NCBI GenBank assembly: GCA_963769885.1
Contig: CAVYNH010000006.1
Coordinates: 256,001 to 320,000 of the forward strand
Origin: Methanobacteriota archaeon
GTDB taxonomy: Archaea; Thermoplasmatota; E2; DHVEG-1
Direction of reading: 5' to 3'
Length of the DNA: 64,000 bases
Part shown: positions 1 to 64,000 of the stretch, piece after piece
Numbering within the stretch: position 1 is the stretch's first letter
How the letters are laid out: each line of letters begins with the position of its first letter
Program-made: the position numbers and the translations under genes
The notes under the pieces: generated by a model
Databases searched by the model: none
Told to the model about the DNA's origin: nothing
What the model saw: the letters and a program-made list of their open reading frames with translations, nothing else

Positions 1-1622
1 CCACCGGCACCACACCAGCAGTCCCCGCCAGCCTCACCCTCCACGCCACCCACCCCACCACCCCACCCAACCAACCAGAACGCATCACCCTGGACCTCGC
101 CATCGACACCCGAACCCCCGCCACCATCTCTCTCACCGCCAACATCCAACTCCACACCCTTGACCTCACCGCATACCACGTCCTCCCCGCCTTCACCACC
201 GGCACCACCCTCCCATCGGACGCCCTCCGGCTCCTCATCACCGACGGCCTCCTCACCCTCGACGCCATCCACACCCACACCATCCAACCCCTCATCGACC
301 GCCTCCAACCCCTCCTCCAAAACACCACCCTCAACCAACCCCTCACCTTCACCTTCACCTGGGACAACACCACCACCAACCCCACCCCACCGTTCAACAC
401 CACCCACATGGACACCACCCCACCCCTCACCGCCCAATACCACGACCCACACATCCGCCTCACCATCGACAACCTCACGGCCAGAGCCTACTTCGGCCTC
501 ATCAACGCAGGCGCCAACGCCACCCTCACCCCCACCAGCCTCAACATCGACACCAAGAACACGCTCCTCGGCCTCCCCACCACCGTCACCCTCACTCTCC
601 CCCAAAACATCACCCTCAACAACCAACACACCATCACCTGGAACCAAACCACCAACACCACCGGCACCCTCCACTCTGACCTCCAACCCCAGCCCCCCTA
701 CACCACAGAAAAACACACCACCACCATCACCATCGACATCTCCAAGATGGACCTCAACCTCATCGGCCTCTTCACCGGCAAAACCGAACTCACCACAACC
801 ACCACCCTTACCCAACACGACGCCCTCAACGTCATCCGCACGCCCCCAGAGATCCACCTCCCCACCACCATGACCCTCCCGTTCCTCAACGCCGACGCCT
901 ACCGCCTCTGCACCGAAGAAGGCCTCCTCACCCAAAATGACCAGACCACGATCCTCGACACCCAACGAACCCTCTTCGAACAACGCCTCACCACCATCTA
1001 CAACGGCCGCACCATCAAAGCCCTCACCAACACTAAAACCTACACCACCAGCCTCCAATGGAATGGCGACATCGCCACCATGGACAACCTCGCCCCCATC
1101 ACCATCGACGCCTACGCCGACGACGACGCCACCCTCGCCGCCAGCCTCAGCCTCTCCCCCGCCACCTTCACCATCGCACCCCTCCACTTCACCCTCCCCC
1201 ACATCGCCAACACCACCACCACCTACCGCCTCATCTTCCCCTCAGGCCAGACCCTCGCCGCCGTCACCACCCAAGGACAGCCCTACGCACAAGGCAACAC
1301 CAGCGACGGCAGAGCCTACATCGAATTCCTCTTCAACGACACCAGCACCATCCTCACCACCCCCGTCACCTGCACCCTCGCCGTCTCCACCTTCTACGTC
1401 CTGGCCCTCTTCCTCCCCCTCATCCTCGTCATCGTCCTCATCGTCATCCTCCTCATCGTCATCCTCCTCATCCGCAAACGACGGAAACGCTCCCCTGGCC
1501 TCCCCAAACAACGTAAAACCAAACCCAAGAAAAAAGGAGAGGAACCAGAAGAACCCACCGGCAGCGAAGACGCGGAAGACTTTTATGTGCCCCCGCCACC
1601 GCCCTCATCCCGCCGCCGATAA
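1..1622 (+). CDS. Membrane-anchored surface protein, 5'-truncated by the window edge
   Basis: The frame of ORF 408..1622 is open from base 3. C-terminal TM helix (LALFLPLILVIVLIVILLIVILLI) is followed by a basic tail. Internal repeat: SDALRLLITDGLLT / ADAYRLCTEEGLLT. Confidence 0.8.
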   Translation, partial: TGTTPAVPASLTLHATHPTTPPNQPERITLDLAIDTRTPATISLTANIQLHTLDLTAYHVLPAFTTGTTLPSDALRLLITDGLLTLDAIHTHTIQPLIDRLQPLLQNTTLNQPLTFTFTWDNTTTNPTPPFNTTHMDTTPPLTAQYHDPHIRLTIDNLTARAYFGLINAGANATLTPTSLNIDTKNTLLGLPTTVTLTLPQNITLNNQHTITWNQTTNTTGTLHSDLQPQPPYTTEKHTTTITIDISKMDLNLIGLFTGKTELTTTTTLTQHDALNVIRTPPEIHLPTTMTLPFLNADAYRLCTEEGLLTQNDQTTILDTQRTLFEQRLTTIYNGRTIKALTNTKTYTTSLQWNGDIATMDNLAPITIDAYADDDATLAASLSLSPATFTIAPLHFTLPHIANTTTTYRLIFPSGQTLAAVTTQGQPYAQGNTSDGRAYIEFLFNDTSTILTTPVTCTLAVSTFYVLALFLPLILVIVLIVILLIVILLIRKRRKRSPGLPKQRKTKPKKKGEEPEEPTGSEDAEDFYVPPPPPSSRRR

Positions 1623-2791
1623 GCCCGCAACACGTCCGGCAGACGCACCGCCAGCCCCGGCGCCGCCGCCAACACCGGCAGCACCAACCGCGACGGATAA
1701 TCAATATCCCCATAGCGATCGATCGCCGCCCGCACCCGCGGCCGCCGCAGCTCACGCAACCACGATTCTAACACTGGATCACTCATTGAGCGGTAATACC
1801 GCCGAAATGCCATCCCCCACGACAGCTCACGGCCGACCACCCGCTTCCACCGCAGCTGATACCGCTGAAGATCGTGTACGGAAAACACCGAGGCCTCAAA
1901 CGCCTCCGTGATGGTTCGCGCACATTGTCGCGCGCACAACAAGCCGGTGACGATGCCGCCGCCGGACGTCGGCTTCACCTGCGCCGCGGCATCCCCGACG
2001 AGTAAGACACGGCCTTGAACCGAAGGCATGACTGGCCCCAAAGGCACTAGGCCACCGTACCGGCAGGTTAGAGAACCATCTGCAACTGGAGGGCGGCGCA
2101 GCAGCGACTCGAAGCACTCCCGCATCGACGGTGACGAGTGCTTGGTTTTGCACAACCCGATCCGCGCACAGGTCCCCTTCTCATTCATAGGGATGACCCA
2201 GGCGAAAAAACCAGGGGCAACCCGCGAGCCGGTGAAAATCAGCGTCGTTTTCGGATCTAAATCCACATTCTCGATTTCTCCTCCGATTCCCTCAAGCATT
2301 TCGGTGGGCTGAGGAAAGTTCAAACAAGCGCGGACGGATGATAGGGCACCATCCGCACCGACGAGAATCTTCCCGGAAAACGATCCGTGAGCACTCTTCA
2401 TGATTACGCCGCTGGCATCCTGATGCACTTTTCTCACTTTTTCACCGGTCAAAAGCGTGGCTCCGGCATCGATGGCTAGCCGGCCTAGCGCCTGGTCGTA
2501 GCGTACGCGGTCGATAACAAGCGCATGAACTCGGTCGCCCCCGATGCGCTCGATGACCTCATCCGGGGAATGGATTTGAGCGCCTGTGATCGTATTCGAG
2601 ACGATGGACTCTTGAGGAAGCCGGGGGATTGAAAAGGCACGGTCAGTAACCAATCCAGCGCAATGGAGCGGACGACCAACCTCATTATGTTCCTCGAATA
2701 TCCCGACGGAGTAGCCGGCCTCGGCCACCCAGCGGCCAACCGCGCAGCCGATGGGGCCGCCGCCGACGATAAGCAGGTCGTATCGATCCAT
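1583..2791 (-). CDS. Geranylgeranyl reductase family FAD-dependent oxidoreductase
   Basis: GGGPIG Rossmann motif, PLHCAGL, GFFAWVIP, LVGDAAAQVKPTSGGGI. Confidence 0.9.
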   Translation of the reverse strand: MDRYDLLIVGGGPIGCAVGRWVAEAGYSVGIFEEHNEVGRPLHCAGLVTDRAFSIPRLPQESIVSNTITGAQIHSPDEVIERIGGDRVHALVIDRVRYDQALGRLAIDAGATLLTGEKVRKVHQDASGVIMKSAHGSFSGKILVGADGALSSVRACLNFPQPTEMLEGIGGEIENVDLDPKTTLIFTGSRVAPGFFAWVIPMNEKGTCARIGLCKTKHSSPSMRECFESLLRRPPVADGSLTCRYGGLVPLGPVMPSVQGRVLLVGDAAAQVKPTSGGGIVTGLLCARQCARTITEAFEASVFSVHDLQRYQLRWKRVVGRELSWGMAFRRYYRSMSDPVLESWLRELRRPRVRAAIDRYGDIDYPSRLVLPVLAAAPGLAVRLPDVLRAYRRRDEGGGGGT

Positions 2792-2848
2792 TTTATGGCA
2801 AAGAATTATCCAAAGCTTTATAATAAAAACGGTAATTCAGAAGGACAC

Positions 2849-3187
2849 ATGACCTTCGGTGACCCGAGCCGCTTGTTTTCTGGTTCTCTCTTCTTCTTTG
2901 GAAGGCGGAAGAATGGGCTGTCGGGCGACCCGGAGATGCTTTGTAAATTCGTCTACGATTCTTCTGGGACGCGGCTCGGGGAGAGCGTCTCGTTCATGGA
3001 GGATGTCCTGATTGTGAAGGACGGGAGTCGGTTCCTTGGGGTGCCGATGAAACATGTCCATAAAAATCAATCATCGTTAGTGGTAAAAGGGATCTATGAT
3101 CTTTCCAAAGCCTATGCGTTAGGGGAGAAATGGCGGATGGAGACCCGCCGTGAGATGCCGTCCTATGATAAAGATCGCGCCCCTTGA
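2849..3187 (+). CDS. Small archaeal beta-barrel protein (PRC-like, DUF5749-like)
   Basis: CKFVYDSSGTRLGESV...FLGVP...A.ALGEKW pattern. Start taken at ATG 2849, outside the divergent upstream gene. Confidence 0.6.
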   Translation: MTFGDPSRLFSGSLFFFGRRKNGLSGDPEMLCKFVYDSSGTRLGESVSFMEDVLIVKDGSRFLGVPMKHVHKNQSSLVVKGIYDLSKAYALGEKWRMETRREMPSYDKDRAP

Positions 3188-3542
3188 ATTCGAGTACAAG
3201 CTCGTGGTCGTCACCCGCAAGGACCTGAAGCTGTCCCCGGGGAAGCTGTCGGTTCAGGTCGCGCATGCGGCCGTAGAATGCGCCTTGTCGACGAAGAAGC
3301 ATCATGCGGCGTGGTTCTCCCGCTGGGATGCGGAAGGCGCAAAGAAGGTGGTCGTCAAGGTCCCGACTCTTGAGGATTTCTATTCTTTGAAGATGAAGGC
3401 GGAGGACCTCGGGATTGCGACGGTGATTATCGCGGATGCGGGGTTGACGGAGATCCCGCCGGGGACGGAGACGGTCTTGGGTCTTGGGCCTGCGCCGAAT
3501 ACGCTTATTGATCAGGTGACTGGGGATTTGCCCCTGTTATAA
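3165..3542 (+). CDS. pth2: Peptidyl-tRNA hydrolase Pth2
   Basis: YKLVVVTRKDLKLSPGKLSVQVAHAA, KKVVVK, DAGLTEIPPGTETVLGLGP. Confidence 0.95.
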   Translation: MIKIAPLEFEYKLVVVTRKDLKLSPGKLSVQVAHAAVECALSTKKHHAAWFSRWDAEGAKKVVVKVPTLEDFYSLKMKAEDLGIATVIIADAGLTEIPPGTETVLGLGPAPNTLIDQVTGDLPLL

Positions 3543-4320
3543 GCAGTGCTTCGGCGGTTTTTTGGAAGTCGTGGAGGGTGCGCTGGTGGTCGTCGGGGAG
3601 GACGATGCGACGTTCGACCTCTTTCCATTCGAGGCCGTGCTCTTCGAGGAGTTTTCTGACCATGCCGGGGACGCGGGGAGCGCAGAGGATGCCGCGGACG
3701 ACGGGTTCTTTTCGGTCTTTTTTGATGTCGGTGACGTACATGCGGAGCTGGTGGGCGGCACTGATGGTGGCGAGGCTGCGTTTCACTTCGATGACGACGG
3801 GGACGTGGTCCTTGTCGTAGCCGTAGAGGTCAATGGAGCCGGTGCGGACGGGCTTCTCCCGTTTGACGATCCGGAGGCCGTCTTCGATGAGGGCGGGGTC
3901 TTTGAGAATGTCGTTGACGACGTCGGCCTCCATGCCAGCGATGACGAGGCGAGCATGATCCTGAAGGGAGGTGGCAATGACGATCTGGAGGGCGCGGAAG
4001 GTGACCTTCATTTTCTCCGCGGGTTTGGTGTGGTGGCAGTTGAGGATGAGTTGGTTGCGGCGGACCGTGAATTGGGTGATGCTGCCGGCGGGCTGCCAGT
4101 TGACAGGCTCACGTTGGATGGGCTGGTGAACGAGGACGGTGCCGTCCTGTTTGATGAGGATGAGGCGTTCGCCCCAGTCGAGGAGCGAGCGGGCGCGGCC
4201 GTGGTAGTCGACGAGGCAGTCTCCAAGAAGGAGGAGGATGGTTTTTTCTGGTCGGGTGGCATGGTGGTCGGTGATGAAGCGGAGGGCCTCGGCTGGGGTG
4301 GGATGGACTGCGGTCTTCAT
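3505..4320 (-). CDS. nucS: Endonuclease NucS/EndoMS
   Basis: VDYHGRARS, LIKQDGTVLVHQP...PVNWQP, IDLYGYD...VIEVKR, QLRMY. Confidence 0.93.
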   Translation of the reverse strand: MKTAVHPTPAEALRFITDHHATRPEKTILLLLGDCLVDYHGRARSLLDWGERLILIKQDGTVLVHQPIQREPVNWQPAGSITQFTVRRNQLILNCHHTKPAEKMKVTFRALQIVIATSLQDHARLVIAGMEADVVNDILKDPALIEDGLRIVKREKPVRTGSIDLYGYDKDHVPVVIEVKRSLATISAAHQLRMYVTDIKKDRKEPVVRGILCAPRVPGMVRKLLEEHGLEWKEVERRIVLPDDHQRTLHDFQKTAEALLITGANPQSPDQ

Positions 4321-4358
4321 AGGTCGCTGGCCTGGCTTCGTGGTCTGTTGGGGGGTGG

Positions 4359-5630
4359 TTATTTGGATTGTTCGATAGTGAGCCGGGATTGCTCTTTCAT
4401 CTTGTAGGTGGAGAGCTCTTTGAAGACGTCGTCTTCGTTGAGGACTTCTTGGAGGTCTTTGTTAGTGGAGGCGATTTGGATCTCGGTGGTGCGGCCGTGC
4501 CGTCCTTTGGAGATGACGCGGGAGGTGACGACGCCGAGCATGTCGAGTTCGGCGATCAGGTCGGTGGTGCGGCGTTGGGTGAGGCAGTTGTAGCGGGTTT
4601 TTTTGCAGAGTTCGTGGTAGAGGTCGTAGACCTGCCCGGTGGTGAGGGCTTGGTTGGTGCCTGCTTTTTTGTTCTGCTTGTCGAGGAGGAGGATGGCGTA
4701 GAGGACGAGTTTGGATTGGTTGGGGAGCGTGCGGACGACTTCGGTGATGCGGTCGAGTTCGATCTTTTCTTGGGCTTGTTTGACGTTGTTCCTGGTGACA
4801 CGGGGCGCCCGGTTGCGTTCGGCGAGCTCGGTGGCGACCCTGAGGAGGTCCAAGGCTCTTCGTGCGTCGCCGTGTTCCTGGGCGCTGAGGGCGGCGCAGA
4901 AGGGGATGACGTCGTCGTCGACTGCGCCTTTTTTGAGGGCGGTCTTGGCGCGGTCGTCGAGGATGTCTTTGAGCTGGGTGGCGTCGTAGGGGGAGAAGAT
5001 CATGCTTTCTTCGCCGAGGCTGGAGCGGACGCGGGGGTCGAGGAGCTCGGTGAATTTGAGGTCGTTGCTGATGCCGATGATGCTGATGCGGGCGTTCTGC
5101 AGCTCGGTGTTGATCCTGGTGAGGTTGTAGAGGGCGTCGTCGCCTTGGAGTTTGTCGACCTCGTCGAGGACGATGATGATGACGCTTTTTTCCTTGTCGA
5201 TCATGGTTTTGAGTTTGGTGTAAACTTCGTCGGTGGGCCAGCCGGTGAAAGGGACGTGGTCGTTCCATTCGCTCATGAATTGGTTGGCGATGTTTTGGAG
5301 GAGGCGGTAGTGGGTGTCGATGATGGCACAGTTGAGGTAGATGAAGTTGATGTTGGTGCCGAGCTGGTCGCCTTTTTTCCGCAGTTCTTTGCCGAGGTGT
5401 TTGACGACGGCGGTCTTGCCGGTGCCGGTTTTGCCGTAGATGAAGACGTTGGAGGGGGCTTCGCCTTTGAGGGCGGGGGTGAGGATGTTGGCGAGGCTGT
5501 CGATCTCTTTGGTGCGGTGGGGGAGGTTGTCGGGTATGTAGGAGGACCGCATGACTTCGCGGTTCAGGAACAGGGTTTCGTTGTTGAGGTACTGGTCAAA
5601 AATGTCCTTGGTTGACGCTGGTTTACTCAT
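4359..5630 (-). CDS. cdc6: Orc1/Cdc6 replication initiator
   Basis: Walker A GKTGTGKT, Walker B VLDEVD, GDARRALDLL, C-terminal wH with ELDMLG...SKGRHGRT. Confidence 0.97.
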   Translation of the reverse strand: MSKPASTKDIFDQYLNNETLFLNREVMRSSYIPDNLPHRTKEIDSLANILTPALKGEAPSNVFIYGKTGTGKTAVVKHLGKELRKKGDQLGTNINFIYLNCAIIDTHYRLLQNIANQFMSEWNDHVPFTGWPTDEVYTKLKTMIDKEKSVIIIVLDEVDKLQGDDALYNLTRINTELQNARISIIGISNDLKFTELLDPRVRSSLGEESMIFSPYDATQLKDILDDRAKTALKKGAVDDDVIPFCAALSAQEHGDARRALDLLRVATELAERNRAPRVTRNNVKQAQEKIELDRITEVVRTLPNQSKLVLYAILLLDKQNKKAGTNQALTTGQVYDLYHELCKKTRYNCLTQRRTTDLIAELDMLGVVTSRVISKGRHGRTTEIQIASTNKDLQEVLNEDDVFKELSTYKMKEQSRLTIEQSK

Positions 5631-5734
5631 TCCTTCACCGCTCCCCGAAGGGGGCTGGGAATGGTCTCAGCATATTTCAATGTTGCGAAGTGATTTTTCT
5701 CCTGGTTTTCTTCTGGCGTGATACCGGGTGGGAG

Positions 5735-5925
5735 GGGGGATGATTTCGAGTGGAAACCATATGGCTTCCGGCTTTATTTTTTTATTTTTTTAAAAATATT
5801 TTTTTAAATTTCGCAATATTCAAATACGACGGACCGTATACAGTCACCGGGATACTTCGTCTATGTTTTTTTCTTAGAAACGGGATACTTCAAACAACCG
5901 AGTTCCAGTGGAAATGAAGGGGTCC
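5735..5925. other. Probable replication origin (oriC): ORB, mini-ORB and AT-rich unwinding element
   Basis: GTTCCAGTGGAAATGAAGGGGT at 5902-5923 matches the archaeal ORB with G-string. TTTCGAGTGGAAAC lies at 5744-5757, with an A/T tract at about 5772-5820 between them. Directly upstream of cdc6. Confidence 0.8.
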
Positions 5926-6032
5926 CCCTAGAGTCCGGTTTCCTCCCTTGCTATAGCATGACAAATCATCCCTGACAGGAGAGGCGAAGGGAGTAGAAAA
6001 AAATGGGGAAAAGAGAACGCCGACCGTGTCGT

Positions 6033-6269
6033 TTAGCTACCGACGATGACGACGTCCTTAACGGATCGGATCGTGTCGAACGGGAACACCAGGTGCCCAA
6101 TCTCATCCAAATGATACAGGCGCGGGTCGATGTCCTCGGACGGCTCCACCAGGATGCTGAGCAACTCCCCGGTCTTCTCATCAACCAGGGAATTCCGTAG
6201 GATCCCCAGATAGAGACCCTCTTCGCTCATCACGGTCTTTCCTCTCAAGTCACTCTCCAAGATTCTCAT
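6033..6269 (-). CDS. Stand-alone PRC-barrel protein (CdpB-like)
   Basis: LRGKTVMSEEGLYLGIL...VDEKTGEL...FPFDTIRSVKDVVIV; 78 aa from ATG 6269. Confidence 0.85.
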   Translation of the reverse strand: MRILESDLRGKTVMSEEGLYLGILRNSLVDEKTGELLSILVEPSEDIDPRLYHLDEIGHLVFPFDTIRSVKDVVIVGS

Positions 6270-6379
6270 AGTATCATCCCTCAAATTATCCGAACAGGTC
6301 AAAAGAGAGAATAGCCAGTCCACTTTTATCCTTTTTGGCAGACAAAAAAGAAAGAAAAAATGGGAAGCACTCCCCATTA

Positions 6380-8962
6380 TTAGAGGTACTGGATGTCGCG
6401 CTCCTTGCGCTCCCGCTTCGCCACGTTGCTGAGATCCTCTTTGAACCGCCCGTAATACTTCATCACATCATCAGTGATGCTGCCGCGCGCCTCGGAGAGC
6501 GCCTGCTCGAAGTTCGACCGCTTGACCTCCTTTGCCTTGATGTCCTTGCGCAACGCCAGCATCGCGGCCTCACGCACGACACCCTCGATGTCCGCGCCGC
6601 TGAACCCAGCGGTCTTCTCCGCCAGCTCCTCCAGCGACACGTCCTTGGTCAGCGGCATCCCCTTCGTATGGATCTTGAAGATCTCCAGCCGCGCATCCTT
6701 ATCCGGCGCCGGCGTCAAGATCAACCGGTCGAACCGCCCCGGACGCAGCAACCCTGGGTCGATGATGTCAGGTCGGTTCGTCGCCCCGATGACGACGACG
6801 CCTTCCATGCTCTCCAACCCGTCGATGCTCGTCAACAGCTGGTTCACCACGCTCTCGGTCACATGCGAGCCTTCGAAGGCGCCACGACGCGGTGCAATCG
6901 AGTCGATCTCATCCAGGAATACGATCGTCGGCGCGACCTGCCGCGCCTTCTTGAACAGCTCACGGACCGCCTTCTCGCTCTCCCCGACCCACTTGCTCAA
7001 CACCTCGGGCCCCTTGATGGAGATGAAGTTCGCCTTGGACTCATGCGCCACGGCCTTCGCCAATAACGTCTTCCCGGTCCCCGGTGGACCGTACAAAAGG
7101 ATGCCACGCGGTGCGTGGATGCCCATCCGATGGAACACCTCGGGCTGCGACAGCGGCCACTCCACAGTCTCCCGCAAGCTCTGCTTCACATCCTCCAGAC
7201 CGCCGATCTGATCCCAGCTGATCTTGGGGATCTCCACGAAGAACTCACGCAAGGCAGACGGCTCGATGCCCCGGTGCGCCGCCTTGAAATCATCCAAGGT
7301 CACCTCCATCTTCTCCATCAGCTCGATCGGGATGGGGCGCTCCAGATCGATCTCAGGCAGGTACCGTCGCAGGGCGTTCATCGCCGCCTCACGCGCCAGC
7401 GCCGCCAGATCCGCGCCGACGAACCCATACGTGATGTCCGCGATGTCGTTCAGCATGATCTCCTTGGCGATCTTGCGGATGAACTCCTCCGGGTTCTCCC
7501 GGATGCTCGTCAGCCGCTCGTTGATCTGCTGGTCGCTGTGCGTGTCCAGTTCCGCGTCCTCAAGGTCAAGGGGTAGGATGTTCGTGATCTCATCCGCCAG
7601 GACCTTCACCATCCGGTCGAACAACGCCTGCGGCAGATCATTCTTCACCGAGGTAAACACCACAGAGAGGTAATCGCTAACAACCGCGGAGCGCTTGCTG
7701 CGGTTCTTCGTCTTCACCACGGTCCGCAACAGGTCCGAGATATGCACCTTCTTGATCGCCTGACGCAGGATCTCTTGGACCTTCTCGGAAGTCAATGCCG
7801 CGCCAGGGAACAGCTCCGACAGGTTCGGCGCCACCGGCATACCGCGTGTATGAATCTGCAAAATCTCCCGTCGGCCGTTGCGGTCGGGGACGTCGATGCG
7901 GATCTCTCGGTCGAACCGTCCGGGACGGCGCAACGCGGGGTCGATGACATCGGGTATGTTCGTCGCGCCGATGACGATGAGCTTCCCGCGTCCCTTCAAG
8001 CCATCCATCAATGTAAGCAGTTGTGAGACGACGCGGCGTTCGACCTCGCCGTGGACCTCGCTGCGCTTCGGCGCGATGGCATCTATCTCGTCCAAAAAAA
8101 TGATAGAAGGCGCATTTTTTTGAGCTTCTTCGAATACTTTACGAAGATTTTCTTCCGATTGGCCATAAAATTTAGACATAATTTCAGGCCCATTAATCGT
8201 GTAAAAGTTTGCACCTGACTCATTTGCGACCGCTTTTGCAATCAAAGTTTTACCAGTCCCTGGCGGACCGTGTAAAAGTACTCCTTTAGGGGGGTCAATC
8301 CCGAGCCGGTCGAACAGCTCCGGATGCTTCAGCGGCAGCTCGATCATCTCACGGACCTTGCTGATCTCGTTCTGCAGGCCCCCGATGTCCTCATAGCTGA
8401 CCCGCGGACCCTCCTCCTCCGCGATCTTCGCCGCCTCTTCCTTCACATACAGGTTCGTACGCTCCGTAATCGTCACAATCCCATGCGGCGTCGTCTCAAT
8501 AATAATGAACGGAAGCGCATTCCCAAAAAACGCGATACCAGGGATGATAATCTCATCACCCTTGGACAACGGACGGCGCAACAGGTTCTTGCGGATAATC
8601 ACGTCAATGCCCATCCCGAACTCAATACGCTGCCCCTCCGGCATCAACGGCGCCAGCGTCACGTCCCGCGCCTCGCGCACCTCAGCCCGCCGGATCTTCA
8701 CCCGATCCCCCAGCCCAGTCCCCGCGTTCTTCCGCGTCAAATTATCAACCCGAACCAGCCGCTTCCCCTCATCAGACGGATGCGCACGCCACACCGACGC
8801 CGCCGTCACCTTCCCCCCCTCAATCTCGATCACATCGCCAATCGACAAATCAAGGTCCAGCCGCGTCTGATGATCAATACGGGCACGCCCATACCCCACA
8901 TCCTGCTGAAACGCCTCAGAAACCTTAAGAACAACTTCACGAACCATACTCTTGACTCCCAC
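6380..8962 (-). CDS. cdc48: CDC48/VAT AAA+ ATPase
   Basis: N-domain plus two AAA modules (GPPGTGKT twice, FLDEID twice, RPGRFDR twice). About 120-aa insert in the D1 lid region. Confidence 0.97.
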
Positions 8963-9114
8963 CTAATCGAAATCTGATGGCACTGCAGACAATATGAAAC
9001 CAATATAAAGCTTTCTCCCCCACCCCCATTCACCAGAGCAGAACCATTAAATAACACACCCACGATAAAACCACCGCAATAAAAAAACAAAAAAACAGTC
9101 TGGGAGGTAACCAC

Positions 9115-9756
9115 ACGAAATTCAAACACATCATCCTACTCGCGACCCTCATCAGCCTCACCCTCCTCTACGCCCTCACCGGCATCACCGCTCCCCCCGC
9201 CATCACCCTCGGCGACGCCCACCTCTACGACGGCCAACGCGTCACCGTCACCGGCCGCATCCAAACCTACCACACCCTCACCAACGGCGCCCAAACCATC
9301 ACCATCCACGACCCCACCACCACCGCTACTCTCACCCTCTACCTCCCCACCCCCACCACCATCGCCTACGGCGACACCATCCAAGCCACCGGCACCATCA
9401 CCACCTACCAAGACACCACCGAACTCACCATCGACACCCCCCACGGCCTCACCATCCTGCACCACGACACCAACCCTCTCACCCCCCTCTGGCAACTCGC
9501 CCAAACCCCCCACACCTACCAAGACACCACCATCACCACCACCGGCACTGTCGACACCACCACCCACACCAGCTTCACCCTCACCGACATCACCACCCCA
9601 GCCACCATCCAAGTCACCGGCGCCACCACACAACCCACCAAAGGCCAAACCATCCTCATCCACGCCCGCCTCCTCTACAACCCCGCCACCTTCCGCTACA
9701 CCCTCCAACTCACCAACACCACCATCACCATCCTAGGAGGCAACACCACTGCTTGA
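9115..9756 (+). CDS. Membrane-anchored OB-fold protein, absent from the ORF track; apparent ACG start
   Basis: Open frame (T)KFKHIILLATLISLTLLYAL...DGQRVTVTGRI...YGDTIQATGTITTYQDTTELTI...GGNTTA*. GGAGGT lies 6 nt upstream of ACG, and no ATG/GTG/TTG follows the in-frame stop at 9052. Confidence 0.75.
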   Translation, partial: TKFKHIILLATLISLTLLYALTGITAPPAITLGDAHLYDGQRVTVTGRIQTYHTLTNGAQTITIHDPTTTATLTLYLPTPTTIAYGDTIQATGTITTYQDTTELTIDTPHGLTILHHDTNPLTPLWQLAQTPHTYQDTTITTTGTVDTTTHTSFTLTDITTPATIQVTGATTQPTKGQTILIHARLLYNPATFRYTLQLTNTTITILGGNTTA

Positions 9757-10006
9757 CCTCCTCCTCGTCCTCCTCTTCAGCCTCCTCGGCGTCACCCTCG
9801 GCCTCCTCAGCGGCCTCCTCCCCGGCCTCCACGTCAACAACATCGCCCTCATCCTCCTCACGCTCACCCCCGCCATCGTGACCCTCTGCCACCCACTCAC
9901 GGCCTACGGTCTCTCATCTGATTTCATCCTCATCCTGATCTGCGGGTTAATAGCCTCCCTGAGCCTGGCCCACGCCCTGCACCAGTACATACCCTCCACG
10001 TTCATC
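9749..10006 (+). pseudogene. 5' part of a TctA-family (tripartite tricarboxylate transporter permease, DUF112) gene, interrupted by a transposon
   Basis: GLLSGLLPGLHVNNIAL...QYIPSTFI, then a stop inside the element. CTG start 8 nt after GGAGG. Confidence 0.85.
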
Positions 10007-10132
10007 CAGTAGATGGACAAGTAAAATTCTTTTGGTCTAGGCAGGACTGAAAATCGACTGAACCTATACAATGCTCTGGTTTTTCAAAGAAAAAGTAGGG
10101 GCAATACCACAATAAAACTGGTCGAAATGGAT

Positions 10133-10160
10133 GGGCTTGTAGCTCAGCTAGGGTAGAGCA
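10133..10160 (+). other. tRNA-like 5' fragment (acceptor 5' strand plus D-arm)
   Basis: GGGCTTG-TA-GCTC-AGCTAGGGTA-GAGC-A. No pairing anticodon stem or intact 3' half follows. Confidence 0.5.
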
Positions 10161-10216
10161 ATCTGCTCTACATTGAGAAGAACGTGGTGACCGGCTTGGG
10201 ATCCCGATACAATAAC

Positions 10217-11785
10217 CTATCCCCCGGGGTCAATCAGCATAAACACAGTGCCAAACAGCTTAGAGGTAACCAGATGGTCTTCACCAATCTCTGAATGCAG
10301 ATGCAGCCAAACCAGGAGATCAGCTAAGATCCAGAGATTATAGAGAAGAACTGAGAACAGGAAATAGAACAGACGAATGATATAGTTCTTCGAGGTTGTC
10401 TTCGCTCGGAAGGAATGCTTCTTGACTCTATAGCTTGTCTCGATTCCCCATCGTTTGCTATAGAGGTAGAGAAGGCGTTCCGCAAGCCCAATCTCTTTTT
10501 CATCAAGGTCCATATTTGTTGCAAAGACTCTCTTCACGGGCCTCCTGAGAAGATCCAAATCGTCAACGATCACGAGGTTCATCGGGAGATTGTTCAGAGT
10601 GAACCCTTTTACGACAGCAGGCGATGGCGTTAGGTCCATGACTCGTTTTACGGAGAAATTATGGATTGCTGGCATGAGATAAGTCAGGCGGAATTTCTCA
10701 ACTGTTCTGAGGGATTGGGCGTCGAAGAATCCTCTGTCAAGGTAGACATGGCTGATTTTTACGCGTTGAGTCGCGTAGGTGAATAATCTGGAGAGGATGG
10801 ATTCCTTTGAGTCCAGCATTGAAACAGGGAGGGCCAGGAGGGTGAACCGTTTCCCGGACTCTACGATTGAGATTGTGGCGAATTTGTAGCAGGCAGCGGT
10901 CCCTCGCTCCGGTTGCTTGCCGACAACCATTGGAGCCTTCCGATTTCCATAGAAGAACCATTCGGTGAAATCAACGGCGACATCCACTCGCTTCCGAGGG
11001 CCGAAGAGGTTTGCTTGTCGTGCCATCTCCCAGACAAGCTCAAAGATACAGGTATACATCTCTTGAAGCTCTGCCATCGACGAATACTTCTTCAGATGAT
11101 AGAGCAAAGTCTTCCCCGAAGGCCCCCGGGTTCGTTGTTCCTTGAAGACTCTAGCGCCGTTCTGAGCGAAATCCTGACTGAGACCGAGATGAATCAAGAG
11201 ATTGAGGAGTTCTCCCTTCTCATACTTGATGTTATGCCTCTGATGAAGATTGATGAACGGCGCTATCCTTCGTTTAAAGAGCCGGCAGACGTCCTTGGTC
11301 TTCTCATCCCTGATTAATCTCTGATTACGATCCTGAGTCTCTTTCTGAGGCTCTACAGGCTTCAAAGTCTGATAATCGAAGATGACGTCGAACTTCTCAG
11401 CAATCTCATTAATCTTCGATACTGTGAACCCAATAGCCTCGTTTGCTTCTTGGTCGAGGATATGGTTGATGAAGTAGCCGATTTGTGTTCTGTCTGGTGT
11501 CTCGCTGAATCCTAGTTTGAATTTCTCTGCAGGATTCCTCCTGAGATACTTCGTTAACTTGGTATGGAACTTGATGTGTTTTAGCTTCTGGAAAAGAACG
11601 AGCTTCAGGAGCGATTCGTAGGAGAACTTGATCTTCCGGTATGAGTCTGCTTGAGGAACTGGAAGTTTGAGGTTTTTCAGGAGGTCTGCTATCTTGATGT
11701 TCTTCTGTTGTTTGAATGGTTCGATTGAGTTATATATCTCCTTTTCAATGGTATCAAAGGAGATACCTTGAGTGCTTCGCGGCAT
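10217..11785 (-). CDS. DDE transposase (ISH3-like, IS4 superfamily)
   Basis: VAVDFT (D1), VYLDRGF (D2), YSKRWGIETSYR (Y-x2-R-x3-E signature). Confidence 0.92.
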   Translation of the reverse strand: MPRSTQGISFDTIEKEIYNSIEPFKQQKNIKIADLLKNLKLPVPQADSYRKIKFSYESLLKLVLFQKLKHIKFHTKLTKYLRRNPAEKFKLGFSETPDRTQIGYFINHILDQEANEAIGFTVSKINEIAEKFDVIFDYQTLKPVEPQKETQDRNQRLIRDEKTKDVCRLFKRRIAPFINLHQRHNIKYEKGELLNLLIHLGLSQDFAQNGARVFKEQRTRGPSGKTLLYHLKKYSSMAELQEMYTCIFELVWEMARQANLFGPRKRVDVAVDFTEWFFYGNRKAPMVVGKQPERGTAACYKFATISIVESGKRFTLLALPVSMLDSKESILSRLFTYATQRVKISHVYLDRGFFDAQSLRTVEKFRLTYLMPAIHNFSVKRVMDLTPSPAVVKGFTLNNLPMNLVIVDDLDLLRRPVKRVFATNMDLDEKEIGLAERLLYLYSKRWGIETSYRVKKHSFRAKTTSKNYIIRLFYFLFSVLLYNLWILADLLVWLHLHSEIGEDHLVTSKLFGTVFMLIDPGG

Positions 11786-11845
11786 TCCGGGGGTTTCCTG
11801 CCAAGGGGGCTCGAAACTTCCCTTGGCATTTACCTTATAGTTAAC

Positions 11846-11900
11846 TACTAATAGTATGTGTCTTTTTATTGGTTTTGAGTTAAAGTTAAATACTATTAGT
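11846..11900. promoter_or_regulatory. Paired operator-like palindromes in the divergent transposase / Zn-ribbon promoter
   Basis: ACTAATAGTAT (11847-11857) and ATACTATTAGT (11890-11900) form an 11-bp inverted pair; each is close to TACTA-W-TAGTA. Confidence 0.5.
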
Positions 11901-11916
11901 TAGATAGTTCAATGAA

Positions 11917-12063
11917 ATGGCAAAAGTGACACTACAAGGATACCAATGCGAACGATGCGGACACACCTGGATCCCACGCAACAAAGAAGAAATTCCCAAT
12001 GTATGCCCAAAATGCAAGAGTGCATATTGGGATAAGCCCCGTAAACTCCCCACTAAGAAATAA
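11917..12063 (+). CDS. 48-aa zinc-ribbon protein, below the ORF-track cutoff
   Basis: MAKVTLQGYQCERCGHTWIPRNKEEIPNVCPKCKSAYWDKPRKLPTKK, with two CxxC motifs. Confidence 0.8.
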   Translation: MAKVTLQGYQCERCGHTWIPRNKEEIPNVCPKCKSAYWDKPRKLPTKK

Positions 12064-12122
12064 CTCCTCATCACGGGGATATGACATACGTTTCAATTTA
12101 TTTAGGATTTTTCGACCACTAG

Positions 12123-12218
12123 ATGGGAGTTTCAAACAATGGGAGGGCCATCTGATGGAGGTTCCATTAAATGGGAGTTTCACTGGATGGGACTACCATT
12201 TGGTGGAACTACCAAAAG
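12123..12218 (+). repeat. Six tandem imperfect 16-bp units (RTGGRR-N3-YCA-N4), probable operator array
   Basis: atgggagtttcaaaca / atgggagggccatctg / atggaggttccattaa / atgggagtttcactgg / atgggactaccatttg / gtggaactaccaaaag. Confidence 0.8.
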
Positions 12219-12254
12219 CTTAAATAATTATATTTATGTCTAGTAATAATTAAA

Positions 12255-12638
12255 ATGAAGCAACAGACGATAATAAAAGAACAAATTCCATCAAAGATTA
12301 TATCATTTGAAAAATCAAATGAGCTCTTTATGCTTCTTGGACTTAAAGGAACGCTTCAATTGATATATCATTTAACTGAACAACCACGACAATACAAAGA
12401 TATAGAAGATAACAGTGATCTTCCAAAAACAACTCTCGTACGCCGCATAGAATCCCTACAACGATATAAAATAATTAGCAAAGATCCAGTTACTGTCAAA
12501 GGAAGAAAAACTCACGTGTATAGTTTAACCTCCTTGGGACTTCAATTGATGAATTTTTCAAAACGTTATGAAAGATTATCTTCTATCCCAAGAGAACAGA
12601 AAAAAATCCCCATCGAGAGTGAAATTAAAATCAAATAA
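12255..12638 (+). CDS. Winged-helix transcriptional regulator (HxlR-like)
   Basis: LLGLKGTLQLIYHL...QYKDI...KTTLVRRIESL...YSLTSLG. Confidence 0.8.
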   Translation: MKQQTIIKEQIPSKIISFEKSNELFMLLGLKGTLQLIYHLTEQPRQYKDIEDNSDLPKTTLVRRIESLQRYKIISKDPVTVKGRKTHVYSLTSLGLQLMNFSKRYERLSSIPREQKKIPIESEIKIK

Positions 12639-12646
12639 TCATTCAG

Positions 12647-14146
12647 TCAAATTAAGGATAAAAAGATAGAAGCAGGAACTAAAACAGTATTTTCATATTC
12701 CTGAAAATCATTTTTTGTTATAATTAATCCTCTAAGATTATGGTTCTTTGCAAATTGACTGACATTTCGTAAAGACTGGCTCGGTATATCTGTTCTGAAC
12801 TTGGACTCCACGGGAAGAAGTTGCGGTCCCATATTTGCAATAAAATCAATTTCACTGTTGTGAGGCTCCCAGTAAAAGATTTCATTTCTTGCATCAAATG
12901 GGTCAGATGGCCTTAGATTATAAATTAATCTAATTAGATGGTCAGCAACTAGTGATTCGATAATTATTCCCCTATTGGAATCATCAGCAAGATAATTCAT
13001 GCTTGATTCAAAAGCAGTCTCTGTACCAGTTGAAGAAGTCCAATATCTCAAAGAATGAAAAATAAAAGGATCAAGTATGTAGATTTTTTTACCTTTTTTA
13101 GTGGCTTTTGATGCTTTGTCCGCTACTCGTAAATGATAGAAATATGCTAATGTAAAGCAATCATACATGTTGTCAACATACGATTTTATTGTCGGCATTG
13201 ATGCAACATCTTCTGTTAAACTATTCCAGGATACTTTGCATCCCATTGATTTTATTATTTGCTCTAAGATATTCTTAGCTGTAGTTGTTTCTCTTTTCCA
13301 ATGAGCTAAGTCTGATTGAAAAGCGTGAATGTAATCAGTGTATGTGGCATTTTGAATTGTACTAGTATTCTTATATTCATTAATAGCCTTCGCAATTCCT
13401 CCAGTAAGAAGATAAATGTCTAATAGGACATCTAAATCTTTTTTTAACATAAGAAACCATGTAAGATTATCATTTCGCTTACTTTGAATTAAATCAAGGA
13501 GAACTCGCCGTCTTTTTTCACCATTATGAAGATCTCTTTTAAAAAATTCTGCTGCCAATACTTTATCATAGCATCTAATAAACTCAGCAAATTTCATTGG
13601 GACCAATCTTTTATGTTGAACAATATCTCCCCTTCCTGTTCTGCCAGGAAGCTTCTCAGCTCCAGATTGAATGTCCATTGCATGAGAACCGCATGCAAGT
13701 AAAGTAAGATCCGTCAAAGCACCTTGATCAAATAGGCTCTTTATGGCAAGTTGCCAATTTTTAACAGAAGAGATTTCATCTATAAACAAATATAGATGTT
13801 CGTTTGTTTGTGCTCTTACTTGCTTAATATATGAAAGGATATTTTCTTCTAATTTCTTGGGAGATTTAACTAAATCACAACGAGAGAAAAATATTCTAAA
13901 AGGGTCAATCCCGGACTGTAGCTTTTCTCTGATAAGTATTTTCATCAGGGTAGTTTTTCCTACTTGTCGTGGCCCTCTCAATGTGTACAATACATAGCCA
14001 TCAACATCAAGTTGTATCCTTCTTTTAATAGCAGGCTCCCAGTGTATAGATGACGAGTCAAAGGTTTTCAAATGAATATCTTGGTTTATTGCTTCAGGAT
14101 TAGTCCACCATGGGTTCTCTGAAGCAAGCTCAAATATGCTTTTCAC
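12647..14146 (-). CDS. AAA_14 ATPase with C-terminal DUF4143 (PD-(D/E)xK-like) domain
   Basis: ENPWW, GPRQVGKTT, LFIDEI, LLTGGI, KIYILDP, EIDFI...PVESK. Confidence 0.88.
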   Translation of the reverse strand: MKSIFELASENPWWTNPEAINQDIHLKTFDSSSIHWEPAIKRRIQLDVDGYVLYTLRGPRQVGKTTLMKILIREKLQSGIDPFRIFFSRCDLVKSPKKLEENILSYIKQVRAQTNEHLYLFIDEISSVKNWQLAIKSLFDQGALTDLTLLACGSHAMDIQSGAEKLPGRTGRGDIVQHKRLVPMKFAEFIRCYDKVLAAEFFKRDLHNGEKRRRVLLDLIQSKRNDNLTWFLMLKKDLDVLLDIYLLTGGIAKAINEYKNTSTIQNATYTDYIHAFQSDLAHWKRETTTAKNILEQIIKSMGCKVSWNSLTEDVASMPTIKSYVDNMYDCFTLAYFYHLRVADKASKATKKGKKIYILDPFIFHSLRYWTSSTGTETAFESSMNYLADDSNRGIIIESLVADHLIRLIYNLRPSDPFDARNEIFYWEPHNSEIDFIANMGPQLLPVESKFRTDIPSQSLRNVSQFAKNHNLRGLIITKNDFQEYENTVLVPASIFLSLI

Positions 14147-14387
14147 AAGAAATGAAGGTTATTCTTAGTATTTAAACTTGTTCATAAAGTATTTTGAAGC
14201 TAGTATTTAAAGAAGTGAAAATGATTATATTTTTTTATTTTTCTATTTAAACTTTTTTTAAATAGATTTTGAAAGATAAGCATTTTGGTCTTTTGTTGCT
14301 CCGTAAATTATTTTAAAATTCTCGAAAACTCTAAATCAAGACTCGAAACTTCTTTATCTATTATTTCGATAACCTTACCTTGAGAGG

Positions 14388-16494
14388 ATGAAGCCTAAAA
14401 AAATAATGAGACCTAAAGACAGGTTCATTCACCACGAACGATACGAGGTCGAATTATACAATGATTTAATAAAGAAATTTAATCAGCGGGGTTTTGAGTT
14501 CAAACAAAAACCTGGATTTTCAGACTTAGTTGATGAATTGAATAGGATATTAGTTGAAGTTAAACTTGGTGCAGACACCGCTGAAGATGGGGCATCACAA
14601 ATACTCTATGAGGTTGCTAAAAGCAACCTAAGAAATTTCTTATACCTTGGATTGGCAGACAGTGAGATGTTTCATCTATTCAAGAGTCCAGAGTACAGGT
14701 CATATTTTGACTTTCGCTTTATCCCTTGACCCAGAGTTATCAAAATCTCCAAGTAGTTTCAGTGGAAAAAAGATTGCCGAGGCATTAGTGATTTTTGGTG
14801 AACCCATTTGGCAAGGTTTTTGGAGAAACACAGAGGATGATCTGTCTAGGATTCTAAGTAGCGACACTCACATTCCGTTCATAGCGGAAAATCTCTTTGA
14901 TTTCCATAGGATTTTTGGATTGTACGGCATCAGAACCTCTGATGTTATTGCTGCATTTACTGATGAGGTTGTTAGCCATATTGAAGTAACAAAGGACCGC
15001 ATTGTTATTTCAAGAGAACGAGGAAATCCAGTTGTGATACGCTATTCTGGAGAAATGAAGCGAACCCACAAATGGATTTTGCAAAGGATGAGAATCCCTG
15101 ATATTAAAGCTATTGAAAAACTTCGGCAGACAAGCGATCGCTTACAGAGTCATAATAAACGAGTCGAGCGAGGTGCATTTTACACCGAGGAGTTGCTGTC
15201 TATTAAAATGAGCCTGAAGGCTCTAGAGCTTGTTCACCCTGACTTTATTATAGAGCCTTATGCAGGTGCTGGTTCACTATTGGCTGCAGTTGTCAATGAT
15301 GTCCCTAATGGCTGGGTAAACGACTATGATAAAGACGCGGCAGCTATGCTTTCGGCAGATTATGGTAGTTTAGGATACAAAGTAACATGTGAAGACATGA
15401 TTTTTTACCCAGTTCAAAAAGCTGTAAAAATCATTGGTGATGCTGAACGACCATTGTTCATTACCAATCCTCCTTTCAGTTATATTCGAGGTTTCACGTA
15501 TGGAACAGAAAAACTTGAAAAATTGAATAAGAAGTATGGGAAGAGGAATCAGATACAACTGGCTATTGGTAAAATAATGGAGATAATAGAAAATCTCGAC
15601 AGAGGTTATCTCGCTTTTTTTTCTCAGATGGGTGTGTTTTGTGAAAAAGAACAATATGTATTATTTTTGAATCAGCTTCTCAATAATTTTACATTCATTG
15701 ATGGATATATCTGGTCTGGGAAACATTTTAATGATGTACGGGAAGAGATTCCTGTTTCCTTCACAATTTGGAAATATGGGGGATCAACTGATTTAGAGAA
15801 AATAAAATTCGATTGTGAAGATTTTGGTTTAATAGGATTCAAACGATACCCTTTATTAAGAGATGGATGGAGATATAGGACACAAAAGATAATGAAAGGT
15901 GAAATAGCGGTTCAGGCACAAGGAGATTTCGATACTCGTTCTCCAAAAATATTTCATAATCAAGTAATCAAAGGTGGCTCAGAAGTAATACCTGAGAATG
16001 TAAAAAAACCTTTACATCTTAAAGGAATATCTGATGAATTGGCGTACGCTCTCTGGATTACAGTTGTAGGCCAAAAATCATTAGGAAGATCCAGCAAAGA
16101 AGGATACCCGTTTTATGATGGAGCAGCATATGTTCATCTACCTAATTTTACATTAGATAAGACAAAAGAAATTCTAGCATATGGTCTCTTATATGCCTTT
16201 ATTGGGCCAGATTATACTCAAGGGAAAATAGGTTTTATTGGCCCAAGAAAAGTAATGAGATTTGGAAAGTCTACACGTTTGAATAACGGGGCAAAATATC
16301 TGTTTGATACTTATGGCTATTTACCTGTCGGTGAGCAGACAATCTCTGAAATCCTCGATGAAATTAAAGATGGCCATAAAGGCCAACACTGGAGGATAGA
16401 TATAGTCAAAGAAATCTCTAATAGATTGGAAGCAATCGGTTATTGGGATAATATTCCCTTACCGTTGAAACATAATAATTCAACTCTTTTTTGA
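14388..16494 (+). pseudogene. Fused restriction endonuclease / amino-methyltransferase (Type IIG-like), frameshifted near 14695
   Basis: ORF 14388 has SDLVD...VEVK (PD-ExK-like). ORF 14647 has GAFYT, IEPYAGAGSL (motif I) and ITNPPF (motif IV). The two frames overlap at 14647-14729. Confidence 0.7.
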
Positions 16495-16611
16495 ATTAGA
16501 CAATGAAGGTCAATTCATTTACAGGATTGATTTTATTAAAACTCATTTACTTCATATGAAAAAGCCCTATTTTCATTGCTTTTATATATCAGTAGATTCG
16601 TTTTTTCGATT

Positions 16612-17343
16612 ATGACTCCTATAAACAAGAAACTCAGCGAAGAAGACTGCCAGCGAATTATCAAGCTCATTAGTGAGGGTCATCGAATTAAGGATCTAGC
16701 AAAGAAGTTCAGTGTTGACCCTAGCACCATACAAAAGCGATGTAAAGGCAAGTATCTGATGAGGATGGTCCCGTTAGAAATCAAAAACAAAGTCTTCCAG
16801 GCCCTCAAAGAAGGATATACTAAGGCAGAAGCAGCCAATATGTATGGCTTACAGGTCGGCACTGTCTATTCTATGACGAAGGGGATCCCTGGTGGTCGCA
16901 GGGAAGGAAACCACATCCTGAGACCGAATGGAATCAAGCTTCTCAATAGATTACTTGTTGATGGTTGTCTTATCACAGATTATTATATTGAGGTTGCTCG
17001 GAACCTTCAGAAGCTGTTCCCCTGCATCTTAACCGCTCGATACAGGGCAAAGACCTTCTTCTATCTTAAAGGAAGAGAAGAAGAGACCATTGAGGCATTC
17101 TTCAAGCAGATGCCGGATCATGTGATCCATTACGCAGCTTTAGAAGAAATCTCTTTCCTGCTTGGCGTCAAGATTAATAGGGAGAACCAAGGACGGCTTA
17201 TAGAGAAGTATAAGCAGAAGCATCGAGATTTTGTGATTTCCAAGCGCCTTCAACAACGATGCATCGAGGATTTTTTTTCTGATGAAGAGTATCCGTTTGT
17301 CTGGGAAGAACCGAAATTTCATATTCCTCCAAAGCAAAGCTGA
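16612..17343 (+). CDS. Protein with two N-terminal HTH motifs
   Basis: GHRIKDLAKKFSVDPSTIQKR and GYTKAEAANMYGLQVGTVYS. Confidence 0.7.
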   Translation: MTPINKKLSEEDCQRIIKLISEGHRIKDLAKKFSVDPSTIQKRCKGKYLMRMVPLEIKNKVFQALKEGYTKAEAANMYGLQVGTVYSMTKGIPGGRREGNHILRPNGIKLLNRLLVDGCLITDYYIEVARNLQKLFPCILTARYRAKTFFYLKGREEETIEAFFKQMPDHVIHYAALEEISFLLGVKINRENQGRLIEKYKQKHRDFVISKRLQQRCIEDFFSDEEYPFVWEEPKFHIPPKQS

Positions 17344-17494
17344 TTAAATAGGGAGTGATAAAAAATAGGCCAAGAGTTTAAGAAATATTTAAATAAAGAT
17401 ACTTGATTGTGTTACCACGAGGTGGTGCCGGTAAGATAGTAAAATAGTTAGGACAAATTTATTATACAAGTTTTATATATATTTTCGTGAAAAG

Positions 17495-17914
17495 ATGACA
17501 GAAGCCATCGAAAGAAAGACAGACTTTAATGATTTTGCTATTGCTGTATCCAAAGCCTTTGAAGATGTAAGTACAATTTTATCTAATAAAAATAAAAGTA
17601 TAGAATTATGCGAAGCAAAAAAAATATTAGTATTACTTGAAGATGATTTATCGAAGGTGATTTTACTTTCGTCATTAGAGACGAGTACTTTTGAACAACT
17701 ATTAGAATCCACTCGTATAGATCCTTTAACCTTAGATGAATGTCTGGATAATATGCATCATTTTGGGTTGTTAGAAAAATATTTCGTTAAAGGAAGTCCC
17801 TACCAACCAAGATATAAAACAACGAAATTTGCCAAAATTGTATTGAGAGATCTATTTGATGTGAAAAAAGAGAAAGCAGCAGAAGAATTAAAAAAACTGC
17901 AGAAGAAGCAATAG
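17495..17914 (+). CDS. Hypothetical winged-helix-like protein
   Basis: STFEQLLESTRIDPLTLDECLDNMHHFGLL...YKTTKFAK wing pattern. Confidence 0.6.
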   Translation: MTEAIERKTDFNDFAIAVSKAFEDVSTILSNKNKSIELCEAKKILVLLEDDLSKVILLSSLETSTFEQLLESTRIDPLTLDECLDNMHHFGLLEKYFVKGSPYQPRYKTTKFAKIVLRDLFDVKKEKAAEELKKLQKKQ

Positions 17915-17947
17915 TACGACTTTCTCATTTGGATCAAAAGGATTATT

Positions 17948-18487
17948 ATGGCAATAAAAAGTTTAGATATTCTGCTATTGGGTCCTTATCATCCAACACC
18001 TGAAGAATTATCTAAAATGTATGAAAAAGGAGAGCCAGCAATAGATGAAAAATTGAAAAAAAGAATACCCCTTCATTATATGGAAAAATTAAATCATTTA
18101 AAGGAAACATTAAAAGCCGACGGGCATGAAGCCTATTTTGTAACAGATAAAAGAACTGATATTAGAAATACATGGGAAAGAACCAATAATCTAATAAATG
18201 ATTCAGATTTGATTATTCATTTGCTTTCCAATACTGGCGGTTCTATGTTTGAACATGGTCTTATTACAGCTTTTAATCTACATTATAAAACCTATACTTT
18301 TATATCAGAGGATGAATTTAAACATGTTTCTGGTCTAATAAAAACAGGTACGAGATTACAACCAGAAGTAAATATGTATAGATACGAAAATGATGAAGAA
18401 TTATTTGATCTTGTAATTAGAAAGTTAGATAGTTTTCAAAGAGCAGATTATATAAGAGAAATTAAAAAGAAATTGGAAGTATCATAA
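17948..18487 (+). CDS. Nucleoside 2-deoxyribosyltransferase / TIR-like Rossmannoid protein
   Basis: ILLLGPY...LKADGHEAYFV...INDSDLIIHLLSNTGGSMFEHG (G-x3-E-x-G). Confidence 0.55.
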   Translation: MAIKSLDILLLGPYHPTPEELSKMYEKGEPAIDEKLKKRIPLHYMEKLNHLKETLKADGHEAYFVTDKRTDIRNTWERTNNLINDSDLIIHLLSNTGGSMFEHGLITAFNLHYKTYTFISEDEFKHVSGLIKTGTRLQPEVNMYRYENDEELFDLVIRKLDSFQRADYIREIKKKLEVS

Positions 18488-18530
18488 AATAGGAGTAAAA
18501 CTTTTTTTCATACTTTAACAATAAGCAACA

Positions 18531-18740
18531 TTAAAGTTTTCCTCCTGCTCTGAAGATCGCATCCATCAGAAGAGATTCTTCTTTTCTCAATCCATCCATG
18601 AATTTCTCATACCGTTCTATCTCTTCCTTACTTGATCTAGGTTTGGCCTTATTGAATAGGTCTTCCATTAGCTGAATGAGAGCTTGGCAGGCAGCTAAAT
18701 CTTTCTTCAGTTGTTCAACATCTGCTATTCGATAAACCAT
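18531..18740 (-). CDS. Small helical hypothetical protein
   Basis: 69-aa ORF with coiled-coil-like composition. Confidence 0.5.
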   Translation of the reverse strand: MVYRIADVEQLKKDLAACQALIQLMEDLFNKAKPRSSKEEIERYEKFMDGLRKEESLLMDAIFRAGGKL

Positions 18741-18912
18741 ATCTGGAGTTAAATCGGATAAAGAGATTTAGTTTTTCTTATTGGTTACTTCCCTAGAAAG
18801 GTTCTCTACTCTTAAATTTTCTTAACATTCGTTGCAATAAAATTCATATCAAAATATTTATATGAATGTAAAGAATAGCAATTCCAGACTAATCACAGGG
18901 GAAGAGGAAAAA

Positions 18913-20829
18913 ATGCGAAATAATATGTTGAGGAAAGGATTGGTTATAGGAATCATATTGTTATTTGCAGGAACAAGTGTTCTTCCTACTAGAATGGTAA
19001 AGGCAACCAGAAATATAATTTATGTGCCAGATGATTATACAACGATTCAAGCTGCAGTTGATAATGCGAGTGCTAATGATACCATTGTTGTTCGAGATGG
19101 AACATATACTGAGAATATCAATGTAAACAAGCGTTTGACGATTCAATCAGAGAATGGTTCTTCAAATTGTATTGTCCAAACTATTTCTCCTGGTGGATAT
19201 ATCTTTGATTTAGGCGCTGATTCAGTGGTTATAAAGGGATTTACTCTTGAGGGAGCCTGGGACTGGGGATCGGGAGTTTATCTAGAAAATGTTAACTATT
19301 GCTCTATTCTGGATAATATCTGTATTAACAATTATAATGGTATTTTATTGCAATGTTTTGCAAATTATAGCACATTAAAAAATAATAATTGTTCTGGAGG
19401 TTGCCATGGTATTCATTTGCAACAAAGTGCTAATAATATCGTGATAAATAACTCCTGCTATAATAACAGGTTTAATTGGGGGGATGGCATCATGGTAGAA
19501 GGTTATTATTCCTACAACAACCTTCTTAAATATAACAGTGTCTCTGGAAATCTCCATGGTATCCATTTAGCACATGCGGAGTATGAAGCAAGCAATAATT
19601 GGATATACCTGAATAACTTCGTGGACAATGATGAAAACTCTTGGATTGAACAAACTCACATTACTAATACTTGGAACTCTACTGAAGAAATAATTTATTC
19701 CTATAATGGTAGTGTTTATACCAACTATATGGGTAATTATTGGGATGATTACACAGGTAATGATTCTGATGGAGATGGTATAGGTGATGCCTCCTATAGC
19801 ATATTTGGAGTTAATGATTATTATCCCTTAATGGAACCTTTCGAGAATTATATAAATGAAGTCTCCAAAGGCATATGGATTAATGGAGGACAATATGGGC
19901 ATTCTAATAATCCAACAACAGAACAATACATTGTAACAGCAAATCATTTCGGAGGAATAAATTCTATTATTGACCTTGTCGTCATTCTTGCCCGAGCGGA
20001 TGGTACGTATGCCGAATACCCAAGTACTGTGGCAGATCGGAATGAGAGCAAGGATTTAGTTGAGCCAATGCTTGAGGCATTGGATGAATCTGGGTATCAT
20101 TGTATTCTCAGTATCCAACCCCTTACTACTAATATCACCGATCTCATAAATGAGATTCTTTCAAGATATTCCCATCATCCTTGTATTCTTGGAGTGGGAC
20201 TTGATGCTGAATGGAAGGGACCGGTACAACCTGGATCAGTGTCTGATGCTGAGGCGGAATCTTACATCGATACTATCCAACATTTCCAGGGCTCCTACCA
20301 ACTTTTCTTAGTCCACTATGATATTAGTATGCTGCCCGATGATAGACCTAGAATGACTGTCCTATATGATGGGAAGGATGATGTTCCTACAATACTCGCA
20401 AATTATCGTGTTTGGGGTCAGAAATGGTCTTCGGTGGGAATCTATGTATTCGATAAGAGTTCACCGATTGCCGATGATGTAATCATGGAAACCGCTCCAA
20501 ATACGGGTTACATCATACATGAAGAATACACCGTCCTTGGTCTTGGCATAGAAATCAAAGGCGGGCTAGGGGTGAATGTGAATATTAAAAATAATGGGGA
20601 TGTTAAAGCCGCTAATATCACATGGGAGATCTATATCGAGGGCGGTATTCTTCAACGAATAAATAAAACAGTGAATGGTACTATCGATATTCCTGTAGGG
20701 GAATCAGGCACGGTAAGGACGGGATTATTCTTTGGATTTGGCCCTATCGCTATCACTGTAAAAGCAGCTGATGAAGAAAAGATCGCAGAGGGAACACAGT
20801 TCATCATCTTCTCGATGGTAAAGAAATAG
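18913..20829 (+). CDS. Secreted NosD/CASH beta-helix protein with a central putative TIM-barrel-like domain and conserved CTD
   Basis: Signal peptide LRKGLVIGIILLFAGTS; YVPDDYTTIQAAVDNA; GNYWDDYTGNDSDGDGIGD; CTD with GFGPIAITVKA. Confidence 0.8.
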   Translation: MRNNMLRKGLVIGIILLFAGTSVLPTRMVKATRNIIYVPDDYTTIQAAVDNASANDTIVVRDGTYTENINVNKRLTIQSENGSSNCIVQTISPGGYIFDLGADSVVIKGFTLEGAWDWGSGVYLENVNYCSILDNICINNYNGILLQCFANYSTLKNNNCSGGCHGIHLQQSANNIVINNSCYNNRFNWGDGIMVEGYYSYNNLLKYNSVSGNLHGIHLAHAEYEASNNWIYLNNFVDNDENSWIEQTHITNTWNSTEEIIYSYNGSVYTNYMGNYWDDYTGNDSDGDGIGDASYSIFGVNDYYPLMEPFENYINEVSKGIWINGGQYGHSNNPTTEQYIVTANHFGGINSIIDLVVILARADGTYAEYPSTVADRNESKDLVEPMLEALDESGYHCILSIQPLTTNITDLINEILSRYSHHPCILGVGLDAEWKGPVQPGSVSDAEAESYIDTIQHFQGSYQLFLVHYDISMLPDDRPRMTVLYDGKDDVPTILANYRVWGQKWSSVGIYVFDKSSPIADDVIMETAPNTGYIIHEEYTVLGLGIEIKGGLGVNVNIKNNGDVKAANITWEIYIEGGILQRINKTVNGTIDIPVGESGTVRTGLFFGFGPIAITVKAADEEKIAEGTQFIIFSMVKK

Positions 20830-21020
20830 GGAAACCTATCTCCCCCTATCTTTCTTTTTTTCTTTTTATATATGCTTTTAACCCTTAGCTATTGGATAAA
20901 CTATTTCCTTCTCATTTTTCCAATAAAATAGGTTGAATTTCCCGATAGTGTTTTTCAATGTTTTTCTCCATATGAATCCTCGTTCCTTCTCATTTTTTTA
21001 CCTTAGCAAGTACTGTCATC

Positions 21021-22103
21021 GGCGCACCAAACGAGGAAACCGCGCTCTCCATCCTGCCAGCTCACAAGCTTCTCCTCAAAGGACGCGGCTACCATGCCCT
21101 CAGCCTCGCGGTCCTCGGCGGCATCGGCGCCATGCTCCTCTGCCTCGGCCTCCTCCTCCCGATGCGGTTCATCATCGGGCCACCCCTCAACCTCTACACC
21201 GCCCTCAGAAGCATCATGGTCTGGGTCCTCCTCGCCGTCGTCGCCATCATGATTGGCACCGAAAAATGCCGCATCGCCGAACTCGGCACGAAAGGAAAAC
21301 TCCCCGCCGCGGCCGGCATGCTCTTCGCCCTCCTCGTCTTCCTCCTCTCCGGCATCTTCGGCCTCATCATCTTCAACATGACCCCGCAGTCCCCCATCGG
21401 ACTACCCGCCCCCGTCCTCTTCCCCGCCTTCGTCGGACTCTTCGGCCTACCGACGCTGCTCGCATCGCTGGCGACCAGACCCGCCATCCCTCCTCAAAAC
21501 CTCGAGCCGCTCACCCTCAACCGCATCGATCGGAAAGCCTCAGGCCTCTCCGTCGCAACCGGCAGCCTCGCCGGCATCTTCGTCTCCCTGATTCCCGGGC
21601 TGACGACCGCGACCGGCACCGTCATTGCCATGAACGCCCGCCCCCGCGCCAGCCCTGAACAGACCATCATCACCCTCTCCGCGGTCAGCGCCTCCTCATC
21701 GTTCTTCGTCATCATCGTGCTCTTCCTCACCCAACGGGCGCGTAGCGGCGTCACAATTACGATTTCGGCGCTACAGCCCGCCGAGCTATGGTCTTCCCTC
21801 CTCCCGCCGCAGTTCCTCGTTTACCTCTTGATTTTTCTTATCGTCAGCGGCTCTATTTCCTATTTCACCGCTTTGTCCTTGGGTCGCTGGTTCGCCAAGA
21901 ACTTCTCTCGCATCCCCTATGTTCCCCTCGTCGTCTTCACCATTGCGTTCATCGTCTCGCTGGTGATCCTTTTCACCGGTCTGCTCGGCATCATGATCTT
22001 GGGGGTGGCGGCATGTCTTGGGTTCCTCCCGTTGACGTGGGGCGTCCGCCGCAGTCAATGTATGGGAGTGCTCCTCATCCCGATTATTCTGTACTTTCTC
22101 TAA
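21021..22103 (+). pseudogene. 3' part of the interrupted TctA-family permease
   Basis: GAPNEETALSILPAHKLLLKGRG is in frame with ORF 21132..22103 (LFPAFVGLFG, SLIPGL, RARSG, VRRSQCMGVL). Confidence 0.85.
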
Positions 22104-22127
22104 CAAAAGAAGGCATGATTGCCAGGT

Positions 22128-22604
22128 TTATTTTTTCTTGTCGAGGAGCGTAGCCTCTATTGCTTCGTAGAACCCCGAGATATCGCAGTTATGGTGCCGT
22201 GCCACCCATAATGCCGCCACCTCGGGAATGACGCTTTTTTCGTCGGCGAGCATGGCGACCTCGGCGGCGATCGCGGTCTGGGGCAAATCGACCTCGTGAC
22301 TGATTTGTGCGACGATCTGGTCGAGAAGCGAGCGGGGCATCGATGCAGGCTTCGCCAGTTTCTTTTTCGGTGTGAACCCTGAGGGGATTATGATAGTGGT
22401 GACGTCGAAGGCCGGCGAAAGACCGTTGTCCGTGGGGATGAGAAGGTTGTCTTTGATGGCCTCGTGGACGAAGGCTTGGGCGTCGCCGGTCGTCATCCAG
22501 CCGAGGTCCATGGAGAGGGAGAGGTACAGCTCGGATTCGGTCAGGACCGTTTTGCCGCTACGGTGGTAGAGGAAGGCGATGATGATGTGGCGTTCGGTCG
22601 TCAT
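22128..22604 (-). CDS. DUF2240-like archaeal protein
   Basis: IIAFLYHRSGK.VLTESELYLSLSMDLGWM...IPSGFTP. Confidence 0.75.
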   Translation of the reverse strand: MTTERHIIIAFLYHRSGKTVLTESELYLSLSMDLGWMTTGDAQAFVHEAIKDNLLIPTDNGLSPAFDVTTIIIPSGFTPKKKLAKPASMPRSLLDQIVAQISHEVDLPQTAIAAEVAMLADEKSVIPEVAALWVARHHNCDISGFYEAIEATLLDKKK

Positions 22605-23122
22605 GAGGTGGCCTCTGATGCGAGGAAGGTGGAAAGGTCGATGAAGGCCGCGGTGTAAGCGGGGTCGTCTTGTATTGGGATGGTGGGGTCGAGTACGAGG
22701 AGGTAACGGGGGCGTTGGGTATGGCTGAGGGGGACGGTGGCGGTGGTGGTGTTGGGGATGATGAGGCCGGTGATGTGGGGTGGGATGGGGGTGTCGGGGT
22801 GGTCGTAGTAGAGGTAGAGGGGGCAGTCGGTGATGGCGGTGAGGTCGGTGGTGTCGAGGTCTGGCCAGTGGGTGGGGCGGAGGATGAGGGTGGTGGCGCC
22901 TGCCATGATGAGGTCGACGGTGTCGTCGAGGGTGCGGGGGCCGGCGTCGATCCAGAGGTCGGTGTGGGTGGTGAGGCGTTGGTAGGTGTTGTAGTGGGGG
23001 CGGTTGGTGGTGAGGCCGTCGTCGTCGATGAGGTAGAGGGGGTGGTCTTGGGGGATGGTTTTGATGAGGTCGCGGGTGGTGAGGTGTTGGTGGGTGAGGC
23101 GGAGGTAGGGGTGGTGGTCCAT
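22601..23122 (-). CDS. HisA/HisF-related partial TIM-barrel protein
   Basis: LYLIDDDGL, LWIDAGPRTLDDTVDLIMAGA. Confidence 0.65.
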   Translation of the reverse strand: MDHHPYLRLTHQHLTTRDLIKTIPQDHPLYLIDDDGLTTNRPHYNTYQRLTTHTDLWIDAGPRTLDDTVDLIMAGATTLILRPTHWPDLDTTDLTAITDCPLYLYYDHPDTPIPPHITGLIIPNTTTATVPLSHTQRPRYLLVLDPTIPIQDDPAYTAAFIDLSTFLASEATS

Positions 23123-23217
23123 GGTGTGTTGGGGGGTGTGAGGGGGTGGTGGGTTTATAGGGTTTTGCGCAAGGGTTATAAATCGGGTGTGGTGTTATGA
23201 GCAGTGGTGGTTTTCTG

Positions 23218-23502
23218 ATGAAGGCGCGTCTGATAGTGTGTCTGTTGATGGTTGGGCTGGTGTTGCCTGGTGTGGTGTGTGTGTCAGCTGGTCCTCCGGT
23301 GCCGGCGCGGACGCATATTATTAAGGCGGTGTATTATGTGCGGCATACGGTGCTGGATCCGAGTGTCGTGATGGAGTGGTATTATAGTCCGGAGACGCAT
23401 ACGTTTAAGTGGAATCGGGGGGCGTTTGTGCGGTATGACAGTTATACGAATTATTTCGGGTTTGGGGGGAAGTGGATCGAGTTGTATTTCTATTATAAGT
23501 GA
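23218..23502 (+). CDS. Small secreted hypothetical protein
   Basis: MKARLIVCLLMVGLVLPGVVCVSA signal-like N-terminus; TTATAAA upstream. Confidence 0.55.
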   Translation: MKARLIVCLLMVGLVLPGVVCVSAGPPVPARTHIIKAVYYVRHTVLDPSVVMEWYYSPETHTFKWNRGAFVRYDSYTNYFGFGGKWIELYFYYK

Positions 23503-23554
23503 GTAGAAAATAGAAGGAGTGGTGGGCGGGGGGTGTCCCCGTCCTTTTTTTTGT

Positions 23555-25957
23555 TTATTGGTTGAGTTTGCGTTCGGTGTCGGCGATGCGGAGGCGTGTT
23601 TTGATGACGGTGTCGGGGTTGAGGCTGATGCTGTCGATGCCGCATTCGACGAGGAAGGCGGCGAATTCGGGGAAGTCGCTGGGTCCTTGGCCGCAGATGC
23701 CGACTTTGCGTCGTGGCTGGTGGGTGTGGGCGGTGGTGATGAGTTGGCTGATGAGGCGTTTGACGGCGTCGTTGCGTTCGTCGAAGAGGTGGGCGACGAG
23801 GTCGCTGTCTCTGTCGAGGCCGAGGGTGAGTTGGGTGAGGTCGTTGCTGCCGATGCTGAAGCCGTCGAAGACGTCGGAGAATTGGTCGGCGACGACGACG
23901 TTGCTGGGGATTTCGGCCATGACGTAGACTTGGAGTTCGTTTTCGCCTTGTTTAAGTCCGTTATTGTTCATGATGGTGATAACTTTGCGGCCTTCCTCCG
24001 GGGTGCGGCAGAAGGGGACCATGGGTTTGATGTTAGTGAGGCCCATCTCGTTTCTGGCTTTCTTGAGGGCTTTGCATTCGAGTTCGAAGGCGGGCTGGAA
24101 TTTTTTGTCGTAGTAGCGGCTGGCGCCGCGCCAGCCGATCATGGGGTTGTGTTCGTGGGGCTCGTACATGTAACCGCCGACGAGGTTGGCGTATTCGTTG
24201 GTCTTGAAGTCGGAGAGTCGTACGATGACGTCGTTGGGGTAGAAGGCGGCGGCGATACGGCCGATGCCGTAGGCGAGGGTGTCGACGTAGAACTGGACTT
24301 TGTCTTTGTAGTGGGGGCTGCGGTTGTCGATGTCTTTGATGACGCCGGCGATTTTTTGGTCGGTTTTGGCTTTTTTCTTGAGCTTGTCGTAGTCGAGGAG
24401 GGCGAGGGGGTGGATGCCGATGTGGGAGTTGATGATGAATTCTTCTCTGGCGAGGCCGACGCCTTGGTTGGGGATTTGGGCTTGGGTGAAGGCTTGTTCG
24501 GGGACGCCGACGTTCATCATGATTTGGGTGCGGGTCTTGGGGAGGTTGTCGAGTTTGAGTTCGTCGACGTGGAATTTGAGGAGGTCGTCGTAGATGCGGC
24601 CGACGCCTTCGGAGCAGTCGACGGTGACGTTCTGGCCGGGTTTGATGAGTTCGGTGCCGGTGCCAGTGCCGATGACGCAGGGGATGCCGAGCTCGCGGCT
24701 GATGATAGCGGCGTGGCAGGTGCGGCCGCCGCGGTTGGTGACGATGGCGCCCGCGATCTTCATGATGGGCTCCCAGTCGGGGTCGGTCATGTCCGTGACT
24801 AGCACCTGGCCTTTCTGGAATTTGCTGATGTCTTTGGCGTCGCGGATGATGTTGGTCTGGCCTTGGCCGATCTTCGAACCTACCGCTTCGCCTTCGACGA
24901 TGATTTTCCCTTTTTTGTCGAGGACGTAGGTGCGCATCACGGCGGCGCTCTTGCGGCTGTGGACGGTCTCGGGTCGGGCTTGGACGATGTAGAGTTCTTT
25001 GGTCTTGCCGTCCTTGGCCCATTCGATGTCCATGGGTTTCCTGTAGTGTTCTTCGATGATGATGGCCCATTGGGCGAGCTTGATGATTTCGTCGTCGTTG
25101 ATGACGTATTTATTGCGGTCTTCGGCGGTGACTTTTTCTTGTTTGGTGCCGGTCTTGCTATAGATGAGTTTTTTGTCTTTGCTGCCGAGTTTTTTGTCGA
25201 TGACGGCCTTGTAGCCCTTCTTGAGGGTAGGCTTGAAGACGTAGAACTGGTCGGGGTTGACGGCGCCTTGGACGACGTTTTCGCCGAGGCCGTAGGCGCC
25301 GGTGACGTAGACGACGCCTTCGAAGCCGGTGTCGGTGTCCAGGGTGAACATGACGCCGCTACAGGCGAGGTCGCTGCGGACCATCTTTTGGACGCCGACG
25401 CTGAGGTAGACGCTGAAGTGGTCGAAGCCTTTGTCGACCCTATAGGAGATGGCGCGGTTGGTGAAGAGGCTGGCGAAGCAGTCGCGGACTTTTTCGATGA
25501 GTTCGTCTTCGCCGCGGACGTTGAGGTAGGTCTCCTGTTGGCCGGCGAAGCTGGCGTCGGGGAGGTCTTCGGCGGTGGCGCTGCTGCGGACGGCGACGTC
25601 GACGTTCTCGCCGTATTTGAATTCCATCTCGCGGTAGTGTTTGCGGATGTCTTCCTCTAGCTCTGGGGGGATCGGGGTGTTTTTGATGAGTTCACGGATT
25701 TTTTTACCGCGTTCGGCGATGTTGTTGACGTCGTGGGTGTTGAGGTCGGAGAGGATCTCTTTGATCTTGTCTTGGATGCCGGCTTTTTCAATCATGTATT
25801 TGTAGGCGTAGGCGGTGATGGCGAAGCCGCCAGGGACTTGGACGCCTTTTGGAGTAAGGCTGCGGATCATCTCGCCGAGGCTTGCGTTTTTGCCGCCGAC
25901 GGAGGGGACGTCGTTAATGGTCAGGTCTTCGAACCATTTCACGAATTCTTGGATCAT
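23555..25957 (-). CDS. ppsA: Phosphoenolpyruvate synthase
   Basis: VGGKNASLGEM, AVRSSATAEDLPDASFAGQ, GGRTCHAAI, SIGSNDLTQ. Confidence 0.97.
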   Translation of the reverse strand: MIQEFVKWFEDLTINDVPSVGGKNASLGEMIRSLTPKGVQVPGGFAITAYAYKYMIEKAGIQDKIKEILSDLNTHDVNNIAERGKKIRELIKNTPIPPELEEDIRKHYREMEFKYGENVDVAVRSSATAEDLPDASFAGQQETYLNVRGEDELIEKVRDCFASLFTNRAISYRVDKGFDHFSVYLSVGVQKMVRSDLACSGVMFTLDTDTGFEGVVYVTGAYGLGENVVQGAVNPDQFYVFKPTLKKGYKAVIDKKLGSKDKKLIYSKTGTKQEKVTAEDRNKYVINDDEIIKLAQWAIIIEEHYRKPMDIEWAKDGKTKELYIVQARPETVHSRKSAAVMRTYVLDKKGKIIVEGEAVGSKIGQGQTNIIRDAKDISKFQKGQVLVTDMTDPDWEPIMKIAGAIVTNRGGRTCHAAIISRELGIPCVIGTGTGTELIKPGQNVTVDCSEGVGRIYDDLLKFHVDELKLDNLPKTRTQIMMNVGVPEQAFTQAQIPNQGVGLAREEFIINSHIGIHPLALLDYDKLKKKAKTDQKIAGVIKDIDNRSPHYKDKVQFYVDTLAYGIGRIAAAFYPNDVIVRLSDFKTNEYANLVGGYMYEPHEHNPMIGWRGASRYYDKKFQPAFELECKALKKARNEMGLTNIKPMVPFCRTPEEGRKVITIMNNNGLKQGENELQVYVMAEIPSNVVVADQFSDVFDGFSIGSNDLTQLTLGLDRDSDLVAHLFDERNDAVKRLISQLITTAHTHQPRRKVGICGQGPSDFPEFAAFLVECGIDSISLNPDTVIKTRLRIADTERKLNQ

Positions 25958-26148
25958 TGAAGTCTGTCCTTTCATGAGGGGTGGTTATTACACACCTCTT
26001 TATTAAAGCTGTTTTTAAGTGAAAACCTTCAAGAGGCGACCGGCTTCCCTGGAGGCATGCCTTGGTCTGTTTGGGGAGGGGGGAAACCAGTCCAATCAAA
26101 TGAGATGCCCTGGTGGGGATTGAGTACAGGGCACAAGTGTCGGGTGTC

Positions 26149-26694
26149 TTAGTCTTCCATGAAGACCGCGGCGGCGATGACTGTCGTCCACAGGCCGTTC
26201 TTGTCGCCCTCGGCGGTCTGCGCGACGCTCTGGGTGCGCACAATCTGCCCGCTCATCTTGTATTCCTGTTTGCGTTTGTCCCAGGCGGTGTCGGGGTCGA
26301 ACTCAAGGCCAAGCGTGGTTGCCAGCATCGTGGCCGCGAGGTCCTCGACGTAGTCCTCCAGCTTCTTGCTCGTGACACCAAACGCATGATGCTCGGAGAT
26401 GTAGCCGTACGAGTTCTCATCCTTGGGGACGGCGACGCCGACCGCTGAGCCGATTAACCGGTTCGGCTCATCCGTGGTGTTGCGGGACATGACCACGTAG
26501 GTGATCTCCCCGGCGTTGAGCTCCTTGATGCCCTTCTCCCGCGAGATGATCTTGCAGTTCGGCGGGATGATGCTTGAGACGTACACGAGATTGCACTGTT
26601 CGATATCGGCGTCACGGAGCGCCAGCTCAAACGACTGCAGCGCGTGTTTATGCCTGCCGACGCCCTTCGTGAAAAAGACTCGCTTCGGAACCAT
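26149..26694 (-). CDS. pdaD: Pyruvoyl-dependent arginine decarboxylase
   Basis: [31 protein letters not shown]. Confidence 0.93.
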
Positions 26695-26731
26695 CGCCCC
26701 AGATGCAATGTTTCACATTTTAAAAAGCTAT

Positions 26732-27856
26732 CTATCCTGACACCCCGGACTTCGCCTCGTCCTTTTCCTCGTCCTCGGCCTGGTCCGTATCCTCAAGCCC
26801 CGCAGTCTTGATCGACCGCTGCTTCTTCAACAGCTCCTTCATCTGCTGCTGGATGTCCACCTGCTCCTTGCCGAATACCTCATCCGCAGGCTTATCATCA
26901 GCCTCCGCGACCTGCGGCTTCGGATGACGCGCTTTGACGGTCCGCGGCTCCGGTTCCTCCTCCTCTTCGACTTCTTCTTCGACCGCCGCGGGTTTCCGCG
27001 CACGCCCGTTCGTCTGCTTCTTCAGCAGATCCCGCATCTGCTTCTGGATGTCGACCTGCTGGCGCTGAAACTCGACCTGCTCCTTCTGGTACGGCGTGAT
27101 GTCGGTGCCCTGATGATGTTCGTTGACGACCTTCAAAATCTCCTTGAACGGATAGACCCCGAACAGCTCATAGAAACTCCGCGACCGCGGGACAGTCGCG
27201 TCCTTTCCGCCCCCAGCGAACCCGAAGAGCTTGATCCGCGAGCCGCCCCCCACCCCGCCGCCTGCGAACGTCTTGTCGTTGCCGAGACCCAATCCGGACT
27301 CACTCACAGGGATAATCGTGCCAAACCCGATGATTTGCCCCAGAACCCCCTGCTCCGTGTTGAACTCCGTAATCTTATCGTAGCGGATTGCCCGCGACCG
27401 CTTCGTCAGCACCCCGCCCGTGAAGACCAGCCGCTGGTTCGTAATAAAGTACCGATGCGACCGACGATACACCTCAACGCAGAGAAACCCAATGATCGAT
27501 GCCGTAACGGAGTAGAGCGGGATGAACAGCGCCGAGGACGACAGCCAATTCTGCCACAGGAGAACCGCCACCGCGCCGATGAAGATGGCGAGGTACAGGA
27601 AGAAAATGCTCCATCGGATTGCCACGAGCGCGATGATTACACCCACCAGCAGCAATACCAGTCCCCAAAGGATGATTGGGAACCATGCATTACTCATCAA
27701 CACGGTGTTGAACTGAGAGGCGTTCACCAGCCACCACACAACCACGCCCCACACAATCAGGAAGATGCACACGGACTGCAGCTTCATGAAAGAAAGCGGA
27801 TGCGGCGAGAGAACCGATTCAATCTTCTCACCTTTGTTCAGGTCTATGCTCTGCAT
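26732..27856 (-). CDS. Membrane protein with bacterial PH domain and charged tail
   Basis: Four TM segments, YFITNQRL..TGGVL, QGVLGQIIGFGTI. Confidence 0.8.
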   Translation of the reverse strand: MQSIDLNKGEKIESVLSPHPLSFMKLQSVCIFLIVWGVVVWWLVNASQFNTVLMSNAWFPIILWGLVLLLVGVIIALVAIRWSIFFLYLAIFIGAVAVLLWQNWLSSSALFIPLYSVTASIIGFLCVEVYRRSHRYFITNQRLVFTGGVLTKRSRAIRYDKITEFNTEQGVLGQIIGFGTIIPVSESGLGLGNDKTFAGGGVGGGSRIKLFGFAGGGKDATVPRSRSFYELFGVYPFKEILKVVNEHHQGTDITPYQKEQVEFQRQQVDIQKQMRDLLKKQTNGRARKPAAVEEEVEEEEEPEPRTVKARHPKPQVAEADDKPADEVFGKEQVDIQQQMKELLKKQRSIKTAGLEDTDQAEDEEKDEAKSGVSG

Positions 27857-27935
27857 CGGGATCCCTCCGCTGTTCCCATCGCTGACGAGGCTTTAAAGGT
27901 ATTGGTCCCCCCGTCTCTCAACCGACCAAAAATAG

Positions 27936-29915
27936 TTACGACTGTTTGACGCCAACGACAAAGATGGCCAATGCGAACGCCGTCGCCGTCACTGTCACCT
28001 CATTGGCCCGCACGGTGATTGTAATTGAGCCAAAACCAACGATGAAGTCCCTCGCGGTGTACCACTTACCGGCAGGGATCATCCTCGAGCCGTTTCGATA
28101 CATCCCCATAAACAACAAGTCGCCCTTCACCGAGATGTTCCACTGCGCCTCCATCGCCACCTCGCCATCGTTCACAATCGTCGCAACCACACCGAACGAC
28201 GGCCGGTTCTTAATCGTAATCGATAACGGATACCGGATCTTGAAGGACTTCGACTTCGCGGTCTCCACATTCCCCGCATAATCGACCGAGAAATAGGAGA
28301 CCGTATGGTTCCCAAACCCTGAGACGTTGAAGGGTGAATGATAGAGTTGATACGTTCCGTCATCGACCTTGACCATGGTGCAGTTCACACCGGACATATC
28401 ATCGATAGCGGTCAGAGTGACCGTGACGTTCGTCGTATACTCCCCCGTGACCAGGGTACCATTAAGCGCAATCGAGGTGACCGGCGGCGTCGTATCCACC
28501 AGTTCATAGACCACGGCAACAAACGCATCGTACCCGCCGCGGCTCGTCAAGGTGATATTACCAAAAACGGCGACCGTCGAAAAGAGTCCAGCAACGTGAA
28601 TCCAGTCATTGGCCTCGACGGCCACACCGAAGCCCATATCGAAGGCATCGCTCCCCGCTCGCGAGGCCCACCGCCAGGACCCGCCCGAACTGAGCTTCGC
28701 CACAAACACGTCGGATGAGCCAACGCTCGTCAGCAGGATGCCCCCAAAGCCTATCGTGTCTTGGAACTGCCCGCTGATGACGGCGTTCCCAGACGAGTCG
28801 ACGGCCACACTCCTAGCCTGGTCGTTCGACCCTGATCCTCCTGCACTCACCGCCCATAACCAGCTGCCATTCGCGGCGATCTTCGCGACGAAAGCATCAT
28901 CACCTCCGAGACTAGTGATGTTGGCGTTCCCAAACGACGCGGTAAGTTCGAAACTGCCGACAACGAAGGCCTGCCCGGCCGCATCAAGCGAGAACCCATA
29001 AGGAGAATCGAAGGAGGCTCCTCCTCCGCGTGAAGCCCATTGCCAGCCGCCGCTCGTATTCAAGCAGGCGACAAAAACATCATAAGTCCCGGTGAGCGTG
29101 ATATTCCCAAGCGTCATCGAGCCATCGAAACTACCGAGAACGTACACCGCAGTGGTATCAACAGCGATGTCGACGCCCTCGTCATCGGAAGTTCCATTCC
29201 CGGCCACCGCCCATTGCCATTGACCGTCGGCGCTGATTTTCGCGACGTACACCTCAGGATCAATCGAGGTAGTCAATATCGTGCCGCCGAAAATCGCACT
29301 CCCACGGAACCCTCCGGTGATGTACATATTACCTGCTCCATCGATAGCAATACTGCGTCCAGAATCCTCATTTGTGCCTCCTGCACTGATCGCCCATTGC
29401 CAGAGCCCCTGATTGGTGAGTTTAGCGATGAAGACATCATACGAACCATGGCTGATGAGTTGAAATCCTCCGAAGGTCGCAGTCCCTGCAAATGCCCCAA
29501 CGACGTAGAGGGTACCATCAGTATCAACGACGATGCCCTCGCCTGCATCCTGACCGACTCCACCTGCGCTAACCGCCCATTCCCAGAAACCGAACGCATT
29601 CATCTTCGCGATGACGACGTCCTCGGCTCCCTTGCTGGTAAGGTTGATTTTCCCAAAGGTCGCGGAGTCCTGGAACACGCCGGTGACGTAGGAGTTCCCA
29701 CTGGTATCGATTGCGATTCTGAAGAACCCCTCATCGCCTCCCCCGCCCCCTTGAGCCACCCATCGCCAGACAGCATTCGGCGGAGAATCGCTCGGGGACG
29801 GTAAGAGAAACGGATTCTCCTTCGAATTTTGATTCGAACCTGGAACACTGCCAGTCCCAGTCGTAAGCAGAATTAATGTACAGGCTACGGCAATGATCCC
29901 CCGGGTTCGGTTCAT
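27936..29915 (-). CDS. Secreted beta-propeller (SBBP-like) repeat protein with Ig-like domain and conserved CTD
   Basis: Repeats W.WA.SAGG...D...IA.D..GN.Y.TG.F; DTTPPVT...YFSVDYAGNVE; CTD GFGSITITVRA. Confidence 0.85.
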   Translation of the reverse strand: MNRTRGIIAVACTLILLTTGTGSVPGSNQNSKENPFLLPSPSDSPPNAVWRWVAQGGGGGDEGFFRIAIDTSGNSYVTGVFQDSATFGKINLTSKGAEDVVIAKMNAFGFWEWAVSAGGVGQDAGEGIVVDTDGTLYVVGAFAGTATFGGFQLISHGSYDVFIAKLTNQGLWQWAISAGGTNEDSGRSIAIDGAGNMYITGGFRGSAIFGGTILTTSIDPEVYVAKISADGQWQWAVAGNGTSDDEGVDIAVDTTAVYVLGSFDGSMTLGNITLTGTYDVFVACLNTSGGWQWASRGGGASFDSPYGFSLDAAGQAFVVGSFELTASFGNANITSLGGDDAFVAKIAANGSWLWAVSAGGSGSNDQARSVAVDSSGNAVISGQFQDTIGFGGILLTSVGSSDVFVAKLSSGGSWRWASRAGSDAFDMGFGVAVEANDWIHVAGLFSTVAVFGNITLTSRGGYDAFVAVVYELVDTTPPVTSIALNGTLVTGEYTTNVTVTLTAIDDMSGVNCTMVKVDDGTYQLYHSPFNVSGFGNHTVSYFSVDYAGNVETAKSKSFKIRYPLSITIKNRPSFGVVATIVNDGEVAMEAQWNISVKGDLLFMGMYRNGSRMIPAGKWYTARDFIVGFGSITITVRANEVTVTATAFALAIFVVGVKQS

Positions 29916-30070
29916 CGAAGTTCCCTGTTTTCAATAAAATATACTATAATATTTAAATATTGGCATATATAAACAAATCGCCCCGCATTTATACTGGTAG
30001 TCCAGGGAAGAAAGAATCATTTCATCCCTCTTCTTTCGAAGGAATGGACCTTTTTTCTATGCACGACAAC

Positions 30071-31135
30071 CTAGCATGTCGCAGCCCGGTGTGGACTAGT
30101 CTTCCATTTCAAGAGGCAGATCGTAACCGCCAGGGTGACGCCGAGCATCCCGAACAAGCTGGCGCCCTCCGCGTTCTCCACCGGAACGACGAAGAACAAC
30201 AGACGGAACCCCACATAGCCAAGAACCATGGACAAGAAGGGAAAGACCCGATACCGCGCCTTGATCTCATCAAGCGTCCGCAAGAACACCAGCAGAACAA
30301 AGGTCAGCAACAAAGCGAGGATCGCCAGCAAGGCGACCCACCCGAAAACTGTGACCACATCCAAGAACCAGGGTGCCCCGGCAAGGAATGAGGCAGCAGC
30401 GAGGATGTAGATGACCATAAAAACGTAGATCAAATACCGCGGCCGATCGAGGAACAAAACCTTGATGTTCCCTAGATTCGAAGAGAAGGTGATGTGCTCC
30501 TTGCGCCGTTCCCCCCGGTAACTCGGCCTGATGCCAAGGCCACAGAACAACAGGAGAACCAAGAACCCAATATGCAGCGGGTTGAAAAGGTCAAGATGCT
30601 CAAGGAATGCGACGAAGGATTGTGCAAAGCCAAACAGCGCCGTCCCAAACGACACCGCCTGACCCTGAATCGTAAACGCACTCGGCAGGATGGTGTACCC
30701 AGAGCGAAAAACGAAATAGCCGGCGAGCAGAAGCAGCCCCGCCGGGATCAAGAACGGGCCGAGAAAGAGGATGCTTTCAGCGATCCATTTGAGAGCGCCT
30801 GTCCTGGCGCGCTTCGGCTTGACCGCCCCCTCGTTGATGCTGAGACGGAACTCAGCCACACCGCTATTCGTAACCGTGTACCCAAGCCATTCGCAGAGCA
30901 TCTGGAACAGGATGCCGACAAAATTCGTGAACCGGATGAGCGGCTCATGCCGACGCCGCAGCGAAAACAAGAAGTGCTTCTGCGCCTCGATCACCAAAAG
31001 CTGAACGAGCCACAGCCCAAACACCGCCAGGACCAGGAAAAAGGGAACAACGATGAACGTGACGACATCAACAGCGGAAACCACGGTCGCATCCCACTCC
31101 CCGTAGCAGGCAATACCTATAAAAACCTGTTCCAC
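30071..31135 (-). CDS. Multi-pass membrane protein of unknown function
   Basis: Many hydrophobic segments; lies in a same-strand gene run. Confidence 0.7.
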   Translation of the reverse strand: MEQVFIGIACYGEWDATVVSAVDVVTFIVVPFFLVLAVFGLWLVQLLVIEAQKHFLFSLRRRHEPLIRFTNFVGILFQMLCEWLGYTVTNSGVAEFRLSINEGAVKPKRARTGALKWIAESILFLGPFLIPAGLLLLAGYFVFRSGYTILPSAFTIQGQAVSFGTALFGFAQSFVAFLEHLDLFNPLHIGFLVLLLFCGLGIRPSYRGERRKEHITFSSNLGNIKVLFLDRPRYLIYVFMVIYILAAASFLAGAPWFLDVVTVFGWVALLAILALLLTFVLLVFLRTLDEIKARYRVFPFLSMVLGYVGFRLLFFVVPVENAEGASLFGMLGVTLAVTICLLKWKTSPHRAATC

Positions 31136-31157
31136 GCCCCAGCAACGCCGACGCGCC

Positions 31158-31577
31158 TTATTTCACCCTAACGTCCAGCACCCGCCCCTCATGGTCGAAC
31201 GCCCGCCACGACGCCCGCCCCGCCGCACTCACCCCCACAATCAGATGCACCCGCCCGAAATGCCCGAACAAATCCAAATCAGCATCCGACGGGCGAGTAA
31301 TCGACGACGGATGGCTGTGTACCGTGCCGACGACACTGTAGTCGATTGGCAGCATGTACAGCTTGAAGATCGCATGCGAGTCCCCCGAGATCGTCCCCGG
31401 CAGCAGCACCACCTCGGTGATTGTCGTCTTCTCCTCTTCATCCACCCGCAACAGCGCCCCGAACTCCTTGGGATACGACGACCGTGAGCTCGCCACAATC
31501 AACTCCAGACACCGCTTCGTGATGTACCACTGCCGCGGCGCAGGCCGCTCCTTCGGCTGACAACCAAACCACCCCAC
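31158..31577 (-). CDS. JAB/MPN+ (JAMM) metalloprotease
   Basis: PKEF...GTVHSHPS...PSDADL. Confidence 0.9.
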   Translation of the reverse strand: MGWFGCQPKERPAPRQWYITKRCLELIVASSRSSYPKEFGALLRVDEEEKTTITEVVLLPGTISGDSHAIFKLYMLPIDYSVVGTVHSHPSSITRPSDADLDLFGHFGRVHLIVGVSAAGRASWRAFDHEGRVLDVRVK

Positions 31578-31582
31578 GGCAA

Positions 31583-32407
31583 TTACCTCATCAGCTTCAA
31601 ACGGACCATCTGATAAAAACTCTCCCCAAACCGGATGAACTTCGCGGTCCGCTCCGACCCCGTGATCACGATTTCGTTCCTCGACGACACCGGCTCCGTA
31701 TACCGCCCGTCAATCACCAGCATCGAATCCTTACTCTTCGGAAGCACACTAATCCGAATCGACCGATCCAGCGGGATGATCCATGGCCGAGCCGACAGCT
31801 TGAACGCGGCCAGCGGCGCCAAAATCATCGCATGCACCGCCGGATCCATGATCGGCCCACCCACCGACAGCGAATAACTCGTCGACCCCGTCGGCGTCGC
31901 CACAATCACCCCATCCGCCCCCATCGACTCCACCAGCTCACCATCAACAAAACACTTCAAATACAGTATCTTGGCGATCCGCGCCGTCTGAATCGTCACC
32001 TCATTAGCCGCATCCGGCAGCCGCTTCCCATCCAACACCACTTTGAGCTTCGCCCGCTCCTCCACATTATAATCACCCTTGATGATCCGCTGCAAGCCCT
32101 CAAACGCGTACTTCGCCTCAACCTCGGACAAGAACCCCATCCCACCAAGATTGATCGCAAAGATCGGCTTATCGACATCACTGAGGGCGCGCAGGATCGT
32201 CCCGTCGCCGCCGACCGTGACCACGATATCCGCCTTCTTATCCAACTCCTGGAACGAAAACCCGGGGACGTCGATGGCCTCGGCCAGCGTCGCCTCCGCC
32301 ATGACCTTCCCATGACCCTGCAAAAACGAGTAGATCTCCTGCGCCATGCCCGCGGCCTTCTTCGCCTGCGGCTTACAGACGATACCCCAGTTCATCTTCA
32401 ACTCCAC
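31583..32407 (-). CDS. nadK: NAD kinase
   Basis: GGDGTIL, ANE, DGVIVATPTGSTSYSLSVGGP. Confidence 0.95.
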   Translation of the reverse strand: MELKMNWGIVCKPQAKKAAGMAQEIYSFLQGHGKVMAEATLAEAIDVPGFSFQELDKKADIVVTVGGDGTILRALSDVDKPIFAINLGGMGFLSEVEAKYAFEGLQRIIKGDYNVEERAKLKVVLDGKRLPDAANEVTIQTARIAKILYLKCFVDGELVESMGADGVIVATPTGSTSYSLSVGGPIMDPAVHAMILAPLAAFKLSARPWIIPLDRSIRISVLPKSKDSMLVIDGRYTEPVSSRNEIVITGSERTAKFIRFGESFYQMVRLKLMR

Positions 32408-32411
32408 TACT

Positions 32412-33602
32412 CTATGCCCGCGCCAGCTTCATCAGCGGCGCCAGCTTCACCAACAACGACGGATGTTTCCCAACCAACGCCTTGATAATCGAAAGCGTAC
32501 TGAACTCCTCGAACCTATAATCCTTCAAGGAATCCGCCAACATATCCAGCGTCTTATCCTCCATATCAAGCAGGATCTCCTTGGCCACGTAGTTGCGCAG
32601 CAGCTTCTTCCCATACGCCTGCTGCCACCGCGACTCATACGCCATCAGGAAGTCCTTATCGAACCGTTGCGCCTCCACGGCCGCACCGATGACCTCACCG
32701 GCGATCTTCCCACCCTCGACCGCAGTCATCAATCCACCGCCAGTGATCGGGTCCACCTGCCGTGCCGCATCACCCACCAAAAGTACATTGTCCCGAAGGG
32801 ACTCGATTGGCTTCGCCACGGGGTCCGCCCCGGCCAGCAACCGTACCGGCTCACCCTTCCGCAGCTCCGGATGCCGCGCGATGAACTGATCCAACAATCG
32901 CAAGGCCATACCAGACTCACTCAGGCTGGAGAGGACCCCGATCCCGACATTTGCCACGTCTTTCCCCTTCGGAAACACCCAGACGTAGCCACCAGGAGCA
33001 ACCTTCTTCCCCAGATAGAAATCACAAAACGCATCAGGGCAGTCCACGTTCGTCAGCGTATACTGCGCGCACGTCTCCAGGTCGATGGTCTTCAGGGTCG
33101 TCTTAATCCCCGTCCATTTCCCGACCTTCGACTCAACGCCATCCGCGCCCACCACCAGGTCCGCCTCGATGTCCACAGGCTCACCCTGACACACGGCCTT
33201 GACCCCCGCCGTCTTTCCCTGTTTTTTTAAAAGGCCGACGACGTTCGTGTTCATCTGTATCTTAGCCCCAGCGCGGACCGCGCCGCGCGCGAGCTCCTGA
33301 TCGAAGATATCGCGATACAAGACATAGCCGGTCTCGCTGCCCGCGTACTCCGCGGACAACGTCACCTTCGTGCCGTTCGGTGAGAAGATGCGGGCGCCAT
33401 CCATGGTGCTGGCTACCCAGCGTCTCCCCTCGAGCACATGGAAGTTCTCGACCTTCTGGCTGATGCCCTCCCCGCAGAGCACGGGGACGCCGACCTCGGC
33501 GCGCCGCTCAAGGATGAGGACCTTGGCACCAGCCTGGGCCGCGAACCGGGCCGTGACGCTCCCCGCGGGGCCGCTACCGACGACCACTACATCGTACTTC
33601 AT
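32412..33602 (-). CDS. Digeranylgeranylglycerophospholipid reductase
   Basis: GSGPAG, PVLCGEG, PGGYVWVFPK, GDAARQVDPITGGG; coupled to an upstream ferredoxin. Confidence 0.92.
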   Translation of the reverse strand: MKYDVVVVGSGPAGSVTARFAAQAGAKVLILERRAEVGVPVLCGEGISQKVENFHVLEGRRWVASTMDGARIFSPNGTKVTLSAEYAGSETGYVLYRDIFDQELARGAVRAGAKIQMNTNVVGLLKKQGKTAGVKAVCQGEPVDIEADLVVGADGVESKVGKWTGIKTTLKTIDLETCAQYTLTNVDCPDAFCDFYLGKKVAPGGYVWVFPKGKDVANVGIGVLSSLSESGMALRLLDQFIARHPELRKGEPVRLLAGADPVAKPIESLRDNVLLVGDAARQVDPITGGGLMTAVEGGKIAGEVIGAAVEAQRFDKDFLMAYESRWQQAYGKKLLRNYVAKEILLDMEDKTLDMLADSLKDYRFEEFSTLSIIKALVGKHPSLLVKLAPLMKLARA

Positions 33603-33787
33603 CCGGATGCCTCCGTCGCCGCGCCCATCGGGCAGGTCTTCACACAGATATAGCAACTCGAACACTTCTCAGAGTCGACCGTAGCCTTCCCCGCGAACAT
33701 GGACATGGCGTCGCTTGGACAGACGGCGATGCAACCGCCGCAGGTCAGGCATTTCACGCGATTCACGGTCGCTTTAGGCTTTGCCAT
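33599..33787 (-). CDS. 2x[4Fe-4S] ferredoxin
   Basis: CLTCGGCIAVCP and CSSCYICVKTCP. Confidence 0.92.
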   Translation of the reverse strand: MAKPKATVNRVKCLTCGGCIAVCPSDAMSMFAGKATVDSEKCSSCYICVKTCPMGAATEASG

Positions 33788-34346
33788 AGGATTCACCCCG
33801 GACAATCCCCGATGCAATCAGATGGGCGAGACGGAGCGGCTCAGGGAGTACTCCCCGAATCGTGGCACGACTTATAATCCCTTGCGCCTCCTCAGGAGAA
33901 CAGCCGACGAACTTCGCATATAAGGGGTTATGCGCAGTCTTGAACTCATGCAGCGTCCCCTCTTTGTGCAGGGCGAGGCGGCGCTCCCAGTCCGGGAAAT
34001 GCTTGCGCAGTGCATGTTCGATTGCCTGAAGATCGGGTTTGTCTCTCGTTATGGTCAAGACAGGGATCTGGATCGCTTCATACAGCCGTTGGATGTCGAC
34101 GATGTTGAAACCGCCCAGGCAGATGCCGTCGAGCATCACCGCGCGCAACTGCTCCCGATGCCGGGTCGTCTGGACCATGGTGATGACGACGTCCGTGGCA
34201 TCGGTCCCATCGATGGTCACCTGGCTGCGGAGCACGGCCTCGAGGTACTCGCCGCCGCGCATGACCACGCCGACGACCATGGTGGAGGTGTCGGTGAAGG
34301 TGAACGGCGCGTCGTCGATACCCAGGATCCTGATCTGCTGTTTCAT
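33774..34346 (-). CDS. DUF99 family (endonuclease V-like) protein
   Basis: IRILGIDD, IDGTDAT, MLDGICLGGFN, LPEPLRLAHLIA. Confidence 0.88.
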   Translation of the reverse strand: MKQQIRILGIDDAPFTFTDTSTMVVGVVMRGGEYLEAVLRSQVTIDGTDATDVVITMVQTTRHREQLRAVMLDGICLGGFNIVDIQRLYEAIQIPVLTITRDKPDLQAIEHALRKHFPDWERRLALHKEGTLHEFKTAHNPLYAKFVGCSPEEAQGIISRATIRGVLPEPLRLAHLIASGIVRGESYGKA

Positions 34347-34452
34347 GCCTTGCCGGGGAACCACTCCAGAATCATAAGAATGTTTCGCATTCTCTACAAA
34401 GGGAAAAAGTTTTTTTTAAAGGGAACCTAGGGAAGTTTGATTTTTACGTCCA

Positions 34453-34476
34453 GGGGTTCAAATCCCTTCCCCTACA
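34453..34476 (+). repeat. tRNA-Leu-like 3'-end repeat, copy 1
   Basis: GGGGTTCAAATCCCTTCCCCTACA. Confidence 0.8.
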
Positions 34477-34659
34477 CATAATATTATATCAGGTGAAACA
34501 GAAGCATTGATATAGTTTCTAATACAGAATATTAATGGTTTTTTGTGGGAATATTAAAAGAACAAAAAAGAAAAAGATAAGGATTTTTTAGTTTCGTACA
34601 ATTTTAAAGAGAAAAATCTTATATAGATTTAAACAATAATAATTAATAGTGAATAGAAA

Positions 34660-34960
34660 ATGAATACAAAAAAGAGATTATTACTAATTGCAATATTACT
34701 CATTATCATCTCTTTAATAACGATGAGAATAATAATTACTGGTGAATAGAAACTGTATACAAAAAGGATTTTTTAATAATTGGAATAATACTCATTATCA
34801 TTTCTGCAATATCTTGCGTTTTTTGGATACCGCATTAGAGAGCAACAACTAATAATATTTTTGAGAGTGACATAACATATATTATTGGTACTTTAGGTGT
34901 AATTTTTTTACAGTAAGCCTTACTTTAAAGATGTTTATAAAGTACAAAGAAACCAACGGG
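34660..34960 (+). pseudogene. Degraded small membrane-protein gene (cassette 1)
   Basis: MNTKKRLLLIAILLIIIS...* followed by a near-duplicate hydrophobic segment with stops and frameshifts. Confidence 0.4.
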
Positions 34961-35000
34961 AGTAATTATTATCCTTCTGTTAGAATTTAACCGGTAATCT

Positions 35001-35024
35001 GGGGTTCAAATCCCTTCCCCTGCA
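35001..35024 (+). repeat. tRNA-Leu-like 3'-end repeat, copy 2
   Basis: GGGGTTCAAATCCCTTCCCCTGCA. Confidence 0.85.
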
Positions 35025-35099
35025 TAATTTTTATTTAAATTGATGAAAAATATAATTATATACTTTAAATTTCATTCTAATATGAAACATGGGGAAGTA

Positions 35100-36290
35100 A
35101 TGAATAAGAAATTATCTCAAATAATAGCACTTTTTCTCTGTAGTATTTTATTTGTTGTAACGTTTTCTGGTTGTATTGAAAAGAAGCAAAAACCAGAGGA
35201 ATATAAAGAAACATTACTACCAGAAGTTAAATTGGACCAACCTTCAATCTTACCAGATTGGAAGGATGGAGAATACCATGATTACTATGGCACAATGGAA
35301 ATGCTGAATGATTTTAATGGTAAATATCCTGATTTAGTAAATGTATTTTCTATTGGAAAAAGTGTTCTTGGAAAGGATATTTGGTGTATCAGGATAACCA
35401 ATGAGAAGAACAATACGATAAAGTCATCTTGTCTTATTGATGGTTGTATCCACGGACAGGAATGGGAAGGAGGCGAGGCGTGTTTGTATCTTGCTGAGTA
35501 TCTTCTTATTAACTTTGATGCCAATGAAACAATTACTCATATTCTCAATTCATCTGAAGTATATCTGATTCCTTTAGTAAATCCTGATGGCAGACAAGAT
35601 GATAACCTATATAATGACAATGGTATAAATTTGAATCGTAATTTTGATATTGATTTCGGTAGAATAAGAGGAGGTGTTATACCTTTAGGGAAGTTATTTG
35701 GTCGTATAAAAATCCCTCGTATCCCTATTAAAATTTCTCGAGAGTTTACACTCTTACATAAATTGTTTCCAAGTTTTCCATTATGGCTTACAAATTGTGG
35801 TCGCCATCCTTTTTCAGAACCTGAAACTCAAGCAATGAGAGATTTTATGAGAGAACTTGAGAATAATGATTTTTCTTTTTATGTAAATTGTCATACAGCC
35901 TGGCACAGTTTTGGGGGTCCTTGGGATGCTTTTAAACCTCCTTTTGAGAAATCAAAACAGGAACAATATATCTTTGATTATGTAACAGAATGGGTTGTTA
36001 AGAATACAGAATATGAAAAGTATAAAAATTTGTTGTCTTACTTAAGTGGTGAATCATCTGATTGGTGTTTCAAAGAATTTCGCATTCCATCATTTGGGTT
36101 TGAAATTCTATCACAGGATTATGACTGCTATACAGGTGGAGGGAAACATGACCATCTTGTTCATTGGATGGAAACTACCCTTCCGGTTTTCATGTATCTC
36201 CTTGTGAACATTGATAATCTGCGTGAATGGAGAACACCTGATATTCAACCATCTTTGCCTGAAGGTGTGCCACCAGAGCCTCTAAAGTAA
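35100..36290 (+). CDS. M14 zinc carboxypeptidase, lipoprotein-like (cassette 2)
   Basis: FSGC lipobox, IHGQE (HxxE), NPDG, NLNRNF, FSEPET, NCHT. Confidence 0.9.
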   Translation: MNKKLSQIIALFLCSILFVVTFSGCIEKKQKPEEYKETLLPEVKLDQPSILPDWKDGEYHDYYGTMEMLNDFNGKYPDLVNVFSIGKSVLGKDIWCIRITNEKNNTIKSSCLIDGCIHGQEWEGGEACLYLAEYLLINFDANETITHILNSSEVYLIPLVNPDGRQDDNLYNDNGINLNRNFDIDFGRIRGGVIPLGKLFGRIKIPRIPIKISREFTLLHKLFPSFPLWLTNCGRHPFSEPETQAMRDFMRELENNDFSFYVNCHTAWHSFGGPWDAFKPPFEKSKQEQYIFDYVTEWVVKNTEYEKYKNLLSYLSGESSDWCFKEFRIPSFGFEILSQDYDCYTGGGKHDHLVHWMETTLPVFMYLLVNIDNLREWRTPDIQPSLPEGVPPEPLK

Positions 36291-36345
36291 TCTTTTTTAT
36301 AAATTTATGTCAACAGGAGAAATCTATTAATTTTACAGGTATTTT

Positions 36346-36369
36346 GGTGTTCAAATCCCTTCCCCTGCA
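36346..36369 (+). repeat. tRNA-Leu-like 3'-end repeat, copy 3
   Basis: GGTGTTCAAATCCCTTCCCCTGCA. Confidence 0.85.
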
Positions 36370-36566
36370 CTTTTTTGTTAAAGTTTTCGCATAGTCAATA
36401 ATACATAGTTGTATAGGTTTTTAAAGGGTTTTTTAAAAAAAGAATCACCAGAGTAAAAACTTGTAAATTATATAATCCACAATAAACCATGGTTTATTTT
36501 TTTTAAAAAAGGCAATCGTCCGAAATAAAGAAATGATATTAAAAAAATCAAGAAAGAAAACAGAGA

Positions 36567-37163
36567 CTACTTCTTCTTCAGGACGGCCTGCCGACCCGCC
36601 TCGAATGCCCTTTTGTTGAATTCCTGATACTTCGTCGGTACATCATCAAGGATCGCCTGCAACAGGACCTCAGGGCTGAATGGCAGCACATCCACCGCGG
36701 ACAATGCCCCCAGGAGAACGATGTTTTTGGTGATGACCGCACCCGCCTGCCTGGCTAGCGCGATGGCATCCACAGGATAGACCTTCGCGAACGACGCGAG
36801 CTCCTTGAGAATGACCTCGAGCTTCGGATACGGCACGCCGCCGGTCGCGACCGTGAACGGGATCGTCGGGTTCGTATCGGTCACCAGCTTCGTCTTCGCA
36901 TGGACATATATCACGTTCCGGAGAGCCTCGACCGGCTCCGTACTCACGAGCGCATCCGCGGTGCCCATGGGGAGCATCGGGCTTTCGACCGCGCCCATGC
37001 GCACTGTGCAGACGACATCGCCACCGCGCTGCGCCATCCCATGGATTTCGGAGACATAAACAGGGACACCGGCCTTGACGGCCGCGTCGCCGAGCATCTT
37101 CGCTGCGGTGATTACGCCTTGGCCGCCGACGCCGGTGAGCACGATGCTGATCTTTCCCTTCAT
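36567..37163 (-). CDS. iorB: Indolepyruvate:ferredoxin oxidoreductase beta subunit
   Basis: GVGGQGVI, SEIHGMAQRGG, NIVLLGAL, NKRAFEAG. Confidence 0.93.
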   Translation of the reverse strand: MKGKISIVLTGVGGQGVITAAKMLGDAAVKAGVPVYVSEIHGMAQRGGDVVCTVRMGAVESPMLPMGTADALVSTEPVEALRNVIYVHAKTKLVTDTNPTIPFTVATGGVPYPKLEVILKELASFAKVYPVDAIALARQAGAVITKNIVLLGALSAVDVLPFSPEVLLQAILDDVPTKYQEFNKRAFEAGRQAVLKKK

Positions 37164-39040
37164 GAATTCGCCTCCAGGTGGATGGCCTTGAACGGGCAGA
37201 CCTGGACACAGTTCCCACAGCCGTTGCACTGCGTCGGGTCGATGTGGACGCTGCCGTCCTCGGCGAAGTAGAGCGCAGGGCAGCCAAACTTTCCGATGCA
37301 GGTCTTGCAGCGCTTGCAGACGGACTGGTCGATGGCGTAGAGGCCGATGGTTTCCTGCGCCTTGCGCTTCCGGGCGAGCTCGAGGAGGATGCAGGGGGAT
37401 TTGCTGACGACGACTGAGGGCCCCTTGAAGGCGAGTGCCTTGGCGAACGCCTCGCTGGTCGCCTTGATGTCGTTGGGGTCGACGACGTGGATGTCGGTGA
37501 CGCCGAGGCCTTTGACGACGTCTTCCACATGGATCTGCGTGGCTTTTCGTCCCATGCCGTCTGAGTCGGTGCCGGGGTGGGGCTGGTGTCCGGTCATGGC
37601 GGTGGTGTGGTTGTCTAGGACGGTGATGACGACGTTGTGTTGGTGGTGAACCGCGTCGATGATGGGGGGGATGCCGGAGTGGAAGAAGGTGGAGTCGCCC
37701 ATGAAGCTGATGATTTTTTGGTCGGTGCTGACGGCGAAGCCGCAGGCGGTGCCGGCGTTGCTGCCCATGCAGAGGAGGACGTCGGCCATTTCGAGGGGTT
37801 TGGCTTTGCCGAGGGTGTAGCAGCCGATGTCGGTGGGGTAGATGGTGTCTTTGGGCGCGATTTTTTTGATGGCGTAGTAGGTGGCGCGGTGGGGGCAGCC
37901 GGGGCAGAGGGAGGGTGGTCGGCTGGGGAGTGGGAGGCTGGATTTTTTTGGTGTGGGGTACGGGTTTTTGATGGTGAAGGTTTTGCTGAGGGCGTTGGCG
38001 ACGATGTCTGGGGTGTATTCGTAGAGTCTGGTGAAGTGGCCGGTGGTTTTGCCGAGGATTTTTACGGGGAGGTTGTGGTCGTAGGCGAGGGTTTTGAGTT
38101 GGTTTTCGAGGATGGGTTCGAGTTCTTCGACCACGAGGATGGTCTTGTGTTTTTTGAGGAAGTCGGTGCACAGTTGGGTCGGCAGGGGGTTGGTCATGCC
38201 TAGCTTCAGTATTTGGGTGTTGAGGTGGAGGTCGGTGGCGAGTTCTTTGACGTAGGTGTAGGAGACGCCGGAGGCGATGATCCCGATGGTGCTGGGGTTG
38301 TTGATGGTGGTGATGCCGTTGAATGGGGATGTTTCGGCGATCTCTTCTGCTTTTTGGAGGGTTTTGAGGAGTTCGGGGTGTTTGGCGCGGGCGGTGGCGG
38401 GCATGGTGACGAGGAGGGGGTCTTTGACGAAGGTGCCTTTGCGTCTTGGGGGGGTGAGGGGGCCGTAGGTGACGGGGGCGCGGGCGTGGTTGAGGCGTGT
38501 GGTGGTGCGCATGAGGACCGGCAGCTTGAGGTGTTCGCTGAGTTCGATGCCGGCTTTGGCCATGTCTTTGGCTTCTTGGGGGGTGGTGGGTTCGAGCATG
38601 GGGGCGCCGGCGAAGAGGGCGTAGTAGCGGTTGTCTTGTTCGTTCTGGGAGCTGTGGCAGTAGGGGTCGTCGGCGCTGATGATGAGGTGGCCGCCGCGGC
38701 AGCCGATGTAGAGGTAGGTCATGAAGGTGTCCGAGGCGACGTTGAGGCCGACGTGTTTCATGCAGGTGAGGGCGCGCAGGCCGGTGAAGCTGGCTGCGGC
38801 CGCGATTTCCAAGGCAACCTTCTCGTTGACCGCGTATTCCATGTAGAAGCCGGGGTCTTGGTTGTTTTTGAGGGCGGTCTTGGCGATGCGGGAGAAGGTG
38901 TCCGCGATCTCAGAGGCGGGGGTGCCGGGGTAGGTGGTGGCGATGTCGACGCCTGCTTCCAGCGCTCCCCGTACGATGGCCTCGTTGCCGAGGAGGAGTC
39001 GGGTGGTGCCTGGTGTCGGGCTGGTCAGGTCGGTTGTCAT
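37160..39040 (-). CDS. iorA: Indolepyruvate:ferredoxin oxidoreductase alpha subunit
   Basis: LLGNEAIVRG, YPGTP, MKHVGLNVA, LCPGCPH, GDSTFFHSG, two C-terminal ferredoxin motifs. Confidence 0.95.
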   Translation of the reverse strand: MTTDLTSPTPGTTRLLLGNEAIVRGALEAGVDIATTYPGTPASEIADTFSRIAKTALKNNQDPGFYMEYAVNEKVALEIAAAASFTGLRALTCMKHVGLNVASDTFMTYLYIGCRGGHLIISADDPYCHSSQNEQDNRYYALFAGAPMLEPTTPQEAKDMAKAGIELSEHLKLPVLMRTTTRLNHARAPVTYGPLTPPRRKGTFVKDPLLVTMPATARAKHPELLKTLQKAEEIAETSPFNGITTINNPSTIGIIASGVSYTYVKELATDLHLNTQILKLGMTNPLPTQLCTDFLKKHKTILVVEELEPILENQLKTLAYDHNLPVKILGKTTGHFTRLYEYTPDIVANALSKTFTIKNPYPTPKKSSLPLPSRPPSLCPGCPHRATYYAIKKIAPKDTIYPTDIGCYTLGKAKPLEMADVLLCMGSNAGTACGFAVSTDQKIISFMGDSTFFHSGIPPIIDAVHHQHNVVITVLDNHTTAMTGHQPHPGTDSDGMGRKATQIHVEDVVKGLGVTDIHVVDPNDIKATSEAFAKALAFKGPSVVVSKSPCILLELARKRKAQETIGLYAIDQSVCKRCKTCIGKFGCPALYFAEDGSVHIDPTQCNGCGNCVQVCPFKAIHLEANS

Positions 39041-39228
39041 AGGATAGTGGTCTCCTGTGGAAGAAACCCGGTGAATTTGTGGTGTCTCCCCGGCTGGGAT
39101 GTACTCCTGGGCATGTTATAAAGCTAACCCCCCTGGAATCGGTGTCGTTACGGGAGTCGTACCTGGCTGGCCATCTGCATATCTAGCTGCGAAAAAGGCT
39201 CTTAAATCATGCGGGCATTGGAGGGGTC

Positions 39229-39293
39229 GGAAGGAATAGGCTGGTAGTTGTAGAGTGCATCCCATCCCTCCTAGTAAAACCAGCATCCTTCCC
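39229..39293 (+). ncRNA. Candidate small structured RNA
   Basis: BRE/TATA-like GAAAAAGGCTCTTAAAT upstream; stems GGAAGGA/TCCTTCC and GCTGGT/ACCAGC; followed by TTTTTT. Confidence 0.3.
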
Positions 39294-39408
39294 TTTTTTC
39301 TTACGCTTTGCGTCTCTGTTCTGCGTGGGTTGTCTTTATAGTCTCCTTTCTTGGGGTAGGGATAGGTTTAAATGATATCGTGGGCTGTAATGGATAGGGA
39401 GGAGTTCT

Positions 39409-40488
39409 ACGAGGCGGAACTGGATCGCGGTCGGGATTATCCTGTTGGCCCTCGGGCTGACTGGTCAGACGTGGGCCTCTCCGTTTGAGGAGGGGCATTG
39501 GTCTTCGTCTCTAGGAAAAATATTGTATGTCGGTGGGAGCGGTCCAGGCAATTACACCGTGATCCAGGACGCGGTCGACAACGCGAGCGCTGGGGACACG
39601 GTGTTCGTCTATCGGGGGGTCTACAGCCATTATTTTCCGGGTTACCAAGCGTGTGTCACGATTACGAAACGCATTCGGCTTCTCGGTGAGGAGAAGACCG
39701 CGACCGTCATCAATGGGAGCCAGTGGCAGCGGGTGGTGATCATCGATGCGGACGGGGTGAACATCAGCGGATTCACCATCCAGAACGGGGGGACGCCGGG
39801 CTTCGGCGGCCATTTCGGGGCAGGCATCGACATCGAACGAAACCAGCATATTGTCGTAACCGGCAACATCATCACCCGGAACAAGCTTGGGGTGTTGATC
39901 GAGGCCAATTCCTCGAACGTCATAATCTCTGGTAATGTCTTCGAGGGGAACTACGAAGGCGTCGAGACCATGGGTTTGAACTACTACATCGACATCACCA
40001 ATAATACCATTGTGAACAACACGAACGGATTGGTCCTCGCACCAAGAACACAGACCATCCTCAACAACACCATTGCAGACAATGCGGTCGGATTGATGGC
40101 CTTTGGTGGGGATGCTTCAAGCGTCGTTTCGATGAATCAGATTCAGGACAACGGTGTAGGGATGCAGCTGGCGAACACGCGGCTGACGGTTGCGAAGAAT
40201 AACTTCATCAACAACACCAGGCAGATAGATATCCGAAAAGGAACCATACTTTTAGCGAGCCCACTTCTCCTGATCGTGCGGCAGCATTGGAGGAATAATT
40301 ACTGGAGCAACTGGGAGAAAACGACTCCGAAACCAATTCTTGGAAAAGGGGACCTCGATATCCCGGTCTTCATCGGCGGCGGGCTCCACTATTTTCCCCT
40401 CATATATTTCCCGTTCGTTGAGTTCGACTGGCACCCAGCACCAGCGCCGTACACGATCCCAGCCATGAGCCAATACGGGACGAGTTAG
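39409..40488 (+). CDS. Secreted NosD/CASH beta-helix protein; apparent ACG start
   Basis: LYVGGSGPGNYTVIQDAVDNA, NNYWSNW, FDWHPA. The signal peptide (T)RRNWIAVGIILLALGL begins at ACG, 6 nt after GGAGG. Confidence 0.8.
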   Translation, partial: TRRNWIAVGIILLALGLTGQTWASPFEEGHWSSSLGKILYVGGSGPGNYTVIQDAVDNASAGDTVFVYRGVYSHYFPGYQACVTITKRIRLLGEEKTATVINGSQWQRVVIIDADGVNISGFTIQNGGTPGFGGHFGAGIDIERNQHIVVTGNIITRNKLGVLIEANSSNVIISGNVFEGNYEGVETMGLNYYIDITNNTIVNNTNGLVLAPRTQTILNNTIADNAVGLMAFGGDASSVVSMNQIQDNGVGMQLANTRLTVAKNNFINNTRQIDIRKGTILLASPLLLIVRQHWRNNYWSNWEKTTPKPILGKGDLDIPVFIGGGLHYFPLIYFPFVEFDWHPAPAPYTIPAMSQYGTS

Positions 40489-41034
40489 CACGTAGACCGT
40501 GACACGATTTCTATCGTGAACAAAAGCGGAAGGTTTTAGAACGCTGGGTGGATTGGGGCTGCTTGCACGTGGAGAGGAGCCTCGCAAGACACTAGAAAAA
40601 CATCACCGGGATGCACACAAACGTAACATCGGCCTTCTGATGCTTTTCCAACATGGCACCGTGCCCCTTTCAACCCCAACATCTGTGGAGCAGAGCAATG
40701 GCATTGCTATCCGACAAACCCATCCAAGTCATCCCGCCGAAAACGGCACCCAAACAAATCCCCTTGTTCGAAGAGCAGGACGACGGCAAACTCATCCCCT
40801 ACAACCGCACCTAACATAAAAAAAAACACGGCTTACTGGGACTCTTTCTCTTTTTCCTCCTCCTCAAGATCCTTCTTCTTCGCCTGTTTCTTCTTCAAAT
40901 ACGCAGTCAACGTCTCCTCTTCCTCAGGCAACGGAACTAACTGCATACACCACGAACCACCCTTCACCCATAAGAACATATCCCCTAAACAACCGAGAAA
41001 ACACTGAAATACCCACACCAAACTACTACACCCC

Positions 41035-42372
41035 ATGCACCCCCCGGTCGCTGTAACAATCGCCGGCTCAGACCCCTCCAGCGGCGCTGGCATCCAAGCC
41101 GACCTCAAAGCATTCCAATACCTCGGCGTCCACGGCACCACCGTCATCACCGCCATCACCGCCCAAAACACCCAAGGCGTCACCCACATCTACCCCACCC
41201 CACCCGAGCAAATCAAAACCCAACTCACCACCCTCCTCCAAGACCTCCCCATCACCGCCGTCAAAACCGGCATGCTCCACAACAAGAACACCGTCCACAC
41301 CGTCACCACCATCCTCAAAAAACACAAGCTGGCCCCCATCGTCGACCCCATCATGACCGCCACCACTGGCACGAGCCTGGCCGACCCCACCCTCACCGAC
41401 GCCCTTAAAAAAGACCTCCTGCCCATCACCCTCCTCCTCACCCCCAACATCCCCGAAGCCCAAACCCTCCTCAACACAAAAATCAAATCCCTTGACGACG
41501 CCAAACACGCCTGCCGCCGACTCGCGGACCTCGGCCCCCACCACATCCTCCTCAAAGGCGGCCACCTCAAAGGCACCACCGCCACCGACCTCTACTACGA
41601 CGGCACCACCATCCACCCCTGCACCCTCCCCCGCATCCCGAACAAGAAAGCCCACGGCTCCGGCTGCACCCTCTCCGCCCTCATCACCGGCCTCAACGCC
41701 CACCACACCCCCCTCAATGAGGCCATCCCCACCGCCAAACGCATCATCTGGGCCATGATCAACGACGGCTACACCCCCGGAAAAGGCGCCGACGTCCTCA
41801 ACACGACGCACACCATCATGGTCCCCCCCTACTTCCCGACCCCCGCCCACGCCCAGATCTGGTGCCAGCTCCACGACACCCTCCCCGTGATCCTCGCCGT
41901 GCTCCCCATCAATCTTATCCCAGAGGTCGGCATCAACATCGCTAACGCCCTCCCCCACGCCCACACCACAAGTGACGTCTGCGCGCTCCAGGGCCGCGTC
42001 GTCCGCGCCGGCGACCACCCGCTCCGCTGCGGGACTCTCGCCTTCGGCGCCTCCAAACACGTCGCCTCCGTCGTCCTCGTAGCCATGGCCACAGACCAAA
42101 CCATGCGAGCCGCGATGAACCTCCGATTCAGCGACGCTATCGTCGCCCGAGCAAAACAAAAGAAGATGACCACCGGCACCTTCGACCGTACCGAAGAGCC
42201 AGCCAGCGCCAAATCCACCATGGACTGGGGCACCCGCCACGCCATCCACGACCTCGGAGCAGTCCCCGACCTGATCTACGACCACGGCGGCCACGGCAAA
42301 GAGCCGATGATCCGCCTTTTAGCGCACGACCCCGCAGAACTCGCACGAAAACTGCGGCTCCTTTCTCCTTAA
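41035..42372 (+). CDS. thiD: HMP/HMP-P kinase fused to thiamine-phosphate synthase ThiN
   Basis: TIAGSDPSSGAGIQADLK, TPNIPEA, HGSGCT; C-terminal IPEVGINI, FGASKHVA, GKEPMIR. Confidence 0.93.
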   Translation: MHPPVAVTIAGSDPSSGAGIQADLKAFQYLGVHGTTVITAITAQNTQGVTHIYPTPPEQIKTQLTTLLQDLPITAVKTGMLHNKNTVHTVTTILKKHKLAPIVDPIMTATTGTSLADPTLTDALKKDLLPITLLLTPNIPEAQTLLNTKIKSLDDAKHACRRLADLGPHHILLKGGHLKGTTATDLYYDGTTIHPCTLPRIPNKKAHGSGCTLSALITGLNAHHTPLNEAIPTAKRIIWAMINDGYTPGKGADVLNTTHTIMVPPYFPTPAHAQIWCQLHDTLPVILAVLPINLIPEVGINIANALPHAHTTSDVCALQGRVVRAGDHPLRCGTLAFGASKHVASVVLVAMATDQTMRAAMNLRFSDAIVARAKQKKMTTGTFDRTEEPASAKSTMDWGTRHAIHDLGAVPDLIYDHGGHGKEPMIRLLAHDPAELARKLRLLSP

Positions 42373-42466
42373 AAACCGGAGAAGAGTGCGAAATGTTTAT
42401 CTACCATAGCTAAGATGGTAGGAGGTAAACCTCAAACGACCACAATACCTAGGGAGCTAAAAGCAC

Positions 42467-42757
42467 ATGTCAGCAAAAGAAGAAGCAAACGAGGAAAACG
42501 TCATCTATATCGGAAACAAACCACCCATGAGCTACGTCCTCGCCGTCGTCACTCAGTTCAACAGCGGATCCAGTGAGGTCATCATCAAGGCTAGAGGTCG
42601 AGCCATCAGCCGGGCCGTCGACGCCGCGGAGATCACGAGGAACCGGTTCATCACCGACGCGAAGATCAAGGAAATCCGCATCGGCACCGAAGCCATCACC
42701 AACGAAGAAGGACGAACCTCCAACGTCTCCAGCATCGAAATCTCCCTCACAAAGTAA
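42467..42757 (+). CDS. albA: Chromatin protein Alba
   Basis: [33 protein letters not shown]. Confidence 0.96.
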
Positions 42758-42876
42758 ACAACCACCCTATCAGGAGAGACTCCCGGCCAGCATAGTCTCC
42801 TCTATTTTTCTTATTTGCACCCACCAAGAACAACCGCATCCTGTCGCACTAGGATGATTCTTTTCCTTGAGAAGGA

Positions 42877-43188
42877 TTAAACGCCCCGAACAGCAGACAG
42901 ATAGACATAATAAAAGAACCAGACCAAGACCAAAAACGCACCAAGCGAAAACCCAAGCAACCCCAGGCTATCCCGCATCATCCCCCAGTACGCGAAAGCC
43001 CCAAAAATAACCGCAAGGATCCCTAATGCCGGCACGAAAAAACTCAAAAACATGACGCCCGGCACAAACATCAGCACAAAGAAGCACATTCCCAGGGCGC
43101 CACAGAGAACCGAGACGACCCCAAGTTCCGTGTACTTCCGGGAAGCACCTTCCTCCTTCGCCGCAGTGGTCTCTTCCATCTTCTCCAC
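42877..43188 (-). CDS. Small three-TM membrane protein
   Basis: Three hydrophobic helices. Confidence 0.6.
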   Translation of the reverse strand: MEKMEETTAAKEEGASRKYTELGVVSVLCGALGMCFFVLMFVPGVMFLSFFVPALGILAVIFGAFAYWGMMRDSLGLLGFSLGAFLVLVWFFYYVYLSAVRGV

Positions 43189-43261
43189 AAAATAAGATAA
43201 AAAACAACTTTAAAGACTTTGTCAAATAGAAAAACAAAGAAAAAGAGGGGCGAAAGAAGGA

Positions 43262-45112
43262 TTATTCCTTCATATCGACCATATAGGCAATATCATCCCA
43301 GGGATGCCGATACAGGCCCTGCTTCAACCGCTTCTGATCCAGGAAATGCCCGATTAGCCCGATGCTCCGGCCCAGGACGAACAGCCCGTTGAGCGCCCCC
43401 AGCTTGATGTACATATCCGCCTCTTCCTTGGAGAACTCACTGCGCAGGAGATCAGCGAAACAAATCCCGATGCAGCCATCCACATTGAGGATGAGATTGT
43501 CCTTCTTCGACGTCGTGATCTTCTCCACCTCAAGCGCGTAATCAAGCAGCGGCGTCTTCTTGAAGTTCTTCTTCGCGTACCCTTTTATGATCTGCACCCG
43601 CATGTCCGGGTTATGCACCGACTTGACGCGATGCCCGATACCCTGGATATTCACACCCTTGGCCTTCATATCGTCGACGAACTGCTGCGGCGTCCGGCCA
43701 GCGTCATAGGCCTCACTGAACATCTGCGCCGCGCCGTCAATCGCGCCGCCGAACCGAGGCCCAATCGTCAACATCCCGGACACTAGCGAGGAGATCAGAT
43801 CTTTGCCCGCACGCGCGGCCACAATCGTGTTATGTGCACCAGAGACTGCTGGGCCGTGGTCGGCCGTCACCATGATCGTCATCTCAATGAACTTCGTCGC
43901 GTACTTCGGCAACAGCCGCTTGAACCAAAGGATGCTGAGGACACCGCCGATGCCAAGCTCCCGCTTGAACACATCCGAGATTTCGAGGCTACCGTACTTC
44001 AGCTCCTCGCCCCGGTCATCAGAGATGGTCGAGATGAAGTTCGCCGGGCGGCGGACGAGCCCAGCCTTGACCGCAGCATTGTAATCCATAGGGACCTTCA
44101 CAGGGGCGGGCTCTGGTTTGGGCGTGATCACTTTTTTCTTCACCAGAGACTTATAGACCTGGGCTATCTTCTCGCCGTAGTCGTCGAAGGAGTTGGGGAC
44201 GACCGCGCCCGCGGTCTTGAGCGCTGTGTTCTTCGCGTCCGCGGTTTCCGCCTCGGAGCCGGCTTTCGCGCCAGCATGGCCAAATTGGACCTCTGTTTTG
44301 AATGCCTTAGAGCATGTCCCGGTAACCCACATTACGAGGGGCTTGGTGATTTGTTTTTTCTTTAATGCTTCGACGATTGTGTATTCGTCGGAGCCGCCGA
44401 CTTCGCCGAGGCAGACGAGCATCTTGATCTCCGGGTTCTTCTCGAACCGTAGGAGATGGTCCAGCAGTGTGGTGCCGGGGTATCGGTCGCCGCCGATCGC
44501 GATGCCTTCGTAGAGGCCATCAGTGTTCTGGGCGACGATGTTGTAGGCCTCGTTGGAGAGGCCGCCGGATTTGGAGACGAAGCCGACCGAGCCGGGCCGA
44601 TGGAGCTTGGAGTCCATGATGTTCTCGAGGGTGCCGCCGGTATTGCCGATTTTGAACTGTCCGGCGACGATGCCGCCGACGGTCGCGGGTCCGATGATGA
44701 CCTTGCTGAGCTTCTTGGCTTTTATGGTCAGTTCTTGCATACGACGCTCAGGGACGCCTTCCGCGATGATGACGATGGTCCTGATCTGGGGGATGGCGAA
44801 GGCCTCTTCGGTCGAGGAGGCCGCTGATCGGAACGAGGCGAAGTTGATCATCACATCGACGTTGGGGTGTCGCGCGGCAGCGTTCTTCATTGATTTGTAG
44901 ACGGGGACGAGGATTTCCTTGGGACCGAAGAAGAACTTCTGGAAGCCGTCATTGCCTGTGGGATTAATCATCGCGGCGACGGACGGTGTCTTGCGGCCAG
45001 ATGCATAGTCAAAGTCGAGCATTCGTTGGACTGCGTTGGTCTGCATGTTGTAAATGAATGCCTGGGTGTTTTTGTCGAAGAGGCTGTAGTCGTTTTTGGG
45101 CATGTTACTCAC
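43262..45112 (-). CDS. aclA: ATP citrate lyase large subunit (CoA-binding/ligase plus citryl-CoA lyase domain)
   Basis: [50 protein letters not shown]. Confidence 0.95.
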
Positions 45113-46382
45113 CTCCTTTGAGTGCCATGGTGACGATTTTTGTCATGTGGGTCTCAGGGCCGTAGACTTCGATAGGGACGCCGAGTTCGGTGCCGAGTTC
45201 ACGCATGATGCGGAGTCCTTCCTTGTAGTTGGGTCCACCGCGGCGGACGTAGATCTTGACTTTGTTCTCCTGGAGCTTGGTCTTGTATTCTCGGAGGGCT
45301 CTGACGATGCCTTTGAAGGTGTTGGCGACGTCGGTGAAGTTGGCGATGCCGCCGCCGATGAGTAGGAATTTGCCCTTGGGGTTTTTCTTGCGGGTCATGA
45401 GGTCCAGGATGGTCTTGGCGTAGAGGTAGGTGAATTCCTCGTTGGGGTCGCCGCTGTATTCGCCGTAGTTGGCCATTTCGCTCATGAAGCCCAGGTCTGT
45501 GATGGTGTCGGCGTAGATGACGCTGGCGCCGCCGCCGGCGACCATAGTCCAGACCCGGCCTTCCGGATTGAGGACGGTGAGTTTGAGGGAGGCGCCGGTC
45601 TTGGAATCCAGGTCCTGGATGTAGGCTTCCTCGGGGGTGAGCTGGCGGCCGAAGGGGGAGGGGAAGGAGATACCGCCCCATTTTTTACCGCTGACAAACT
45701 CGGCGGTATCGTCGAGTTTAGCGGCCAGGTCCAGAGGTATGATGGTCTTACCGGTGACGACGAAGGGGTTGATCTCGAGGTAGGTGTAGTTGAGGTCCGC
45801 GTAGAACTTAAATATGCCTTCGATGAAACCAGCGATAAGCGACTGTCGTTCACGGGGGACTTTTTGGAGGAGTTTTGCTTGGATGTCGCTGGTTTTAGGG
45901 AGGGTGCCGATGGGGACGAAGAGCCGGACGGCTTTGGTGTCGATGTCGCCGACGTTGATGCCGCCTTCGTGGTGGAAGAGGATCTCGTCGCCGTCGCGCT
46001 GGGAGACGATGGCGAGGTAGTATTCGTCTTGTTGGTTGTGGGGGATAAAGGGTTCGACGATGAAGTGGTCGAGGATGCCAGCGACGGTGCCGACGGTGAT
46101 GGGCTTGCTCATCCGTTCTTTGATCCATTTCTCGGCCTCGGGCCAGGTGGCGTTGAGGAGGAGGAGTTTGCTTTTACCGCGGCGTTTGATGAGCTGGTCG
46201 GGTTTGACGACGAGTTTTTCCTTGGTGAGCCATTTGTAGTGGCTGGGGAGTGTTTTGAGGTCGGTGCCGGGGCCGATGGTGATGTAGGTGTCGGCGATGG
46301 TGTAGAGTCCGTTGGTGTAGTCGGGGAGGAGGCGGGCGATCATGCGTTTGCCGTCTGCCTCGCGGATTGCCTTCTGTGCCAT
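45105..46382 (-). CDS. aclB: ATP citrate lyase small (ATP-grasp / citrate-binding) subunit
   Basis: [43 protein letters not shown]. Confidence 0.95.
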
Positions 46383-46395
46383 GTTTTTTTCTCCT

Positions 46396-47634
46396 TTATG
46401 ATAGTTTTTTATCGAGTCGGGCGGCGATGGCGTCGATGAACTCCTCGGTGTAGACTTGTTTGTTTTTGGGGCTTGGGGTCGCGACTCGGAGGAGGTCGCC
46501 GGTCATGATGCCGCTTTCGATGGTTTCGAGTGCTGCTTGTTCGAGCTTGGTGGCGAAGTCGACGACGTCGGGGGTGTGGTCGAGTTCGCCGCGTTTTTTG
46601 AGGGCGCCGGTCCAGGCGAAGATGAGAGCCATGGGGTTGCTGCTGGTTTTTTCGCCTTTCATGTACTTATAATAGTGTTTCTGGACGGTGCCGTGGGCGG
46701 CCTCGTATTCGAAGAAGCCCTGGGGGCTGACGAGGACGCTGGTCATCATGGCGAGGCTGCCGTAGGCGCTGCCGAGCATGTCGCTCATGACGTCGCCGTC
46801 GTAGTTCTTGCAGGCCCACAGCATGCCGCCCTCGGATTTCATGATCCGGGCGACCGCGTCGTCGATGAGGGTGAAGAAGTACTCGATGCCCGCGTCCTGG
46901 TACTTCTGCTTCCAGTTCGCTTCGTATTCTTCTTGGAAGATCTGGCGGAATCGTGCGTCGTAGGTCTTGCTGATGGTGTCCTTGGTGGCGAACCAGAGAG
47001 GAACTTTTTGGTCGAGGGCGTAGGTGAAGCAGGCTTTGGCGAAACTGCTGATGGACTTGTCGGTGTTGTGGATGCCTTGGATGATGCCGGGTCCTTTGAA
47101 CTCGTGGATCGTCTGGACGACTGGTTGACCGCCGTCCGCGGGTTTGAAGACGATTTGGGCGGTGCCGGGGCCGGGGGCGCGGATTTCCTGGTTCTTGTAG
47201 ACGTCGCCGTAGGCGTGTCTGCCGATGTGGATGGGTTTGGTCCAGGTTTTAACGGAGGGCGGGATGTTGTTAACGAGGATGGGGCTGCGGAAGACGGTGC
47301 CGTCGAGCTGGGCCCGGATGGTGCCGTTGGGGCTGGGCCATTCTTTCTTGAGGTTGTATTCCTTGACGCGGTCTTTGTTTGGGGTGATGGTCGCGCATTT
47401 GACGCCGACGCCGTATTTCTTGATGGCCTCGGCTGCCTCGAAGGTGACCTTGTCGTCGGTGTCGTCGCGGTGCTTGAGTCCGAGGTCGTAGTATTCGAGG
47501 GGGATGTCGAGGTAGGGGAGGAGGAGCTTGTCTTTGACCCATTGCCACATGACGCGGGTCATTTCGTCCCCGTCGATCTCGACGAGCGGCGTCTTCACTT
47601 TGATCTTGTCGTGTGTCTGTTGTTTCTTGTTCAT
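46396..47634 (-). CDS. icd: NADP-dependent isocitrate dehydrogenase
   Basis: [37 protein letters not shown]. Confidence 0.95.
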
Positions 47635-49595
47635 GCGTTCTTCTCCTGTCCTCCCATGTAGTTGAGGGTGCCTCCGGCGAGGATGATCTTGCGGTCGCGT
47701 TCGGAGAGGTCGAACGCGGCGGTGAACGTCTTGTTCGTGGTGGTGTCGGTAACGGTGACCTTGGTCTTCCCGGAGGCAATCGCGGTCCGTAGTCCTTTGA
47801 TCTCGATGCTGTCTCCTTGGGAGATGAGGTCGTAGTCTTTCTCGTTGGTGAAGGTGAGGGGGACGATGCCGAAGTTGATGAGGTTGGCCTTGTGGATGCG
47901 CTCGAGGCTCTTAGCGAGGATCGCTTTGACGCCCATGTACATGGGGCAGATCGCGGCGTGCTCCCGGCTGCTGCCCTGGCCGTAGGAGAGTCCGGCGACG
48001 ATGATGTTGTGGATGCCGGCGTCCTTGTTCTTCTTGGCACGCTCGTAGAACTTGTTATCGACGTTTTCGAAGAGGAACTCGCTGTATTTGGGGACGTTGC
48101 TGCGGAATTTCATGCGGGCGCCGGCGGGGATGATATGGTCGGTGGTGATGAGGTCTCCGACCTTGATGGTGACCTGGCCGATGATGTTCTCCGGCAGCGG
48201 GGTGTTGCTGGGTGGCTCCCCGATGTTGGGTCCTCTGGCGATGGTGATCGTCTCGCGTTTCTTCGGTGGGGGTGGGAAGATGAACATGCTGTCGTCGATG
48301 TAGAACTTCTTGGGCATGGTGACCTTGGGGTACTTGATGCCCTTACGTTCGAGGGTTCGTGGGTCGGTGATTTCGCCGGTGATGACGGCGGCGGCCGCGG
48401 TTGGGGGGCTGACGAGGTAGACTTGGGCGTCCTTGGTGCCGCTGCGTCCTTCGAAGTTCCGGTTATTGGTGCGTAATGAGATGGCCTTGGTCTTGGGGGA
48501 TTGGCTGTTGCCGATGCAGAAGCCGCAGGTGGGGTCCGTGAGTCGGGCGCCGGCGGAGAGCAGGAGTTCGAGGCCGCCGTCTCGGGTGATGTTCTCGAGG
48601 ACTTCTTTGCTGCCGGGGGCGACGACGAAGCTGACGTTGGGGTGGGCTTTCTTCCCTTTGAGGATCTTGGCGACGGTCATGAGGTCGGTGTAGCTGGAGT
48701 TGGTGCAGCTGCCGATGCAGACCTGGTCGACGGGCACGCCTTTGAGGTCTGTGACTTTCTTGATGTTGCCGGGGCTGTGCGGCGCGGCCGCGAGTGGCTC
48801 AAGTGTACTGAGATCGATGGTGAATTCCTTGTCGTAAACGGCGTCGTCGTCCGCGGCGAGGGGCTTGTAGTCTTGGCCGCGGCCCTGGGCGGTGAGGAAG
48901 GCTTTGGTGACGTCGTCACTGGGGAAGACGCTGGTGGTGACGCCGCATTCGGCGCCCATGTTGGTGATGGTGGCGCGGTCGGGGACACTGAGGGTTTTGA
49001 CGCCGGGGCCCGTGTATTCGAAGACGAAGCCGACATTGCCTTTGGTGGTGAAGTGTTCCAAGACCTTTAGTATGACGTCTTTGGCGCCGACCCAGGGGCG
49101 GAGTTTGCCGGTGAGGGTGATCTTGATGACTTTGGGGTAGGTGAGGTAGAAGGGGCCGCCGGCCATGGCGACGGCGACGTCGAGGCCACCGGCGCCGATA
49201 GCGATCATGCCGAGGCCGCCGCTGGTGGGCGTGTGTGAGTCTGATCCGAGGAGGGTCTTGCCTGGTTTGCCGAAGCGTTCCAAGTGGACTTGATGGCAGA
49301 TGCCGTTGCCGGCGCGGCTGTAGACAATGCCGTAGCGGGCGGCGACGGTCTGGAGGTATTTGTGGTCGTCTGCGTTTTCGAAGCCGATCTGGATAGTATT
49401 GTGGTCGACGTAGCTGACGGAAAGTTCGGTTTTGACGCGGGGGACGTGCATGGCTTCGAATTGAAGGTAGGCCATGGTGCCGGTGGCGTCCTGGGTGAGG
49501 GTCTGGTCGATGCGGATGCCGACGGTGCTGCCTTTCGTCGGGGTGCCTTCGACGATGTGCTTTGTGAGGATTTTTTCGGTGAGTGTCATGCTCAT
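47631..49595 (-). CDS. Aconitate hydratase
   Basis: [45 protein letters not shown]. Confidence 0.93.
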
Positions 49596-49741
49596 AATGT
49601 TTCTGCGCCTCCGTGTGCCGGTGTGCGTGTGGGTGAACGTTTTGAATCGTCGCGGCTTTAATAAATCTTGCGTTTTTGCTGTTCCCGTTCATGAGTATAT
49701 GGAAAAGATTTTGGCGAAATGAGAGAAAGTTTTATAAATAG

Positions 49742-50914
49742 ATGAGCATTCCACTATTATCTTCGCAGGTAAACTTACTTTGCGAGAAAACGGAGGCATC
49801 GGCGATTCTCGCGGCGGCCCAGAAGCTCTCGCTCACCAGGAACGAGGCCAACGTCCTCTACGGACTCACAAGCTTTCCGACCTACACGGACAGCGCGCTG
49901 GCGGACGCCCTCGGCCTCAAACTCTCGACGCTCACGTCGATCGAGCGGCGCCTCGCCGCGAACCATCTGTTCCGCACCCTCACCGTCCCGCTCGTCAACC
50001 ATCTCGGCTGCGAGCTACTCGCGGTCATCCACACCCAGTTCAACCCCGTGATGCCGCTGGAGCAGCGCATCCAGACCACCAAGCAGAACATCGAGATCTT
50101 CGACGAGCTGTTCTTCTCCGTCGGCGACCAGGAGAAAGGCTTCAGCCTCAGCTTCTCCCAGAACTACACCAACATCGGCCGCATCAACGACATCCGCACC
50201 GAGCTCTTCGGCCGCACCGGCCTCCTCGACAAACAGTACCCCAGCGAGGTCATCTTCCCCTTCCAAACCAGCACCATCCACCGGTTCTTCGACTATGCCC
50301 GACTCCTCCAACAGCTCTTCAGCCTCCCACCCCTCGAAATCCCCAGCAGCCGCCCCTGGTTCAGCGGCACCGAGCCCGCCAACCTGTCCCCCACCGAGCA
50401 ACAAGTCTTCCTCACCCTCGTGCGGTACCCCACCGCCACCACTCAGGACATCGGCACGATGCTCGCCGTCAGCCGCCACACCGTCGCCCGCATGAAGAAC
50501 GACTTCCTCACCAAAGGACTTCTGCGTCCCGTCGTCATCCCTGACCTCCACCGCCTCGGCTTCGAACTCCTCACTTTCACCCACCTTCAATTCAACCCCC
50601 ACAAGGCGCCCACCGACGATGACTTCGCCGCCCTGGATACCCCCGCCACGATCTTTTTAACCAGCCGCAAGTTCGAGGCGGTCAGGCTCGCCGCGTACCC
50701 CACCTACCAGTCCCACCTCGAAGACGATATGCGCCTCCTCCGGCACCTCAAAGAAAACAACCTCCTCGCCAGCCCGCCCCAGACCGGCGCCTACAGCTAC
50801 AACCGCCTCGCCCTCATCAAAGACTTCGATTTCGCCAGCCTCACCAGAAAAATCATCCTTAACACCCCCACCCACCAGAAGGAAAATCACAAAAAGAAGA
50901 CAAAAACTACTTAA
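49742..50914 (+). CDS. Tandem HTH/Lrp-like transcriptional regulator
   Basis: Two HTH units ([16 protein letters not shown]; [18 protein letters not shown]), each followed by P....LG.EL. Confidence 0.75.
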
Positions 50915-51048
50915 GACACAAACCGATAACCGCCACGACTCCCGACGGGCCAGGGAGAAACAAGGGAGGACAGCCCAACCACCAATCGCTCTTCCCACCA
51001 ACCAACTCAGACTACCCCAACAAACACCGAAAAAGGACGCGATCCCCC

Positions 51049-53004
51049 ATGACCGAAAACATCTCCGTACTCTTGGACGAAAAAAGGGTCTTCAAACCCT
51101 CAAAAGACTTTGTCAACCAGACAAACGTGAAGCAGTGGATGGACAAACACAACATCAAAACCTACGACGACCTCCTCAAAAAGGCAAACGACGACTACCA
51201 ATGGTTCTGGGGCGAAATGGCCAAAGACGTCGTCGAATTCTATACCCCCTACAGAGAAGTCCTCGAATGGAATGAGCCCTTCGCTAAATGGTTCACCGGC
51301 GCCAAATACAACATCGTCCACGACGCCATCGACAAACACGTCACCACCTGGCGCAAAAACAAGGTCGCCATCATCTTCGAAGGCGAACCCGGCGACGTCC
51401 GCAAACTCACCTACAACGACCTCGCCATGGAAGTCAACAAACTCGCCAACGCAATAAAGGAACTCGGCATCAAGAAAGGCGACCGCGTCGGCATCTATCT
51501 CCCCATGATCCCCGAGCTGCCCATCGCCATGCTCGCCTGCGCCAAACTCGGCGCCGTCCACAGCGTCGTCTTCTCCGGATTCAGCGCGACCGCCTTCCGC
51601 GACCGCGCCAACGACTGCGAAGCCAAACTCGTCATCACCTGCGACAGCTTCTACCGAAGAGGCAAAAAAGTCCCCCTCAAGACCCAGGCCGACGACGCCT
51701 GCAAAGAAGCACCCAGCGTCAAACACATGATCGTCTACCAACGCACCGGCGACCAAGTCAGCTGGACAGCCGGCCGCGACCACTGGTGGCACGAGATCAC
51801 CAAAGGCAAATCCACCCAATGCCCCACCGAGCAGCTCGACGCCAACGACAACCTCTACTTCCTCTACACCTCTGGCACCACCGGCAAGCCCAAGGGCATC
51901 ATCCACGCCCACGCCGGCTACGCCGTCAGCATCGCCCAGACCCTCAAATGGGTCTTCGACATCAAGGACCAGGACGTCTACTGGTGCGCCGCCGACATCG
52001 GCTGGGTCACCGGGCACTCCTACATCGCCTACGCCCCCCTCATCCTCGGCGCCACCCAGATCATCTACGAAGGCGCCCCTGACTGGCCCCAGCCCGACCG
52101 CTGGTGGGATATCATCGAAAAATACGGCGTCAGCGTCTTCTACACCTCCCCGACCTCCATCCGCTTGTTCATGCGGTTCGGCGAGGACTTCGTCAAGAAA
52201 CACAACCTCTCCAGCCTCCGCCTGCTGGGGTCCGTCGGCGAGCCCATCAACCCCGAAGCCTGGATCTGGTACTATAAAAACATCGGCGGCGAACGCTGCC
52301 AAATCATGGACACCTGGTGGCAGACCGAGACCGGCCACTTCGTCATCTCACCGCTCCCCATCACCCCCATCAAACCCGGCAGCGCCACCAAGCCCCTGCC
52401 CGGCATGGCCGCAGCGGTCTACGACGACAAAGGCCAGCCCGTCAAAGACGGCGGCGGCAGCCTCGTCCTCCTCCACCCCTGGCCCGGCATGCTCAGAGGC
52501 ATCTACAAGAACCCGGAGCGCTATAAAGAGACCTACTGGACCAAGTACCCAGGCGTCTACCTCGCCGGCGACGTCGCACGCGTCGACAGCGACGGCTACT
52601 TCTGGATCCAAGGCAGAGCCGACGACGTCCTCAAGATCAGCGGACACCGCATCGGCAACAGCGAGGTCGAATCCGCCCTCGTCTCTCACCCGCTCGTGGC
52701 TGAGGCCGCCGTCATCGGCAAGCCCCACGAGGAAAAAGGCGAGTCCATCACCAGCTTCGTCGTCCTCAAGAAAGGCGTCGACCCCTCCGAGGCCCTTAAA
52801 AAAGAACTCCGAGAGCACGTCGCCAGAGAGATGGGCAAGCTCGCACGGCCCGACGAGATCTGGTTCGTCACCGACGTGCCCAAGACCCGCAGCGGCAAGA
52901 TCATGCGCCGCGTCATCCGCGCCAAAGCACTCGGCCAGGAAGTCGGCGACACCTCCACCCTCGCCAACCCCGAGTCCGTCGACGAAATCGGGAAGGCAAA
53001 ATAA
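51049..53004 (+). CDS. acs: AMP-forming acetyl-CoA synthetase
   Basis: [45 protein letters not shown]. Confidence 0.97.
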
Positions 53005-53138
53005 CCCCTGCCCCCTCTCTTCCTTTTTCTTTCTATCTTTTTCTTCCTTCACTCCCACTCGCATACGGTGAGAAACCAACTTCTTGCCATCCATGAAAAG
53101 CCTTTATCCCCCACCACACGATACCAGGAAGACCACCC

Positions 53139-53994
53139 ATGGACGACCACCACATCGTCACCGGCATCATCGAACTCATCCGCACCGCCGAAACCACCCT
53201 CCCCACCGACGTCATCACCGCCCTGCAAAAAGTACAGCACCACGAAACCGGCATCGCCAAACTCCAACTCACCACCATCCTCGAGAACATTCACCTCGCC
53301 AAAGAAACCAACCGCCCCCTCTGCCAAGACACCGGCATCCAAACCTTCTTCATCGACGTCGGCGCCGACTTCCCCCACATCAACAAAATCCACACCTGGA
53401 TTCACCACGCCGTCACCCAAGCCATCACCGCCGTCCCCCTCCGACCCAACGCCGTCGACCCACTCACACGGAAAAACGGCGACGACGCGATACCATACCC
53501 CGTCTTGTACCTGGAATCTCGTTTCTGGCGACACCCTCCGCATCCACGCTCTCCCCAAAGGCAGCGGCAGTGAAAACACCAGCCGCCTCGCCATGCTCAC
53601 CCCCAGCGACGGCATCGGCGGCATCACAAAAACCGTCCTCGATACCGTCACCCGCGCCGCCGGACGGCCCTGTCCACCCACCGTCGTGGGCGTCGGCATC
53701 GGCGGCGACGCCGCCACCGCCCTCAAATTAGGCAAGACCGCGCTCCTCCGCCCCGTCGGCAGCCGACACTCGGACCCAGCAATCGCCCGCCTCGAACACG
53801 ACCTGATCAGCGAATGCAACAAGACCGGCATCGGCCCCATGGGCCTCGGGGGAAAGACCACGGTCCTCGACGTCCACATCCAGACCATGCCCTGCCACCC
53901 CGCTGGGCTGCCCGTCGGCGTCGCCATGCAATGTTGGGCGGACCGCCGGGCACAGCTTACCGTTCAAGCGGACGGCACCTGGGAGGTCCGCTGA
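53139..53994 (+). pseudogene. Fe-S fumarate/tartrate hydratase alpha subunit, frameshifted near 53505
   Basis: PLCQDTG and LRPNAV are in one frame; PKGSGSEN, PCPP, GIGPMGLGG, CHPA and QCWA are in the next frame. Confidence 0.8.
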
Positions 53995-53996
53995 GC

Positions 53997-54548
53997 ATGC
54001 CGGAATACCATTGTACCGCCCCGGTTCCCCTCGATCAGATTCGCAATTTCAAAGCAGGCGACATCCTGTACCTGACCGGACGAATTTTCACGGCCCGGGA
54101 CAAAGCCCACGAACGACTTAGATCGCTGCCAGCAGCTAACGTCCCCAAAGAACTGAAAGGCTTCCCGCTCTACCATTGCGGGCCCCTGGCCCGCCAAGAG
54201 GATGGGAGATGGGTCGTGTTGTCTGCGGGACCGACCACGAGCCGGCGGATGGAGTCCTCGGAAGTCGAGGTTATGGAGAAGCTCGGAGTCTCGATGGTGA
54301 TCGGCAAGGGCGGGATGGGGTCGGCAACTGCGGTTGCCCTTCAACGACTCCCCGGGGTGTACTTGGCGTACACCGGCGGCGCGGGCGTCCTTGCCGCCCA
54401 GCAGATTACCAAGGTCCTTGACGTCCTCTGGCTCGATGACCTCGGGATGACGGATGCAATCTGGCTGTTGGAGGTCCGGGAGTTCGGCCCGCTCGTTGTC
54501 GCGATGGATGCACATGGCGCCTCCTTATACCCAAGAGAGACGGCGTAA
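53997..54548 (+). CDS. Fe-S fumarate/tartrate hydratase beta subunit
   Basis: TARDKAH, YHCGP, AGPTTSRRM, IGKGGM, FGPLVVAMDAHG. Confidence 0.92.
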   Translation: MPEYHCTAPVPLDQIRNFKAGDILYLTGRIFTARDKAHERLRSLPAANVPKELKGFPLYHCGPLARQEDGRWVVLSAGPTTSRRMESSEVEVMEKLGVSMVIGKGGMGSATAVALQRLPGVYLAYTGGAGVLAAQQITKVLDVLWLDDLGMTDAIWLLEVREFGPLVVAMDAHGASLYPRETA

Positions 54549-54801
54549 TTCCTAAGGGGCGTCCCGTATGTCTCAGAGTATGGGAAGCGTCGAGATGACG
54601 TGGTGGGGATGGTGCATGTGAAGGATCTGATTGAGGAGACGTTTGGGGAGAACACGGATGAGCATGATTGGGTGAGGGGGGTCGTGCTCGGGGGACGTAT
54701 GAGGGGATATGGGAGGGTGGGAAAAGTTGGCGGGGTGGCATTTGGTCGCGCTAGGTATTTAAGGAGGGAGTGTCAAAGTATATCATGGTGAGTTGAGAGC
54801 C

Positions 54802-54900
54802 ATGATTGAGATCATCATCGTTGGGGCTGCGGCCGCCGCGGGTGTGACGCTGCCGATCATCAACCCTGTGATCAACCCGGGGATTAACCCGAACCCCTAG
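54802..54900 (+). CDS. 32-aa peptide MIEIIIVGAAAAAGVTLPIINPVINPGINPNP (candidate RiPP precursor)
   Basis: TATTTAAG at 54756-54763, GGTGA SD at 54787-54791, ATG...TAG, T-tract at about 54945-54961. Confidence 0.6.
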   Translation: MIEIIIVGAAAAAGVTLPIINPVINPGINPNP

Positions 54901-54967
54901 CTGACTCACTCGTTGTTTCTTCCGTAGTCGTCTGGGGCTGGGGGTTTCTTTTCTTTTTTTTGTGGGT

Positions 54968-55948
54968 TTAGAAGAGTTTTGGGAGCCAGCGTTCGAGGTA
55001 GCTGTTTTCGGTGATCCAGAAGCTTTGTTTTTTGATGGCGTTGGGGAAGGTGCGGTCGATGTCCTCGAGGATGGTGCTGAGTTCGTTGACGTCTTTGACG
55101 ATGAACTCGGGTTCGATGTCGGCCCAACCGACGGAGACGTTGATGCAGTCCATGTAGGGTTTTGATTCAAGGTAGGTGATGATGGCTTTGCGGCTGTTGT
55201 GTTCTTTGAGGTGGATGTCGATTTTGAAGTGCTGCAGGCCGAGTTTGGCGAGGTCGATGTTGGTGCGGAAGCCTTGGATGACGCCTTTTTTGGTGAGGTT
55301 CTGCAGGCGGTAGTTGACGGATTGGGAGGAGCAGCCGAGCTTGGTGGCGAGGTCGATGACGGGGGCGCGGCCGTTGATGGCGAGCTCGTTGAGCAGGTGG
55401 TAGTCGGTCTCGTCGATGTCGGCGCCGGTGCCGCCGCAGGTGGAGGTGTACAGTTTCCGGTCTGAGTGGTCTGGGGCGGTGCCGAGGAGGTAGGAGCGTT
55501 TGTAGGAGTAGGCCTGGATGTAGATGCTGACGATGGCCCGGGAGAAGTAGTCCTCGTAGAGGTCCAGGGTCTTGTCCCAGAACCGGTAGAACTCGTAGAG
55601 GTCTTTGACCCAGACGATGACGGCCAGGTCGACCTCGCCGCGGTGGGATTTGACGGCCCAGGTGCTGTTGTAGTCGACGAAGTGCTTGATGATCTGGTTC
55701 TTCTTCTCGGTGCTGACGTATTGGAAGGTAATGTAGATGCGGAAGACGTTGTAGCCGAGCTTGAAGGTGTTGATTTCCGCGAGGAAGTTGCGGATGATGC
55801 CCTCGTCGCGCATCCGCTGGACGCGGTAGGAGACGACGTCTTTCTTCAACCCGACCTTCTTGCCGATTTGGGTGAACGACTGCCGTGAGTCGAGGTCGAG
55901 CTCGTAGAGAATCTTGCGGTCTTTGAGATCAAGCGGTGACTGCGTCAC
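54968..55948 (-). CDS. Tandem Lrp/AsnC family regulator
   Basis: LDLKDRKILYELDLDSRQS...VSYRVQRM and IDETDYHLLNELAINGRAP...VNYRLQNL. Confidence 0.9.
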   Translation of the reverse strand: MTQSPLDLKDRKILYELDLDSRQSFTQIGKKVGLKKDVVSYRVQRMRDEGIIRNFLAEINTFKLGYNVFRIYITFQYVSTEKKNQIIKHFVDYNSTWAVKSHRGEVDLAVIVWVKDLYEFYRFWDKTLDLYEDYFSRAIVSIYIQAYSYKRSYLLGTAPDHSDRKLYTSTCGGTGADIDETDYHLLNELAINGRAPVIDLATKLGCSSQSVNYRLQNLTKKGVIQGFRTNIDLAKLGLQHFKIDIHLKEHNSRKAIITYLESKPYMDCINVSVGWADIEPEFIVKDVNELSTILEDIDRTFPNAIKKQSFWITENSYLERWLPKLF

Positions 55949-56090
55949 GTCCCCGTCAGGCCCCCAGGGAGATTTTCAACGAACGTGGAACGACCAGCGG
56001 GTATTTTAGAATTTTGAGGCAAAAACCGGGATACGGCATTTATGTACCATAATCAGGCTCTATCCACCAAGCACAGGAAGCTTGAGAGCC

Positions 56091-56303
56091 ATGCTCACTC
56101 CGACCACCAGACAAGAGACGAACACGATCGTGTACCACGCCGCCGTGACCTACACCGACGGGACCTCCGAGGTCTTCGACGCAATCCAGGTCACCGACCG
56201 CGGCCTCATCATCAGCCGCCTTCCGCCAGGCGACGGCGGGGAGCTCATCACCTTCGGCTTCATCCCCCGCCTCAGCGTCAAACACGTCGTCACCCTCCCC
56301 TAA
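56091..56303 (+). CDS. Small beta-rich hypothetical protein
   Basis: 70-aa ORF directly upstream of, and co-oriented with, the rSAM gene. Confidence 0.6.
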   Translation: MLTPTTRQETNTIVYHAAVTYTDGTSEVFDAIQVTDRGLIISRLPPGDGGELITFGFIPRLSVKHVVTLP

Positions 56304-56360
56304 CCCCAGACAAGGTTAACTTTAAAACCCAGCACCAGATTTGATTCCCCCAAGGATCGG

Positions 56361-58265
56361 ATGCCAACTACACCAAAATCAGTGCTTCTCGTGGCCATGC
56401 CCTATGCCGGCATCATGATCCCCTCGATCCAGCTCGCCACCCTCCAAGCCTACCTCCAGGCCCACGACATCCCCGCCCAGACCCGCCACCTCTACCTCAC
56501 CGCCGCCGACACCTACGGCCTCACCGCCTACCACGCCCTCATCTACCCCCCCAGCGACTCCTACACCGCCCAGCTCGCCTACACCCGCTACCTCTTCCCC
56601 GACCACTGGCACCACCACCACGAGAAAATCAAGGACCACTACGACGCCACCATCAACAAACACCACACCGCCCCCACATTCGACGACTACCTCCACCACA
56701 CAGACGACTTCTACCACCACGCCCTCGACCACCTCGACTGGCACCATTTCGACCTCATCGGCTTCACCCTCAACTACGGCCAACTCCTCCCCTCTCTCGC
56801 CATCGCACAGCATATCAAAACCCAAGACCCCACCAAAACCATCATCATGGGAGGAAGCCGCACCACCGGCGACCTCGGCACCGCCGCCCTCACCGCCTTC
56901 CCCCAAATCGACTACATCGTCTCCGGCGACGGCGAAGAACCACTCCGCCTCCTCGCCACCGACCACGACCCCACCACCATCCCCGGACTCATCCACAGAA
57001 AAGACGGCAAACCCCACTGGAACACGACCAGATCAGACCTCGACCTTGCAGACTTTCCCATCCCCACCCACGACGACTTCTTCACCCACCTCCGCCACTG
57101 CGGTAGCGAACTCCAGCAGTTCTTCCACTACTCCGGCCGCCTCCCCGTCGAAATCTCCCGCGGCTGCTGGTGGAACCACTGTACCTTCTGCAACCTCAAC
57201 CTCCAACACCCCCGCTACCGCGAAAAACCCATCCCCACCATCATCACCGAGATCCAGACCCTCGCCGATCGCCACCACCTCCTCGACTTCCACCTCATCG
57301 GCAACACCCTCCCCAAAACCCAATCAAGAGAATTCTTCACCCGCCTCCGCGACCTCGGACGCGACTACACCTTCTTCGCCGAAGCCCGTGCCGGACACCT
57401 CACCAGCGACGACTACCGCCTCATGAGAGACGCAGGATTCGCTACCATTCAAACCGGCATCGAATCCTTCAGCCACCACTACCTCCGTACTATGAACAAA
57501 GGCACCCGCGTCATCGACAACATCGCCGCCCTCAAACACAGCACCCAACACGGCATCCACAACACCTACAACCTCCTCACCAACTACCCCAACGAGACAC
57601 CCACCGACTACCAAGAAACCAAAGACGTCGCCGCCCTCCTCAAGGCCTACCTCGACCCCCCACAACCCTGCCCCCTCCAACTCATGCACGGCAGCCCCAT
57701 CCACCGCAATCCCCGCCGCTACAACATCCAACGCCTCCAGCCCACCACCCTCGACCGCCTTATGTACCCACCCGGCATCCTCGCCACCGCCATCTCCTTC
57801 TTCTACGACTACACCACCGCCACACCCACACCAACCCACGACTGGGGCGCCCTCATCACCGACTGGAAACACACCCGCGACGCCGCCCAGACCCGCGCCC
57901 TCGCCACCCGCGCCGCCACCGACCGACTGGTCTTCTACAGCGTCGACGGCGGAAGCTTCATGAAAGTCTACGACCGCCGCGACCCCAGCCACATCCGCAT
58001 CCTCGACCTCAACCGCCTCGAACGAGACATCCTCCTCGCCTGCACCGACATCACCACCTACCCCCAACTCCAACGACGGTTCCCGGACATCCCCGACTTC
58101 AAACTCGCCGCCGTCCTCCAATCCTTCGAACACGCCGGCATCGTCTACCGCGAAGACGACGCCTACCTCAGCCTCCCACTTCGACTCACCACTCCGGAGA
58201 TTCGATCAAGGACAGAACAGCCAGATTCTACCCCTAACCCTGTTCCCATAAGCATCAGCCACTGA
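56361..58265 (+). CDS. B12-dependent radical SAM protein, RiPP-maturation C-methyltransferase type (TIGR03975-like)
   Basis: VLLVAMPY...PSIQLATL, B12 domain (IIMGG, VSGDGE), EISRGCWWNHCTFC, QTGIES, YNLL. Confidence 0.85.
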   Translation: MPTTPKSVLLVAMPYAGIMIPSIQLATLQAYLQAHDIPAQTRHLYLTAADTYGLTAYHALIYPPSDSYTAQLAYTRYLFPDHWHHHHEKIKDHYDATINKHHTAPTFDDYLHHTDDFYHHALDHLDWHHFDLIGFTLNYGQLLPSLAIAQHIKTQDPTKTIIMGGSRTTGDLGTAALTAFPQIDYIVSGDGEEPLRLLATDHDPTTIPGLIHRKDGKPHWNTTRSDLDLADFPIPTHDDFFTHLRHCGSELQQFFHYSGRLPVEISRGCWWNHCTFCNLNLQHPRYREKPIPTIITEIQTLADRHHLLDFHLIGNTLPKTQSREFFTRLRDLGRDYTFFAEARAGHLTSDDYRLMRDAGFATIQTGIESFSHHYLRTMNKGTRVIDNIAALKHSTQHGIHNTYNLLTNYPNETPTDYQETKDVAALLKAYLDPPQPCPLQLMHGSPIHRNPRRYNIQRLQPTTLDRLMYPPGILATAISFFYDYTTATPTPTHDWGALITDWKHTRDAAQTRALATRAATDRLVFYSVDGGSFMKVYDRRDPSHIRILDLNRLERDILLACTDITTYPQLQRRFPDIPDFKLAAVLQSFEHAGIVYREDDAYLSLPLRLTTPEIRSRTEQPDSTPNPVPISISH

Positions 58266-58504
58266 CAAAAAACCTCCCTCTCCTGAAAGCCCCCCTTTTT
58301 TCAGCCGTTTCCGACAAACCTCCACAAACACCCCCCTTTTCAGAATTTTAACGGATTTTCTCGGAGACGGGCTTTATGTTTCCACCCCTCGTTGTTGGGA
58401 CTGAGGGAAAAAATGACGTCTCAGGACCGCCTCCCCAAAAACGTCCCCGCAATTCCGGCTTTTCAGGCGGATCCTGAGACAATCTCAGGGAGGGATGAAT
58501 AACC

Positions 58505-59098
58505 ATGGAATACTTCTTTATCCTATCGTTTTTAGTCCTGGGCGCCGGAATCAAGTTCATCGATGCCGCTTACGACGAACACGCCTTCAGCAAACGCTTC
58601 GCACTCCTCGCCGCGCCACTCCTCGGCATCCTCTGGGCCTACACCATGTACATCGACGCGGCCTCAGCCACGATCCTCTGCGCCATCCTCGCCGGCGTCC
58701 TTCTCAAAGGAAAAATCGACAACTGGGCACACCTCGCGGGCCTGGGAGTGATCGGCGGAGTATTACTCGTGTCTGGGGTAAAACTCCTCATCCTCCCCCT
58801 CATAATACTCGCCGCCGCCGCCCTCATCGACGAAATCGGCAACGACGCCATCGACAAACGCCGCAGCCGCCTCCAACACAAGGGAACAGCCGGCACCGCC
58901 CTCCTCCTCTTCTTCGACCACCGCTGGACCCTCAAAGTCGCAATCCTCGGCCTGGCCACCATCAGCATGATCCCCCTGCTGTTCTTCTTCGCGATGCTCT
59001 GCTTCGACTATGCGTACCTCGGGATGCGCCACTACAGCGAATTCCGCCTCAGCCGACTCCCCAGCCACGCCACCACCCCGGGATCAACCGTGGCCTAA
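58505..59098 (+). CDS. Multi-TM protein with Asp-rich motifs (paralog 1)
   Basis: GAGIKFIDAAYDE, KGKIDNWAH, LIDEIGND. Confidence 0.8.
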   Translation: MEYFFILSFLVLGAGIKFIDAAYDEHAFSKRFALLAAPLLGILWAYTMYIDAASATILCAILAGVLLKGKIDNWAHLAGLGVIGGVLLVSGVKLLILPLIILAAAALIDEIGNDAIDKRRSRLQHKGTAGTALLLFFDHRWTLKVAILGLATISMIPLLFFFAMLCFDYAYLGMRHYSEFRLSRLPSHATTPGSTVA

Positions 59099-59220
59099 GC
59101 GCCATCAATGCGTACACACCTGCGTATCCATCTGGTACAAACCTAGATAAAAACCACGTAAAATAGAACAAGCCGCGGAAACGGGACGCAAAGGAAAAGG
59201 AGAGGAAACAACTGGACCTG

Positions 59221-64000: not shown

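Follow-up and report, generated by a model that had tools for sequence, protein, structure and literature searches.

A family of putative archaeal unit transposons with a single ISH3-related transposase, exchangeable cargo and apparent target choice

Results

The 11-kb element described here, from an uncultured sediment archaeon, is very probably a unit (non-composite) DNA transposon with a single ISH3-related transposase, and it appears to belong to a family that chooses its insertion sites. At the level of sequence, comparison with relatives brings out its borders and duplications, empty sites, the lack of an inner end, a turnover of cargo, recurrent targets and a link between transposase clade and target.

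The element spans positions 10007-21015 (11,009 bp, low GC) of the window, by which we mean the whole 64,000-nucleotide stretch of DNA that was analysed. It is bracketed by a perfect 5-bp duplication, TCATC, with copies at 10002-10006 and 21016-21020. Its left end starts with CAGTAGATGG and its right end finishes with GCAAGTACTG; both are CAGTA-initiated, and the two 20-nt ends agree at 14 of 20 positions by manual count. These coordinates bear out the exact borders and imperfect ends proposed in the first-pass annotation. The GC content is 0.30-0.47 inside the element and 0.54-0.62 on either side. The element contains one transposase ORF, and a search of the whole 2.09-Mb genome recovered no second copy of the transposase gene or of either end, in agreement with the earlier claim of a lone transposase.

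The insertion interrupts tctA. The frame of the N-terminal part (9749-10006, plus strand, ~86 codons) stops at the insertion point, its last 5 bp being the left TCATC, and it aligns up to its last residue with the N-termini of uninterrupted TctA from 24 relatives. The C-terminal part (21016-22103, plus strand, 360 codons) begins with the right TCATC copy and matches Pfam PF01970 (3.8e-31; profile positions 65-422 of 423). Both halves are still open frames. In 24 of 30 related genomes, one of them from the same genus (G001), the two halves adjoin directly, which confirms that removal of the element rejoins TctA and supplies the empty site. An assembly chimera, in which a low-GC contig was misjoined into a high-GC MAG contig, could account for the sharp GC step at both borders, and the contigs of many relatives do break within their elements. 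However, both junctions are internal to a 785-kb contig, they hit the same codon within a single gene and carry a 5-bp duplication, and the closest relative, L062, an independent assembly from a different sample, has the same architecture and is also AT-rich in another GC-rich host. We regard a chimera as exceedingly improbable.

The transposase gene (10217-11785, minus strand) encodes 522 aa, including ~190 extra N-terminal residues. The protein matches Pfam DDE_Tnp_1 (1.4e-7), and its best NCBIfam match is transpos_ISH3 (1.1e-41, residues 192-486), which scores 143 bits where the cut-off is 225. Residues 442-453 form the Y-2-R-3-E-3-R motif (YSKRWGIETSYR), and D272, D350/D355 and E449 are invariant across 24 homologues. 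With its CAGT ends, 5-bp repeats, motif and best match, but a score below the cut-off, the enzyme can be assigned as related to ISH3, and the earlier ISH3-like assignment holds to that extent. A conserved hairpin with a 9-bp stem, read from the sequence, immediately precedes the start codon of the transposase gene (11799-11828, minus strand); equivalent hairpins occupy the same place in three related loci (L004, L005 and L006).

The transposase-proximal terminal inverted repeat (10007-10029, plus strand) reads CAGTAGATGGACAAGTAAAATTC and agrees with the consensus of its own subfamily, CAGTAGATGCTAAAGTAGA, at 15 of 19 positions by manual count. In all related loci the proximal tip, CAGTAG(T/A)T(C/G)C..., is found ~200 nt beyond the transposase stop. 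The far terminal inverted repeat (20971-21015, minus strand), next to which a subterminal box is rich in A, reads CAGTACTTGCTAAGGTAAAAAAATGAGAAGG... inwards. A profile of the far ends of related elements matches at 21015 (E 5.9e-10) and nowhere else inside the element; the first 19 nt are those of the L062 far end and agree with the family consensus at 16 of 19 positions. We take this match not to be due to chance.

If the match at 21015 were fortuitous, positions 10007 to about 11850 could form an ordinary IS of ~1.9 kb bordering an unrelated low-GC island. The step in GC content from 0.44-0.47 over the transposase portion to 0.30-0.40 over the cargo would fit such an arrangement, as would a loosely end-like sequence, TTTACCTTATAGTTAACTACTA, at about 11829-11850, upstream of the transposase start. 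Yet even with the threshold relaxed to E 10 the far-end profile does not pick this sequence up, and none of the related loci has an end less than 2 kb from the transposase start. Moreover, the zinc-ribbon, winged-helix, HTH and 69-aa genes that lie past it (see below) are kept in relatives of other hosts, the duplication brackets all 11 kb, and excision restores tctA exactly. Because no IS-sized form occurs among the delimited relatives and the profile finds no internal end near any transposase start, the rival IS right end that the first-pass annotation had set against its own reading did not come to light. The short-IS reading appears largely refuted, and we give it very little weight.

Including the element in tctA, we delimited 17 complete members of the family, 4.2-19 kb long and each flanked on both sides by an identical 5-bp duplication. 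The others are G013 (19,012 bp), L048, L061, L045, L062, G012B and ten metagenome contigs (4,199-11,634 bp). The far-end profile finds a single outermost far end in each complete element, with one extra inner copy in G013. The family has asymmetric ends whose subterminal regions differ, and tandem arrays occur. Relatives were not found in viral contigs, and so far the family is confined to one class of Thermoplasmatota. The distant ends and 5-bp duplications of all these elements, together with cargo that differs between close relatives, argue for the proposed unit-transposon class of archaeal ISH3/IS4-superfamily elements.

Two observations could suggest that another recombinase or a helper moves the element, with the DDE transposase a mere passenger. 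The proximal subterminal region contains a tRNA-Lys 5'-half-like fragment (10128-10169, plus strand; 90% identity to the host tRNA-Lys(CUU) gene at G000:C6:516641), of a kind typical of integrase-type elements, at which ARAGORN calls no tRNA; and G012B combines family ends with an IS66-type DDE protein in place of the ISH3-related transposase. However, neither Pfam nor NCBIfam searches revealed a tyrosine or serine recombinase among the element ORFs, and the ends together with a host-derived 5-bp duplication constitute an ISH3 signature. The pentamer is host sequence that varies by site, not an element-borne core, and in over 90 loci the transposase lies ~200 nt from the conserved tip. The neighbour of G012B in a tandem arrangement does bear the transposase, and mobilisation in trans would therefore explain G012B. 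A passenger role for the transposase is thus highly unlikely.

The genes next to the transposase are largely shared with relatives. A zinc-ribbon microprotein of 48 aa (CxxC...CxxC; 11917-12063, plus strand), encoded divergently from the transposase gene, has weak NCBIfam zinc-ribbon matches and adjoins the transposase in 10 of the 17 complete elements. It is followed by six (C/T)CA-N5-TGG units with an exact 16-bp period (12116-12211, plus strand), upstream of the gene for an HxlR-like winged-helix regulator (12255-12638, plus strand; 127 aa; Pfam HxlR 1.3e-6). These six matches stand exactly 16 nt apart, whereas the entire window has 37 matches on its plus strand, and L062 has a 16-bp-period repeat of other sequence at the corresponding place; the array is a probable operator. 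The regulator, part of the subfamily backbone, is 52% identical in L062 and 35-40% identical in L004, L006, L052 and L059.

A second conserved gene, encoding the core HTH protein HTH255 (16576-17343, plus strand; true start probably the ATG near 16612), has a homologue in 17 of 17 complete elements and at least 160 metagenomic homologues. The protein has a paired-like double HTH (Pfam HTH_7/HTH_23/HTH_28) and a C-terminal alpha/beta domain; its structural model (pLDDT 78) has no PDB match at E<=1e-3. It is 78% identical in L062 and 51-58% identical in G013 and G012B, and its homologue is the last gene in the 12 promoter-type elements, 12-152 bp from the far tip. A small backbone ORF of 69 aa (18531-18740, minus strand) has a weak, sub-threshold Pfam SesA match. 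L062 shares this ORF (79% identity) as well as the transposase (79%) and the zinc-ribbon protein (92%).

Between these genes lies cargo in two slots. Slot 1 holds a 499-aa ATPase (AAA_14 and DUF4143, Pfam 2e-23 and 2e-12; 12647-14146, minus strand) that matches the PADLOC candidate system PDC-S01 (5e-30) and is missing from L062, and a Type IIG/IIL-like nuclease-methyltransferase gene (14388-16494, plus strand). A +1 frameshift between 14647 and 14729 divides the latter into overlapping ORFs, one at 14388-14729 and one at 14647-16494. Its homologues are single proteins of 685-749 aa; the first, 113-aa ORF is 73% identical to residues 1-103 of one of them, P0122, and AGAGS and NPPF motifs and a D...EVK are visible. 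The predicted fold of this intact homologue (69% identity) has BpuSI as its best PDB match (3s1s, E 1.8e-10), with MmeI and DrdV also listed, which supports the Type IIG-like assignment made earlier for a gene that is here in two pieces. Two small cargo ORFs follow HTH255 (17495-18487, plus strand), one of 139 aa, without an assigned family, and one of 179 aa. Neither has Pfam, NCBIfam or PADLOC matches, neither was found in L062, and for the 179-aa protein the earlier suggestion of a nucleoside deoxyribosyltransferase remains a weak lead, an Atlas link of limited score to PF05014 clusters. Slot 2 holds a 655-aa NosD/parallel beta-helix protein (18862-20829, plus strand; Pfam NosD 3.9e-23, TIGR03804 repeats), putatively secreted according to the first-pass annotation. 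The zinc-ribbon, winged-helix, ATPase and NosD families named in that annotation were all matched by Pfam or NCBIfam.

In L062, SacI-like restriction-modification, radical-SAM, UDG and DCD genes replace the ATPase and Type IIG-like gene, and slot 2 is filled by other genes. The proposal that such elements mobilise defence islands applies to part of the family: restriction-modification and viperin-like genes occur in some relatives, but the cargo of others includes two-component signalling, MBL/CDC48-N or NosD genes, and in the copy described here PADLOC and gene content mark only the PDC-S01 candidate ATPase and the frameshifted Type IIG-like gene as defence-like. Given this frameshift and the 4 of 19 departures from the subfamily consensus in the proximal tip, this copy may be decaying.

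The tctA position is shared, to the same nucleotide, by at least 11 species genomes and 16 metagenome contigs. The target stretch is highly conserved (...P-S/T-T-F-I/V/L | G-A-P...), and the seven tctA-inserted transposases in our tree form one clade (SH-aLRT 97). Such recurrence could also be shared ancestry, if the insertion were ancient and vertically inherited as an immobile island. The transposases of tctA copies have diverged (~57-79% identity) to the same order as the host TctA flanks, and descent alone would give a clade. However, tctA is intact and in frame in the 24 relatives noted above, which include a congener of G028, and DDE excision would rarely restore a reading frame; here both halves stay open. 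The site is occupied by one inverted copy and by one tandem array, a pair. The pentamers vary (TCATC, TCCTC, TTTTG, TTATT, TTGTC, TCCTT and others), matching within each genome with a complete copy and differing between genomes, and here and in L062 the AT content of the element greatly exceeds that of its host; these pentamers and the AT-rich element in GC-rich flanks point to separate, fairly recent insertions. We consider an ancient, immobile island improbable.

The sister clades seem to follow a different rule. At 55 non-tctA metagenome junctions, which are not independent loci (~20-25 distinct promoter sites by eye), a plain tally puts the start of the best TATA-like octamer at offset 15 for 34 junctions and within 13-17 for 47. 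The genome loci agree with this offset, and where the flank was read, the host start codon is ~35-52 nt out, reading away. Insertion thus appears to be site-specific, with one transposase clade always at one tctA nucleotide and sister clades at a fixed distance from TATA. The first-pass annotation had noted neither this site specificity nor the HTH gene as a further core gene common to the elements. Transposase identity within the tctA clade (66.9%) is barely above that between clades (64.3%), and therefore this comparison does not locate the determinant of target choice.

Discussion

We propose that the two dissimilar CAGTA ends are both substrates of a single DDE transposase, whose gene lies at one end, and that this enzyme moves the whole 11 kb as one piece, making a 5-bp staggered cut in the target, probably with cut-and-paste chemistry. 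The conserved backbone comprises the transposase, the zinc-ribbon protein, the winged-helix regulator with its 16-bp array, the multi-HTH protein, the 69-aa ORF and both ends, with two slots where cargo genes are exchanged. The tctA clade would enter one nucleotide position of tctA, precisely and in one orientation, and in sister clades the host TATA box would start 15 nt outward of the transposase-proximal tip. Either the HTH protein or the N-terminal extension of the transposase may pick the target; for the former, universal presence and a subtype that correlates with the target are suggestive. The element probably came recently from an AT-rich donor and may still be able to move.

ISH3, described by De Palmenaer et al. 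(2008, PMC2266710) as an IS4-related 'emerging family', comprises elements of 1225-1500 bp with CRGT termini, 5-bp repeats and the motif Y-(2)-R-(3)-E-(3)-R. The present family shares these last three features, archaeal hosts and the best-matching DDE transposase. Unlike ISH3, its elements measure 4.2-19 kb and carry 3-15 extra genes, the transposase of ~520 aa has a ~190-aa N-terminal addition and a sub-cut-off NCBIfam score, and the two ends differ from each other; in addition, the HTH protein is encoded by a second conserved gene, and target choice is strict.

Guerillot et al. (2014, PMC3942029) described promoter-directed insertion for large elements with Mutator-like DDE transposases, TnGBS ICEs and ISLre2/ISKra4, which land upstream of promoters at a constant 15-17 bp from the sigma-A -35 box, in a single orientation that follows from their dissimilar inverted repeats. 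Our sister clades similarly land at a fixed, oriented promoter distance and have dissimilar ends. However, the transposase superfamily is another one, the hosts are archaeal instead of bacterial, the promoter target is BRE/TATA, none of the conjugation genes of TnGBS was seen here, and the copy described here targets a coding site.

Tn7-family elements, which include archaeal ones (Thesier et al., 2025, bioRxiv 10.1101/2025.07.27.667033; cargo survey, PMC8649781), resemble the family in their cargo, which is frequently defensive, in their differing left and right ends and in site-specific insertion in conserved housekeeping loci, with a dedicated DNA-binding protein as the presumed basis of target choice. 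In contrast to Tn7, the element has a single ISH3-type DDE enzyme and interrupts tctA, whereas Tn7 inserts downstream of the gene it recognises. TnsA, TnsB, TnsC and TniQ were not found in the element with Pfam or NCBIfam, and the sole Tns-like sequence is in the G012 homologue, which matches the TnsD HTH below threshold. Passenger genes that differ among relatives are also a feature of bacterial unit transposons and 'transporter IS', such as the Tn3 family (PMC7157771), which likewise have a single transposase between terminal inverted repeats and duplicate their target, but with different transposase families and mechanisms; the element has no resolvase.

We found no published description of this large family in the literature, and DNA transposons with passenger genes have been stated to be undetected in archaea (Krupovic et al., 2019, PMC6563490). 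What appears to be new here is site-specific insertion, an HTH protein in every complete element, asymmetric ends and tandem arrays.

Borders of the element and the empty tctA site

The pentamer TCATC occurs at 10002-10006 and again at 21016-21020, and the 11,009 bp between the two copies (10007-21015) begin with CAGTAGATGG and finish with GCAAGTACTG, so that the borders drawn in the first-pass annotation are exact. The two 20-nt ends agree at 14 of 20 positions (manual count). With a single transposase gene, one pair of TIRs, one duplication and no flanking IS, the element is organized as a unit transposon. Its GC content is 0.44-0.47 in the transposase gene and 0.30-0.40 in the remainder, against 0.54-0.62 in the flanking windows. 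The host is an uncultured Thermoplasmatota archaeon with an assembly of 2.09 Mb in 7 contigs; the element sits within a contig of 785 kb, and no second copy of the transposase gene or of either end was found elsewhere in the 2.09-Mb genome.

The flanks are the two halves of a single TctA-family gene. The C-part matches Pfam PF01970 (3.8e-31, profile positions 65-422 of 423), and the open frame of the N-part stops exactly at 10006. We queried the C-part in 40 related genomes and sought the N-part beside each match. At 24 of the 30 loci the two parts adjoin, the final residue of the N-part standing directly before the first of the C-part. When the element and one TCATC are taken out, an ordinary tctA of about 446 codons thus results, in agreement with the 446-residue TctA proposed earlier. 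Among these loci is the uninterrupted tctA of a genome from the same genus (G001), the product of which is 75-79% identical and which reads ...ACGTTCGTC GGCGCACC... at the site. In a predicted empty form of the window junction, the left flank ...ACGTTCATC would be joined directly to GGCGCACC.... Empty tctA sites, which the first-pass annotation had proposed to look for, thus exist in relatives, and mobility is predicted only from such empty and occupied orthologous sites.

Low-GC patches (0.32-0.45) are also present at 34000-37000 and 60000-63000. The scanned ORFs encode an M14 carboxypeptidase in the first patch, and FAD oxidoreductases and a FIST protein in the second. We considered whether these patches are elements of the same kind, and rejected the idea because they are without family ends and their genes look ordinary.

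A family of large elements in one class

Of the 197 species genomes of the class, 82 encode relatives of the transposase (50-61% identical), usually in one to three copies, the maximum being seven. Among 301 sampled genomes of the phylum, such relatives were seen in this Thermoplasmatota class alone, and 194 stretches in a metagenome collection encode one. Viral contigs, queried by single protein and by alignment, yielded no relatives, which is no argument against viral carriage.

We delimited 17 complete elements, each with an identical pentamer on both sides. Besides the window element (11,009 bp) they comprise its closest relative L062 (11,095 bp), the elements of G013 (19,012 bp), L048 (6,443 bp), L061 (9,409 bp) and L045 (7,030 bp), a transposase-less element in G012 (G012B, 6,358 bp), and ten elements on metagenome contigs (4,199-11,634 bp). 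The metagenome loci were taken with 10-kb flanks, and elements above about 11.8 kb are therefore not visible there. In the comparison that the first-pass annotation had proposed, the homologous transposases are associated with CAGTA-type ends, 5-bp duplications and variable cargo.

Many MAG contigs (L042-L060) stop on the cargo side, no more than a few kb away from the transposase, and elements of this family are a frequent cause of assembly breaks in the lineage. The family's proximal end is also carried by a 1.6-kb contig binned as ‘Candidatus Peribacteria bacterium’ (L008, CAZYBL010000212.1), where it lies beside a gene that by eye looks like a CTP synthase (pyrG-like), with a TATA-like box at the usual offset. 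This is probably a misbinned archaeal contig.

Relationship to ISH3

The transposase contains the Pfam domain DDE_Tnp_1, and its best NCBIfam match is NF033541 (transpos_ISH3; E 1.1e-41), with a score of 142.9 bits against a curated cut-off of 225 bits. The alignment extends over residues 192-486 and profile positions 3-295 of 298, leaving about 190 extra residues at the N-terminus. A Y-(2)-R-(3)-E-(3)-(R) variant of the YREK motif is present at residues 442-453 (YSKRWGIETSYR), and D272, D350/D355 and E449 are invariant in 24 homologues. PDB sequence searches with the transposase, a 615-residue ORF and a 179-residue ORF returned nothing useful.

ISH3 elements have been described as archaeal only, 1225-1500 bp in length, with CRGT ends and repeats of 4-5 bp (De Palmenaer et al., PMC2266710). 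The ends and repeats of the window family agree with this description: both ends of the window element start with CAGT, and the duplication is 5 bp in this and the 16 other complete elements. The size disagrees, at 11,009 bp here and 4,199-19,012 bp in the relatives. The ISH3 assignment made in the first-pass annotation therefore stands in part, favoured by the best profile match, the motif, the CAGT ends and the 5-bp repeats, but with a score below the cut-off and elements that are too large.

Two unlike ends

The end beside the transposase gene, which we call the proximal tip, is found some 200 nt past the transposase stop codon in all loci with sufficient flank, and has the consensus CAGTAGTTCCGAA(A/G)GTA, read inward. 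The far end, on the cargo side, is of another type, CAGTA(C/G)TTCCGAAGGTAAAAAAATG..., and has a repeated A-rich box some 100 nt further in. The window end at 21015 fits the far type better than the window's proximal tip does, the latter being somewhat degenerate. With a profile built from ten far ends, each complete element gave a single outermost match, that of the window element being at 21015 (E 5.9e-10).

The first-pass annotation had considered the alternative that the IS ends shortly before the transposase gene, on its upstream side, and that the cargo has borders of its own. An end-like sequence at about 11829-11850 was a candidate for such an inner end, and was rejected because the profile is blank there in the window and in every related element. 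Such an end was looked for in the related elements and not found: no far-type end matches near any transposase start and no element falls below the smallest delimited one, of 4.2 kb; among more than 90 loci there is no IS-sized member. In G013 (L039, G013:C76) a second far-type end, at about 18029-18072, lies 1.3 kb inward of the outer one and has the subtype of the window element and L062. No duplication follows it, and it is probably left over from an earlier resident or from end-switching.

The proximal subterminal region of the window element contains 42 nt (10128-10169) that are 90% identical to the 5' half of the host tRNA-Lys(CUU) gene. ARAGORN predicts no tRNA in the window, the piece being a fragment only, and it is absent from every related element examined. 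The idea of a unique replacement of this region in the window copy was dropped because the region is variable in all relatives. A conserved hairpin with a 9-bp stem (11799-11828) immediately precedes the transposase start codon; it occurs at the same position in L004, L005 and L006 and may control transposase translation or transcription.

Insertion in tctA and upstream of TATA boxes

At least 11 species genomes have an element at one and the same nucleotide of tctA (the source genome, G013, G012, G009, G028 and probably G006, those behind L004, L006, L052 and L059, and L054, where the element is inverted), as do 16 metagenome contigs. The site is strongly conserved (CC..C.ACNT, the 5 bp, then GGNGCNCCNGA), and the duplicated pentamers are host sequence that differs from site to site. 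In G012 two elements stand in tandem with the same TTTTG between them (L040 = G012:C14, 1015-1030 and 7378-7390), the inner one, of 6.4 kb, being without an ISH3-type transposase. Tandem arrays were also seen in L096, L112 and L120, in the order far end, 5-bp duplication, proximal tip of the next element; such arrays show repeated hits on one site. In a tree of 24 transposases, the seven from tctA insertions form one clade (SH-aLRT 97). The pentamer pairs are identical within each genome and tctA is intact in close relatives; these observations, the tandem pair, the inverted orientation of one copy and the contrast in GC argue for repeated independent insertions and against a single ancient event.

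The sister clades (junctions L042-L061 and L065-L144) have a different target. We read the TATA offset outward from the proximal tip to the start of the best TATA-like octamer. At the non-tctA metagenome junctions, the offset is 15 in 34 of 55 and 13-17 in 47 of 55, these being raw counts from loci that are not independent (20-25 distinct sites by eye). The same rule is seen in 11 of 12 target classes in the genomes. Where the flank was read, the host gene starts some 35-52 nt further outward and points away from the element, and the target genes include rpl44e, purH and a Zn-finger gene. Sister-clade elements thus have a constant orientation and lie about 10 bp ahead of the TATA box, with the core promoter kept, which amounts to oriented docking in front of archaeal core promoters. 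The window copy and its clade lie inside the tctA coding sequence and are not promoter-targeted. The nearest described behaviour to that of the sister clades is that of the bacterial TnGBS/ISLre2 elements, whose insertions are placed 15-17 bp ahead of the -35 box and in which unlike ends set the orientation (PMC3942029).

Backbone and cargo

L062, from another sample, lies in tctA of a GC-rich host and is flanked by the duplication TTGTC. It shares with the window element the transposase (79% identity), the Zn-ribbon protein (92%), the wHTH protein (52%), the 255-residue multi-HTH protein (HTH255; 16576..17343, plus strand; 78%) and a 69-residue ORF (79%), and the first 19 nt of the far ends are identical. 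In the window element, the slot between backbone genes contains an AAA_14/DUF4143 ATPase and a Type IIG-like gene; the contents of the slot adjoining the far end also differ between the two elements. Between the backbone genes, L062 instead has genes for a SacI-like nuclease and its accompanying D12-class methyltransferase (PADLOC MTase_II, 6e-52), together with a viperin-like radical-SAM gene (4e-16) and UDG and DCD genes.

Cargo differs likewise in G013, L048 and L061, on a common backbone and ends. G013 encodes an N6/N4 methyltransferase, a weak NotI-like match, a Cas4-like DUF2779 nuclease, an RNase T exonuclease and an HD protein. The cargo of L048 includes MBL-fold and CDC48-N proteins, and that of L061 a set with a PAS histidine kinase and an ORF for a CheY-like response regulator (read by eye from the translation). 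In the window cargo, the only defence-type matches in PADLOC are those of the ATPase, to the candidate PDC-S01 (5e-30), and of the Type IIG-like gene, weakly, to MTase_II (0.006). The suggestion that these elements mobilize defence islands holds for part of the cargo: Type II methyltransferases with SacI-like or NotI-like nucleases, pVip-like radical-SAM proteins and Cas4-like nucleases are of defence type, but the MBL-fold, CDC48-N and histidine kinase genes are not, and the cargo is therefore variable and often, though not solely, defence-like.

The Type IIG-like gene is broken by a frameshift in the window copy. Its homologues are single proteins of 685-749 residues, to one of which (intact) a 113-residue ORF in the window corresponds over the first 103 residues at 73% identity. 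The structure model of that intact protein has BpuSI as its best match; MmeI and DrdV are further matches. The 16-bp array of the window element was seen by direct pattern count and missed by Tandem Repeats Finder. G012B encodes an unusual 933-residue protein (L040, 4322-7123) in which RNase_H_2 (2.7e-22) is fused to an IS66-type DDE domain (1.8e-26).

HTH255 and its possible role in target choice

A homologue of HTH255 is encoded by all 17 complete elements. In the 12 promoter-type elements its gene is the last and ends 12-152 bp from the far tip. The five tctA-type elements have a distinct subtype, located 1.7-4.1 kb from the far tip, with 49-78% identity within the type and 22-26% to the promoter types; transposase identity is nearly the same within groups (66.9%) as between them (64.3%). 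The model of HTH255 has a paired-like double HTH and a C-terminal α/β domain, with weak likeness to tandem winged-helix proteins and the Pax5 paired domain. Because the fold search gave no PDB match at E≤1e-3, we propose HTH255 only as a candidate target- or end-binding adaptor.

We tentatively suggest, while considering it somewhat less probable than its negation, that these elements form a class-wide, ISH3-derived family with single-base docking and a two-gene core, consisting of a DDE transposase at one end and a multi-HTH protein usually at the other. Most lineages would dock, oriented, at a fixed distance upstream of BRE/TATA, leaving the core promoter of the target gene in place, and one lineage would have swapped its HTH subtype and thereby been retargeted to a conserved codon stretch of tctA. 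HTH255 would then be a swappable target adaptor with a role analogous to that of TniQ/TnsD, and the elements may be a main means by which these sediment archaea exchange defence and accessory genes.

The system differs from Tn7. By Pfam and NCBIfam, the window element has no TnsB-type transposase, TnsC or TniQ/TnsD; its AAA_14 ATPase is cargo, absent from L062, and the only trace is a sub-threshold TnsD HTH match in the G012 homologue. According to Krupovic et al. (2019; PMC6563490), passenger-carrying DNA transposons had not been detected in archaea, and Tn7-family elements have been reported there since (2025 preprint, bioRxiv 10.1101/2025.07.27.667033). We found no paper on ISH3-type cargo transposons, tctA targeting or archaeal TATA-distance targeting.

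For annotators, CAGTA ends with a 5-bp repeat provide a rule for delimiting islands in these MAGs, and the elements explain why many MAG contigs break at these loci. The choice of target, a single tctA position or a fixed TATA distance, is sharper than usual for a DDE enzyme with no known helpers, and makes recognition of an archaeal promoter or of a specific coding sequence, by the transposase or its HTH partner, testable. The family would represent a second route to archaeal cargo transposons, unrelated to the Tn7-like one, in which a supposedly transposase-only IS family has given rise to carriers of 4-19 kb.

Follow-up and report, generated by a model that had tools for sequence, protein, structure and literature searches.

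An AT-rich block in the archaeal genome examined here is probably a tRNA-less array of two integrase-less cassettes, drawn from a pool that is shared across one uncultured Thermoplasmata family. The window, i.e. the whole 64-kb stretch of DNA that was analysed, corresponds to bases 256001-320000 of contig 6 in a genome of 2.09 Mb, seven contigs, and a GC content of about 55-60%. A pattern search of the window with a 24-nt motif generated exactly three matches, all on the plus strand (att copies 1 to 3 in the list below) and separated by 524 and 1321 bp, while no match was obtained in 100 dinucleotide-preserving shuffles of the window. Copies 2 and 3 were additionally found to share a 48-nt stretch with 83% identity that includes an upstream arm. 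GC content was 0.21-0.37 across ~34360-36570, compared with 0.56-0.65 in the flanks; the foreign AT-rich block, of approximately 2.2 kb, thus appears as a sharp-edged composition island. ARAGORN detected zero tRNA genes in the 64-kb window, and Rfam detected no tRNA in the window at the gathering score and none at E ≤ 10 over 34300-36700. None of the recombinases of the genome (eight tyrosine-recombinase matches and one serine-recombinase match) is inside the window, and there was no PF00589 match within the window's range of the contig. The sequence-only reading had proposed three direct repeats with these two intervals, an upstream arm common to copies 2 and 3, and an array devoid of tRNA and integrase, and all three proposals were borne out by these searches. 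The features of the block and its flanks are as follows.

33774..34346, minus strand: left flank, host Endo_dU (DUF99) gene (PF01949, E = 9e-65; 86% identity to congener G001)
34393..36543, plus strand: inserted AT-rich block, probable tRNA-less cassette array (homology to G001 ends at 34392 and restarts at 36571; GC 0.21-0.37)
34393..34452, plus strand: 60-bp remnant upstream of copy 1, with no tRNA 5′ part present
~34429-34452, plus strand: cassette-side arm of a third type, the last ~24 nt of the 60-bp remnant
34453..34476, plus strand: att copy 1, tRNA-Leu T-loop to discriminator, with an A variant at the third-last base
34477..35000, plus strand: cassette A, decayed gene for a two-TM protein, closed by the arm at 34955-35000
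35001..35024, plus strand: att copy 2, from the motif search
35025..36345, plus strand: cassette B, with its own AT-rich upstream region, the M14 gene, and the arm at 36304-36345
35100..36290, plus strand: M14 zinc carboxypeptidase, predicted lipoprotein, 396 aa, intact (PF00246, E = 5e-42)
36346..36369, plus strand: att copy 3, from the motif search
36370..36543, plus strand: trailing remnant, holding a conserved TATA-rich promoter-like element at 36430-36506
36544..36570, plus strand: probable remnant of the original intergenic spacer, from similarity to the G001 spacer
36567..37160, minus strand: right flank, host gene for a 2-oxoacid:ferredoxin oxidoreductase gamma-type subunit (PF01558, E = 1e-37; 83% identity to G001)

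The two flanking genes have counterparts in the congener G001 with 83-86% identity that lie 91 bp apart, and by coordinates they are also adjacent in genome G021, which belongs to a different genus (g21). The ancestral state was therefore a short tRNA-less spacer, and the block, judged from this comparison, is an insertion that occurred in the lineage of the window's genome. As the site is empty in both the congener and another genus, the earlier suggestion that the block had been moved is supported. The accompanying suggestion, that the 5′ part of a tRNA gene had been deleted in place, has to be abandoned since the ancestral 91-bp spacer contains no tRNA. The arm preceding copy 1 is moreover of a cassette type common to other genera, the arm and core together matching sites there at 84-92% from about 34429-34434 onward. 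Copy 1 is thus ruled out as the stump of a deleted tRNA-Leu, and the 60 bp preceding it can be read as the tail of a lost cassette.

For a MAG with so extreme a contrast in GC, a misjoin of foreign low-GC reads into the contig during assembly or binning was considered. This is scarcely credible, as both junctions are inside a 785-kb contig, the same sites are present in no fewer than six other low-GC islands of the genome, of which four are joined to GC-rich tRNA-Leu genes of the genome itself, and other MAGs show the same pattern.

The left junction is 46 bp from the start of the Endo_dU gene. Exactly at the junction, the G001 spacer contains TTC-C-AAATC in the same orientation as the array, which is the T-loop heart of the core plus one extra base; from its genome-wide frequency, the chance of such a motif within 6 nt of a given point is about 7e-4. 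This T-loop-like octamer in the empty site points to a pseudo-att site as the place of capture, the alternative being that a piece of an array was inserted illegitimately. The 27 nt that precede 36571 include a 16/20 match to the first 20 nt of the G001 spacer, the next ones in line from the junction, a score reached by 159 of 5000 shuffles and by 6 of 1340 other AT-rich windows. With the octamer at the junction and the end of the insert abutting the likely continuation of the spacer, the arrangement fits a simple insertion of 34393-36543. That this segment was simply inserted into a pseudo-att site is a quite possible, post hoc reading of the alignments. The left junction showed a 9/13 match to the 3′ part of the core and no clean hybrid att site, and neither arm nor core was seen at the right junction.

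Other readings of the block's right-hand part were also examined. A target-site duplication (TTTCGCAT) around the insert was rejected because the DNA beyond the second copy is still foreign: it contains the 36430-36506 element, which recurs with 82-88% identity in five genomes of another genus, and in one of these five the TATA-rich element is located ~200 bp after a last att copy. The stretch of 200 bp that follows copy 3 could likewise not be identified as old spacer, since no significant overall similarity was obtained and only the last 27 nt are plausible. For a three-cassette circle opened inside its third cassette, no locus joining the trailing to the leading remnant was found. A second orphan on contig 1 occupies a site at which the congener, too, carries an insert, of different DNA and with no recognisable cores; this site is a generic hot spot and uninformative.

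ORF and Pfam analysis agreed with the earlier assignment of one gene per interval, a decayed membrane protein gene followed by an M14 lipoprotein gene. Interval 1 contains only stop-ridden pieces of a gene for a small two-TM protein, with an internal tandem duplication (92/93 bp). Intact homologues of 72-77 aa are present in G008, G062, G103, and G118 with 77-86% DNA identity, and the arm of cassette A is 87-95% identical to arms in many genomes. The 396-aa M14 protein of cassette B has a lipobox-like N-terminus; as an extracellular carboxypeptidase, it is the window's example of secreted cargo. The M14 cassette aligned with another one behind tRNA-Leu(CAG) on contig 7 over 35002-36371, from core to core, with 85% identity, and the DNA outside the two aligned cassettes is unrelated. 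The sequence-only reading had taken the intervals to be true cassettes, and the exact core-to-core sharing of the M14 unit with a second locus confirms that they are no local oddity. The two M14 proteins showed 79% amino acid identity with a dN/dS of 0.33, from which the carboxypeptidase of the array is judged to be under purifying selection. Copies of the gene in other MAGs are as close to the window's copy (79-82%) as its own paralogue is (79%), and they have the same sites on either side, behind tRNA-Leu UAA or CAA. No M14 match was obtained in the congener G001, and cargo differs between congeners. Taken together, these alignments indicate that cassettes move as units.

The core 18-mer occurs 13 times in the genome with at most one mismatch. 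Four of the 13 occurrences are the 3′ ends of tRNA-Leu CAA, GAG, CAG, and UAA, the last being an intron-bearing gene that was read directly from the sequence. Low-GC DNA comes after each of these four genes and terminates in one or two partial copies, and in every partial copy the identity to the tRNA begins at the T-loop. The cargo at the tRNA-Leu loci comprises a second M14 peptidase, a TM1586-type nitroreductase, a PAS protein, a beta-helix protein, and two paralogous secreted proteins whose family was not recognised; no recombinase was found among the cargo behind the four genes.

One arm type together with the core was detected in 22 of the 61 genomes of the family, representing 14 of 40 genera, and also in 109 metagenome contigs. 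A single contig has up to 6 sites, and the median spacing between co-oriented sites is 1104 bp (n = 102, in 80 of the 109 metagenome contigs). The related genomes are Thermoplasmata MAGs, mostly from sediment and lakes. Many of the relatives have a GC content of 31-42%, which matches that of the cassettes and makes them plausible donors. The non-tRNA arms retain 85-95% identity beside unrelated cargo across many genomes. In the sites collected, a sample biased by the search pattern, the arm forms a short hairpin or palindrome abutting the T-loop, with compensatory variants. A derivation of the arms from the body of tRNA-Leu (D-loop to variable arm) by divergence was dismissed, as their alignment to tRNA-Leu was no better than that of shuffles. 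An arm-plus-core search in viral contigs generated no match. The cassettes mostly carry secreted or membrane proteins, and the arrays are polarised behind tRNA-Leu genes. In line with the sequence-only reading, which had anticipated longer arrays of variable one-gene cassettes behind tRNA-Leu, integrase-less and mostly one-gene units with variable cargo were found there in this genome and in many relatives, and its contrary expectation, repeats restricted to this locus with fixed gene content, did not materialise given sites elsewhere and variable cargo. On this sequence evidence, the cassettes constitute a real, mobile system, apparently a variant of the tandem accretion of integrase-less elements.

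The position of the copies relative to the genes could be given another meaning. A stop codon precedes each copy by ~50-70 nt, and a T-run resembling the terminator of the tRNA itself comes after it, as would be expected if the tRNA-tail copies were functional RNA 3′-end modules for processing or termination, spread by ordinary gene duplication and not serving as recombination sites. We regard this as very improbable: the fragment has no 5′ acceptor strand and is unable to adopt a tRNA-like fold, homology between cassette copies stops exactly at the cores, and the arrays show polarity behind tRNA-Leu genes.

None of the genome's recombinase matches is near a Leu core, and several of the recombinases belong to elements at other tRNAs. 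Two Xer-like paralogues are present in the genome. An integrase beside tRNA-Leu(CAG) was set aside as part of a 12.8-kb element bounded by a tRNA-His end repeat. An integrase family of 430-490 aa is widespread and overlaps the 3′ ends of tRNA genes. As a candidate it was rejected, since at 30 loci it overlaps tRNA Glu, Arg, Gln, Ala, Val, or Pro and never Leu. A small serine recombinase 46 nt from one site was discarded as well, being confined to a single metagenome contig with no recurrence. In 449 kb of site-bearing metagenome contigs, four integrase-like ORFs were detected and none of the four adjoins a core, and among the loci fetched (some 230 distinct sites) no core has the end of an integrase on it or directly behind it. 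The same 21-nt core terminates one viral contig, which carries a terminase gene, so viruses using this site probably exist; relatives of this contig were absent from 108 family genomes. The co-occurring tyrosine recombinase envisaged in the sequence-only reading was thus not found, at least not one specific for tRNA-Leu.

The failure to find a linked recombinase anywhere searched would be expected if cassettes were moved by general homologous recombination or gene conversion between the 21-45-nt repeats, with no dedicated integrase. Cassettes would then loop out between direct repeats and re-enter at any copy in a Campbell-type event, and the orphan block would be due to illegitimate end-joining. 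The ends of the block, which lie inside cassette remnants and not at cores, and junctions lacking clean hybrid att sites are in line with this. The T-loop is the classical crossover place of tRNA-targeting integrases, and general recombination leaves the sharp start of identity at the T-loop unexplained, along with the 85-95% conservation of arms beside unrelated cargo across genera and the T-loop-like octamer at the empty site. We therefore consider it unlikely, and favour site-specific recombination by a putative enzyme acting in trans.

Several known systems resemble the array in part. CIMEs of the ICESt1/ICESt3 family have at their borders att sites containing the 3′ end of the target, occur in tandem, have no integration or transfer genes, and are thought to be moved by the integrase of another element (PMC5704250). 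The array is similarly bounded by att sites and has no integration or transfer genes, and no remnant of such genes was seen in the cassettes of the window or of the sister loci. In contrast to CIMEs, which are decayed ICEs or IMEs of several kb in bacteria, the cassettes here are ~1 kb with mostly one intact gene, share a conserved arm, and are very numerous across an archaeal family, and the array of the window is away from any target gene. No helper element for the cassettes was found in the metagenome contigs, integrase loci, and family genomes searched.

Deletion remnants of larger islands are the classical origin of CIMEs. By the same route, the intervals might be what is left of large integrase-carrying islands or proviruses that were serially integrated at tRNA-Leu. 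The units would by now be scars that no longer move, and the orphan block would have come from a field of such scars by rearrangement. There is ample documentation for tandem accretion with subsequent decay (PMC5704250; PMC3146451; 10.1101/2020.12.28.424599), cassette A is decayed, and the viral contig with the terminase gene ends in the core. Random loss would not, on the other hand, yield ~1-kb units of one intact gene plus arm in more than 100 contigs, nor place the same core-bounded M14 unit at different tRNA-Leu isoacceptors and at a non-tRNA site, and the variation of cargo between congeners also argues against it. An origin of the intervals as deletion remnants is accordingly improbable, and mobile cassettes remain the preferred interpretation.

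Dehalococcoides ssrA islands are low-GC, tandem, and inserted at the T-loop, with a 20-bp 3′-end repeat and a conserved upstream motif; some of them have no integration module and were proposed to be cis-mobilisable. The islands range in size from several kb to tens of kb, and 16 of them have an integration module of the serine-recombinase type that overlaps attL (PMC3146451). The array shares with them tandem units bounded by 3′-end repeats, an upstream non-target motif, and insertion at the T-loop. Unlike in those islands, no serine-recombinase module overlapping attL was found here, several tRNA-Leu isoacceptors are targeted, and an orphan array exists. In the tycheposon islands of Prochlorococcus, tRNA genes act as seeds and partial tRNA copies separate neighbouring elements (10.1101/2020.12.28.424599). 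Cargo accumulates beside the tRNA in both cases, but tycheposons have, by definition, an integrase and replication genes of their own, and the array cassettes carry neither. As for Islander-type islands, an intact target tRNA with a displaced 3′ fragment is not seen in the window, whereas the sister loci on contigs 4, 6, and 7 have an intact tRNA at one end and a displaced 3′ fragment at the other; the array has no integrase of its own.

By analogy, the array also resembles integrons. Integrons and CALINs, including archaeal ones, consist of short, mostly co-oriented one-gene cassettes with one recombination site between them, many of the arrays (the CALINs) have no nearby integrase, and the sites are most similar within a taxon (10.1101/2022.02.06.479319). 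Tandem, mostly co-oriented short cassettes with one site each are likewise observed here. The site is, however, a tRNA-derived core plus arm and not a folded attC: single-strand folds of both strands of the three sites gave z-scores of -0.74 to +1.40 against shuffles, with no attC-like fold, in agreement with the earlier claim that the sites are distinct from attC. No genome recombinase reaches the NCBIfam integron-integrase cut-off, and no IntI was detected. Unlike integron cassettes, the array cassettes carry their own AT-rich upstream regions. Full-text literature searches returned no description of such cassettes in these archaea. What is new is the minimal one-gene size, the conserved arm, the family-wide abundance, the fact that several tRNA-Leu isoacceptors are used, and an array that has no tRNA and whose empty site is preserved.

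As the comparisons show, every cassette has an upstream region of its own, in most cases a single gene, then a non-tRNA arm that is conserved, and lastly a core of 21-24 nt with the same sequence as the T-loop and 3′ acceptor strand of tRNA-Leu. Behind tRNA-Leu genes, cassettes are normally stacked head to tail. In the model that we propose, they would likely be inserted by site-specific recombination in the T-loop core, presumably via circular intermediates and by a candidate recombinase supplied in trans, and each insertion would rebuild the tRNA end and push older cassettes outward. In the lineage of the window's genome, a piece of an array probably entered the 91-bp spacer between two host genes at TTC-C-AAATC, a sequence that may have mimicked the T-loop core. 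The array would thereby have imported a secreted M14 carboxypeptidase and a membrane-protein gene that later decayed. More speculatively, the cassettes could belong to a dedicated integron-like capture system, with the tRNA-Leu T-loop core plus arm as its site and an unrecognised recombinase that is host-encoded or rarely present. Orphan arrays would then be working tRNA-independent landing platforms, a counterpart of CALINs that could be seeded at pseudo-sites; we put this forward tentatively.

For reading the chemistry of insertion, the orphan array with the empty site preserved in the congener offers the best material, and the system raises the question of what enzyme is responsible for moving hundreds of cassettes, none of which encodes one. 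For sediment archaea of this kind, a life on detrital protein has been reported. A pool of ~1-kb one-gene cassettes plugging into any tRNA-Leu, and occasionally elsewhere, would be a simple means of exchanging genes for surface proteins and hydrolases, and such exchange would link genera that differ by 25 GC points.

The only recombinase seen adjoining a Leu-type core, the copy of the tRNA-Leu T-loop and 3' acceptor end that closes each integrase-less cassette, was a serine recombinase. It lies at one end of a unit, 5 kb or more in length, with DUF3800 and Stc1-domain genes. This gene and other recombinase genes near Leu-type cores or tRNA-Leu, or resembling Xer, are as follows.

Locus L202, 6619-7239: resolvase-type serine recombinase, 206 aa, ending 46 nt from a Leu-type core.
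Loci L076 (family genome G008, about 335330-336325) and L099: Xer-like or integrase-like gene directly upstream of a tRNA-Gly/tRNA-Leu(UAA) pair.
Own genome (the assembly holding the window): two genes for Xer-like recombinases of 326 and 331 aa, one on contig 6 (676965), the other on contig 4 (124360).

In the own genome and in another MAG, the gene just before this tRNA pair encodes an aminotransferase. Neither Xer-like recombinase of the own genome reached the NCBIfam XerA cut-off, and one such gene was seen in the congener, compared with two here.

One family of tyrosine integrases, 430-490 aa long, is widespread (L213-L242 in family genomes; contig 4, 132047-133541, in the own genome). 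Their genes lie on the strand opposite the target tRNA gene and read into its 3' end, so that the att core and the integrase gene's end overlap. The targets seen were tRNA genes for Glu, Arg, Gln, Ala, Val and Pro. Two further islands were located in the own genome outside the window.

Contig 7, about 166566-179480: 12.8-kb element behind tRNA-His.
Contig 1, about 66200-68400 (L013): second tRNA-less low-GC island, with one Leu-type core.

The contig 7 element, which a 20-nt copy of the tRNA-His end delimits and whose integrase adjoins tRNA-His, is a classical integrase-carrying island, and it stands back to back with an integrase-less tRNA-Leu(CAG) cassette. The single core of the contig 1 island has a variant end; at the same intergenic position, three other genera have no insert and the congener has about 3 kb of different DNA with three secreted-protein genes.

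Within the array itself, two smaller features were recorded.

Window 34635-34811: tandem duplication, 92/93 bp, within cassette A's decayed gene for a membrane protein.
Window 36430-36506, also L082-L086: AT-rich element, 60-95 nt, with a TATA-like core.

The duplicated units share 80-88% identity. The AT-rich element, in the remnant trailing att copy 3, showed 82-88% identity to copies in five genomes of another genus (L082-L086), the TATA-like core being strongly conserved. T-runs usually precede the copies; in the window, a T-run lies directly 3' of the element. One possibility is that the cassettes carry this element with them as a promoter or small RNA gene.

What the first reader, a model, noticed from the sequence alone, without database searches (positions are those of the whole stretch)
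54750..58265. Candidate archaeal RiPP system: INP-repeat micropeptide, Lrp regulator and B12-radical-SAM methyltransferase
Seen: an unannotated ORF at 54802-54900 encodes MIEIIIVGAAAAAGVTLP-IINP-VINP-GINP-NP, with its own TATA, GGTGA SD and T-rich terminator. The repeats use varied codons (atc aac cct / atc aac ccg / att aac ccg), suggesting protein-level selection. About 1.5 kb away, across a tandem Lrp gene, lie a 70-aa ORF and a TIGR03975-like rSAM with a C-terminal extension. Established: this family includes peptide C-methyltransferases of the PoyC type that act on aliphatic residues. Inference: the xINP repeats are the modified core. No protease or transporter is visible, so the link rests on proximity alone; the peptide could be a small membrane peptide and the rSAM could have another substrate.
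Basis: partly seen in the sequence, partly recalled or inferred. Interest (0 to 1): 0.74.

Follow-up and report, generated by a model that had tools for sequence, protein, structure and literature searches.

The report
Conserved archaeal micropeptide–radical SAM gene module
An unannotated 32-residue peptide gene in an uncultured sediment archaeon belongs to a family of at least 48 small hydrophobic peptides that stay next to one vitamin-B12 radical SAM enzyme and one regulator, so it is a strong but untested candidate for a new modified-peptide system in archaea.

Summary
The 32-aa ORF at 54802-54900 exists as described, with a TATA box, a GGTGA ribosome-binding site and an oligo-T run. Alone it is weak evidence, because a frame this long stays open by chance about 40% of the time at this composition. 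Comparison makes it a gene: a homologous 23-41-aa ORF sits at the matching place in about 45 of 50 archaeal loci that carry the orthologous enzyme. It shares a conserved promoter and start context, stays open at 26-60% GC, and has as many silent as replacement changes between close pairs.

The peptide, a tandem Lrp regulator and a full-length TIGR03975 B12 radical SAM enzyme form one module:
- They stay contiguous through at least four independent rearrangements.
- Each second enzyme copy whose flanks are assembled has its own regulator and peptide.
- Within the family they are present or missing together.

The peptides share an N-terminus (M-E/D-K-I-I/V-I-x-G/A-A) and have variable tails, often tandem 3-5-residue repeats; INP is the local version.

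No protease or exporter belongs to the module. Modification itself is untested. I found no earlier description.

The parts
54756..54763 (+). TATA box (TATTTAAG) of the micropeptide gene
   Evidence: In relatives a TATA box lies 58-73 nt upstream of the ATG, mostly about 66-69 nt, in most of 47 distinct upstream regions. In this genus the spacing is shorter because the downstream palindrome is largely lost.
54787..54791 (+). Shine-Dalgarno-like GGTGA, 10 nt before the ATG
   Evidence: A GGTGA/GGTGG-type motif lies at -11 to -16, mostly -12 to -14, in nearly all 47 upstream regions.
54802..54900 (+). Micropeptide gene, 32 aa: a conserved hydrophobic N-terminal part and a tail of three INP units plus NP
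   Evidence: It is one of 48 distinct homologous peptides of 23-41 aa in 58 loci, and none of the 8 looked up is in a 15-billion-protein collection.
54945..54961 (+). Oligo-T run between the convergent peptide and Lrp genes; likely archaeal terminator
   Evidence: read directly from the sequence. The terminator function is inferred.
54968..55948 (-). Tandem Lrp/AsnC regulator (two HTH_AsnC units in one 326-aa chain)
   Evidence: Orthologues (47-65% identity) lie next to the radical SAM gene in nearly every locus.
56091..56303 (+). 70-aa ORF, a small five-stranded beta-barrel protein; an accessory present in few genomes
   Evidence: The model has pLDDT 85. The best fold matches are Sm/SH3-like barrels at Z about 5 only. 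It shares the 12-nt start context TTGAGAGCCATG with the peptide gene.
56361..58265 (+). B12-binding radical SAM enzyme, a full-length TIGR03975 member (634 aa)
   Evidence: 334.4 bits, cut-off 281.85, model 1-606/606; Radical_SAM, E 1e-13. Orthologues of 43-63% identity occur in 17 of 24 sampled genomes of the family.
57165..57191 (+). Iron-sulfur cluster motif C269-x4-C274-x2-C277 (GCWWNHCTFC)
   Evidence: the three Cys are invariant in 30 orthologues. The spacing is CX4CX2C rather than the usual CX3CX2C.
57933..58190 (+). C-terminal winged-helix domain (three strands, three helices and a wing) of the enzyme; candidate peptide-recognition element
   Evidence: helices at pLDDT 84-96; Z 7.4 to the RRE of TigE 8vpo_A and Z 7.2 to that of MibB 5ehk_B, tied with generic winged-helix regulators at Z 7-8.7.

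Best explanation
The locus is a three-gene module that has been kept together across a family of uncultured sediment Thermoplasmata. [quoted passage not shown]

Proposed mechanism (all steps below are inferred unless marked shown):
1. The Lrp protein controls the peptide promoter through the inverted repeats around its TATA box.
2. The peptide's conserved N-terminal stretch (M-E/D-K-I-I/V-I-x-G/A-A) docks on the enzyme's C-terminal winged-helix domain.
3. The enzyme adds one or more methyl groups to unactivated carbons of the peptide, probably in the variable tail. Here that tail is the INP repeats.
4. The product is a modified, membrane-active or membrane-resident peptide whose tail differs between lineages.

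Shown: the peptide gene is real, and the three genes are linked by evolution. Not shown: binding, methylation, the modified residue, any cleavage, and the role of the product.
For: The peptide gene is real:
- Homologous ORFs occur in 17 genera. All are open in the same frame although locus GC ranges from 27 to 54% and ORF GC from 26 to 60% (summed log10 P = -13.7).
- They share a TATA box 58-73 nt upstream (mostly about 67) and GGTGA at -11 to -16 (mostly -12 to -14).
- In eight close, partly overlapping pairs, 34 codon differences are silent and 29 change the residue.

The three genes are linked:
- A peptide sits at the expected place in about 45 of 50 archaeal loci with enough flank.
- Two gene orders exist: peptide-> <-Lrp | rSAM->, and peptide-> rSAM-> <-Lrp.
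- On the enzyme tree the order changed at least 4 times, and the three genes stayed contiguous each time.
- Among the four assemblies that carry two enzyme loci, every copy whose flanks are assembled has its own Lrp. Both copies in two of them, and one copy in a third, also have their own, different peptide (L070/L071, L073/L091, L088).
- Of 24 sampled genomes of the family, 16 show all three genes and five show none, including a single-contig genome. In the other three the locus is cut at contig ends.

The enzyme type fits:
- It is a full-length TIGR03975 member with an invariant cluster motif.
- It has a C-terminal strand-strand-strand-helix-helix-helix winged helix, the topology of RiPP recognition elements.

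The peptide looks like a substrate:
- The N-terminus is conserved and the tail is variable.
- 15 of 48 tails carry tandem 3-5-residue repeats: INP, GYMP, ICP, VMP, GVFP, GWT, GVNP, GITP, GHTPS, GIN and GWM.
- Tail types follow the enzyme clades.
Against: - There is no direct evidence of binding or modification.
- TIGR03975 membership does not by itself imply a peptide substrate. Bacterial homologues that also pass the cut-off sit beside a racemase and a LolA-like gene, or beside NRPS-type adenylation, carrier and thioesterase genes, with no such peptide.
- The winged-helix domain matches known RREs no better than ordinary DNA-binding winged helices.
- No protease or exporter belongs to the conserved module.
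- The conserved N-terminal part is as hydrophobic as a membrane helix (median best 17-residue Kyte-Doolittle mean 1.89), which is unusual for a leader.
- General gene order is fairly conserved in this family, so some of the adjacency is inherited rather than selected.
- Five loci with enough flank show no recognisable peptide.
Confidence: 0.55

Rival explanations
1. The radical SAM enzyme modifies an isoprenoid membrane lipid, working with the two Asp-motif membrane proteins (58505-59098, 59221-59796) and the two geranylgeranyl-reductase-like flavoenzymes downstream. The peptide is then a small membrane protein that is not its substrate; it could be an anchor or a partner.
For: - The membrane paralogues and GGR-like genes follow the enzyme gene in 7 of 15 compared loci, and in about 20 of the wider set.
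- B12 radical SAM enzymes do modify archaeal tetraether lipids (bioRxiv 10.1101/2025.10.20.683597).
- TIGR03975 members occur in contexts that do not look like RiPP clusters.
- The peptide is hydrophobic enough for a membrane helix.
Against: - The membrane-protein family does not track the enzyme. It was not found in G001 (same genus), G003 (a single-contig genome) and six more family genomes that carry the enzyme. It is present in G019, G030, G032 and G033, which lack it.
- A structural partner would not be expected to have a variable, repeat-bearing tail.
- The other B12 radical SAM paralogues in this genome are more plausible lipid enzymes.
Confidence: 0.12
2. The peptide is a real small membrane protein or signal under Lrp control but is not modified. 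It travels with the Lrp gene as regulator and target, and the enzyme is a second, unrelated target of the same regulator.
For: - The peptide promoter carries conserved inverted repeats: TGACA-N3-TGTCA about 20 nt upstream of the TATA box, and TGTCA-N5-TGACA or TGATA-N5-TATCA at -34 to -43 in about two thirds of 47 regions.
- These repeats have the form of Lrp-type operators.
- No such repeat was seen in the Lrp-enzyme intergenic region.
Against: - In gene order B the peptide lies directly upstream of the enzyme gene on the same strand, 47-227 nt away, and the Lrp gene is on the far side. This is the classic precursor-maturase layout.
- All three genes are gained, lost and duplicated together.
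Confidence: 0.2
3. The peptide is the precursor of a small cofactor or redox molecule cut from its tail, in the manner of PqqA/PqqE or mycofactocin MftA/MftC.
For: - The precursor size is similar (23-41 aa).
- A radical SAM enzyme with a winged-helix peptide-binding-type domain is present.
- The system is mostly a single, apparently inherited copy, and it has no protease or exporter in the module.
Against: Cofactor precursors keep the residues that become the cofactor. Here the tail is the most variable part, and no tail position is invariant.
Confidence: 0.04
4. The ORF is a chance open frame in compositionally skewed DNA and encodes nothing.
For: In this genome alone a frame of this length is open by chance 40% of the time. 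The window is full of long spurious ORFs caused by strand skew.
Against: The frame, the start context, the promoter and the N-terminal residues are conserved in 58 loci at 26-60% GC. The other frames carry stops, and silent changes are in excess.
Confidence: 0.02

Closest known systems
Proteusin pathways (polytheonamide PoyA with the B12 radical SAM C-methyltransferases PoyB and PoyC)
   Same: [quoted passage not shown] Both have a very hydrophobic Ile/Val/Ala/Gly-rich ribosomal peptide and a membrane-directed product (review PMC11285071). Both have a non-canonical cluster motif: PoyC has CX7CX2C and this enzyme has CX4CX2C.
   Different: The precursor here is 23-41 aa, with no nitrile-hydratase-like or Nif11-like leader (no family hit). 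No epimerase, N-methyltransferase or protease is linked. The host is an archaeon, and the system appears to be inherited within the lineage with its own Lrp regulator. I could not score PoyB or PoyC against TIGR03975 here because their sequences were not on hand.
Bottromycin B12 radical SAM methyltransferases
   Same: These are class B radical SAM enzymes that methylate unactivated beta-carbons, including proline, in a short ribosomal peptide (PMC11285071). Pro is the commonest fixed residue in the tails here: 33 of 48 tails contain it.
   Different: Bottromycin has a follower peptide and a large multi-enzyme cluster. No sequence relationship was tested, and the modified residue here is unknown.
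PqqA/PqqD/PqqE and mycofactocin MftA/MftB/MftC
   Same: Both involve very short unannotated precursor peptides, a radical SAM enzyme, a winged-helix peptide-recognition element, and conserved inherited loci.
   Different: Those enzymes are SPASM-type rather than B12-type, and their precursors keep an invariant tail. Here the tail is the variable part.
Archaeal lipid B12 radical SAM enzymes (GDGT ring synthase, GMGT methylase, GDGT methylases, tetraether desaturase)
   Same: They share the enzyme class, the archaeal host and, in many genomes, GGR-like genes in the neighbourhood.
   Different: Those enzymes belong to other families. This one passes the TIGR03975 cut-off over its full length and carries the extra C-terminal winged helix. 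Its linkage to the membrane-protein and GGR genes is not consistent.

Membership tests
TIGR03975 (rSAM_ocin_1; RiPP maturation radical SAM C-methyltransferase) | Whole-protein score above the curated cut-off over the full model | tested here: met
   334.4 bits against a cut-off of 281.85. Residues 8-607 match model positions 1-606 of 606.
TIGR03975 (rSAM_ocin_1; RiPP maturation radical SAM C-methyltransferase) | Radical SAM core with three cluster cysteines | tested here: met
   PF04055 at E 1e-13. C269, C274 and C277 are invariant in 30 orthologues, with CX4CX2C spacing.
TIGR03975 (rSAM_ocin_1; RiPP maturation radical SAM C-methyltransferase) | N-terminal cobalamin-binding domain | tested here: inconclusive
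   PF02310 scores 19.2 bits, below its gathering score of 32.1 (E 0.0011, residues 128-198). Several orthologues carry a precomputed PF02310 hit.
TIGR03975 (rSAM_ocin_1; RiPP maturation radical SAM C-methyltransferase) | Methyl transfer to carbon of a ribosomal peptide | not testable with these tools
   This needs co-expression or in vitro assay with mass spectrometry.
RiPP biosynthetic system | A genetically encoded precursor peptide linked to the modifying enzyme | tested here: met
   The peptide gene lies beside the enzyme or Lrp gene in about 45 of 50 archaeal loci. The linkage survives at least 4 rearrangements and co-duplication.
RiPP biosynthetic system | Leader/core organisation (a conserved recognition part and a variable modified part) | tested here: inconclusive
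   The N-terminus is conserved and the tail variable. The conserved part is membrane-helix-like, and no cleavage site or protease was identified.
RiPP biosynthetic system | Leader peptidase and/or exporter in the cluster | tested here: not met
   No peptidase or transporter recurs with the module. A secreted papain-like protease is nearby in 5 genera but is not consistently linked.
Proteusin / NHLP / Nif11-type precursors | Long nitrile-hydratase-like or Nif11-like leader domain | tested here: not met
   The peptide has no Pfam or NCBIfam hit. At 23-41 aa in total it cannot hold such a leader.
RiPP recognition element (PqqD-like winged helix) | Three-stranded sheet followed by three helices that binds the leader | tested here: inconclusive
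   The model shows strands at 85-89, 94-97 and 105-108 and helices at 112-120, 127-133 and 139-152. It aligns to the RREs of TigE (Z 7.4) and MibB (Z 7.2), tied with generic winged helices. No Pfam PqqD hit was found.
Lrp/AsnC transcription regulators | AsnC-type helix-turn-helix domain | tested here: met
   There are two HTH_AsnC/HTH_24 stretches (E 1e-22 and 7e-24) in one 326-aa chain, and partial matches to LrpA and LysM models.
Cofactor-precursor peptides (PqqA, MftA) | Invariant tail residues that become the cofactor | tested here: not met
   No tail position is conserved across the 48 peptides.

The most novel reading that the evidence does not exclude
These peptides are lineage-specific, enzymatically methylated signalling or competition peptides of benthic Thermoplasmata. 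A conserved N-terminal handle is read by the enzyme, and a rapidly diversifying, often repeated tail carries specificity, all under a dedicated Lrp switch. That would make them the first peptide pheromone-like or RiPP family native to, and widespread in, a major uncultured archaeal lineage. It would also give the B12 radical SAM C-methyltransferases a new minimal class of substrate.
Probability: 0.12. Interest if true: 0.9.

Novelty: new variant of a known kind. Interest (0 to 1): 0.74.

Why it matters
- Few ribosomal modified peptides are known from archaea.
- To my knowledge, the characterised peptide substrates of B12 radical SAM methyltransferases carry long leaders or sit in large clusters.
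- Here a minimal module of three genes is conserved across many genera of a sediment archaeal lineage that has no cultured member. Its 23-41-aa precursor is invisible to gene callers: none of 8 peptides looked up is in a collection of 15 billion predicted proteins.
- If the enzyme modifies the peptide, this gives a compact, testable system for studying peptide C-methylation.
- It would also give a new precursor family for genome mining and a first hint of peptide-based chemistry in these archaea.
- The case also shows that TIGR03975 membership alone does not predict a RiPP, because bacterial members sit in quite different contexts.

Tried and rejected
- Co-folding the full enzyme with the peptide gave 'no answer' (score 0.02, mark 0.32). 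It counts neither for nor against binding.
- Foldseek of the enzyme's C-terminal model against the PDB gave only generic winged helices at E above 0.02. The wider structural search did not separate RREs from DNA-binding winged helices.
- Pfam at E up to 10 found nothing useful in the enzyme's C-terminus, the 70-aa ORF or the two membrane proteins. The atlas search on the second membrane protein gave only 'hypothetical protein' clusters from archaea.
- The PDB sequence search gave one weak radical SAM core match (9ccb_A, E 2.6e-6).
- Rfam found nothing in the window.
- The palindromes of the peptide promoter were not found in the Lrp-enzyme intergenic region, so there is no direct regulon evidence.
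- Literature searches found no description of this peptide family or of TIGR03975 in archaea. The library is incomplete, so this is not proof of novelty.
- The idea that the enzyme makes butanetriol-type or methylated tetraether lipids was considered and set aside as the main reading, because the lipid-like neighbours do not co-occur with it.
- A lipobox or signal-peptide reading of the peptide was considered. Only 19 of 48 tails have Cys, and the N-terminus is not a standard signal.
- The scan's own index held no look-alike stretch in other genomes.
Full report
**What is at the coordinates**

The 32-codon ORF at 54802-54900 reads MIEIIIVGAAAAAGVTLPIINPVINPGINPNP. Around it lie these features:
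- TATTTAAG at 54756-54763.
- GGTGA at 54787-54791.
- An oligo-T run at 54945-54961. The run lies between the ORF and the 3' end of a convergent gene.

The convergent gene (54968-55948, minus strand) encodes a 326-aa protein with two AsnC-type helix-turn-helix units, so it is a tandem Lrp. Beyond it, on the plus strand, are a 70-aa ORF (56091-56303) and a 634-aa radical SAM gene (56361-58265).

The enzyme matches NCBIfam TIGR03975 over the whole model (334 bits, cut-off 282, model 1-606 of 606). Homologues are named as coming from uncultured Thermoplasmata of sediments, for example SG8-52-3, SM1-50, M11B2D and M9B1D.

**Is the small ORF a gene?**

On its own, no conclusion is possible. With this composition a frame of this length stays open 40% of the time. 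The window also has strong strand skew that creates many long spurious ORFs. Comparison settles the question:
- In the same-genus genome the syntenic spot between fumB and the Lrp gene holds a 31-aa ORF, MTEIIIAGAVAGAIVAAGYMPGYMPLGVMPK. Its upstream DNA is conserved.
- In 17 genera a 24-33-aa ORF lies at the corresponding place. All are open in the same register while the other frames carry stops. Locus GC ranges from 27 to 54% and ORF GC from 26 to 60%. The summed log10 probability of openness is -13.7 if relatedness is ignored.
- A profile of the peptides found only this ORF among all ATG-started ORFs of 18-80 aa in the 2.09-Mb genome, although this ORF was one of the eight sequences used to build the profile.
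- In eight close, partly overlapping pairs, 34 codon differences are silent and 29 change the residue. The closest pairs show 2:1 to 4:1.
- The upstream regions share one architecture:
  - An inverted repeat TGACA-N3-TGTCA about 20 nt upstream of the TATA box.
  - A TATA box 58-73 nt before the ATG, mostly about 67.
  - A second perfect inverted repeat at -34 to -43, in about two thirds of 47 distinct regions. It reads TGTCA-N5-TGACA or TGATA-N5-TATCA, so the arms change together.
  - GGTGA at -11 to -16, mostly -12 to -14.
- The window's genus has lost most of the second repeat, which shortens the spacing.

The gene is real and is a regulated transcription unit of its own.

**Is it linked to the radical SAM enzyme?**

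Orthologues of the enzyme (43-63% identity) occur in 17 of 24 sampled genomes of the family and in one genome of a sister family. The tandem Lrp orthologue is next to it almost everywhere.

A scan of species-representative genomes with an enzyme profile gave 80 loci: 69 archaeal and 11 bacterial. In about 45 of the 50 archaeal loci with enough flanking DNA, a homologous peptide gene is at one of two expected places:
- Order A: downstream of the Lrp gene and convergent with it.
- Order B: 47-227 nt directly upstream of the enzyme gene on the same strand, with the Lrp gene moved to the far side.

On a tree of the enzyme the two orders interconverted at least four times (five by parsimony), and the three genes stayed together each time.

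Four assemblies carry two enzyme loci. Every copy whose flanks are assembled has its own Lrp gene. Both copies in two of them (L070/L071 and L073/L091) and one copy in a third (L088) also have their own, different peptide.

Within the family, 16 genomes show all three genes. Five show none of them, including one single-contig genome. In three more the locus is cut by contig ends, as the contig lengths show.

Gene order is generally well kept in this family, so plain adjacency would be weak evidence. Repeated rearrangement without separation, co-duplication and joint loss are not.

**What the peptides look like**

I collected 48 distinct peptides of 23-41 aa.
- Positions 1-10 follow M-[E/D]-[K/E/I]-I-[I/V]-I-x-[G/A]-A-[V/A].
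- The middle is rich in Ala, Gly, Val and Thr. It is hydrophobic enough for a membrane helix (median best 17-residue Kyte-Doolittle mean 1.89).
- The last 6-14 residues vary.
- Fifteen tails carry tandem 3-5-residue repeats: INP, GYMP, ICP (five peptides), VMP, GVFP, GWT, GVNP, GITP, GHTPS, GIN and GWM.
- Pro occurs in 33 of 48 tails and is most often preceded by Cys, Met or Asn.

Tail types follow the enzyme clades:
- The clade that holds the window mostly has two or three copies of hydrophobic-X-Pro, with X = C, M, F or N.
- Another clade has [W/Y/F]-x-[M/I]-x-x-x-L.
- Another has CP(L)QF(L).

The window's INP repeats are therefore the local form of a clade-wide repeated motif in which Pro and the hydrophobic residue are kept and the middle residue changes. 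None of eight peptides looked up is present in a collection of about 15 billion predicted proteins. The family is unannotated.

**The enzyme**

- The three cluster cysteines (C269, C274, C277; CX4CX2C) are invariant in 30 orthologues.
- The Pfam B12-binding match is weak, but the whole protein fits the B12 radical SAM family model.
- An AlphaFold model of residues 441-634 shows three strands, three helices and a wing. Confidence for the helices is 84-96.
- An exhaustive structural search puts the RiPP recognition elements of the radical SAM enzyme TigE (8vpo_A, Z 7.4) and the lanthipeptide dehydratase MibB (5ehk_B, Z 7.2) among the matches. They tie with ordinary winged-helix regulators at Z 7 to 8.7.
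- The fold is therefore compatible with a peptide-recognition element but does not prove one.

**Other neighbours**

- The 70-aa ORF has homologues only in a few genomes, always between the Lrp and enzyme genes. It models confidently as a five-stranded small beta-barrel. Its matches to Sm/SH3-like barrels are weak (Z about 5). It is an accessory of unknown role and is not a winged-helix RRE.
- The two Asp-motif membrane paralogues and the two GGR-like flavoenzymes downstream often follow the enzyme gene but do not co-occur with it. They were not found in eight family genomes that have the enzyme, including the same-genus genome and a single-contig genome. They are present in four genomes without it. 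I treat them as neighbours, not parts.
- No peptidase or transporter is consistently linked.

**A caution about the family name**

Bacterial homologues at 31-35% identity also pass the TIGR03975 cut-off (355-388 bits). They sit beside an Asp/Glu racemase and a LolA-like gene, or as tandem pairs beside NRPS-type adenylation, carrier and thioesterase genes. None has the peptide or the Lrp gene. The model's name is therefore not evidence that this enzyme acts on a peptide. The case for a peptide substrate here rests on the archaeal linkage data.

**Most likely mechanism**

I put 0.55 on this reading: the peptide is the enzyme's substrate, recognised through its conserved N-terminal stretch and methylated on carbon, probably in the variable tail, with expression controlled by the tandem Lrp through the palindromes.

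- Shown: the gene is real, and the three-gene module is kept together.
- Inferred: binding, chemistry, site, any processing, and the product's role.

The rivals are:
- The peptide is an unmodified Lrp-controlled small membrane protein (0.20).
- The enzyme is a lipid enzyme, with the peptide as a bystander or anchor (0.12).
- The peptide is a cofactor precursor (0.04). The variable tail argues against this.
- The ORF is a chance frame (0.02).

**Comparison with known systems**

The closest known systems are the proteusin pathway of polytheonamide and the bottromycin methyltransferases (PMC11285071). This locus shares with them the enzyme class and a hydrophobic ribosomal peptide. It differs in these ways:
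- The precursor has no NHLP or Nif11 leader and is only 23-41 aa.
- There are no companion tailoring enzymes, protease or exporter.
- The host is an archaeon.
- The system appears to be inherited within the lineage, with a dedicated regulator.

I searched the held literature and found no description of it. I rate it a new variant of a known kind.

The co-folding test returned no answer and is recorded only as tried.

Noticed in passing
window 54793-54804 and 56082-56093: The 12-mer TTGAGAGCCATG occurs exactly twice in the whole 2.09-Mb genome, at the start codons of the micropeptide and of the 70-aa ORF, 1289 nt apart. It is not shared by the homologues in G014 and G010. It could be a local copy of a start context or a shared translation signal; it remains unexplained.
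   Followed up: partly
window 54600-54791: The 63-codon frame just upstream of the peptide promoter matches the C-terminal end of a CNNM/CBS-domain membrane protein that is intact at this position in relatives (L016 5991-6971). It looks like a gene remnant.
   Followed up: partly
window 53139-53994: The fumarate hydratase alpha-subunit gene is split over two reading frames near 53497-53516 when compared with the intact 284-aa protein of the same-genus genome. This is either a frameshift or an assembly error.
   Followed up: partly
window 58505-59098, 59221-59796, 59903-62204: There are two paralogous membrane proteins of about 190 aa with no family hit, followed by two GGR-like FAD enzymes. 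They often lie next to the radical SAM gene, but their presence does not track it.
   Followed up: partly
L014 9766-11457 and homologues in L016, L017, L019, L023: A protein of about 560 aa with a papain-family (C1) protease domain fused to a NosD-like beta-helix recurs near the module in five genera. In one genus it is inserted between the enzyme and Lrp genes. Whether it processes the peptide is unknown.
   Followed up: no
L098, L101, L104-L112: Bacterial TIGR03975 members (Desulfocapsa, Desulfobulbaceae and unclassified bacteria) lie beside racemase and LolA-like genes, or as tandem pairs beside NRPS-type adenylation, carrier and thioesterase genes. This suggests non-ribosomal or envelope substrates for part of the family.
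   Followed up: partly
peptide promoters in L013-L103 (e.g. L017 7300-7415): Two conserved inverted repeats flank the TATA box. The arms of the downstream one change together (TGTCA/TGACA versus TGATA/TATCA). It probably overlaps the transcription start, as a repressor site would.
   Followed up: partly
whole window and loci L013-L025: The window's genus has about 53% GC while sister genera have 27-44% in the same loci. The window shows strong strand skew, with long spurious antisense ORFs such as 412 aa opposite the acetyl-CoA synthetase gene.
   Followed up: no
G003, G010, G014; L015 9619-12720: The tandem Lrp family is much expanded in some genomes (17 matches in G003). Up to three copies stand in a row beside the enzyme gene. 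Both compared genomes whose locus also carries a 70-aa ORF homologue (G010, G014) have extra copies.
   Followed up: no
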